This document shows, one piece after another, positions 1-32,000 of a DNA stretch of 32,000 bases (positions within the stretch are counted from its first letter, which is position 1; every line of letters begins with the position of its first letter). The DNA is from Akkermansia muciniphila ATCC BAA-835. Lineage in GTDB: Bacteria; Verrucomicrobiota; Verrucomicrobiia; Verrucomicrobiales; Akkermansiaceae. The DNA is taken from assembly GCF_000020225.1 (NCBI RefSeq), contig NC_010655.1, forward strand, positions 1,920,001 through 1,952,000, in the 5' to 3' direction. A program made the position numbers and the translations under genes. The notes beneath the pieces are model-generated. The model saw only the letters and a list, made by a program, of their open reading frames with translations. It did no database searches and was not told the DNA's origin.

Positions 1-537
1 CGTTGCCGGCGCAGGAACGGGCATTGTTCCGTGCTGGCAGGTTACGGTGCCAGACCCCAGCTCCACCGGTCCGGTGAAGACGGTGTCCACCCGGAGCATT
101 TCCAGGCAGATGGCAGCTCCCGCGATATCGATGATGGAATCCACCGCGCCCACTTCATGGAAATGTACTTCTTCAGAAGTAGTGCCGTGTACGCGGGCTT
201 CCGCCTCCGCCAGCAGGGTGAAAATAGAAAGGGCCGTCCGTTTTACGGTATTGGAAAGGGCGCTTGTCTCAATAAGCTTTCGTATATCCGCCATAGTTCG
301 GTGATGGTGCGCATGGCTGCTGCCGGAATGCCCTTCTTCCTCCGTCAGCACGTCAATCCGTGTTCCCCGGATGCCGTGCTGCTGCGCCGGGCGGCATTCC
401 AGCTTCCACTCCCCGTGCACATGCAATTTGGACAGTTCCCGTTCCAGGTTTTCCCGGTCCGCTCCCAAATCAATCAGGGCGGCCAGATTCATATCTCCGC
501 TGATGCCCGCGCTGCAATCATAGACCAAGGCTCTCAT
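1..537 (-). CDS. larC: LarC-family nickel-insertion protein (DUF111/UPF0272), N-terminal part; the gene runs off the left edge
   Basis: It is absent from the ORF track because it has no in-window stop. Reverse translation from the ATG at 537-535 gives MRALVYDCSAGISGDMNLAALIDLGADRENLERELSKL...HFHEVGAVDSIIDIAGAAICLEML. This matches the conserved LarC N-terminus (GISGDM; HFHEVGAxDSIxDI). The tracked + ORFs 31..552 and 47..304 are its antisense shadows. Confidence 0.75.
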   Translation of the reverse strand, partial: MRALVYDCSAGISGDMNLAALIDLGADRENLERELSKLHVHGEWKLECRPAQQHGIRGTRIDVLTEEEGHSGSSHAHHHRTMADIRKLIETSALSNTVKRTALSIFTLLAEAEARVHGTTSEEVHFHEVGAVDSIIDIAGAAICLEMLRVDTVFTGPVELGSGTVTCQHGTMPVPAPAT

Positions 538-739
538 GATGGCCCAGTGTAGAAGGAAAAACTCCTGGCTCAAGGTCAAAATGAGCCTTATCCCGGGAGA
601 GGGCCCGGTGCCTGGCGGACCGGGTTTGGCGGATTGCCGTCCGGTTATGAGAAAGATGCCCTGTGAAATACATTGCTAGGGAACTTTAAATATGCCACAA
701 TCCCTGCGGCGCTGACCAGCGCCGCCCCCGTTCTATATC

Positions 740-1750
740 ATGTCCATTCCGTTCTTTTCGAAATTACGATCCCAGAAGCATTATCTTCAACTGGTTAAAC
801 CGGAATTGAAGCAGGTTTCCGAGTTTGTTGAAGCGCAATCATCATGTTTTGACCCGGAAGTGGCCGATTACATGGAAACGGTATGCCAGTCCAAGGGTAA
901 AATGCTCCGTCCGGCCCTGGTTCTGCTGGTTGCCGGCGCTACGGGCGGCATCAAGCCTGCCCATATCCGCCTGGGTGCTTTGCTGGAAATGGTGCATCTG
1001 GCTTCCCTTGTGCATGATGACGTGATTGACGAGGCCGACAAACGCCGGGACGAGGCTACGGCGAATGCCCTCTGGGGCAACAGCCTCGCCGTACTGCTGG
1101 GGGATGTCCTCTTTTCCCACGCCATGGTGCTGGGTACGGAATTCGGCAGCACGGAATTCTGCCGCAGGCTGGCGAATACCGTCAGGAACGTATGCCAGGG
1201 GGAGGTAGCCCAGTCCAGCCGCCTGTATGATCTGAGCATGACCCGCGAGGAATATTTTGAAATCATCCGGAAAAAAACCGCTTCCCTTTTCTCCGCAGCT
1301 ACGGGGGGGGCTGGCTGGATTTCCGGAGTAACCCCGGAAGTGGAGGAATCCCTTTACCAGCTGGGGGATCTGCTGGGTGTGGCTTACCAGATTTACGACG
1401 ACTGCCTGGACATGGTGGGAGATGAAGACGATGCCGGAAAGACGCTTCATACGGATGCCACCAAGGGCAAGCTGACCCTTCCCATCTTCAATTTGCTGGA
1501 ATGCGGTGACAGGAATGTGGAAGCTACCCTGCGGGACGCCATTGAAAACCGTGAAGTGGTGGATTACTCCGCCTTTCAGGACAATCCCGTTTTTGCAGAG
1601 GCTCTGGACAAGGCGATTCAGGTAGCTCTGGAGAAAAACGAGGCGGCCCGCGAAATTCTGTGGCTCCTTCCCCAAACGGAATATCGTGAAGCTTTGGCGG
1701 AAATGACCTTTTACATGGACGAGCTGCTTAACGACTGCCGTATCTCCTGA
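740..1750 (+). CDS. Long-chain trans-polyprenyl diphosphate synthase (hepta/octaprenyl type; quinone side chain)
   Basis: The 336-aa ORF carries both aspartate-rich motifs: LVHDDVIDEADKRRD (first DDxxD) and YQIYDDCLDMVGDEDDAGK (second), followed by KGKLTLP. Product chain length cannot be read from the sequence. Confidence 0.9.
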   Translation: MSIPFFSKLRSQKHYLQLVKPELKQVSEFVEAQSSCFDPEVADYMETVCQSKGKMLRPALVLLVAGATGGIKPAHIRLGALLEMVHLASLVHDDVIDEADKRRDEATANALWGNSLAVLLGDVLFSHAMVLGTEFGSTEFCRRLANTVRNVCQGEVAQSSRLYDLSMTREEYFEIIRKKTASLFSAATGGAGWISGVTPEVEESLYQLGDLLGVAYQIYDDCLDMVGDEDDAGKTLHTDATKGKLTLPIFNLLECGDRNVEATLRDAIENREVVDYSAFQDNPVFAEALDKAIQVALEKNEAAREILWLLPQTEYREALAEMTFYMDELLNDCRIS

Positions 1751-1928
1751 CCTGCTTCAAGGAGTTTTTGTCCGGTCATGCCCTCCTTATGTAATTTGTG
1801 TCTTCCGGCATTTTCCCAAAAGGAAACCTGCCGGAGGGAATGGGAGGAGCGCATGCTGGTTACGGCCTGATTGTTTTTTCAAAACATGGTTAAACCCGGC
1901 CACGCGCCCGGGAACGGCAGTGCTTTCT

Positions 1929-3284
1929 TTATTCCGTTTTTCCGTACCTGCGCGCCCGGAAGGAGTAGGCGACCGCCACCACGGCGGCGAGCACGGCGTA
2001 CAGGATGAAGCGGTCCGTGGAAATGGCGTTGGCTGATTCTCCGTTGGACAGGAAAAAAGTAATTGCGGCCACCAGCATGTTGCCTGCAAAGATAGTGAGG
2101 TTCCAGAAACTGGTGATGAGGCTTTTCAAATGCGCCGGGGCTTGCGTATAGGCGAATTCCAGGCCCGTGGTGCTGACCAGGATCTCAGAGATGGTGAGTA
2201 CGCAGTAAGGAATCAGCTGCCATGCGATGGACATGGAGGTTCCTTCCTCCAGCCGGTATTGCAGGAAAGCGACAATCAGGAATGTAGCGGAGCTGAGGGC
2301 CAATCCCGTTCCGAGGCGCACCAGGGGCCTTGCAAGCGTTGCCACCCTGGGATAAACAAATACGGTGATGAGGGGGATGAACACCATGACGAAAATGGGA
2401 TTGGCCGCCTGGATTTGGGCCGGCCCGATGGACCAGGAACCGCCCGGGAGCGGGATGGAAAGAGGAATCATCCTGCTGCCCTGGGATACCCAGGAAGAAG
2501 CCGTCTGTTCGAAAATGGACCAGAATGGGATGATAAAGGCGAAGATGGAGAGGATTTTCAGGATGTGCCGGGTGTCTTCCACGGCAGAAGTTCCGCAGCG
2601 CTGTTCTGCGTTTTTCCAGCCTCCGTGGAACAGAATGATGAAAAGGACTTTCCAGAAGCCAGGCTGCCCGCTGTTCCGGGCCGGAGGCGTTTTGTGGTAT
2701 TTTTTGCGGCCCAGCCAGAAGACGAAGGTGGCAACCCCCATGAAGAGGCCCGGGACGGCAAACGCCCAACTGTATCCGTAACGCTGTTCCATGGCCGGAA
2801 TGACCAGGAAGGAGAAGAAGGAGCCAAGGTTGATAGCCCAGTAGAAGGCATTGAAAGCCTTGGTCATTAACTGCGGGGACTTATTAGGAATCTGGTCTCC
2901 CATAAAGGCGGAGACGCATGGCTTGATGCCTCCGGCTCCCAGAGCGATGATGAACAGGCCCGCCATGAGAATGTAACGGCGCGCTTCAATGGTGTGGAAA
3001 AGATCCGCCGTCGCCAGAACTCCGTGTCCTACGCAGTAAAGCAGGGAAATATAAAGAATGGTTTTATATCGGCCCCAGACCTTGTCCGCCAGCCAGGCCC
3101 CCGCCAGGGGAAGCAGATAAACCATTCCCATAAAAATATGAAGGGTGGAGGTGGCCCAGTTGTCGCTCATCAGCAGATGGCCCGTCATGTACAGCATGAG
3201 GATGGACTTCATGCCGTAGAAGCTGAAACGTTCACAGGCTTCCGTTCCGATGATGTATCTGGACTGGGAGGGCAGGGCGCTCAT
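1929..3284 (-). CDS. Proton-dependent oligopeptide transporter (POT/PTR2 family, MFS)
   Basis: It has the PTR2 signature GTEACERFSFYGMKSILMLYM and a polytopic MFS-like sequence. The tracked ORF extends to 3353, but those 23 extra codons consist of a terminator hairpin plus its T-tract (see 3318..3353). I therefore call the start at ATG 3284 (MSALPSQSRYIIG...). Confidence 0.88.
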   Translation of the reverse strand: MSALPSQSRYIIGTEACERFSFYGMKSILMLYMTGHLLMSDNWATSTLHIFMGMVYLLPLAGAWLADKVWGRYKTILYISLLYCVGHGVLATADLFHTIEARRYILMAGLFIIALGAGGIKPCVSAFMGDQIPNKSPQLMTKAFNAFYWAINLGSFFSFLVIPAMEQRYGYSWAFAVPGLFMGVATFVFWLGRKKYHKTPPARNSGQPGFWKVLFIILFHGGWKNAEQRCGTSAVEDTRHILKILSIFAFIIPFWSIFEQTASSWVSQGSRMIPLSIPLPGGSWSIGPAQIQAANPIFVMVFIPLITVFVYPRVATLARPLVRLGTGLALSSATFLIVAFLQYRLEEGTSMSIAWQLIPYCVLTISEILVSTTGLEFAYTQAPAHLKSLITSFWNLTIFAGNMLVAAITFFLSNGESANAISTDRFILYAVLAAVVAVAYSFRARRYGKTE

Positions 3285-3317
3285 TGGATGATGAAAAGGA
3301 GGGAGATGGAGAAGGAG

Positions 3318-3353
3318 TAATAAAAATGATGGCCTCCGGGCGGAGGCCATCAT
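3318..3353 (-). terminator. Rho-independent terminator after the PpiD-like gene
   Basis: There is a perfect 12-bp stem, ATGATGGCCTCC (3326-3337) paired with GGAGGCCATCAT (3342-3353), and a 4-nt loop. On the minus strand it is followed by TTTTATTA (3325-3318). It lies 79 nt downstream of the stop at 3432. Confidence 0.75.
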
Positions 3354-3431
3354 GGCGAATGCGTTCAGACGGTGTTCAAGGCCTGTGAGAAAAAGACGGG
3401 CTCACTGACGGTTGTCATGAAAGGGAAAACG

Positions 3432-5207
3432 TTAGCGTTCCTGGTTCAGGATGGGAGCGATTTCCACCTTATATTGGGTGATGCACGCTTTCAGCCAGTC
3501 CAGCATGATCATGGATTTTGCCTGGGCAGTCAGAGCCGGAGCAATTTGCTGGGTAGATTTGATTTGGAATTCCGGCGTATCCTCCAGTTCGCGCTTGACG
3601 AGCTGGGTCAGCAGGATGCCGTCCCCCGTGTTGATGGGCTGAGCCATCTGGCCGGGGTTGATGACGGAAGCCGCCTGGAATACTTCTTCAGGGGCCGGGA
3701 GCTCTTTGGGAGGGGCCAGGCGGGAATTCATGGCCCGTTCCAGAAGAGACTGGAGCTCTTCCTGTGTTTTGGCGTTTTGCAGGTTGACGCTGCTCAAGAG
3801 TACGTTTGGATTGACAAAGGGACCGTAAGAGGCGGTTTTGGCACCGGTTTTTCCGGCAATGGCATTGAACTGTTCCACGGGGTTTTCCGCCTTCTGCAAT
3901 TCCGTATTGAGTTCCGTGGCGGCCTTATTCATGGATTCAACGGTCATGCTTTCCAGCAGGTCGGCGCGGGCGCTGTTGCGGGCGGTTTCGTAAGGCAGGG
4001 CTTTGACCGGAGTAATGCCTTCCAGACGGATCAGGACGACTTGTCCGTTTTCCAGCACCTGCATGGTGCTGATCTGTTCGGCTCCGGTCTTGGCGCGCGC
4101 TTCTTCAATGGCCTTGGCATCCGCATCCGCATTCAGGGCCGGGGCTCCCGCCAGGGAGAAAGCCACATCCAGCAGATTGGCGCTGCGTCCGTCGGAAGCG
4201 GATTGGTTGATTGCCTGGTTGATTTCCTGAGGCGCGTTTTTACGCGTTACGGCCGTGTAGGACTTTTTCTCCATTTTGCAGACGCCGGGAGTCTTGGCCA
4301 GGGCTTCGCTGATGGCCTGGTCCATGTTCCTGCCGTTGGTGGCGTTCAGCGGTTCCCAGATGTCATTTTCCACCAGATTCATGGTCTCCATGGTGGCGTT
4401 GGAAATGTCTCCGGGCTTGGGTGCCTGGGCATCGCCTGCGGGAATGAAGGTGTAAACGGTGAAGAAGCGAGCTTCCTCATTTTTGTAATTTTCCTTGTGC
4501 TTGTCCCAGAAGGTTTTTATTTCCTCTTCTCCGGGATCCGTCTTGGGACGGAAGGCGCTTTTTTCCAGGAAGGCGGTGTTGATTGTAATTTGCTGGCTGT
4601 TGGATTCCGCTACAGCCTCGGCAAAACCGGGCTCCACGGAGATACCCCCGGCCAGCACGTCCTTGATGCGCTCCAGGCTGATGGTGTCTTCCATCAGACC
4701 GCGCAGCAGTTCCTCCTGAAGCTTTTTACCCATGTTGCCGCGCATGGAAATGAAATTATCGTATTTTTGGGGGTCGAAAACGCCTTTATCGTCCTGGAAC
4801 TCTGGAATATTGCAAATGGCATCGTCAATTTCCGCGGTACTGGGAGTCAAGCCCAGGCGTCCCGCCTCCCGGCGGATAATGCCGCGGTAGGCCAGGAAAG
4901 CCGCATTGGGATTATTTGTTTTCAGCAGATGGCAGAGTTCGCGCAGGTTTTCTTCCGAGCTGAAATTGTCCTGAAGCAGCGGACCGAAGGTGGAAGGGAA
5001 GGAGAAAGCCACGGACAGGCCGGTCCTGCCCATATTGTTATAATCCTTTTCCCCATAAGATTTCCCGTCCACGGAAACAAAAGTCTGCTTGAACATGCCG
5101 GTCAGGGAGCCGCCGCTTACGTCCCCGCCGACGAACATGAGGCCCACAAACACCAGGGCCATGGCTGCCATGATGACGATTGTATGTTTACGTAAGTAAT
5201 CTAGCAT
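3432..5207 (-). CDS. Periplasmic chaperone, PpiD-like (N-terminal membrane anchor plus SurA-N-like domain; parvulin domain degenerate)
   Basis: The 591-aa ORF starts MLDYLRKHTIVIMAAMALVFVGLMFVG, the typical PpiD N-terminal anchor. A long soluble region follows, with a parvulin-like segment (QVLENGQVVLIRLEGITPVKALPYETARNSARADL). The assignment comes from architecture and motif memory, not from an alignment. Confidence 0.65.
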   Translation of the reverse strand: MLDYLRKHTIVIMAAMALVFVGLMFVGGDVSGGSLTGMFKQTFVSVDGKSYGEKDYNNMGRTGLSVAFSFPSTFGPLLQDNFSSEENLRELCHLLKTNNPNAAFLAYRGIIRREAGRLGLTPSTAEIDDAICNIPEFQDDKGVFDPQKYDNFISMRGNMGKKLQEELLRGLMEDTISLERIKDVLAGGISVEPGFAEAVAESNSQQITINTAFLEKSAFRPKTDPGEEEIKTFWDKHKENYKNEEARFFTVYTFIPAGDAQAPKPGDISNATMETMNLVENDIWEPLNATNGRNMDQAISEALAKTPGVCKMEKKSYTAVTRKNAPQEINQAINQSASDGRSANLLDVAFSLAGAPALNADADAKAIEEARAKTGAEQISTMQVLENGQVVLIRLEGITPVKALPYETARNSARADLLESMTVESMNKAATELNTELQKAENPVEQFNAIAGKTGAKTASYGPFVNPNVLLSSVNLQNAKTQEELQSLLERAMNSRLAPPKELPAPEEVFQAASVINPGQMAQPINTGDGILLTQLVKRELEDTPEFQIKSTQQIAPALTAQAKSMIMLDWLKACITQYKVEIAPILNQER

Positions 5208-5526
5208 GGAATGTCAGGTTGAAAATGTACGTGTAGCCGGCCATGAGCTGACGGCAGCCCGGGCAGCCCGAACCTTTTACACTTTTTCCCTCCGCTAGGC
5301 AAGAACGAAGCTCTCCGCTTCCGGCGGCTTTTCCAGAACATGGCGGAATGCTCTTTCCTGTCATGAAGGGCTTTTCCGGCCGGGGCTGAACAATTTTTGA
5401 CCTCGACGGTGATGCAAATACGCCTTATGTTGCTCCTGCGCGGAAGGTTCCGGAAACCATGGGTCGGTTCTGTTCCATGGCATTCGGAAGCCTCCGGTGC
5501 ATGTCCTTAGCCGGATATTCCTTTAA

Positions 5527-6084
5527 TTGCAAGGATTTATGCTGAACCAGGTAGTAGAACTCAAAAGAGAAGTGACGGCGGTCCAGATCCCCAGCGGGGA
5601 TGTGCTCACCCTGCCGGAAGGGGAACGCGTGTATATCACCCAGATATTGGGCGGCTCCTATACCGTGGCTACGGACCACGGCCTGGCCCGTATCTCCAGG
5701 GAGAACGCGGACGCTCTTGGCGCTGGAGCGGAGGAACCTTCTCCGGAAGCGGCTGCGCTGGATGAGAACGCCACACTGGAAGAAAGGGTCTGGGATACGC
5801 TGAAATGTGTGTATGACCCGGAAATCCCCGTGGATATCGTCAACTTGGGCCTGATCTACGATGTGGCCGTCATTGAGTTGGAGAACGGCCTTCATCATGT
5901 GGCGGTAAAAATGACTCTCACGGCGCCCGGCTGCGGAATGGGGCCCCATCTGGTCATGGAAGCCAAGGACCGCATTGAAGCGTTGGAAGGGGTGGAGGCT
6001 GCGGATGTGGAAATGGTGTGGGACCCCCCCTGGAACCAGGACATGGTCAGCGAGGAGGGCAGAATGAAACTCGGATTGATTTGA
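5527..6084 (+). CDS. sufT: Fe-S cluster assembly protein SufT (long form, C-terminal DUF59/MIP18 domain)
   Basis: The C-terminal part is DUF59-like: VWDTLKCVYDPEIPVDIVNLGLIYDV...MTLTAPGCGMG...VWDPPWNQDM. The N-terminal about 60 aa (VELKREVTAVQIPSGDVLTLPEGERVYITQILGGSYTV) matches the long SufT type. The tracked start is TTG 5527. ATG 5539 (MLNQVV), preceded by AAGGA, is the more likely start. Confidence 0.75.
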   Translation: MQGFMLNQVVELKREVTAVQIPSGDVLTLPEGERVYITQILGGSYTVATDHGLARISRENADALGAGAEEPSPEAAALDENATLEERVWDTLKCVYDPEIPVDIVNLGLIYDVAVIELENGLHHVAVKMTLTAPGCGMGPHLVMEAKDRIEALEGVEAADVEMVWDPPWNQDMVSEEGRMKLGLI

Positions 6085-6090
6085 TTTCCC

Positions 6091-6564
6091 ATGCCGGTGA
6101 CGTTGAAATTGTCCGACGAGGAAGCGCGTGATTTGGCGGAAATGCTTTCCACTGCCGCCACGGTGGCTGCCTCCAACCAGCAGGATGGGGCGGAGGCTCG
6201 TCTGGCGGCGTGGGGGAATTTGGTTTCCCGGCTGATGAAGGAGCTTTCCGTTACCTCCAAATTGAAAGGGCGCATTGCCTATGCGGATGAGCTGGGCGGC
6301 TATGCCTTCACCCGGGAATATGAAGAAAGCGCCTTTTTCCAGGATTGCCTGGATGAATACCGGGACAACTCTTTCTGGGCGGATCTCGTGACACGTATGG
6401 CGGACAAGGCCATCAGCGAACACCTGGGCCCGGAATATTTTGAAAACATGCCGGAGGAGGAACGCCGCCGTACTGCGGAAGCCCTGGAAAAATCCCTGTG
6501 GCAGGAATGCGCCAGATACGGCATTGACCGGCTGGGCTTCATCTTGCCTCCGTCAGACGGATAA
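6091..6564 (+). CDS. Hypothetical acidic protein, no recognisable domain
   Basis: The 157-aa ORF starts 6 nt after the sufT stop. Its amino-acid composition is protein-like (E/D/A/L rich, no low-complexity run). The overlapping minus-strand ORFs 5425..6423 and 6300..6719 have shadow-like composition. Confidence 0.6.
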   Translation: MPVTLKLSDEEARDLAEMLSTAATVAASNQQDGAEARLAAWGNLVSRLMKELSVTSKLKGRIAYADELGGYAFTREYEESAFFQDCLDEYRDNSFWADLVTRMADKAISEHLGPEYFENMPEEERRRTAEALEKSLWQECARYGIDRLGFILPPSDG

Positions 6565-6797
6565 GGAGAAGAATCGTTTAGAAATCCTGTGGACCGGTGC
6601 GGCCCGAATGATTCGGGCGCGGTTTGCGTGCATATCCCCGGAGAATACCGGTCCATGTTGCCTGTCTGCCGGGAAAATACTCCCTTATATCCGCCCTGTT
6701 TCAGGTATCGGGACGACATGCGCTCTCTCTGGCTGCGGCAAGATGATTTTGGGGGAGTTGTTCAGTCCGGAGTGCAGCGGTTCACCGGGTCGGGGCC

Positions 6798-6950
6798 TTA
6801 TTCCTCCGCATTTTCCGGCAGTGGCGGGGTGGGGCTGCCCAGATATTCCGTTTCCTTGGGGGTGGAGAGTACTTTGTAATACGCCCAAGCGGCGGCGGCC
6901 AGTACGCCGCCGATGGAAACAATCATGGTTAGCCAGCCGGTGGGGGACAT
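6798..6950 (-). CDS. Small (50 aa) single-pass membrane protein, hypothetical
   Basis: It is too short for the ORF track. ATG 6950 lies 2 nt after the TAA (6955-6953) of the upstream DUF3472-like gene. The product is MSPTGWLTMIVSIGGVLAAAAWAYYKVLSTPKETEYLGSPTPPLPENAEE, with stop TAA at 6800-6798. It has one clean hydrophobic helix and a Pro/Glu-rich tail. Confidence 0.45.
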   Translation of the reverse strand: MSPTGWLTMIVSIGGVLAAAAWAYYKVLSTPKETEYLGSPTPPLPENAEE

Positions 6951-6952
6951 AA

Positions 6953-7837
6953 TCAGTTAATGTTCTCCTGAACAAGACTGGTAACGGCCTTGTCAGGCAG
7001 GACCAGCTTGATATTCTGGGGCAGGGGACGATTTTGGAACAGCTTGAAATCCGTCATTTTCGTAGTTCCCCCCGTCTGAAGCAGCACGGAACCATCAGGC
7101 TGGATGTTCGCCATGACGTTGGTGGAGGGGGTTGGGTCGCCGGTGAACGTTACGCTGGTATTGGGATGCCATTTGCCGTCCTTGTACGCGAAGCTGGGGC
7201 CAAAGAAGGCTCCGCGGGCCTTCTTGGCTGATTCAAAATTACGCATGAAATCTTCCACGAATCCGACGGAGAAGGAAAGTTCCTTTTCCGAGGAATGCGT
7301 TTTCCATTTGGAAATAAGATCCCAGGACCTGCTTTTATTATTAAAGTAATAACCGCTGATTTCCTTGAATTTCCCCATTTTTTTGACGCAGACGAGGAAG
7401 CGCATGTTCTCCCCGATTGCCCAGGGATAGTCCACGAAGCTTTGTCCGCCTGTTCCTTCACCGCCAAAACGTCCGGAGCGCGCATCTTTGCCCAGTTTTA
7501 CCAGCTTGGTGCGTTCTTCTTCCGGCACATCATTGGGGTTGTCTCCGTGTGCCACCGGATCCCAGATGGAAAAGATGATTACTTTTTTACCGTTGGATTG
7601 TTCCTGAAAACCGATATAGCCGTCGTCAAAATTCATGGCGCAAAAGTAGGTGCCGGGAACGGATGTTTTGGCTTTCACTACATTGTACAGGGCGCTTGCC
7701 TGGGAGGGATGCCCCTGCTGGTTGATATGGACGGAACGGCACTGGCGCTTGGCCAGCAGTTCCGGGTCCTGCGCATGAAGGATGGTTCCGGAGAACAGGG
7801 CGGCGCAAATGACGGCGGCGGAGGATAAAAGACGCAT
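6953..7837 (-). CDS. Secreted protein, DUF3472-like (tentative)
   Basis: MRLLSSAAVICAALFSGTILHAQ is a signal peptide starting at ATG 7837. The tracked ORF begins 19 codons earlier, at 7894, with no signal-like context. Motifs FSIWDP and RFGGEGTGGQS match what I recall of DUF3472. This needs an HMM search. Confidence 0.65.
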   Translation of the reverse strand: MRLLSSAAVICAALFSGTILHAQDPELLAKRQCRSVHINQQGHPSQASALYNVVKAKTSVPGTYFCAMNFDDGYIGFQEQSNGKKVIIFSIWDPVAHGDNPNDVPEEERTKLVKLGKDARSGRFGGEGTGGQSFVDYPWAIGENMRFLVCVKKMGKFKEISGYYFNNKSRSWDLISKWKTHSSEKELSFSVGFVEDFMRNFESAKKARGAFFGPSFAYKDGKWHPNTSVTFTGDPTPSTNVMANIQPDGSVLLQTGGTTKMTDFKLFQNRPLPQNIKLVLPDKAVTSLVQENIN

Positions 7838-8129
7838 GGTTTTGAATGATTGATGGTTGTCTGATTTGATGCCCGGAGGGTGGGGGACAGGCAAATAATT
7901 AGGACAGGCTAATTACGTTTGGCCTGGGGGAAATCTCGCAGGCAGGCCGCACTTTTTTCAAAATTTTTCCGGCATGAATGTGATAAAAGAAATACTTGGC
8001 TCAGGCTGGTTGCTCAAGATTCTGAAACGTCTGAAACCGTAAGTCCGGAAGGCCGGGCAGCCGCACTCTCTCCTTCCCCTTCCCGCTTTCAGCCAGCCGA
8101 CGCGGAACATACAGCTTTGCCTGAATGGG

Positions 8130-8166
8130 GAAGGCCGTTCTGCGAAAAATTCGGGAAACGGCCTTC
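8130..8166 (-). terminator. Stem-loop downstream of nuoN (candidate operon terminator, atypical)
   Basis: GAAGGCCGTT (8130-8139) pairs perfectly with AACGGCCTTC (8157-8166), and there is an inner CGAA/TTCG pairing. It lies 29 nt past the nuoN stop. No U-tract follows on the minus strand. Confidence 0.35.
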
Positions 8167-8194
8167 GGAAGAATGGGGGAAAAGGACGCGTTTG

Positions 8195-9577
8195 TTACCG
8201 GATGGGGTTCAGGAACAGGGGCATCAGGCCCCCCAGCACGATGAAGATGGAAAACGCGGCCAGCATGACTCCGGAAATGGCCGGTACCTGCACGGGTTCT
8301 GCGTTTTCTGCGGGCTTGTCCCAGTACATGGAGCGGATGACCTTGAAGTAATAGTAAAACCCGGATGCAGCGCAGACGATCATGACGGGGAGCATCCAAC
8401 CCAGATACAGACCCGTATTGATGACGTGCACGAAAGAAATCATTTTGGCGAAAAATCCGGCCGTCAGCGGCACGCCCGCCAGGGAGGCGAACATGATGGT
8501 GACCGCCAGCGCCAGCCGGGGATTGGTTTTGCCCAGACCGCGGAACGCGGAAATTTCCTCGCTCCCGCGCTGGATGCGGATCATGGCAAGGGCGAAAAAG
8601 GCGCCGAAGGTCATGACCAGGTACACAGCCAGGTAGAACGGGGCGTTCGGAGCCAGCTTGCCGTCCACAGTACCGATAAACAGGGGAAGAATGAAGCCTG
8701 CCTGTGCAATGGAAGAATACCCCATCATGCGTTTCAGGTTCGTCTGGGGAATGGCGCCCAGGTTGCCCACCAGCAGGGTGGCGGCGGCCATCAGGGCTAC
8801 GACGAATTCGACGGGAGGCAGCACGGCGAATGGGGCCAGGATGATGCCGAACAGGGCGAATCCGGCTACCTTGGAGGCTACGGAAAGGAAAGCTGTCACC
8901 GGAGTGGGAGCGCCCTGGTACACATCCGGAATCCACAGCTGCATGGGAACTGCACCGATTTTGAATGCTGTACCGAGCAGCAGCATGGCGAGGGCCAGGT
9001 ACATGGCGGGGGCTGTCTGGCCGGCCAGGGCGTGGCTGACGATCGTTTCATTATAAATGAATGTTCCCGTAATGCCGAAATACCAGGCCAGGCCGAAAAC
9101 GAGAAACCCCGTGCTGACGGCGCCCAGAATCAGGTACTTGATGCCCGCTTCCGTGGAACCCAGGTTCCGCCGGAAGTAGCCTACCATGATGAAGGAACTC
9201 AGGGTGAGCACTTCCAGGGAGACGAACAGTTCCACTAGGTTGGATGCCTTGCACAGGGAGGTGATGCCTACGCAGGCCAGCAGGGGCAGGATGTAGAATT
9301 CCCCCGTTCCGTCCTGGGATTTGGAATCATTGGAGGAAAGGTTGATGACGGCCCGGAAATCTACGGAAAGCAACAGGGTGACTGCTGTGGCGACGAGCGC
9401 CAGGATGATGTAGATGTTGTCATAGAGCCCTTCCATGTAGAAGGGAAGCATCGCCAGGGTTCCCGCCGCGCCAATCAGCCCGAAAATAAATTTGGGCGTT
9501 TTTTTGCAGAAGGTCTCCGCCAGAAGCAAAAGCATTGCCAGGCCGGCCAGGATGAATTCCGGAATATACGCTTGCAT
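8195..9577 (-). CDS. nuoN: NADH-quinone oxidoreductase subunit N
   Basis: The 460-aa polytopic antiporter-like subunit is last in the nuo gene order and has typical NuoN segments (YSSIAQAGFIL, FFAKMISF). Confidence 0.9.
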   Translation of the reverse strand: MQAYIPEFILAGLAMLLLLAETFCKKTPKFIFGLIGAAGTLAMLPFYMEGLYDNIYIILALVATAVTLLLSVDFRAVINLSSNDSKSQDGTGEFYILPLLACVGITSLCKASNLVELFVSLEVLTLSSFIMVGYFRRNLGSTEAGIKYLILGAVSTGFLVFGLAWYFGITGTFIYNETIVSHALAGQTAPAMYLALAMLLLGTAFKIGAVPMQLWIPDVYQGAPTPVTAFLSVASKVAGFALFGIILAPFAVLPPVEFVVALMAAATLLVGNLGAIPQTNLKRMMGYSSIAQAGFILPLFIGTVDGKLAPNAPFYLAVYLVMTFGAFFALAMIRIQRGSEEISAFRGLGKTNPRLALAVTIMFASLAGVPLTAGFFAKMISFVHVINTGLYLGWMLPVMIVCAASGFYYYFKVIRSMYWDKPAENAEPVQVPAISGVMLAAFSIFIVLGGLMPLFLNPIR

Positions 9578-9627
9578 GGGTAAAAGAGAATCAGGTTAGA
9601 CTAGGATTGTATTCGGAAGGGAGGAAA

Positions 9628-11052
9628 TCAGGAGAAAAACTGGAGCACCAGCGTGGGGAAGAAGCCGAAGACCGCCAGGGCGATGACCAGGAAGCAGTTG
9701 GCCGCCCGTTCGGAGGGCTGCAGTCCCGTGGCGTAGGCGGAGGCTTTGGACAAATCTCCCTGGAAAATATTGCGGTAGGCCCTCAGCATGTATACCGCGC
9801 CGATGACCAGTCCCCAGAGGCACAGGATGGTGGCGATTTGAACGGGGCCGAAGCCGTTGCTGAAACCGGCGAAACCGGAGAAGAAGACCATGAATTCCCC
9901 CGGGAAATTGGCGAGGCCGGGGAGGCCGATGGAAGCCATGCCCGCCAGGCCGAAAACGAAAGCCATGCGCGGCAGCCTGGTGCTCAGTCCGCCCAGAGAG
10001 TTGATTTCCAATGTGCCTGTTTGCTTTTCAATCTGCCCGCAGAGCAGAAAGAGAAGGGCGATTGTCAGGCCATGGGCCAGCATCAGCAGGGCAGCTCCTT
10101 TCAGCGCCCAGGGATTGGCTTCCGCAGAACCGGAAACTACCAGGGCGGCGAAAGCCAGGAAGATATAGCCCATGTGCATCACGGAAGAGTTGCCCAGCAA
10201 CAGGTCCAGCCTTTTCTGGTTGACGGTTACGTACCCCACCCAAATGACATTGCAGACGAGCAGGACCAGCAGGATATTCGTCCAGGGAAGGAATCCTGTT
10301 TCCATCAGCGGCTGGAACATGAAGAGCCCGTACAGGCCAAATTTTTTAAGCACTCCGGCATGCATCATCGCTACCGGAGCGGGAGCGGATGCGTATGCGG
10401 GGGCTGCCCAGGAATGGAAGGGGAAGAGGGAAATCAGCGTGCCGAACCCGGCGATGAGCAGGGCCCCGATGAGTTCCGCGTGGGCAAGTTCGCGCCCGCT
10501 GGCCATGAAGTCTTTCAGGCCGGAGAAGGTGAAGCCTGCCTGCGTACCGATCATCAGCAGGGCTGCCAGCAGCACCATGGAGGCAAGCCCCAGGTAAAGC
10601 GTGGCGCGCCAGGCCGTGGTGCGGCGGTCGCCGCGTCCATACAGGCCGATCATCACGAAGGTGGGGATAAGAGCCAGTTCATGGAAGGCGAAGAAGGAGA
10701 TTATGTTGTCGGACAGGAACGCCCCGGTGGCGCCTGCGGAAATCAGAAGGGCGGAGTTGTACCAGGAAGCTTCCCCCCCCTGGGGCGGGTTGGTGCCCAA
10801 TACGGTGGCGAAGGTAACCAGGATGGTCAGCAGCAGCATTACTTTGGACAGGGCCGGAGCCAACGTGAGCTGGAGGTCCATCCCTTCAAAACGGGACCAG
10901 CAGGAAGAACAGCCGTCAAAGCTAACCAGGGCCCAGATGCCGAGGGCCAGCGTCAGGGAGGCGCTGAGCAGGGCTGTCGGGCGTGCGGGCGCCTTGCACA
11001 GACCGATGAGGGCCGCGGCAATCAGAGGAATGAGAACAAGCCAGATAAGCAT
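9628..11052 (-). CDS. nuoM: NADH-quinone oxidoreductase subunit M
   Basis: This is an antiporter-like subunit (HSWAAPAYASAPAPVAMMHAGVLKKFGLYG). The tracked ORF reaches 11121 and would overlap the nuoL 3' end. ATG 11052 (MLIWLVLIPLIAAAL) starts 22 nt after the nuoL stop and gives a normal N-terminus. Confidence 0.9.
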   Translation of the reverse strand: MLIWLVLIPLIAAALIGLCKAPARPTALLSASLTLALGIWALVSFDGCSSCWSRFEGMDLQLTLAPALSKVMLLLTILVTFATVLGTNPPQGGEASWYNSALLISAGATGAFLSDNIISFFAFHELALIPTFVMIGLYGRGDRRTTAWRATLYLGLASMVLLAALLMIGTQAGFTFSGLKDFMASGRELAHAELIGALLIAGFGTLISLFPFHSWAAPAYASAPAPVAMMHAGVLKKFGLYGLFMFQPLMETGFLPWTNILLVLLVCNVIWVGYVTVNQKRLDLLLGNSSVMHMGYIFLAFAALVVSGSAEANPWALKGAALLMLAHGLTIALLFLLCGQIEKQTGTLEINSLGGLSTRLPRMAFVFGLAGMASIGLPGLANFPGEFMVFFSGFAGFSNGFGPVQIATILCLWGLVIGAVYMLRAYRNIFQGDLSKASAYATGLQPSERAANCFLVIALAVFGFFPTLVLQFFS

Positions 11053-11074
11053 GGTATGTGATTGGTTGGTTAGG

Positions 11075-12907
11075 TTAGCAGGAATAGAAGACGGTAAAGT
11101 AGATGACCAGGAGCAGGCCAATGCCGAAGAGAGCCGTATAGGCGGCCATGTTGCCGGACTGCAGGCGGCGCAGCAGGGAGCCTATGGCGGCGGTCAACCG
11201 CGCCAGTCCGCCAACGATGAGGCCGGAGATGATGAACTGGTCCATAAAGTCGATGATGGCGGCCAGAACGCCCTGGACTCCCCTGACCAGCACTTTATCA
11301 TAGAACAGATCAATATAAAGGCGGTTGGCGAGAGCCCGGGAAACGGCATTGCCGGAGAGTTTGTCAGAAGCCGGGGAGCCTGCGTAGAAGGCAGCCGCCA
11401 GCAGGATTCCGAGCACCAGCGCCCCCATGGAGACGTAGAAGGGCATGCCCATGTGGAAGCTTTCGGAAACGAATCCGTTGAAAGGAACCAGCCTGTCTGC
11501 GATGAACCCGTAGCCGGAGATGAGAGCCAGGACAGCCAGAATCAGCAGGGGCACCAGCATGAGGCCGCCAACTTCCGAGGCGTGTTCCGAACTGTGGCTG
11601 CGGCTCTTGCCGAAGAAGACCACAAAGATGACACGCATCATATAGAAGGTTGTCAGCAGGGCTACGCCCGCGCCGATCCAGAAGAAGACCGGGTTTTTGC
11701 GAAGGGCTGCTTCCAGAATGGCTTCCTTGGAGAAGAAGCCGGACGTGAACGGAATGGCAATCAGCGCCATGGTGGCAATGATGAAGGTGAGGGAAGTCAG
11801 CTTCATGCGCTTCATGATGCCGCCCATTTTCCAGATGTCCTGTTCATGGTGGCAGGCGAAGATGATGGCACCGGCGCCCAGGAAGAGCAGAGCCTTGAAC
11901 CATGCGTGGGTGAAGAGGTGGAACATGGCTGCCTCCCCGGCCAGAAGTCCCAGGGCCATGACCATATAGCCGAGCTGGGAGAGGGTGGAATAGGCCAGGA
12001 CGCGTTTGATGTCATTCTGCTGGGTGGCCATGAAGGCGGCGATGACGGCCGTAATGGCTCCGATGCCGGCAATGACATTGCAGGCCAGGGCGGGGAAGGC
12101 CTCAATGCCGATGGAGTATTGAACGCGCACCATCATGTAAACGCCGGCGGCTACCATGGTGGCCGCATGGATCAGGGCGGAGACGGGGGTGGGGCCTTCC
12201 ATGGCGTCCGGAAGCCAGACGTGCAACGGGAATTGGGCGGATTTGCCCACCGCTCCGCAGAAGAGGCACAGTACCGTAATGTTCAGCAGGTTTTCACTGA
12301 TTCCTGCGGGTATTTCCATCAGGCTGAAATCCAGCGTGTTGGTCAGCGCCCAGAGAGTCAGAATGCCGATCAGGAAGCCGAAGTCCCCGACGCGGTTGCA
12401 GATGAAGGCTTTTTTGGCGGCGTTGGCGGCAGTGTCCCGTGTGTACCAGTGGCCGATAAGCAGATAGGAGGAGAGGCCCACCAATTCCCAGAAGATAAAG
12501 GTCATGGCGATGTTGTTCGCCAGGACGATGCCCGTCATGGAGAACATGAAAAGGCTCAGGCATGCGAAGTAGCGTGTTTTGGCCTTGTCGTCCGCCATGT
12601 AACCCAGAGAGAAAACATGGACCAGCAGGCCGATGCCCGTGACCACCAGCATCATGCGGGAGGAAAGGGGATCCAGCACGAAACCCAGGTCCACGGAAGA
12701 GATGTCGGAAATCGGGAGCCAGGAGAAGGAATCGGATCCGGTCCGGTCCAGCAGACCCAGGGAAAGGACGAAGGTCGCCAGGCAGGAGAAGGTGGAGGTG
12801 AGGGCTGCGACGTCAGGACGTTTGGTCAGCAGGAACCAGTCAAAGGCGGCTACGACCAGCGGCAGGAAGAGCAGAAGCCAGGTGTATTGAATATCAATAT
12901 TGAACAT
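11075..12907 (-). CDS. nuoL: NADH-quinone oxidoreductase subunit L
   Basis: At 610 aa it is the largest antiporter-like subunit (FIFWELVGLSSYLLIGHWY, HVWLPDAMEGPTPVSALIHAATMV), with a C-terminal lateral-helix region. Confidence 0.93.
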   Translation of the reverse strand: MFNIDIQYTWLLLFLPLVVAAFDWFLLTKRPDVAALTSTFSCLATFVLSLGLLDRTGSDSFSWLPISDISSVDLGFVLDPLSSRMMLVVTGIGLLVHVFSLGYMADDKAKTRYFACLSLFMFSMTGIVLANNIAMTFIFWELVGLSSYLLIGHWYTRDTAANAAKKAFICNRVGDFGFLIGILTLWALTNTLDFSLMEIPAGISENLLNITVLCLFCGAVGKSAQFPLHVWLPDAMEGPTPVSALIHAATMVAAGVYMMVRVQYSIGIEAFPALACNVIAGIGAITAVIAAFMATQQNDIKRVLAYSTLSQLGYMVMALGLLAGEAAMFHLFTHAWFKALLFLGAGAIIFACHHEQDIWKMGGIMKRMKLTSLTFIIATMALIAIPFTSGFFSKEAILEAALRKNPVFFWIGAGVALLTTFYMMRVIFVVFFGKSRSHSSEHASEVGGLMLVPLLILAVLALISGYGFIADRLVPFNGFVSESFHMGMPFYVSMGALVLGILLAAAFYAGSPASDKLSGNAVSRALANRLYIDLFYDKVLVRGVQGVLAAIIDFMDQFIISGLIVGGLARLTAAIGSLLRRLQSGNMAAYTALFGIGLLLVIYFTVFYSC

Positions 12908-12930
12908 GTTCGTGGAGTAGTGTGTTGCTC

Positions 12931-13248
12931 TTAATCTTTCAGCGTGTTGAGATCTTGCGTGCTGGCCGTGCGCCTGGCCCTGTACAGGGAGACGATGAGG
13001 GCTAGGCCGATAGCCACTTCCGCTGCGGCGATGGTCAGGATAAAGATGGAGAGGGCCTGGCCGTCATAGTTGGGCAGGCCCATAGTGCCCTGGGCGCGGG
13101 AAAACGCTACCAGGGACAGGTTGGCAGCACTGAGCATCATTTCCAGGCACATGAAGATGACGATGATGTCGCGCCGGACAATCACCCCCATCAGGCCGAT
13201 GGCGAACAGGACGCCGGAGAGGATCAGATAATGCGTAAGAGGTATCAT
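12931..13248 (-). CDS. nuoK: NADH-quinone oxidoreductase subunit K
   Basis: It is 105 aa with 3 TM helices, and carries the conserved motifs (FMCLEMMLSAANL, LTIAAAEVAIGLALIV). Confidence 0.92.
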   Translation of the reverse strand: MIPLTHYLILSGVLFAIGLMGVIVRRDIIVIFMCLEMMLSAANLSLVAFSRAQGTMGLPNYDGQALSIFILTIAAAEVAIGLALIVSLYRARRTASTQDLNTLKD

Positions 13249-13273
13249 GGTGATGGCTGTGGTAAGGGGTTCT

Positions 13274-13984
13274 TTATTTTCCGGAAGGGCGGCGGCTCAG
13301 CACGACGACGCCGATGGAAGCCACCAGCAGGGCCAGACCGGCGATGACCAGGCTCCGGTTGTATTTGTCAAACAGGGTACGGCCCAGCAGGGCGGTGTCC
13401 GGGAATTCTCCGTTGTCTATCTCCTCACGGATGGTGGTGCCTTCCGGATAGAGGTGGGCGGAACATTGGGGGGAGAGGGGGGGGAGAATGACGGAAGGGG
13501 CGCCGTTGTTGCGAAGGCCGCAGGCGGGAGTTTCCATTCCGGTTTTGGAGGGGGCTGCGTCCTCCTGCCCGATTTTCAAATCGTTCCAGGCCTGTTCCGC
13601 GCTGGCCATCGGGCAGCGGTGCGTTTCTTTGGCGCCAGGCAAAGAATAGATGATGCCAATAAGCTGGCCGAGGAAGAGGCCGGCGATGATGATACCGATA
13701 GCGACGGAGAAAGGCCTGCTGAAGGGGGATGTTTCCTGCTTCACATTCAGCAGCATGATGATGAACGCGAAGAGCACCATAATGGCCCCGGCGTATACAA
13801 GGATTTGGAGAATGCCCAGGAAGTGGGCTCCCAGCCCGATCATGACGGCGGCGGTGGCTCCAAAGGAAAGAGCCATCATCATGGCGGAGGAGACGGGGTT
13901 GCGCATGAAGACGACCATCAGGGACAGGACCACGGCCAGGGCCCCGAAAACGTAAAAAAGTATGTCGCTGGCAAAGATGTTCAT
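13274..13984 (-). CDS. nuoJ: NADH-quinone oxidoreductase subunit J, with an enlarged TM4-TM5 loop
   Basis: The NuoJ core is present (ILVYAGAIMVLFAFIIMLLN). At 236 aa it is long for this subunit; the excess is a roughly 90-aa hydrophilic loop. Confidence 0.88.
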   Translation of the reverse strand: MNIFASDILFYVFGALAVVLSLMVVFMRNPVSSAMMMALSFGATAAVMIGLGAHFLGILQILVYAGAIMVLFAFIIMLLNVKQETSPFSRPFSVAIGIIIAGLFLGQLIGIIYSLPGAKETHRCPMASAEQAWNDLKIGQEDAAPSKTGMETPACGLRNNGAPSVILPPLSPQCSAHLYPEGTTIREEIDNGEFPDTALLGRTLFDKYNRSLVIAGLALLVASIGVVVLSRRPSGK

Positions 13985-14012
13985 AACGTACGGGAAATGG
14001 AGTGTTCGGGGG

Positions 14013-14576
14013 TTATTTGTATTGGTTCCACTTGTTGACCAGCCCCTTGCGGGTGCCGCCCAGTTCGTAGAGCTTGGCCTTGTTGTGGATGGCCTGGGTT
14101 TTATCCGTGGGGGTGAACAGGTAGTTATGGCTCATGAAGATGGCCTGTTCCGGGCAGGCTTCCTCGCACATGCCGCAGTAGATGCAGCGCAGCATGTCAA
14201 TCTGAAATTCCCTGGGGGCTTTTTCCACTTTGCCCCACGGTCCTTCCTGTATGGGGCCGGGGGTGATGGTGATGGCGCGGGCCGGGCAGATGAATTCGCA
14301 GAGCTGGCAGGAAACGCAGCGTTCACGGCCGTCTTCGCCTTTCACCAGCACGGGAGCTCCGCGGTAATATTTCGGCAGATGTTTGTCCCATCTGGCTTCC
14401 GGATATTGCATCGTAACGCCGATGCCGGAACCGGCCAGTTCTTTTTTGTTGCGGGATTTGCCCAGCAGAGCCAGAACGAGATGCCTGATAGTGAGCCAAA
14501 GACCGCCAAGAATGGATTGCAGATAGAACCGCTCTCCAAGGGAAATCTTCGGACGCTTGATCGTTTTGAAGGCCAT
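14013..14576 (-). CDS. nuoI: NADH-quinone oxidoreductase subunit I (2x[4Fe-4S] ferredoxin)
   Basis: It has two CxxCxxCxxxCP motifs: CVSCQLCEFICP and CIYCGMCEEACP. The tracked start at 14669 overlaps nuoH. ATG 14576 (MAFKTIKRPK) sits 34 nt after the nuoH stop. Confidence 0.92.
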   Translation of the reverse strand: MAFKTIKRPKISLGERFYLQSILGGLWLTIRHLVLALLGKSRNKKELAGSGIGVTMQYPEARWDKHLPKYYRGAPVLVKGEDGRERCVSCQLCEFICPARAITITPGPIQEGPWGKVEKAPREFQIDMLRCIYCGMCEEACPEQAIFMSHNYLFTPTDKTQAIHNKAKLYELGGTRKGLVNKWNQYK

Positions 14577-14610
14577 AATAGTAATGTTGTCGGAATGAAG
14601 AAGGGGGGGA

Positions 14611-15879
14611 TTACTTGACGAAGTACAGGATGGCGGCTGTAAGGAAGATGTTGATGACGGCCAGTTCAAAGAAGACCATCCAGCCGAGCTTCATCACCTG
14701 GTCATAGCGGAAGCGGGGGAGCGTCCACCGCACCCAGACGAAGAAGAAGGCGAAGAAGAGAAGCTTGAGCACATATGCGATGAGCTGGCAGATGACCGCC
14801 ACCCAGTTGGCTACGTTTTCATTGAGCCAGCCGTCCAGGCCGAAGCCGATGGACCAGCCCCCCAGGAACAGCGTGATGACAAGGGAGGATCCCACCACCA
14901 TGGCGGCATATTCCCCCATGAAGAATTGGGCGAATTTCATGGAGGAGTATTCCGTATGGTAGCCGCCCACGAGGTCCGTTTCACATTCGGACATGTCAAA
15001 CGGCGTACGGTTGGCTTCCGCAAAAATGGAGGTGAGGAATATGATGAAACTGATAGCTACGGGCACCAGCAGTATCCAGCGCTGCCAGCTCAGGCCCTCG
15101 CCCCACACGGGAAGCAGGAGCCAGCCGTTGGCGGCCTGGTATTCCACGATGTTGGACAGGTCCAGCGTGCTGTAAATCATCAGCACAGGGATGATGGACA
15201 GACCCATGCTGATTTCATAGGAAATCATCTGGGCTGAGGAGCGCACGCCGCCCAGGAAGGGGAATTTGGAGTTGGATGACCATCCGGCCAGCACCAGTCC
15301 GTACACGGAGAGGGAGGAGATGGCGAACATCCAGAGGGGGCCTACGCTGAGGTTGGCCACCGCCATGTTGACGTTTCCGTAAGAGGTTTGAAGGTCTCCG
15401 GCGAAGGGAACCACGGCCGCCGTCATCAGCGGTGGCGCAAGCACCAGGATGGGAGCGATCCAGAAGTATACGCGGCGTACGAAGGGGGGCGTGAAATCCT
15501 GTTTCAGGAACAGTTTGCCGCCGTCCACCATGGGCTGCACGAGACCGAAGATGGGGATGTCGCGGTCCAGGCGGAAAAAACGGCACAGGTTGGCGATTTT
15601 GCCGTCATGGGGCAACCCGAAGTAGTCCAGCGTCTTTTTGAACGGCAGGTCGGATTTCATGCCGAAGCGGCGGAAGATGCTTAACGGAATGCCGGCGCGG
15701 TTGGGGCCTACGCGGTCCTGGATCCAGGCGGCCACCCGGCGTTCAATGTACACGCAGACCGGAATGAACAGAATGGTGATGGCAAAGCAGATGACGATTT
15801 TGATCAGCAGAGTGATGATATAAAACCACACAGGGTTGCTGAGCACCTCGTCGCAAAAGGTTAGAATCGAATCAATCAT
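14611..15879 (-). CDS. nuoH: NADH-quinone oxidoreductase subunit H, with an insertion in the TM1-TM2 loop
   Basis: The NuoH/ND1 motifs ERRVAAWIQDRVGPNRAG and GLVQPMVDGGKLFLKQDF are present, and the fold is polytopic. It is 422 aa, against roughly 325-365 aa in the model enzymes. Confidence 0.9.
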   Translation of the reverse strand: MIDSILTFCDEVLSNPVWFYIITLLIKIVICFAITILFIPVCVYIERRVAAWIQDRVGPNRAGIPLSIFRRFGMKSDLPFKKTLDYFGLPHDGKIANLCRFFRLDRDIPIFGLVQPMVDGGKLFLKQDFTPPFVRRVYFWIAPILVLAPPLMTAAVVPFAGDLQTSYGNVNMAVANLSVGPLWMFAISSLSVYGLVLAGWSSNSKFPFLGGVRSSAQMISYEISMGLSIIPVLMIYSTLDLSNIVEYQAANGWLLLPVWGEGLSWQRWILLVPVAISFIIFLTSIFAEANRTPFDMSECETDLVGGYHTEYSSMKFAQFFMGEYAAMVVGSSLVITLFLGGWSIGFGLDGWLNENVANWVAVICQLIAYVLKLLFFAFFFVWVRWTLPRFRYDQVMKLGWMVFFELAVINIFLTAAILYFVK

Positions 15880-15914
15880 GGCGGATTAACAGGTTGTATG
15901 CGTGTGAAGTGTGA

Positions 15915-17651
15915 TTAGCGGCCCTGGTTTTTTTCGCGTTCCACCACGGGAATGGTGACGCCGGTTTCCAGAATGGGCTGGCCCCCGTCTCCGATGGAAC
16001 CCCAGGAGACTCCATTGAGTGCGCCGTATTCCGTGCTCATGGCGGTGAGGATGTCCAGGGCGGAGTTGAAGTCTTTCAGAGCAGGATTGCCTCCCAGCAG
16101 AAGGGTGATGTCTCTGAAAATCTGCCAGTCGTCCCGGGCGTATCCTATGGGCTGGATAGCGCGGTTCAGGCGTTGAATACGGCCCGTGACATTAATCATG
16201 GTGCCGAATTTTTCAGCGTAGGTGACGCCCGGCAGAACCAGGTCCGCATGGCGCGCCGTTTCATTGGCACTGTGGGCGGTCATGAACAGGTAGTCCAGCT
16301 TGTCCAGATCTTCCGCCGTGAAGCCTGCTTCCGGGGAGATGAGGTCTTCCCCCAGGGAGAGGATGCCCTTGATGGAACCGCTGCGAACTCCTTCGCGAAT
16401 GGCGTCCAGCCTGGAACCGGGTTCGATATCCAGCACCAGCCTGGCCCCGTTCGTGTTCGGGTTGCGATCCGCAGAAATAAGCATGCCGTCGCTTTCTCCC
16501 ATGCGGGGAACGATGTCCACCATATCCGTGCCGATTTGGGCGGCCAGATGGCGGACCATGTAAAGTTCTTCATTGGTCATGCGCCCGGAGGCAATGATGG
16601 CGAGCTGGTTCGGAGCAATGCGCTTGACGGCTTCCGCGGCGGAAGCCAGAGCCGGTTCCCAGGTGGAGGGGCGGTGGGGCGCTTCCGCATCCGTACGGAT
16701 GACGGGCTGGGGAATGCGGGTTTCCGCATTGATATATTTGTAGTTAAGGCGGTGAGAGTCCGGCATCCAGCAGGAGTTTACGGCATCATTCTGGCGCGGG
16801 GTAATGCGGTATACCTTGTCTTCCCTTGTCCAGAGGGTGATATTGGTGCCCGTTCCGCAGTCCACGTCAATGGTCTTTGTTTCCTTCAGGAACCAGACGC
16901 GCATTTTAAAGCGGAAATCCTTGGAAGTAAGGGCTCCTACCGGGCAGAGGTCCACGGTGTTCATGGAGTAGTTGCTGTCCAGCTCGCGGCCGGGGTAAAC
17001 CGTGATGGCGTTGAAGGTGCCGCGTTGGGACATGGTGAGCACCTCATCGTGCATGATGTCGCGCATGAAGCGCACGCAGCGGCCGCAGAGCACGCAGCGT
17101 TCTTGGTCCAGGTTCACGCGCGGGCCAATGCTCAGGTTTTTCCCTTTTTTGGTCTTTTTCTCTTCAAAACGGCCTTCCACCTGGCCGTAGTCGTTGGAGT
17201 ATTCCTGAAGCTTGCATTCCCCGGCCTGGTCGCAGATGGGGCAGTCCAGAGGGTGGCTGGTGAGCAGAAATTCCATTACGCCGCGGCGCGCTTCACTGGC
17301 CAGGGGGCTGTCCGTGCGGATGCCCATGTTTTCCGCCACCGTGTTTGCGCAGGAGATGATGGGGCGGGGCATCCACTGGATGCGCTGATAGCCGTTTTCA
17401 TCATAGGAGGGTGTCTGTCCCGGAGCGAGCCTGGGCGGCATCCCCTGTTCCACCATGCACATGCGGCAGGAGCCGGCGACAGCCAGCTTGGGGTGGTAGC
17501 AGAAGCACGGAATGGGCACGCCCACGGAACGGCAGGCGTCTGCAATCCGCGTGCCGCGCGGGAACCGGTGCCACGTTCCGTTGATTTGGACGTTCACCTT
17601 GCCTTCCGCGGCGGCAATGTCTTTGGGGAGTTTGGAAGCTTCTTCACTCAT
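15915..17651 (-). CDS. nuoG: NADH-quinone oxidoreductase subunit G (short, 578 aa)
   Basis: It has the [2Fe-2S] motif CYHPKLAVAGSCRMCMVE, then HPLDCPICDQAGECKLQ, CVLCGRCVRF and CPVGALT, followed by a molybdopterin-oxidoreductase-like domain. Confidence 0.92.
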   Translation of the reverse strand: MSEEASKLPKDIAAAEGKVNVQINGTWHRFPRGTRIADACRSVGVPIPCFCYHPKLAVAGSCRMCMVEQGMPPRLAPGQTPSYDENGYQRIQWMPRPIISCANTVAENMGIRTDSPLASEARRGVMEFLLTSHPLDCPICDQAGECKLQEYSNDYGQVEGRFEEKKTKKGKNLSIGPRVNLDQERCVLCGRCVRFMRDIMHDEVLTMSQRGTFNAITVYPGRELDSNYSMNTVDLCPVGALTSKDFRFKMRVWFLKETKTIDVDCGTGTNITLWTREDKVYRITPRQNDAVNSCWMPDSHRLNYKYINAETRIPQPVIRTDAEAPHRPSTWEPALASAAEAVKRIAPNQLAIIASGRMTNEELYMVRHLAAQIGTDMVDIVPRMGESDGMLISADRNPNTNGARLVLDIEPGSRLDAIREGVRSGSIKGILSLGEDLISPEAGFTAEDLDKLDYLFMTAHSANETARHADLVLPGVTYAEKFGTMINVTGRIQRLNRAIQPIGYARDDWQIFRDITLLLGGNPALKDFNSALDILTAMSTEYGALNGVSWGSIGDGGQPILETGVTIPVVEREKNQGR

Positions 17652-17702
17652 GATGACGGATGGAGAGGGATGGTTTTGAGAACTGGTGTTGCGTGCTGCT
17701 GT

Positions 17703-19103
17703 TTAGCGGGTGAGGAAACGGTTTTGCTCCCTGCCTTCCTCCGTGTGGGGCAGACAGGCGTTGAATGGATCCGTCAGGGCTACGAATTCTTCCTTGAATT
17801 TGGAGACCATGGCCTGGGTGGGCCAGGAGGCGGCTTCACCAAAGGCGCAGACCGTTTTTCCTTCAATCTGGTTGGCCACTTCAATGAGCAGATCCACATC
17901 CGACGGGGCGGCTTTTCCTTCCAGGATGCGGGTGCTGAGTTTCATCATCCACGGACAGCCTTCCCGGCAGGGAGTGCACTGCCCGCAGGATTCATGGGCG
18001 TAGAAACGGTTGATGTTGTTCATGGCCCAGGGCATGGAGCGGGAGTCGTCCATGACGATGACCGCGCCGGAACCGGACATGGAGCCGTGCCGGGCGATGC
18101 TGTCCAGATCCAGCGGAATGTCGAAAAAGGTGATTTTTCCCATGGTGCCGTCCGGATTCTGCACTTTGTATTCCGCATCCGTGCGCATGACCTTGGAGGA
18201 GGAGCCTCCGGGTATCACGGCCTTGAACTGGCGCCCGTCCCGCGGGCCGCCGCAGACGTCATACAGCAGTTCACCGAAGGTCATGGAGCCGGAGACGATT
18301 TCATAGAACCCAGGACGTTTGACGTCGCCGGAAACCCCGATGATGCGGGTGCCGGGGGAACGTTTGGCTCCTTCCTGGCTGTAGGCTTCTCCTCCCATGG
18401 CCATGATGTGTTTCACCTGGCAGAGGGATTCCACGTTGTTGACAATGGTGGGGCATCCGTACAGGCCGATGGCGGCCGGGAAGTAGGGGGGCTTGATGCG
18501 GGGATAGGGGCGATCCCCTTCAAGGGAGTTGAGCAGGGCCGTTTCCTCACCGCAAATGTACGCTCCCGCTCCGCGGTGCAGGTGGATTTCCAGATTATAG
18601 CCGGACCCCTGGATATTGCTGCCCAGGAAGCCGCGTTCGCGAGCTTCCTGAAGGGCTTTGAGCATGATTTCCGCGGCGATGGGAAATTCTTCGCGCATGT
18701 AGATGTAAGCCTGATGCGCTCCCACCGCGTAGCTGGAGATGACCATTCCTTCAATGAGCTGGTGGGGATCCTGATGGACAATGTAGCGGTCCTTGAACGT
18801 GCCTGGTTCGGATTCGTCACAGTTGCAAACCAGGTAAACAGGCTTCGTGTTGTTCGGCGGAATGAAGGTCCATTTCACGCCGGTGGGGAACCCCGCGCCG
18901 CCACGGCCGCGAAGACCGGATTTTTTCACCTCGTCAATGACGGCCCTGGGCTCCATGCCGAGCGCCTTTTTCAGTTCTTCATAACCGCCGTCGGCCAGAT
19001 AGCAGTCAATGGAGGTATTCCAGCCCTCGCGGTTGACGTTTTTCAGAATGCGGCGCGTTTCCCTGGGGTGGGGTTCTTTACCGGGAAGATAGGTGATGCT
19101 CAT
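17703..19103 (-). CDS. nuoF: NADH-quinone oxidoreductase subunit F (FMN/NADH site, N3 cluster)
   Basis: It carries GLRGRGGAGFPTGVKW (the FMN site) and ESCGQCTPCREG (the [4Fe-4S] cluster). Confidence 0.95.
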   Translation of the reverse strand: MSITYLPGKEPHPRETRRILKNVNREGWNTSIDCYLADGGYEELKKALGMEPRAVIDEVKKSGLRGRGGAGFPTGVKWTFIPPNNTKPVYLVCNCDESEPGTFKDRYIVHQDPHQLIEGMVISSYAVGAHQAYIYMREEFPIAAEIMLKALQEARERGFLGSNIQGSGYNLEIHLHRGAGAYICGEETALLNSLEGDRPYPRIKPPYFPAAIGLYGCPTIVNNVESLCQVKHIMAMGGEAYSQEGAKRSPGTRIIGVSGDVKRPGFYEIVSGSMTFGELLYDVCGGPRDGRQFKAVIPGGSSSKVMRTDAEYKVQNPDGTMGKITFFDIPLDLDSIARHGSMSGSGAVIVMDDSRSMPWAMNNINRFYAHESCGQCTPCREGCPWMMKLSTRILEGKAAPSDVDLLIEVANQIEGKTVCAFGEAASWPTQAMVSKFKEEFVALTDPFNACLPHTEEGREQNRFLTR

Positions 19104-19136
19104 GGCGAAAATCTGGTGCGTGGGAAATGGAAAGGG

Positions 19137-19718
19137 TTAGGCTGTCTGATATTTGGCAATCACTTCTTCCAGCACTTCCGGAGTGACTTTTTCGTACAGG
19201 AGATCGTTGACCATCATGTTGGGGCCAAAGCCGCAGTTGGCTAGGCATTCCACTCCTTCCACGCTCCACAGGCCGTCCGGGCTGACTCCAATGGGGTGGT
19301 GGTGGTCGATGCCGTTTTTGTCAATGCCCAGACGCGTGCAGATGGCGTCGAACAGGCTGTCCGCCCCCGCCATGGCGCAGGAAAGAGTGCGGCATACGCG
19401 GATGTGGTTTTTTCCGGGGCACATCTGGCGCAGACCGGGATAGAAAGTCACCACGCCCAGAACATGGGCGGCGGAGATATTCAGTTTTTCTCCCACCCAG
19501 GCAATGGCGTCGCCGCTGATGAAGCCGAATTTTTTCTGTATTTCATGCAGGATGGGCAGCACGGCGGATTTTTGCTTGCCTTCCGGGTAATGCGTAACGT
19601 ATTCGCTGGCGGCGGCGTCAAGTTCCGGCGTTACTTCAAAGGCCGGGTAAAACCGTTCGCCCGGGCTGGGCTGGTGGGCGATAGTCGCGTCGATGGCGTT
19701 TTCAGCGTAATCGGACAT
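19137..19718 (-). CDS. nuoE: NADH-quinone oxidoreductase subunit E ([2Fe-2S] N1a)
   Basis: It has a thioredoxin-like ferredoxin pattern: VCRTLSCAMAG ... ECLANCGFGP. Confidence 0.92.
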   Translation of the reverse strand: MSDYAENAIDATIAHQPSPGERFYPAFEVTPELDAAASEYVTHYPEGKQKSAVLPILHEIQKKFGFISGDAIAWVGEKLNISAAHVLGVVTFYPGLRQMCPGKNHIRVCRTLSCAMAGADSLFDAICTRLGIDKNGIDHHHPIGVSPDGLWSVEGVECLANCGFGPNMMVNDLLYEKVTPEVLEEVIAKYQTA

Positions 19719-19767
19719 GGGGAAAAAGTTTGGTGTTTGCGTTGAAGTGGATGAAAGTGGCGGGTGT

Positions 19768-21012
19768 TTAACGGTCGCATTCGCCCATCACGAAGTCGAA
19801 GGAGCCGAGAATGGCCGGAACGTCGGAAACCAGGTGGCCTTTCATCAGTTCCGGCAGGATGGACAGGTTGCAGAAGGAGGGGGAGCGCATGCGCAGGCGG
19901 TTGGGAAGCCCGCCCCCCTTGGAGTCCAGGAAGAAACCCAGCTCTCCCTTCGGGTTTTCCGCGGCAAAGTAAACCTGCCCGGCAGGGGCGTTCACCCCCA
20001 TGGTCGTCGTCATGAACTGGCGAATCAGGGATTCCATGTCCGTCAGGACTTTTTTCTTTTCAGGCAGCGTGCCTTTGGTGTCCACCATGTTGATGGGGCC
20101 GTCCGGCATGGTTTCAATGACTTGGCGGATGATGCGCAGGGACTGGCGCATTTCTTCAATGCGCACGGTAAAACGGTCGTAGCAGTCTCCGTGTTCGCCT
20201 ACGGGGACGTCGAATTCGTAATTTTCATATCCCAGATAGGGGGTGAGTTTGCGCAGGTCCCGCTTAATGCCGCTGGCTCGCAGGTTGGCCCCCGTAATAC
20301 CCCAGGAAAGCGCTTTTTCACGGCTGATGACGCCTACGCCCTGAAGACGGTCAATGAAGATTTTGTTTTTGAGCAGGAGGGCTTCCGTTTCATCAAGGGT
20401 TTTGGCCGCTTCATCGCAGAAGACGAGCACTTCCTTGAGCATTTCATTGGGAACATCACGCGTCTGTCCGCCGATGCGGGTATAGGAGGAAGTAAAGCGC
20501 GCCCCAGTGAGCTGTTCGTAAAAATTATGGATTTTTTCACGTTCCTCATAACAGTACAGGAAAACGGTCATGGCGCCTACGTCCATGCCGTACACGCCTA
20601 CGCCCAGGATGTGGGAGGAAAAGCGGGAAAGTTCCAGGGCCAGTACGCGCAGGGCCTGTCCGCGGGGCGGCAGTTCCCATCCCAGCAGTTTTTCCACCGC
20701 GCAGGCATAGGCGATGTTGTTGGACAGGGGGGCCAGGTAGTCAAAACGGTCGGTGTAGGGAACAAATTGGTTGTACTGGATGGTTTCGCCTATTTTTTCC
20801 ATTCCGCGGTGCAGATGGCCAACCACCGGATCACAGCTGATGATTTCTTCACCATCAAGTTCCAGCACTAGGCGCAGCACGCCGTGGGTGGCGGGGTGGG
20901 AGGGGCCCACATTCAGGGTCATCGTTTCTCCGAGCGGTTCGGATGTATTGGTGAGATAGTCTGCGTTAGCGGCTGTATCTGCAATGGCGAAAGTTTTGGT
21001 GCTCGTCTTCAT
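19768..21012 (-). CDS. nuoD: NADH-quinone oxidoreductase subunit D (49-kDa subunit); first gene of the cluster
   Basis: It has MTLNVGPSHPATHGVLRLVLELDGEEI and the C-terminal FDFVMGECDR. At 414 aa it is NuoD only, not a NuoCD fusion. Confidence 0.95.
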   Translation of the reverse strand: MKTSTKTFAIADTAANADYLTNTSEPLGETMTLNVGPSHPATHGVLRLVLELDGEEIISCDPVVGHLHRGMEKIGETIQYNQFVPYTDRFDYLAPLSNNIAYACAVEKLLGWELPPRGQALRVLALELSRFSSHILGVGVYGMDVGAMTVFLYCYEEREKIHNFYEQLTGARFTSSYTRIGGQTRDVPNEMLKEVLVFCDEAAKTLDETEALLLKNKIFIDRLQGVGVISREKALSWGITGANLRASGIKRDLRKLTPYLGYENYEFDVPVGEHGDCYDRFTVRIEEMRQSLRIIRQVIETMPDGPINMVDTKGTLPEKKKVLTDMESLIRQFMTTTMGVNAPAGQVYFAAENPKGELGFFLDSKGGGLPNRLRMRSPSFCNLSILPELMKGHLVSDVPAILGSFDFVMGECDR

Positions 21013-21202
21013 GTGGATGTCCGTGCCTGGCTGAACCTGATAATGGTGCCGGATGATTATGCCACTTCACACCATGCGGGCAAGCCAAATGTCAGTTTTT
21101 TTGGCATTCCGGGGAGGTGGTGCGCGAGTCTCCTCAACTGATGAATGTTAGTCCTTTCTAACAATAAGCTTTTATATGGAACCTGCCGAATATGGGAAAA
21201 AG

Positions 21203-21420
21203 CGGATTAGGAATCCGGAGTCAACCTACAAATTTGAGAAAAAATAATTTAATGCAAATTTGCTCAGTTATTTCCGAATGGCGGGTGCCGGGAAAACAGG
21301 GCTGCCGGGCCTTATGGCTGGACGTGTCCGAACGCAGCGGAGGAGAATCTTCTTCCTTTGTAGCCGGCCTCCCTGCGTAGTCCTTTTCGGGATTCACGTT
21401 ATATGCGGATTCCTAATCCG
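21203..21420. repeat. 15-bp inverted-repeat pair bracketing a 188-bp segment (candidate inverton or operator pair) upstream of the CDS at 21434
   Basis: CGGATTAGGAATCCG at 21203-21217 and its exact reverse complement CGGATTCCTAATCCG at 21406-21420. The right copy ends 13 nt before ATG 21434. Each copy is itself a dyad, CGGATT-N3-AATCCG. Confidence 0.6.
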
Positions 21421-21433
21421 TTAGGAAAAAAAT

Positions 21434-22789
21434 ATGTTGAAGCCGAGGAGAATTTTTGTCTTTCCCATTGCTGTAACATTTTCAGTATTATTTATTTTAT
21501 ATATTATTTCATGGTTTTCCCCTATTGCCGGGGATTCCTTTATTCACGACAGGACGGGGTACCTTGGGCAGTTTCATATCCGCCATGTCTGGAAGGCCTG
21601 CGTGGACAGTTACCTGTATTGGAATCCCAGGCTGGGGGAAATGGCTGCGTTTTTTATTACTTCTGCTCCCCGGCTGGTCTGGACGGTCTTGAATCCCGTG
21701 TTTGTGCTTGCCCTTGTTCTTGGCCTTTATGTGCTCGCTCTGGGGAGAATGCCCAATCTCCGGCGGGAGTGCGGAGCATGGACGTGGTTGTTTGCTTTAA
21801 GCATGTTCGTCTCAGCCGGGGTAACCGTTTATTATGTCTGCCTGACACGCGCAGGCTCCATGAATTATGTGTGGACCGGATGCCTGATCGTATGGTTCAT
21901 GAATATTTACAGAACCAGGTGGGGGAAGCGGATAACCTCCCCTCGATGGGGCCTGTCCTCAGGATGTCTGATTTATGGGATTTTCTGCGGCGCCTGTAAT
22001 GCAGGGGCGACGATAGGAATGGCGGCGGCGTTTTGCATCATGGCCGCGGTCGGCATGTTCCGGGACCGCAGGGTGGGCGCTTATGTATGGTGCGGGTTTG
22101 CCGGCGTTGCGTTGGGAGGCCTGTTTCTATTTGCCGCCCCCGGTTTGTATTCGCGGCTTGGCCATGATTTGGGAGCGAGTGAAGTTTTGAGGAAGGGCGG
22201 TTTTTGCGCCTATGCGGAGTCTTTCGGGATATTGCTTTATTACCACGCGAGGATGTTGTGTAAAATATATGCCGTTTCCGCAGTATTAACGGGATTTTTG
22301 TTGTTCAGCGGCACGGAGCGGTGCCGGGAAGTAATCAGGAAGGAAAAGGAATCCTTCTTTTATATTCTTTTTTTATTGTTGCTGGGGTTCATCATGTCCG
22401 TTTGTTATTTTCCGGTGTGCATTCCCGCCCATCATGTTCAGTTCGTGTCGTCCCTGCCCGTTTTGGCGGCGTCAACCGTGTTGTTCTCCGTATTGTACCG
22501 GAATGAGATCATGGTGCGCGGATTGCGCGCGGTGACTGTTTGCCTTGCCGGAGCGACTTTGTTTTTCGGGGTGGTGTTCGCCCTGGAGTATTATCATGTA
22601 GGCTCTCAGGCTTTCCAGAGAGAGGAACTGATTCATAAGGCCTTCCAGGAGGGGAATCTGGAACCGGAAGTTCCTTCCATCTCTCCTCTTTTCTTTGAAG
22701 GAAAAGTGTCCGGAACGGATGGGAATTGGGGAGGGCCGGATACCAACCGCCGGTTTGGCATCCGCAAACTGGTGGTGAAAAAGCCCTGA
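21434..22789 (+). CDS. Polytopic inner-membrane protein, GT-C-like / DUF6056-like (function tentative)
   Basis: The 451-aa ORF has about 10 or more hydrophobic segments. An acidic first-loop motif PIAGDSFIHD followed by YLYWNPRLGE resembles GT-C glycosyltransferase and DUF6056 membrane proteins. No alignment was possible here. The overlapping ORF 21403..21999, in another frame, was rejected. Confidence 0.7.
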   Translation: MLKPRRIFVFPIAVTFSVLFILYIISWFSPIAGDSFIHDRTGYLGQFHIRHVWKACVDSYLYWNPRLGEMAAFFITSAPRLVWTVLNPVFVLALVLGLYVLALGRMPNLRRECGAWTWLFALSMFVSAGVTVYYVCLTRAGSMNYVWTGCLIVWFMNIYRTRWGKRITSPRWGLSSGCLIYGIFCGACNAGATIGMAAAFCIMAAVGMFRDRRVGAYVWCGFAGVALGGLFLFAAPGLYSRLGHDLGASEVLRKGGFCAYAESFGILLYYHARMLCKIYAVSAVLTGFLLFSGTERCREVIRKEKESFFYILFLLLLGFIMSVCYFPVCIPAHHVQFVSSLPVLAASTVLFSVLYRNEIMVRGLRAVTVCLAGATLFFGVVFALEYYHVGSQAFQREELIHKAFQEGNLEPEVPSISPLFFEGKVSGTDGNWGGPDTNRRFGIRKLVVKKP

Positions 22790-22799
22790 GGGAAAATGG

Positions 22800-24266
22800 C
22801 TATTTGACTATGTTCCGGGGAGTGAAGTGCATTTCCTGTTCCTCGATGCCGAATTGCCAGGTGGCCGTTTGCCACATGTTGACAGCAGGATTTTTCCAAC
22901 GGACCTGGACGGTTACGGGGCTGAGCCGCAGGGGACGGGAGGGAGTCCATTTCAAAATTTTTTCCTTGGCGTCGTACCGGGCGTTTACCAGGCCGAAGCC
23001 GGAGACGCGCATTTCCATTTGCTTGGGTTCCAAGGAGGGTTCCCCTGCCAGGGAAATGGATATATCGGGAGTCTGGTTTTTCACCACGGTATTGGCGGCC
23101 GGATAAACGGGCTGGGCCGGGGCCGGGTAGGAATTCATCTTTTTCCCGCTGCTGTTGCCAGGGGTGGCCGCCGGAGTTTCCGGAGTGGAGGGAACGTTGA
23201 AATTCAGGGCTCTGGTAAATGTCTTAGGGTCTTTGCCGAAGACCATGTAGCGGTGAATCCGCCAGCGGTCCGTGTCCTTGGTCACTTTTTTGGGGATTAC
23301 CGTAAAGGCCGCCTGGAATCCGGCGTCTTCCGCCTTGGAGATCATTTCCGGCAGGATGAAGCCGCCAGGATAGCAATAGGCCTCCACGGAAGAACCGGGG
23401 AATTTTTCCTGAAGGATTTTCCGGGAATTGCCTATTTCCGCCGTTGCCAGATCCAGAACCGCTTGTGTACCTTTCCGCTGGGCGGCCCTCCAGGATCTTG
23501 GGTACAGGTGGCTGACGGAGTGGCTGCCCAGGGTGGCGCCGTTATTCAGCATTTCCTGAATCTGGGCGGGGCTCATGGCAGAACCGCGGCCCGTGATGAA
23601 TTTGGTGTATGGGAAAATGGTAAAGGGGAATCCCGTTTCTTTCAGGATGGGATAGGCGTCCGTGTAGACGCTCTTCCAGCCGTCATCGATGGTGATCATG
23701 ACGCATTTGGCCGGAAGCTGCCTGTCCCCCAGTTTCCATTCCAGGAATTCCTTCATGGAGATGACGGGCACTCCGGACGCCTTCAGCGCCTGCATCTGAG
23801 AGCGGAATACATCCGTATTCATGCGCATTTCCGTAGCGGGAAGGGTGCGGCTGAAATCATGGTAACCCAGAATGGCTACGCGGGTTTCAGGCTGAGGAAC
23901 CGGAACGGGGGAAAAAGCCGTGGAGGGAATGGCAAGGGGTGCCTCCGCAGGTTGTACCGGGGCGTGCAGGTTCGTTTCCCCGGGAATGGGTTCCGCGTTA
24001 GGGATGGACTCCGCCAGGGGAGCGGAAGAGCCTGTCTCTCCGGGAATGGGTTCCGCCATGGGGATGTATTCATCCTTGCGGTTGGCTTCAATCAGGTCTT
24101 TGACGGGAACGATGCCGGCGGCCGGGTTTCCCTTGATGGTTCCCCCGATGACCGGGCCGGGAGCAAAGGGAAGGGGAGACGCCGGCGGCAGGTCGGGCGG
24201 AAGCTCCGCACATGCGACACCGGCTGCGATCAAGAAAACGGAAAGGAGGCCTGGGACGGAGCGCAT
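22800..24266 (-). CDS. Secreted polysaccharide deacetylase (CE4 / NodB homology domain) with a Pro-rich repeat linker and an unknown C-terminal domain
   Basis: The signal peptide is MRSVPGLLSVFLIAAGVACA. CE4 motifs are present: MITIDDGW (the TFDDG-type), LGSHSVSHLY (HSxxH) and CYPGG. The antisense ORF 22827..24287 is a shadow. Confidence 0.88.
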   Translation of the reverse strand: MRSVPGLLSVFLIAAGVACAELPPDLPPASPLPFAPGPVIGGTIKGNPAAGIVPVKDLIEANRKDEYIPMAEPIPGETGSSAPLAESIPNAEPIPGETNLHAPVQPAEAPLAIPSTAFSPVPVPQPETRVAILGYHDFSRTLPATEMRMNTDVFRSQMQALKASGVPVISMKEFLEWKLGDRQLPAKCVMITIDDGWKSVYTDAYPILKETGFPFTIFPYTKFITGRGSAMSPAQIQEMLNNGATLGSHSVSHLYPRSWRAAQRKGTQAVLDLATAEIGNSRKILQEKFPGSSVEAYCYPGGFILPEMISKAEDAGFQAAFTVIPKKVTKDTDRWRIHRYMVFGKDPKTFTRALNFNVPSTPETPAATPGNSSGKKMNSYPAPAQPVYPAANTVVKNQTPDISISLAGEPSLEPKQMEMRVSGFGLVNARYDAKEKILKWTPSRPLRLSPVTVQVRWKNPAVNMWQTATWQFGIEEQEMHFTPRNIVK

Positions 24267-24458
24267 ATCTGCAACTACTATTTTTAAGTTTTCTGTTCAA
24301 CCTTAAACTCAGGCAGGCATGACAGCCTGTTCCGTGCCGCGCGCGTTTTTTCCGGGGCATGTCTGGATTTTCCCGTTTGAATGCGTTATCGCTAAAAAGC
24401 ATGCAGACTCATTTTCCGCTCGCGGAAGAAAGGAGAGGCGTTTAGTCTGTCTGCAGAC

Positions 24459-26072
24459 ATGAGCTGTATTTGTCATTTCTTCAAAGTTCTGGCGCGCCGT
24501 GCGGGTCTGCTCACTGCCGTAGCTGCCGCCGCTTTTTTCCTGGGGGCTCCCGCCGGTGAAGCTTCGGCCCGCACGGCGGCTCCCGCTTATCCGGCCGCGG
24601 AAGTGGGGGGGGAATCCCAGTACAGCCATTTTCCCATTCCTCTCAATCATTACAATCCGGTGCCGCCGGATGCCAGCCTGTACCAGGTGCTTAGTGAACG
24701 CAACAAGCAGTCCGGCGGTTTCAACCTGGCAGTGACGCTCGTTTTCTTCGGCGCTATTATCCATACGTTTCTGGCTGGCCGCTTTGAGCGTTATTCCCAT
24801 AAGCTGGCCCTGCGCTATAAGGAAAAGCTCAAGGAAACCAACTTCCGCGTGATGCATCCGGAAGAGCGCCTCCCGGTTTCCTTCGCGTCCGCCATTTTCC
24901 ATTTTCTGGGAGAAGTGGAAGCCGTGTTCGGAATCTGGCTTATCCCTTTCATGTTCGTGTGCTGGAAGTATTATTCCTTTGAGGATTTTTCCGCTTATTT
25001 GAATTATGACTGTTCCTTCACGGAGCCGATGTTCGTGATGATTATCATGATTATCGCTTCTTCCCGCCCTATTTTCAAGCTGGCGGAATATGTCGTGAAC
25101 TGCGGCGCCAGGCTTGGGAAGGCCACGCCGGGCGCGTGGTGGATTTCCGTGATGTGCCTGGCTCCCTTGCTGGGGTCTCTGATTACGGAACCTGCCGCCA
25201 TGACGATCGGGGCCCTGATCCTAAGCAAGAAATTTTACGACCTCAAGCCGAAGAAAACCTTGATGTACGCCACTCTGGGGCTTCTCTTCGTGAATATCTC
25301 CATCGGGGGCACCCTGACGCACTTTGCAGCTCCGCCCGTAGTGATGGTGGCGGAAAAGTGGGACTGGGGGCTGGCTCACATGATCCAGCATTTCGGATGG
25401 AAGGCCGTTTCCGCCATCGTCATTTCCAATTTGGCGTATTTTCTCCTTTTCCGCAGGGAGTTCGCCCGCCTGGCTTCCCAGCAGAGGGAGTTCGACGAGT
25501 TTGACGACGCCGTTCCCCAGTCCTGGGAAGACCGCAATGACAAGATACCGTTGTGGGTGACCCTGGCGCATGTCTGCTTCCTGGTCTGGACGGTTCTTTT
25601 TGCCCATGAGCCGGTCATGTTCATCGGCAGTTTCCTGTTCTTTATCGGTTTCACATTGGCTACGCCGCAATACCAGAACCAAATGTCTCTGCGTGTGCCC
25701 ATCATGGTGGGGTTCTTCCTGGCGGGGCTGGTCATTCTGGGCGGCGTGCAGGCCTGGTGGCTGGAGCCGGTGCTGACGCGGCTGGGGGACTACGCCATGG
25801 TCGGGGCTACGCTGCTGACGGCATTTAATGACAATGCCGCCGTCACTTTCCTGGCGTCTACGGTTCCCAACCTGCCGGAAGCCGTCAAATATTCCGTGGT
25901 GGCGGGTGCTGTGACGGGCGGCGGCCTGACGGTCATCGCCAACGCCCCCAATCCGGCCGGGCAGGCCATTCTGGGTAAATATTTCAAAGGCATCAATCCC
26001 CTGTGGCTGTTTGCCTGGGCGGCTTTTCCCACTGCCATCGTGTTTATTTTCTTCACCTGCTTCGGCCATTAA
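24459..26072 (+). CDS. Polytopic membrane transporter, putative Na+/H+ antiporter family (DUF1504 / Na_H_antiport_2-like, tentative)
   Basis: The 537-aa ORF has a signal-like N-terminus, many TM segments, and the motifs NDNAAVTFLAS and GGGLTVIANAPNPAG. The family assignment is from memory of that Pfam family only. Confidence 0.7.
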   Translation: MSCICHFFKVLARRAGLLTAVAAAAFFLGAPAGEASARTAAPAYPAAEVGGESQYSHFPIPLNHYNPVPPDASLYQVLSERNKQSGGFNLAVTLVFFGAIIHTFLAGRFERYSHKLALRYKEKLKETNFRVMHPEERLPVSFASAIFHFLGEVEAVFGIWLIPFMFVCWKYYSFEDFSAYLNYDCSFTEPMFVMIIMIIASSRPIFKLAEYVVNCGARLGKATPGAWWISVMCLAPLLGSLITEPAAMTIGALILSKKFYDLKPKKTLMYATLGLLFVNISIGGTLTHFAAPPVVMVAEKWDWGLAHMIQHFGWKAVSAIVISNLAYFLLFRREFARLASQQREFDEFDDAVPQSWEDRNDKIPLWVTLAHVCFLVWTVLFAHEPVMFIGSFLFFIGFTLATPQYQNQMSLRVPIMVGFFLAGLVILGGVQAWWLEPVLTRLGDYAMVGATLLTAFNDNAAVTFLASTVPNLPEAVKYSVVAGAVTGGGLTVIANAPNPAGQAILGKYFKGINPLWLFAWAAFPTAIVFIFFTCFGH

Positions 26073-26096
26073 TGGCCGAAGCGTACTGTCACTCTT

Positions 26097-26702
26097 ATGT
26101 TTACCGGACTCGTTGAAACAACAGGAACCGTGGAAGGATTTACGCCTATTAACGGCGGAGCCAGGCTGACGCTGACCATTCCGTTCGGCCGTGAACTTGC
26201 CCTGGGGGATTCCGTTGCCGTCAACGGATGCTGCCTGACGGTGGATGCCCTGGAGGGTGAACGTATCTCCTTTGATCTGCTTTCCCAGACTCTCCGCGTC
26301 ACCAGTCTGGGAACCCTCAAGCCGGGGATGCTGGTTAATCTGGAACGCGCCATGTCCGCCATGGACCGTTTCGGAGGCCACTTCGTGATGGGGCATGTGG
26401 ACCATACCGGTACGATTGCCGCTCTGGAGCCTGCAGGGCAGGATCACCGTTTGGAGGTGCGCATTCCGGAGGAACTCACCCGCTATTGTATTGACAAGGG
26501 TTCCATCACCATTGACGGCATTTCCCTGACCATAGCCAATTTGAGCGGCTCTCTGCTGGAGTTCTGGATTACGCCCCATACTTTCGGCCGCACGAATCTG
26601 CAGAATTCCGTTCCCGGCCAGCCGGTCAATCTGGAAGTGGATATGCTGGCCAAGTATGTAGAGAGACTGTTTTCTGCCCGTGAACAACGTGCGGAGGGAT
26701 AG
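26097..26702 (+). CDS. ribE: Riboflavin synthase (alpha chain)
   Basis: It has MFTGLVETTGTV..., two lumazine-binding repeats (GDSVAVNGCCLTV; GSITIDGISLTI) and NLEVDMLAKY. Confidence 0.95.
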   Translation: MFTGLVETTGTVEGFTPINGGARLTLTIPFGRELALGDSVAVNGCCLTVDALEGERISFDLLSQTLRVTSLGTLKPGMLVNLERAMSAMDRFGGHFVMGHVDHTGTIAALEPAGQDHRLEVRIPEELTRYCIDKGSITIDGISLTIANLSGSLLEFWITPHTFGRTNLQNSVPGQPVNLEVDMLAKYVERLFSAREQRAEG

Positions 26703-26895
26703 TCCTGCCCGTGTAAGGAGAATCACATGCCGGGCATGCGGGCTGGTTTTTCCTGCCGGACAATGAAAGTGCATTCCTGTTTTCTGTAGCAGGGGTGCCG
26801 GGATGCGGAGATTTTTGAACTGGAAGCCGGGTATTGCTGTTCCGATGAAGGAAGGGCCGTGAGGGCGGAACAAAAATGCGGAGCGGATCTATTTG

Positions 26896-27756
26896 CTACC
26901 GGGCCATTCCTCCCTTTGCCGTAATCCATTTCCCGCGTTTGACGACCCGTTCAAAGAACAGACCGTGACGTTCCGCTGCCGTTTTCGTTTCTTCCCACTG
27001 GGAAGCCAGAATGCCGGAGATGACCAAAGCGGCATCCTTCTTCATGGCGGCGATGATTTGTGGAAAAGCCTTTTGCAGTATGGTTGAAAACAGGTTGGCG
27101 ACGACAAGGTCACCCTGCTGGGACTCCGAAGGTTTCCATTTGAAGACGTCTTCCACAAATAAGTCCAGCTGTTCCGCCGTAACGGCGTTGCGGACCATGT
27201 TGTGCCGGGCCACTTCAATGGCCATGGGGTCAAAATCGAAAGCCGTGGCGTGCTCCGCCCCCAGCTTCAGCGCCGCCATGGCCAGCACGGCGGTTCCGCA
27301 GCCTATGTCCGTCATGCTCCATGATGTTTTTCTGCGGGATTTGGCAGCGTCGCAGATAAAACGCAGGCAGGTGGATGTGGTAGCGTGGTCTCCTGTTCCG
27401 AAAGCCATTTCGGCGGGAACGCTCAGGATGCAGCGCGAGGGGAACTGTTTCTGCAGAGCGGCCAGATTCTCCGGAGAACTCTGCTCCGTAATGACCAGTG
27501 CGTCCCTTATTTTGAGCGGAGGGCGTTTTTCCCGCTTCTGGGTCGCTACCCAGTCCTGCGTCTTGATTTCCCTGACAGTTCCTCCAAAATATTTTTTCAA
27601 GGCCAGGGCGTCTTCTTCATCATCGCAGTAAACGGTGATTCGAACCGTTTTCCCCCCCTTGATTTTTGTAATAACGGCGTTCGGATTTCCGGCGATGCGT
27701 TCGCTCCAGGCATCTTCCCATTTGGCGGCGGAAAGTTTGTTCCAACTCCATGTCAT
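26896..27756 (-). CDS. prmA: Ribosomal protein L11 methyltransferase
   Basis: It has MAFGTGDHATTSTCL and the SAM-binding motif DIGCGTAVLAMAALKLGA...AFDFDP. The length (286 aa) is typical. Confidence 0.9.
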   Translation of the reverse strand: MTWSWNKLSAAKWEDAWSERIAGNPNAVITKIKGGKTVRITVYCDDEEDALALKKYFGGTVREIKTQDWVATQKREKRPPLKIRDALVITEQSSPENLAALQKQFPSRCILSVPAEMAFGTGDHATTSTCLRFICDAAKSRRKTSWSMTDIGCGTAVLAMAALKLGAEHATAFDFDPMAIEVARHNMVRNAVTAEQLDLFVEDVFKWKPSESQQGDLVVANLFSTILQKAFPQIIAAMKKDAALVISGILASQWEETKTAAERHGLFFERVVKRGKWITAKGGMAR

Positions 27757-27919
27757 GCAGAAAGTATGGGATTTTTCCGTCAGGGAGGCAAGAATGGATT
27801 GATTGTAACTGCATTCTCGCAGTTTTTGGGATTGTGTGGCTCTATTGTTGAAAATTTGATTTATTCAAAGAAGAATATAAAGCGTCAACTATCAAACCAT
27901 TTTATTTTCAGTATGGTTG

Positions 27920-28080
27920 CGAATTTGGAATCCGGAGTAAAGATTATTTTTTTATATTCAATGGCCAACCTGTAAGAAGAGGAAGGAATCTTGTTCTGTT
28001 TCAATCTTTTTTTCTAACAATAATTCATTGATTGTTATTTTGTTGTTTTGAATTTCGAATAACAACGGATTCCAAATTCG
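27920..28080. repeat. 15-bp inverted-repeat pair bracketing a 131-bp AT-rich segment (candidate inverton or operator pair) upstream of the autotransporter gene
   Basis: CGAATTTGGAATCCG at 27920-27934 and its exact reverse complement CGGATTCCAAATTCG at 28066-28080. It matches the repeat at 21203/21406 at 13 of 15 positions. The right copy ends 8 nt before the SD AAGGAG (28089-28094). Confidence 0.6.
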
Positions 28081-28099
28081 TACATTAAAAGGAGCGCGT

Positions 28100-31000
28100 T
28101 TGATATGCAAAAAACATCCAAATGTACAGATTATCATGAAATTATTTGCTTTTGCCATGTTGTCCTTGGTTCCTTTAGTTACTGTCTGTTCCGTTTTTTC
28201 CAAGGAAGTGGATATTTATTCAGGAACATATGGAAACGATGATGTGGAAGTATTCCAGCCGGAGGAAGTGACGTATCATCTGGCCGGAAGGGATGGCGTC
28301 TTTTATGAAGGTGCGTTTACGTTTGATAATTATAATCCGGACAAGGGCGGCGCCGGAAACAGGCAGGGTGTTTTCTCCGGCTATAGTACACATTTTTCCA
28401 GCACGGAAGGAACGTCTCTCGGCTTTCACTGTACCGGGCTTAATCCCGGAAAGAACAGTTCCGCTTCCAAATCTTTTATTTTTGTCATGGGGCCATGGGA
28501 AAGCGGGGAGGAGTTTGTCGCTCCTCAGGTTACTTTTCAGAATTTGGGCGATTTGAGCTTCATTGCGGATAATATGGACATGATCGGCATTACCGATGGC
28601 GCCACGGCCGGAACCGGTGGCGGGAGGTACGGGAAAGCTGATATTGTTTCTTTCAACAATGTAGGAAATATCGAATTCCGGGGGCTGAATCATGGGGGTA
28701 TAGGCTTCAGCCGTTTGAATTCCTTGGCTTTTACCAATACCGGGGATATTTCTTTTACGGATATGAAGATGGGATATTCTTCCAATGGCGGTGCCATTTT
28801 TATTAACCAGGGGGGGGATTCTTCCCTTTACTCCAATCCTGGAGATGGGAATATTTCTTTTGACCATACGGGAAATATTATCTTCAGGAATCTTGTTAAA
28901 ACTTCTTATTACATGAGTTCTGCGGGGATTTTTACCAATGAAGGGAGTATTTCATTTAATGATACGGAAAATATCCTGTTTGAAAATAACACGTCCACCG
29001 GAGGACCTGCGGCGATAGGCATTGGATCCATATTCTTACCGGATAACCAGCCGTCTTTGTCGTTTAGCAACATCCGGGGAGATATTATTTTTAGAAATAA
29101 TAAGGCTTCCGGAGGGAGCATGCCGGGGATGGCGGGCGCTATCACTATTTATGGATCTTTTAAGCTGGTGCAAACGGGTGATGTCCTGTTTGAAAATAAT
29201 GTGACTGATAAAAATACGGCCGGAGCCATTTATTGCGGCAATAATGAAGGGAAAAGGTTTGGAGGGCAATGGCTTTTGTCTGCGGATGGCGGGAATATCG
29301 TTTTCCGAGGCAACTTGGTTAAAGGAAGTTCGGGGGTCTTTGCCCGCGCCCTGGGGATTTTTGCTTATGCTCCCGAAAACGATTATACGGGCATATCTCA
29401 GCCCAATGGGAATTTAACCATGGATTTCCGCGCCCAGGCCGGACGAGAAATTGTATTTTATGATGGTATTGATATTGAAAGTATTACTGTAGCCATGCCT
29501 ACCCTGCATATTAACAGAATTCCGGCCGATTGGGCAGATTATGGAGGTATTCCTGTGGAGTTTGGAGGAACCGTGCGTTTTTCCGGTGCATTGACGGAGT
29601 CGTTTCTAGTTCGCAATGACGGGGAAAGTGATGGTGATTACGCGGAACGGGTGGAGACCTCCCGCAGGGTGAAACTTGAATCAAATATTATTGTGGAAGG
29701 GGGACGGCTGGTTCTTGAATACGGCATGAACCTGGCGAATGAGAGTGGGGATGTATGGCAGGGAAGTTCAAGAGTGGAGCAGGACAAACCGGTGTTTAAC
29801 CTGGCCGGCGGAGTGCTGGAAATGACGTCCGGTTCATCCATCAGCGCCCAGCAGGTGATTGTTTCCGGCCATGGCAGCGGCGCTATCCTGCGGGTGGGAG
29901 CCGCTCCCATCGGTTCCGACAGTTGGGAGGGGAAGACCTATGAACTGCCTTCCCTTTCCGCTGTCACCATTGACATGTCCCACGGGTTTGACTGGGATCT
30001 CATGCCTTTCTCGGAACGGGGGGACAGCGGTATCAACATCACCGCCTCCGGGGAATTTTTACTGGGGGGAACCATTGGAATTGCGGATACGCTGGATGAT
30101 TACGCCTCCGCCGCCTGGGGAAGGGACAGGGAGTTTGTCATTTTTAATATGGATTCTTCCAGCAAACGGCCGCAAGGAGAGCTGAAAGGGGTTATTTCCA
30201 ATACGACCCAGTCATCCACGGTTGATTCTCCCTATACCTACGGCGGTACCTGGGAATATGAATGGCGCGACATGGATGGAGATGGAGAAGATGACCAGCT
30301 GTTGGCAATTTGGAAACATGAAGCCGGATGCCGCCCGGATCAGGTCCGTCCGGAGCAGGCTGGAGAGCTTGCTCTCAATTCCCTTTGGAGTTCCGCTTCA
30401 AACGCGGCTTCTCTTGGGAATACTGCGTTGGCGCAGTTAACCCCGGTGCGGTTGTATCAGCGGTATGCACGCAATGTATGGGGAATGGGGCTGGGGGATT
30501 TCGCCCGCCAGCGTTCCCGGGGCGGCGTAGATGGTTATGACTATGACGGGGGCGGATATTCCGTTGGCATGGATTCCGATTTTGGAGGAAAGAGCGGGAT
30601 ATGGGGGATAGCGTTCGGACAAATGCACGGTTTCAGCAGGAGCCGGGATTTTAATGGGAGGATTACCCAGGATTCCCTGATGGGGAGCATTTATTGGGGG
30701 CGGATATTCCGCTCCGGCGAGCGTTCCCTGTGGACGGTGAAAGCCGATCTTACTTGGGGAATGACTGATAACTGCATGAAAAGCCGGTTCAGCAACGGTA
30801 TGGACGCTCATGGGGAATGGAACAACAGAACGTGGCTGGTCCAGGCGGAAGTTTCCAGAAGCATTCAGTATGCAGGAGGATGGACTGTGTCTCCGTTTTT
30901 GAGGATGGAGTTTACACATGGCACGGAGGCTTCTTTTCTTGAAGACGGCAGCTATGCCAGAAAATTTGAAGGAGCGGTTTTGCGCCGGTTGTCCATCCCG

Positions 31001-31300
31001 GCAGGTGTGAGTGTTGAGAGAAGTGGTGACTGGAAAGGCAGGCACTGGATGCAGGTGCTCCGCCTTTCCTATGTGGGAGATGCTATTCAGGATGTGCCGG
31101 AGGCTTCCGTTTACAGCATATACAGCGACATTTTCTGGAGGGCCCGTGGTGTCCAACCAGCCCGCCATGCCGTACGCGTGGAGTATGATGCCGCCTTGCA
31201 GTGGAATGACCGCTGGACGGTTTATGCCGGTTATGGCATGGAAGCCCGGGGAAGCTCCGTGTACCACCGCATAAATGCGGGCGTATCCAGGGCGTTTTAG
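28100..31300 (+). CDS. Autotransporter outer-membrane protein with a Pmp-type (GGA[ILV]/FxxN) beta-helix passenger
   Basis: The signal peptide is ...MKLFAFAMLSLVPLVTVCSVFS. About 7 Pmp-like repeats span aa 180-420 (NGGAIFI, IIFRNL, ILFENN, IIFRNN..AGAITI, VLFENN..AGAIYC, IVFRGN). The C-terminal roughly 300 aa form a beta-barrel domain ending GVSRAF with a terminal aromatic residue. TTG 28100 lies 5 nt after AAGGAG; an in-frame ATG at 28136 is the alternative start. Confidence 0.88.
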   Translation: MICKKHPNVQIIMKLFAFAMLSLVPLVTVCSVFSKEVDIYSGTYGNDDVEVFQPEEVTYHLAGRDGVFYEGAFTFDNYNPDKGGAGNRQGVFSGYSTHFSSTEGTSLGFHCTGLNPGKNSSASKSFIFVMGPWESGEEFVAPQVTFQNLGDLSFIADNMDMIGITDGATAGTGGGRYGKADIVSFNNVGNIEFRGLNHGGIGFSRLNSLAFTNTGDISFTDMKMGYSSNGGAIFINQGGDSSLYSNPGDGNISFDHTGNIIFRNLVKTSYYMSSAGIFTNEGSISFNDTENILFENNTSTGGPAAIGIGSIFLPDNQPSLSFSNIRGDIIFRNNKASGGSMPGMAGAITIYGSFKLVQTGDVLFENNVTDKNTAGAIYCGNNEGKRFGGQWLLSADGGNIVFRGNLVKGSSGVFARALGIFAYAPENDYTGISQPNGNLTMDFRAQAGREIVFYDGIDIESITVAMPTLHINRIPADWADYGGIPVEFGGTVRFSGALTESFLVRNDGESDGDYAERVETSRRVKLESNIIVEGGRLVLEYGMNLANESGDVWQGSSRVEQDKPVFNLAGGVLEMTSGSSISAQQVIVSGHGSGAILRVGAAPIGSDSWEGKTYELPSLSAVTIDMSHGFDWDLMPFSERGDSGINITASGEFLLGGTIGIADTLDDYASAAWGRDREFVIFNMDSSSKRPQGELKGVISNTTQSSTVDSPYTYGGTWEYEWRDMDGDGEDDQLLAIWKHEAGCRPDQVRPEQAGELALNSLWSSASNAASLGNTALAQLTPVRLYQRYARNVWGMGLGDFARQRSRGGVDGYDYDGGGYSVGMDSDFGGKSGIWGIAFGQMHGFSRSRDFNGRITQDSLMGSIYWGRIFRSGERSLWTVKADLTWGMTDNCMKSRFSNGMDAHGEWNNRTWLVQAEVSRSIQYAGGWTVSPFLRMEFTHGTEASFLEDGSYARKFEGAVLRRLSIPAGVSVERSGDWKGRHWMQVLRLSYVGDAIQDVPEASVYSIYSDIFWRARGVQPARHAVRVEYDAALQWNDRWTVYAGYGMEARGSSVYHRINAGVSRAF

Positions 31301-31323
31301 GAAACGTCAGCACGGATAGAAAA

Positions 31324-31358
31324 AAGGGCACGTTTTCGAAGGAAACGCGCCCTTTTTT
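31324..31358. terminator. Bidirectional rho-independent terminator shared by the autotransporter gene and malQ
   Basis: AAGGGCACGTTT (31324-31335) pairs with AAACGCGCCCTT (31343-31354) as a 12-bp stem with one mismatch. It is flanked by an A-run upstream (31321-31325) and TTTT downstream (31355-31358), so a U-tract follows on either strand. Confidence 0.8.
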
Positions 31359-31395
31359 GATACTGCGGGGGGGATGTTCCGGCAGGGGGGGACAG

Positions 31396-32000
31396 CTACA
31401 ATGTTTTGCCGTTCGGCCACATCAGCATCCGTTTCAGGAAGCGTTCGTTGTTGACGGTGATCTTCGGGAAGAGGCGTTTGCTGGATTCCTTGAGCGCCCT
31501 GATGGCGTCTTCACCCTGCAGCGGCGTGCGGCCAGATTCGTCGATGATGGTGCGCAGCCATGCGGTCTGTGGCATGCCGCATGCTTCCACGGCCTTGAAG
31601 GGCATGCGTTCCCTCCAGTTGGTCCCTCCCGTAGTGCCGGGAATATTGAGCCGTTTGTTGATGCCGAAGAGAGCAGGCCAGAGAATGGCCGCATAACGGG
31701 AACGGGAACGGAACAGAGCGTTGTACATGGCCGTCTTGATTTCCTGGTTCCAGTAGGAAAGACAGGTTTCAGGCTGCATGCCGGAGAAATCCGCAAACCA
31801 TTTCAGAAGGCGCGCTCCGTCCTCCGCCTGGCGCACGATGTTTTCCTGTTCCGGGCTGGACGGCGTTTTTGGGGAGCCGTTCTCCCACAGGCCCAGCTTG
31901 CGGGCGCGTTCGATTTTCGCGTAGCTGTCGTTCCATGTCTGCATGATGGTTTCGAAATCATGCGTTCCGAACGCCGCAAAGGAGCATTCGTGATATTCTT
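31396..32000 (-). CDS. malQ: 4-alpha-glucanotransferase (amylomaltase, GH77), C-terminal part; the gene runs off the right edge
   Basis: The reading frame stays open upstream of the tracked Met to position 32000 (...EYHECSFAAFGTHDFETIMQTW...). It carries GTHD and the C-terminal NIPGTTGGTNWRERMP motif typical of MalQ. Confidence 0.8.
   Translation of the reverse strand, partial: EYHECSFAAFGTHDFETIMQTWNDSYAKIERARKLGLWENGSPKTPSSPEQENIVRQAEDGARLLKWFADFSGMQPETCLSYWNQEIKTAMYNALFRSRSRYAAILWPALFGINKRLNIPGTTGGTNWRERMPFKAVEACGMPQTAWLRTIIDESGRTPLQGEDAIRALKESSKRLFPKITVNNERFLKRMLMWPNGKTL

Follow-up and report, generated by a model that had tools for sequence, protein, structure and literature searches.

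Akkermansia muciniphila is under development as a probiotic, its strains differ in gut colonisation, and phase-variable surface structures are one proposed reason for these differences. In strain ATCC BAA-835, the gene that diverges from nuoD encodes a predicted membrane glycosyltransferase, and 188 bp of the intergenic region in front of it are bracketed by short inverted repeats, which raises the question of whether this segment is a DNA switch, for which gene, and in which orientation that gene would be expressed. Here we address this question in a window of 32 kb (the whole stretch of 32,000 nucleotides analysed), together with orthologous loci, species-representative genomes and human-gut metagenome contigs. 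The region 21203-21420 is very likely a genuine inverton of A. muciniphila that works by the switch mechanism proposed below.

Inverted-repeat arms and their conservation

The first-pass annotation of the window had described a 15-nt left arm (L1) and its exact reverse complement (R1) flanking 188 bp, with R1 ending 13 nt before the start codon and AGGA in between. A re-reading of the sequence agrees on every point, the flank between R1 and ATG 21434 being TTAGGAAAAAAAT, which includes the AGGA (Table 1). The sequence also agrees with the further observation that this site matches the one at the autotransporter locus (the sister inverton) at 13 of 15 positions, only two being different, and that GAGT stands next to the gene-distal arm at both invertons. 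Two CAAATTTG boxes are located at 21229-21236 and 21255-21262.

Sites of the L1 type, allowing up to three mismatches, occur eight times in the window against 1.22 expected, a count that none of 100 shuffles attained. We calculate that 32 kb should contain about 0.04 perfect inverted pairs of 15 nt spaced by no more than 1.5 kb; two are present, and they share the same motif. On sequence statistics, a chance origin of the inverted-repeat pair is considered excluded.

Table 1. Coordinates of the features of the switch locus and its neighbourhood, in window positions
Feature	Position	Strand	Description and evidence
nuoD	19768..21012	-	Divergent neighbour, first of an 11-gene NADH dehydrogenase cluster; Pfam Complex1_49kDa, 1.2e-112
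nuoD promoter (sigma-70-like)	21056..21083	-	TTGCCC-16 nt-(TG)CATAAT; outside the invertible segment, between left arm and ATG; same site in L003
Left arm L1	21203..21217		CGGATTAGGAATCCG; dyad CGGATT-N3-AATCCG with asymmetric centre AGG
Invertible 188-bp segment	21218..21405		Exact reverse complement between unchanged flanks in L003 and 9/42 metagenome contigs
Conserved element abutting L1	21218..21265	-	GAGTCAACCTACAAATTTGAGAAAAAATAATTTAATGCAAATTTG; common to 9 family members; kept in orthologues, the rest of the interior having diverged; minus strand is an AT-rich tract ending TTGACTC at the repeat
Right arm R1	21406..21420		CGGATTCCTAATCCG; exact reverse complement of L1
6.5-kb block	21421..27919		Glycosyltransferase, polysaccharide deacetylase, Na+/H+ antiporter, riboflavin synthase and PrmA genes; inverted whole in some genomes by R1 x L2
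Switched gene	21434..22789	+	Predicted 451-aa DUF6056 / GT_STM0557_N (GtrC-like) GT-C-fold membrane glycosyltransferase; Pfam PF19528 and AlphaFold2 model
Sister inverton	27920..28080		Arms CGAATTTGGAATCCG at 27920-27934 / 28066-28080; 131-bp interior; upstream of autotransporter gene
Autotransporter gene behind sister inverton	28100..31300	+	Pfam Autotransporter beta-domain, 1.3e-38

The sequence of L1 is unchanged in 30 of 48 orthologous loci. Its central trinucleotide, AGG in 32 loci, is TGG in the other 16 and is matched by a compensating partner arm in all 48, an identity between the two arms that is predicted by a crossover region which must be identical in both recombining partners. The first-pass annotation had left room for repeats that are not conserved where the flanking genes are; the opposite was found in orthologous loci whose proteins are 79-81% identical, where the arms are retained along with the seven bases that follow (GAGTCAA) and the rest of the interior has diverged, in one case (L005) almost completely.

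Further variation was observed in and around the arms. Three contigs (L029, L049 and L054) differ from window 21203-21420 in both centres together (AGG/CCT versus TGG/CCA), with differences of 0-1 bases over flanks and interior, a pattern that suggests a concerted replacement of both arm centres, with the arms of the sister inverton, which have TGG centres, as possible exchange partners. Between L006:2769-2987 and L007:2769-2987, the inner half-sites, which carry G/A and C/T variants, are swapped as a single inversion would swap them, and the orientation of the interior is the same. Finally, TTCTAACAAT is found exactly twice in the window (21156-21165 and 28012-28021) against 0.01 expected, one copy lying 38 nt outside L1, where it is conserved in orthologues, and the other inside the sister inverton; it was considered as an accessory site of the whole family and rejected, being missing from six other family members.

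The switched gene and its product

The protein encoded downstream of R1 had been described from its sequence as a GT-C-like membrane protein, and profile and structure searches point the same way. It matches PF19528, whose newer annotation is GT_STM0557_N, with 110.2 bits (cut-off 27; E = 1.4e-31) over residues 5-418, and an AlphaFold2 model built on 41 sequences has a pLDDT of 87 and a pTM of 0.90. In a structure search, each of the 11 best PDB matches is a GT-C enzyme (STT3, AglB or ALG12; probability 0.96-1.0), with modest TM-scores of 0.35-0.47 (0.49 for Pmt4, at rank 25) and E-values of 3e-3 to 5e-2. The switched product is predicted, from its family and model, to be a GT-C-like glycosyltransferase. 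The gtrA (flippase) and gtrB (bactoprenol glucosyltransferase) genes are not adjacent to it, its neighbours being nuoD and the polysaccharide deacetylase gene.

An identical protein is deposited as ACD05435.1 ('DUF6056 family protein [Akkermansia muciniphila]') and is present on 786 contigs. Judging from gene order, the switched gene is probably Amuc_1615: in the window, whose GC content is ~56%, eleven nuo genes are followed by the genes for the glycosyltransferase, polysaccharide deacetylase, Na+/H+ antiporter, riboflavin synthase, PrmA, autotransporter and GH77, and the type-strain numbering in the literature assigns the NADH dehydrogenase cluster to Amuc_1604-1614 and GH77 to Amuc_1621. 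Amuc_1615 is not mentioned, and the locus not described individually, in the searchable literature, a body of text that does not extend to the tables of published inverton catalogues. The one paper listed for DUF6056 deals with serine recombinases and phage defence. A scan of species-representative genomes with peptide patterns from the glycosyltransferase protein found no relative, probably owing to patterns that were too strict or to masking of the source region.

A second type of variation was seen at the autotransporter gene behind the sister inverton, in the A-tract that follows ATG 28105 (28100-28140): the window has A6, which puts this ATG out of frame and leaves TTG 28100 in frame, and L032 has A5, with the ATG in frame. 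This A5/A6 tract may constitute a slipped-strand layer on top of the sister inverton.

Both orientations occur in human-gut assemblies

An exact-protein look-up retrieved a 531-kb human-gut contig (L003) in which flanks identical to those of the window enclose the exact reverse complement of the 188-bp interior. Metagenomes scanned for the nuoD-side flank together with the left arm yielded 42 human-gut contigs, in which every junction was classified against the window: 32/42 have the window orientation, 9/42 are inverted, and in 1/42 the left arm is joined to unknown sequence. The first-pass annotation had read the region as a second member of the sister inverton's family, controlling a putative surface-glycan-modifying membrane protein, and had proposed the search for both deposited orientations as its test; both are indeed deposited, with identical flanks.

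Three contigs (L008, L065 and L067) end at or inside an arm. Two more (L030 and L069) diverge in mid-interior into unrelated high-GC sequence; they were treated as chimeric assemblies, and only their left junction was used. In L066 (4056-4107), the left arm of the 21203-21420 inverton is joined to unrelated ACGTCAATATCAGTTTTTCATACC, which resembles the motif end of another inverton, and the contig ends 28 nt further on; this junction could be a product of recombination with a distant site of the same motif.

A conserved element abuts one arm and probably fires outward

Nine family members share an element that starts directly at one arm and reads GAGTCAA-n-CTACAAwwyTGAGGrAAAAG-n-ATTTGG. Their interiors range from 131 to 486 nt and are otherwise unconserved, and the distance of the element from the arm is always zero. 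This fixed position next to interiors of variable length argues that the element probably fires outward through the arm. Family genes pointing away from the arm start 13-55 nt outside it, and, in our reading, the gene-side flanks have an A at +3 in 9 of the 10 read (at +2 in the autotransporter flank) and TA at +2/+3 in 7 of 10 (at +1/+2 in the autotransporter flank), as in TTAGGA, CTAAGT, GTATAT and TACATT. On the opposite flanks, again in our reading, an A stands at the matching offset in 1 of 10, and several have T-runs.

We propose the following mechanism. The two 15-bp sites (CGGATT-NGG-AATCCG), in inverted orientation, would be recognised by a site-specific recombinase encoded elsewhere, which would flip the 188 bp between them reversibly, and the conserved element of ~48 bp just inside one arm would be the promoter part, firing outward. 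In the window orientation the element faces nuoD, so that the gene for the GtrC-like GT-C glycosyltransferase, which starts 13 nt past the opposite arm, would be OFF; inversion would place the element next to this gene and turn it ON, resulting in phase-variable modification of a surface glycan. We infer from the sequence that the window represents the OFF state of the glycosyltransferase gene and the nine inverted contigs its ON state. The promoter might moreover be split, with a mobile -35 (TTGACT) inside the segment, the 15-bp arm within a 17-nt spacer, and a -10 hexamer starting with TA on the fixed gene-side flank, an arrangement that is possibly new.

The first-pass annotation had placed an AT-rich, promoter-like part at the end far from the coding sequence, to be brought adjacent by inversion. 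The AT-rich tract and the boxes are located as it said, and their promoter nature stays putative. A consensus scan for sigma-70-type promoters gave no match either within the segment or at the junction made by its inversion, and the proposed -10 hexamers (TAGGAA, TAAGGA and similar) are without the usual final T. No known RNA families were found in 20900-21600. An arm hairpin with a U-run was also considered as a terminator on the OFF side; at about -5 to -6 kcal/mol it is no better than in shuffled sequence, with insignificant z-scores, and is kept as a weak idea.

The most serious competitor to this scheme accepts the same invertible element and gives it the opposite polarity or another mode, either inward firing across the 188 bp, in which case the window would be ON, or an orientation-dependent terminator or leader acting on transcripts from elsewhere, as in the cwpV and flgB switches of Clostridioides difficile. 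Most gut-metagenome contigs (32/42) have the window orientation, which speaks for this reading, and several features are neutral or helpful to it: a canonical outward promoter was not detected in the consensus scan, the CAAATTTG boxes are palindromic and hence give no direction, and the difference between flanks with and without T-runs is predicted equally by inward and outward firing. However, an element held at zero distance from the arm in 9/9 members, next to unconserved interiors of 131-486 nt, is a misfit with a long variable leader, and no plus-strand promoter-like site was found by the consensus scan between nuoD and L1. We regard opposite polarity or mode as unlikely, if well worth keeping in mind, and outward firing as the better account.

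The possibility had also been raised that the orientation of the segment influences the complex I operon. This finds no support, since nuoD has its own conserved sigma-70-like promoter outside the segment, between left arm and ATG, which does not vary in the orthologues L005 and L006; read-through may occur in the window orientation.

Inversion of the segment is recurrent

Among the ten inverted contigs (nine from the metagenome scan and L003), eight have a forward twin with 0-1 mismatches over ~1 kb of flanks and interior, and such inverted/forward twins represent at least six haplotypes in two lineages. Inversion of the 188-bp segment is recurrent and not one old event, as the opposite orientations on these near-identical backgrounds indicate. 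Furthermore, at the beginning of contig L001 the reverse-complemented gene start abuts the GAGT end of the interior, a junction that exists only in the inverted state; the contig then continues into a junction that exists only in the forward state, and its combination of the two implies that both states were present in one sample.

A fixed structural polymorphism, in which the segment was inverted once or a few times and strains differ without any switching within a lineage, would suit the nature of the data, which are assemblies with one consensus orientation each and not reads of a clonal culture. It is nevertheless very improbable in view of opposite orientations arising at least six times, in two lineages, on backgrounds with 0-1 differences per kb, and of the two junction types joined in L001 from a single sample. 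Moreover, switching of cps1, the capsule inverton of A. muciniphila with the same motif, a sister locus and the best-studied member of the family, has been demonstrated experimentally in culture as well as in mice and humans (PMC13343947).

Recombination between neighbouring invertons

In three of the 42 metagenome contigs (L035, L045 and L062), what follows the right arm is the left flank of the autotransporter inverton in reverse complement. The alignment of L062 to the window consists of 20269-21417 (+), 27934-21406 (reversed) and 27920-31509 (+), the inverted block corresponding to L062:1138-7633, and this contig contains the two reciprocal hybrid arms, CGGATTCCTAATTCG and CGGATTTGGAATCCG. 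The first of these, the R1 hybrid arm after recombination with the sister arm L2, is found in both L035 and L062. The reciprocal hybrid arms of this R1 x L2 inversion show, at the level of sequence, that a single recombination system uses the arms of either inverton as substrates. The exchange in L062 maps between positions 9 and 13 of R1. Hybrid arms were considered as a guide to the crossover point and allow no firm conclusion, since L006 and L007 have arm variants that seem to have changed places although the interior is not inverted.

It is scarcely credible that the dyads, each a near-palindrome CGGATT-N3-AATCCG, are operators of a dimeric DNA-binding regulator and the apparent inversions assembly artefacts, given that ten independent contigs from different studies and assemblers have a base-exact inversion, that a 15-nt repeat is shorter than assembler k-mers so that a flip needs read support, that the 6.5-kb inversion is complete with reciprocal hybrid arms, and that partner arms occurred only in Akkermansiaceae in the species-representative scan.

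At this locus, three or more sites recombine in alternative pairings (L1 x R1, and R1 x L2 in L035, L045 and L062). All arms are intergenic; reading frames are intact, and no coding segments of one gene are reshuffled. In L062, the start of the glycosyltransferase gene is set against the GAGT-motif end of the autotransporter inverton, so that, within the proposed mechanism, the 6.5-kb inversion would place this gene against the equivalent end of the sister inverton. We tentatively put forward that the two invertons, 6.5 kb apart, form one four-site module and not independent ON/OFF switches, that R1 x L2 recombination re-pairs promoter ends with genes, that the ~30 genome sites of the same motif could recombine into programmed larger rearrangements, and that the promoter is possibly split between a mobile -35 and a fixed -10; this combined picture is conceivable, and we hold it with less than even confidence. 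Recombination between neighbouring invertons may be new. In practice, tools that score each repeat pair separately will misread states with the 6.5-kb inter-inverton inversion.

Family membership and distribution

CGGATT..AATCCG is cited in two papers, PMC13343947 among them, as the inverted-repeat motif of the invertons that Jiang et al. 2019 found in Akkermansia. Both arms of 21203-21420 match it exactly and the host is A. muciniphila; by its sequence, the inverton is a member of this known family. In a published grouping, the family is inverton group 138, with 32 members in strain ATCC BAA-835 and a promoter-like internal motif; the groups for which that study names a link to an invertase group or a nearby invertase do not include it (PMC11892184). 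In the window, no recombinase domain was found in the scanned ORFs (Pfam/NCBIfam), which comprise all genes flanking both invertons and most others, the internal nuoM-nuoF excepted.

Scanning species-representative genomes with arm plus GAGT gave eight Akkermansia/Akkermansiaceae loci, seven of which have an inverted partner 150-500 nt away, the eighth match being at the end of its locus; an inverted partner arm accompanied 0/10 matches in other organisms. Two other family members each differ in orientation between species-representative genomes when a shared flank is taken as reference, one between L010:3907-4087 and L026:1350-1533, the other between L015:4592-4890 and L025:4097-4612. At another Akkermansiaceae member (L018:6584-6934), a tandem extra copy of the arm is located 21 nt from the first, and genes point away on both sides.

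A sister lineage (L012:1-5300, from an uncultured Akkermansia sp. MAG, and L036, L043 and L055) shares the nuoD-side flank, the arms and the conserved element. Past its right arm, only ATGTTG is left of the glycosyltransferase gene, followed by a cluster of three TerD-domain and two VWA-domain genes, with one unassigned ORF between the first two TerD-domain genes. Both orientations occur in this lineage too. The use of the same switch with a different cargo may be new.

Meaning and comparison with known systems

The locus offers a specific, testable case, in which DNA inversion would toggle the expression of a lone GtrC-like glycosyltransferase beside a polysaccharide deacetylase. The minority orientation accounts for about one fifth of gut-derived assemblies, and the defined pair of junction sequences is of practical value for PCR or read counting.

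In Escherichia coli, the fimS switch is inverted by the FimB/FimE tyrosine recombinases, whose genes adjoin it. The A. muciniphila element is like fimS in having a segment of a few hundred bp, in its case a putatively promoter-bearing one, short inverted repeats, and an ON/OFF surface structure as the likely target. In contrast with the dedicated adjoining genes of fimS, no such recombinase gene is adjacent to 21203-21420, nor was one found among the scanned genes of the 32-kb window.

The polysaccharide promoter invertons of Bacteroides fragilis, reportedly flipped by the global serine invertase Mpi (Krinos et al. 2001), are closer in kind: many short, dispersed, invertible promoters with a shared repeat, acted on in trans, linked to surface glycans in a gut commensal. 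They differ in phylum and in repeat sequence. The Bacteroidetes-type promoter is TAnnTTTG; at 21203-21420 neither this promoter nor the Bacteroides repeat consensus is present, the arms being CGGATTNGGAATCCG and the host a verrucomicrobium.

The R64 shufflon is a multi-site inversion system, and shufflons reshuffle coding segments. The likeness lies in the use of more than two sites and of various pairings among them (L1 x R1 and R1 x L2 in this case), whereas at the A. muciniphila locus whole genes and promoter-gene pairings are rearranged, with no fused reading frames.

STM0557, after which the Pfam family of the switched protein is named, is the gtrC of Salmonella, involved in O-antigen glucosylation, and gtr operons are phase-variable via Dam methylation and OxyR (PMC2909390). 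Both systems would thus subject a GtrC-family glycosyltransferase to phase variation, but that of Salmonella is epigenetic, while the A. muciniphila switch is a DNA inversion without adjacent gtrA/gtrB.

The nearest relative remains the cps1 switch, with which the inverton shares its organism and motif, its short length, its intergenic position directly upstream of a surface-related gene, the presence of both orientations in gut populations and the lack of an adjacent recombinase gene; the difference is one of cargo, cps1 fronting a capsule locus and 21203-21420 a lone, predicted GtrC-like GT-C glycosyltransferase.

Follow-up and report, generated by a model that had tools for sequence, protein, structure and literature searches.

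An invertible DNA segment upstream of a Pmp-type autotransporter gene in Akkermansia muciniphila, and a possible split-promoter arrangement at its arms

The DNA analysed, referred to as the window, is a stretch of 32,000 nucleotides of the Akkermansia muciniphila ATCC BAA-835 genome (contig NC_010655.1, positions 1,920,001 to 1,952,000 of the forward strand), and coordinates given without a contig are positions within it. Two pairs of short inverted repeats were found in the window, each enclosing a short segment directly upstream of a gene; they are called inverton 1 and inverton 2, and their features are listed in Table 1. Inverton 1 is located between prmA, which is encoded on the minus strand to its left, and a gene for a Pmp-type autotransporter, a putative surface adhesin. 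Inverton 2 lies between nuoD (minus strand) and a gene for a membrane protein of the DUF6056 / GT_STM0557_N type (plus strand). The window further contains the nuo operon as well as genes for transport and housekeeping functions. Thousands of assemblies encode a PrmA identical to that of the window, among them complete A. muciniphila genomes of 2.66-2.89 Mb, and NCBI assigns a small ORF that crosses the left arm of inverton 1 to A. muciniphila. At a separate site of the window, a perfect 13-nt inverted repeat with a 2-nt gap (3326-3353, ATGATGGCCTCCG / CGGAGGCCATCAT) overlaps the start codon of a POT-family transporter gene at 3353.

Table 1. Features of the two invertons and of the genes beside them (positions in the window)
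Feature	Position	Strand	Remarks
Inverton 2 left arm, CGGATTAGGAATCCG	21203..21217	.	Repeat search
Inverton 2 invertible segment	21218..21405	.	188 bp, 49% G+C
Inverton 2 TTGACT box	21219-21224	-	Inside the invertible segment
Inverton 2 right arm, CGGATTCCTAATCCG	21406..21420	.	ATG of the DUF6056 gene follows after 13 nt
6.5-kb segment between the switches	21421..27919	.	DUF6056, polysaccharide deacetylase, Na+/H+ antiporter, riboflavin-synthase-like gene, prmA
DUF6056 / GT_STM0557_N-type membrane protein gene	21434..22789	+	Pfam DUF6056 1.4e-31; downstream of inverton 2
Inverton 1 left (gene-distal) arm, CGAATTTGGAATCCG	27920..27934	.	Asymmetric centre TGG; junction in flipped L082 and L141
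-35-like box TTTACT (AGTAAA on the plus strand)	27936..27941	-	1 nt inside the left arm; family GTCAA/GTAAA box; putative function
Inverton 1 invertible segment	27935..28065	.	131 bp; reverse-complemented in L141, partly in L082
Inverton 1 right (gene-proximal) arm, CGGATTCCAAATTCG	28066..28080	.	Repeat search, L141
-10-like hexamer TACATT	28081..28086	+	Directly outside the proximal arm; putative function
Pmp-type autotransporter gene, 1054 aa	28136..31300	+	Pfam Autotransporter beta-domain 1.3e-38; weak ChlamPMP_M, Chlam_PMP
Poly-G tract G8, in frame, in the autotransporter CDS	28810..28817	+	Candidate slipped-strand switch

The two arms of inverton 1 were exact reverse complements of one another, as had been predicted, and enclosed 131 nt with a G+C content of 26% compared with 55.6% for the whole window. 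The near-identical second pair that the same prediction had placed at 21203/21406 was present and perfect as well, with a gap of 188 nt. Each arm is a 6-3-6 palindrome of the type CGGATT-N3-AATCCG, the central triplet of which is asymmetric, so that the arm has a direction. Both repeat pairs exceed chance. Perfect inverted 15-mers no more than 800 nt apart occurred twice in the window, compared with a mean of 0.06 in 100 shuffles, and the degenerate arm motif gave four matches where 0.35 were expected, a number reached by none of 100 shuffles. Within the interior of inverton 1, at the end that carries the box, a T7 run (27946-27952) was T6 in the contig L099 and altered in L092.

Downstream of the proximal arm, the predicted layout of 8 nt, the sequence AAGGAG (28089-28094) and a further 5 nt was confirmed. 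The codon that follows is TTG 28100, which is in frame and begins 19 nt after the end of the arm, whereas gene callers mostly place the start at ATG 28136, 55 nt after it. A further ATG at 28105 is out of frame in the window. The adjacent poly-A tract (28109-28114) varied by lineage, with A6 in 31 contigs, A5 in 13 and A4 in one; A6 sets TTG 28100 in frame and A5 sets ATG 28105 in frame. Owing to this frame polymorphism and to the choice of the gene callers, the start may lie elsewhere than at TTG 28100. The variation between A6 and A5 indicates that the conserved start may be ATG 28136, and that AAGGAG may not serve the autotransporter.

Because the repeat arms are perfect, only sequences that span flank, arm and interior reveal the orientation of the segment. 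A metagenome collection was scanned for the left flank joined to the arm, which yielded an unselected sample of 39 contigs; 35 of these left junctions showed the orientation of the window and one, on the contig L082, was flipped. Positions 1-2894 of L082 corresponded to 24999-27934 of the window and positions 2880-3012 to 28080 down to 27948, the strand switching exactly at the arm. Nine further assemblies (five complete genomes and four metagenome contigs or MAGs) all had the window orientation. A spurious ORF of 69 aa (27766-27975), which crosses the left arm and whose C-terminus depends on the orientation, was used as an additional probe. At least 250 contigs on record encode its window-type protein and a single one the predicted flipped type (P0047), which was found by exact look-ups; a homology search with the ORF flipped in silico returned two distant proteins only. 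The contig encoding P0047, L141 (JGI 3300029595, 139.5 kb), showed a complete inversion of 27920-28080: its positions 1-8169 corresponded to 19775-27934, 8155-8315 to 28080 down to 27920, and 8301-12238 to 28066-32000, with flanks collinear over 8 kb and 4 kb.

Inversion of the segment, as put forward in the original prediction, was thus seen at the assembly level in two contigs, in both cases exactly at the arms. Inverton 1 is a real DNA inversion switch of which both orientations exist in natural populations, and in assemblies the flipped state is seldom encountered (roughly 1-3%). Two other contigs, L105 and L086, were considered as further rearrangements at the arm and were rejected, as they carry Firmicute genes (YbaK-like, SpmB-like and sortase-like, from translated ORFs judged by eye). 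Both are low-coverage contigs from the human gut in which Akkermansia sequence passes into Firmicute sequence no more than 6 nt (L105) or 50 nt (L086) from the left arm. Contig ends made by a variable switch seem to be prone to false joins, which calls for caution in assembly-based inverton calls. Since such chimeras occurred among low-coverage contigs of the same scan, L082 taken alone is weak evidence, while L141 is long and clean.

Inverton 2, the pair at 21203/21406, is a working switch as well. The flipped form was seen in the complete genome CP024740.1 (L126) and in L099, a contig of 98 kb, and both types of junction were present in L094. ORFs that exist only when inverton 2 is flipped (P0043 and P0045) were found in four further contigs, compared with about 127 of the reference type. 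The two invertons also recombined with one another. In the contig L091, the left flank and arm of pair 1 ran directly into the pair-2 interior in reverse-complement form (27934 to 21420, reversed), a junction which indicates that the 6.5 kb between the arm at 21406 and the arm at 27920 had been inverted. A protein from another contig, P0041, reads through the same junction. The contig L118 covers exactly 21410-27942 and L110 stops at 21406, ends of the kind that assemblers produce at sites that vary within a sample. In some strains, the arms of pair 2 have the centre TGG and are identical to those of pair 1 at 14 of 15 positions. In the strain represented by L091 the two arms differ at one position, so that the crossover point could not be mapped from this contig. 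Recombination between the pairs is direct evidence for a shared recombinase, one of the two explanations originally suggested for their near-identity, the other being a common regulator site. As a single arm motif is common to all switches, the arms of neighbouring switches could recombine, and exchange between switches means that larger rearrangements, extending to housekeeping genes, are within reach of a shared recombinase.

A Pfam scan of 18 large ORFs in the window detected no recombinase. In agreement with the earlier expectation, the enzyme is therefore most likely encoded elsewhere and acts in trans. In two contigs of other lineages, a gene for a 335-aa Xer-like tyrosine recombinase was observed at a distance of 5 kb from a switch that belongs to the same family as inverton 1 (L131, 8850-9857, minus strand; L132, 8581-9588, minus strand), adjoining a gene for an AAA_14/DUF4143 ATPase. 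The Xer-like family is very diverse (1,652 clusters at E<=1e-20); several of its few named members are from Akkermansia, and many members lie on short contigs. The size of this family, with more than 1,600 diverse tyrosine recombinases, allowed no link between the enzyme and the switch, and the protein could be either a mobile-element integrase or a candidate invertase.

We regard inverton 1, with considerable confidence, as a working inversion switch of the Akkermansia CGGATT-N3-AATCCG family that controls the autotransporter gene. A site-specific recombinase encoded elsewhere would pair the two 15-bp arms, and strand exchange would flip the 131-bp segment between prmA and the autotransporter gene, by which transcription of the latter would be reversibly altered. 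The same enzyme would act on the sister switch before the DUF6056 gene and would also join an arm of one switch to an arm of the other, by which the intervening 6.5 kb would be inverted. The flipped contigs and the motif family support the prediction that expression of the autotransporter is phase-variable; as far as the effect on transcription can be judged from the sequence, inversion very probably turns this surface protein on and off.

How the inversion might act on transcription was suggested by a comparison of 11 invertons of the family. Their interiors could be aligned only at a box that lies 2-3 nt inward of one arm (GAGTAAAG, GAGTCAAC, AAGTCAAC, AGGTCAAG, GGGTCAAG, TTTGTCAAG, TTGTAAAT, TTGTCAAG and CTTGTCAAT). 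A GTCAA or GTAAA box was present in ten of the 11, and the exact sequence GTCAA in seven (chance P about 5e-15). Read outward, the arm-side box is TTGACn and resembles a -35 hexamer. A hexamer resembling a -10 element (TACATT, TAAATT, TAACTT, TACTAT, TATGTT, TAGAAT and others) was found 0-2 nt outside the proximal arm. The -10 scores were higher in the gene-proximal than in the distal flank in all 11 invertons (Wilcoxon P = 0.0005), and the proximal scores also stood out against an AT-rich null (P about 5e-5) and against local controls (Fisher-combined P = 2e-4). Box, 15-bp arm and hexamer combine at a spacing of 16-18 nt only in the flipped state, which was the case for ten of the 11 invertons. 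For inverton 1 the flipped composite is TTTACT-N16-TACATT and is physically present in L141, and at the orthologous locus of L139 the pattern TAnnnT is kept as TACGGT.

On account of the box, the fixed register of the -10-like hexamer and the spacing that arises only after flipping, a split promoter is proposed. In this arrangement the -35 element (TTTACT) would ride on the segment, the arm would form the 16-nt spacer and the -10 element (TACATT) would stay fixed beside the gene, so that only the -35 would be mobile; the orientation of the window, which is that of the majority, would be OFF and the flipped orientation ON. We give this proposal about an even chance. The original prediction had located the promoter within the bracketed segment, of which the AT-rich, inverting segment before the gene was confirmed, while the comparison suggests that merely the -35 part of the promoter moves with it. 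Several observations weigh on the proposal. The TTTACT box of inverton 1 matches at four of six positions only, and the window orientation also offers ATAACA (four of six) at the same place. The transcription start predicted by the split promoter, near 28093, would fall inside AAGGAG. Candidates for the -10 element were poor for inverton 2 (TAGGAA) and for the switch of L002, and the 11 invertons may share ancestry and are thus not fully independent. The GTCAA box could also be an accessory site of the recombinase instead of a -35 element.

The last point belongs to a more conventional explanation, in which a complete promoter lies inside the 131 bp, GTCAA is a site of the recombinase or of an accessory factor, and the window orientation could be ON. 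This is the textbook design of fimS and of the Bacteroides capsule promoters, and the segment is indeed very AT-rich. An 'Akkermansia promoter motif' inside invertons is mentioned in the literature, and according to PMC13343947 the ON state of the validated cps1 switch predominated in mice, from which it follows that a majority orientation need not be OFF. Against a complete internal promoter, no sigma-70-like site with nine of 12 matches was present on either strand of 27935-28065, and the 11 interiors share no alignable block apart from the arm-side box. Nor does such a promoter predict that -10-like hexamers are enriched outside the proximal arm at a fixed register. We consider it a possible but rather doubtful explanation. 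A promoter outside the switch appears unlikely. Here the segment would act as an orientation-dependent leader, with a terminator or an RNA structure, as in cwpV and flgB of Clostridioides difficile. A sigma-70-like site directed towards the gene does lie to the left of the switch (TTGAAA-N17-AAGAAT, 27848-27876, plus strand), two T7 runs are on the sense strand in the window orientation, and the arms would pair if transcribed (folding z-score -2.85). Promoter-like matches in this region, however, did not exceed the level of shuffled sequence (2 versus 1.8), no terminator-like hairpin was found in 27700-28200 and no Rfam family in 20900-28300, and an external promoter leaves both the conserved TTGAC box and the -10 register unexplained.

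It is also very improbable that no recombination occurs at all, i.e. that the 15-mers are operators of a looping dimeric regulator, or due to chance, and that the flipped contigs are artefacts. Each arm is a 6-3-6 palindrome, as operators often are, and chimeric contigs do exist in the same data. Nevertheless, the flip points of two independent contigs coincide exactly with the arms, one contig being 139 kb long and containing both flanks, and the sister switch was flipped in a finished genome. Arms of 15 bp are shorter than typical assembly k-mers and for this reason should not confuse an assembler. The central triplet, although it varies between pairs (AGG, TGG, GTT, ATA, GAC, TTT, CCG), was exactly complementary within all 11 pairs. 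Viral contigs carried the arm only singly, at chance level and without pairs, and gave 0 matches for the arm together with the GTCAA box; a megablast search of a phage collection with the locus gave no match. Inversion within this family has, moreover, been validated experimentally, according to PMC13343947, and for other members of the family both orientations have been reported from reads of a clonal culture. With inversion observed, the operator pair and the RNA stem that had been named as alternatives in the original prediction are not needed.

The poly-G tract within the autotransporter gene suggests a further level of variation. The tract was G8 in 23 contigs, G7 in five (L126, L085, L112, L114 and L141) and G5 in one (L099), numbers in which homopolymer sequencing errors may be included. 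G7 causes a frameshift that splits the autotransporter into parts of 259 aa and about 795 aa. L141, the contig with the complete inversion of inverton 1, has G7. Phase variation by a poly-G tract is documented in A. muciniphila for Amuc_1413 (PMC13055324). The G8/G7 tract may accordingly be a second, slipped-strand switch of the autotransporter, or it may reflect homopolymer sequencing error. Variation between contigs in the length of the passenger region was also observed, namely a deletion of about 76 nt in L119 (28256-28333), a tandem duplication of 505 nt in L111 (29250-29754) and a deletion of 263 nt in L085 (29339-29602). A family-wide split promoter with TTGACn 1-2 nt from the arm, a shufflon-like exchange of arms and poly-G as a second layer would, taken jointly, fall somewhat short of an even chance.

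Switches of the same family were also found upstream of prmA in three other Akkermansia species (L002, L004 and L006). Their interiors differed and the genes behind them were unrelated, encoding a 1,648-aa protein, a 489-aa protein and another one, and no Pfam domain was found in these cargo genes. L003 had no switch upstream of prmA. The closest species-representative genome, L001, with a PrmA identity of 99%, is without 27873-30647, i.e. without the switch and most of the autotransporter gene. Judged from these sequences, the intergenic site upstream of prmA (27868-30648) is a hot spot. Autotransporter genes with 26-49% identity in other lineages have switches of their own (L129-L133, L136, L138 and L139). 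L129 and L130 encode an identical 1,058-aa homologue, which is 49% identical to the autotransporter of the window, and the switch upstream of it was present in opposite orientations (L129, 328-478; L130, 394-541); the arms of this switch themselves contain TTGACA (CGGATTGACAATCCG). In L005, which represents another Akkermansia species, a switch of the family (13221-13436) was observed 20 nt upstream of a gene for a Dam-family DNA adenine methyltransferase (12361-13200, minus strand), next to which a 430-aa gene, possibly encoding its nuclease, is located (11076-12368, minus strand). After flipping, this switch would read TTGACA-N17-TAGAAT, and the locus is a candidate phase-variable methylation system.

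A. muciniphila is under development as a probiotic; between strains, both colonisation and the influence on the host vary. A Pmp-type autotransporter could plausibly serve as an adhesin or be a target of the immune system. If inversion, and perhaps also the poly-G tract, switches this protein, clonal cultures would be mixtures, and the reference orientation, which may be OFF, would not reflect the state in the gut. The proposed layout of the family would make ON and OFF states predictable from sequence for dozens of Akkermansia switches. If the split-promoter reading is correct, the 6.5-kb inversion would in addition transfer the -35 box from one switch to the gene behind the other.

The kind of element to which inverton 1 belongs is already known. 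As had been stated in the original prediction, invertons of gut Verrucomicrobia have been reported in genome-wide surveys (PMC11892184, PMC10028968), and in the latter, a long-read survey, Akkermansia had the most intergenic invertons per genome. The repeat motif CGGATT..AATCCG is from Jiang et al. 2019, as quoted in PMC13343947, where a switch beside cps1 was shown by PCR-restriction digest and qPCR to turn the capsule ON and OFF. PMC11892184 describes a motif 'group 138', set apart from five groups of Bacteroidota, with 32 invertons in A. muciniphila ATCC BAA-835; these are enriched near PEP-CTERM proteins, and one of them lies beside two autotransporter genes (2092093-2092283). The published motif, the 32 invertons and the validated cps1 switch together establish the kind of element. 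Inverton 1 resembles these invertons in motif, intergenic position and size range (about 100-350 bp), in its place beside a surface-protein gene, in having both orientations in gut samples and in a recombinase that is not adjacent. Its arms agree with CGGATT..AATCCG at 11 of 12 fixed positions, the one mismatch being the outer half-site CGAATT, and are mutually complementary at 15 of 15. It differs from the published invertons in flipping rarely in assemblies, and its locus differs from the two named in PMC11892184 and PMC13343947 (2092093-2092283 and cps1). By its coordinates the locus was not found in the main text of this literature, the part that was searched, and it may possibly be catalogued already. 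The split-promoter layout, the recombination between invertons and a poly-G tract within the gene are not described in the searched portions of PMC13343947 and PMC11892184, and a literature search for 'split promoter' with DNA inversion returned no paper with the term, which is not proof of novelty. We therefore regard the split-promoter register, the recombination between two switches and the G8/G7 tract as hypotheses added to a known system and not as a new kind of system.

Among systems of other bacteria, the capsule-promoter invertons of Bacteroides fragilis are similar in that many scattered short segments with one repeat motif control surface structures and are served by an enzyme acting in trans. 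They differ in phylum and in repeat sequence, and depend on the global serine recombinase Mpi; the arms described here read CGRATT-NGG-AATCCG and do not follow the Mpi/Tsr-type consensus. The promoter of Bacteroides invertons (TAnnTTTG type) lies wholly inside the segment. The fimS switch of Escherichia coli, inverted by FimB and FimE, likewise consists of short inverted repeats around a few hundred bp upstream of an adhesin operon and has ON and OFF states, but its repeats are of 9 bp, its promoter is complete and internal, and its recombinase genes are adjacent, whereas the scan of 18 large ORFs of the 32-kb window detected none here. Insertion sequences form hybrid promoters from an outward-facing -35 element at the end of the IS and a resident -10 element. 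If the split promoter exists, it would be similar to these in that a -35 element which moves is placed at the correct distance from a -10 element which does not; it would differ in that the move is a reversible, programmed inversion and that the recombination site itself forms the spacer.
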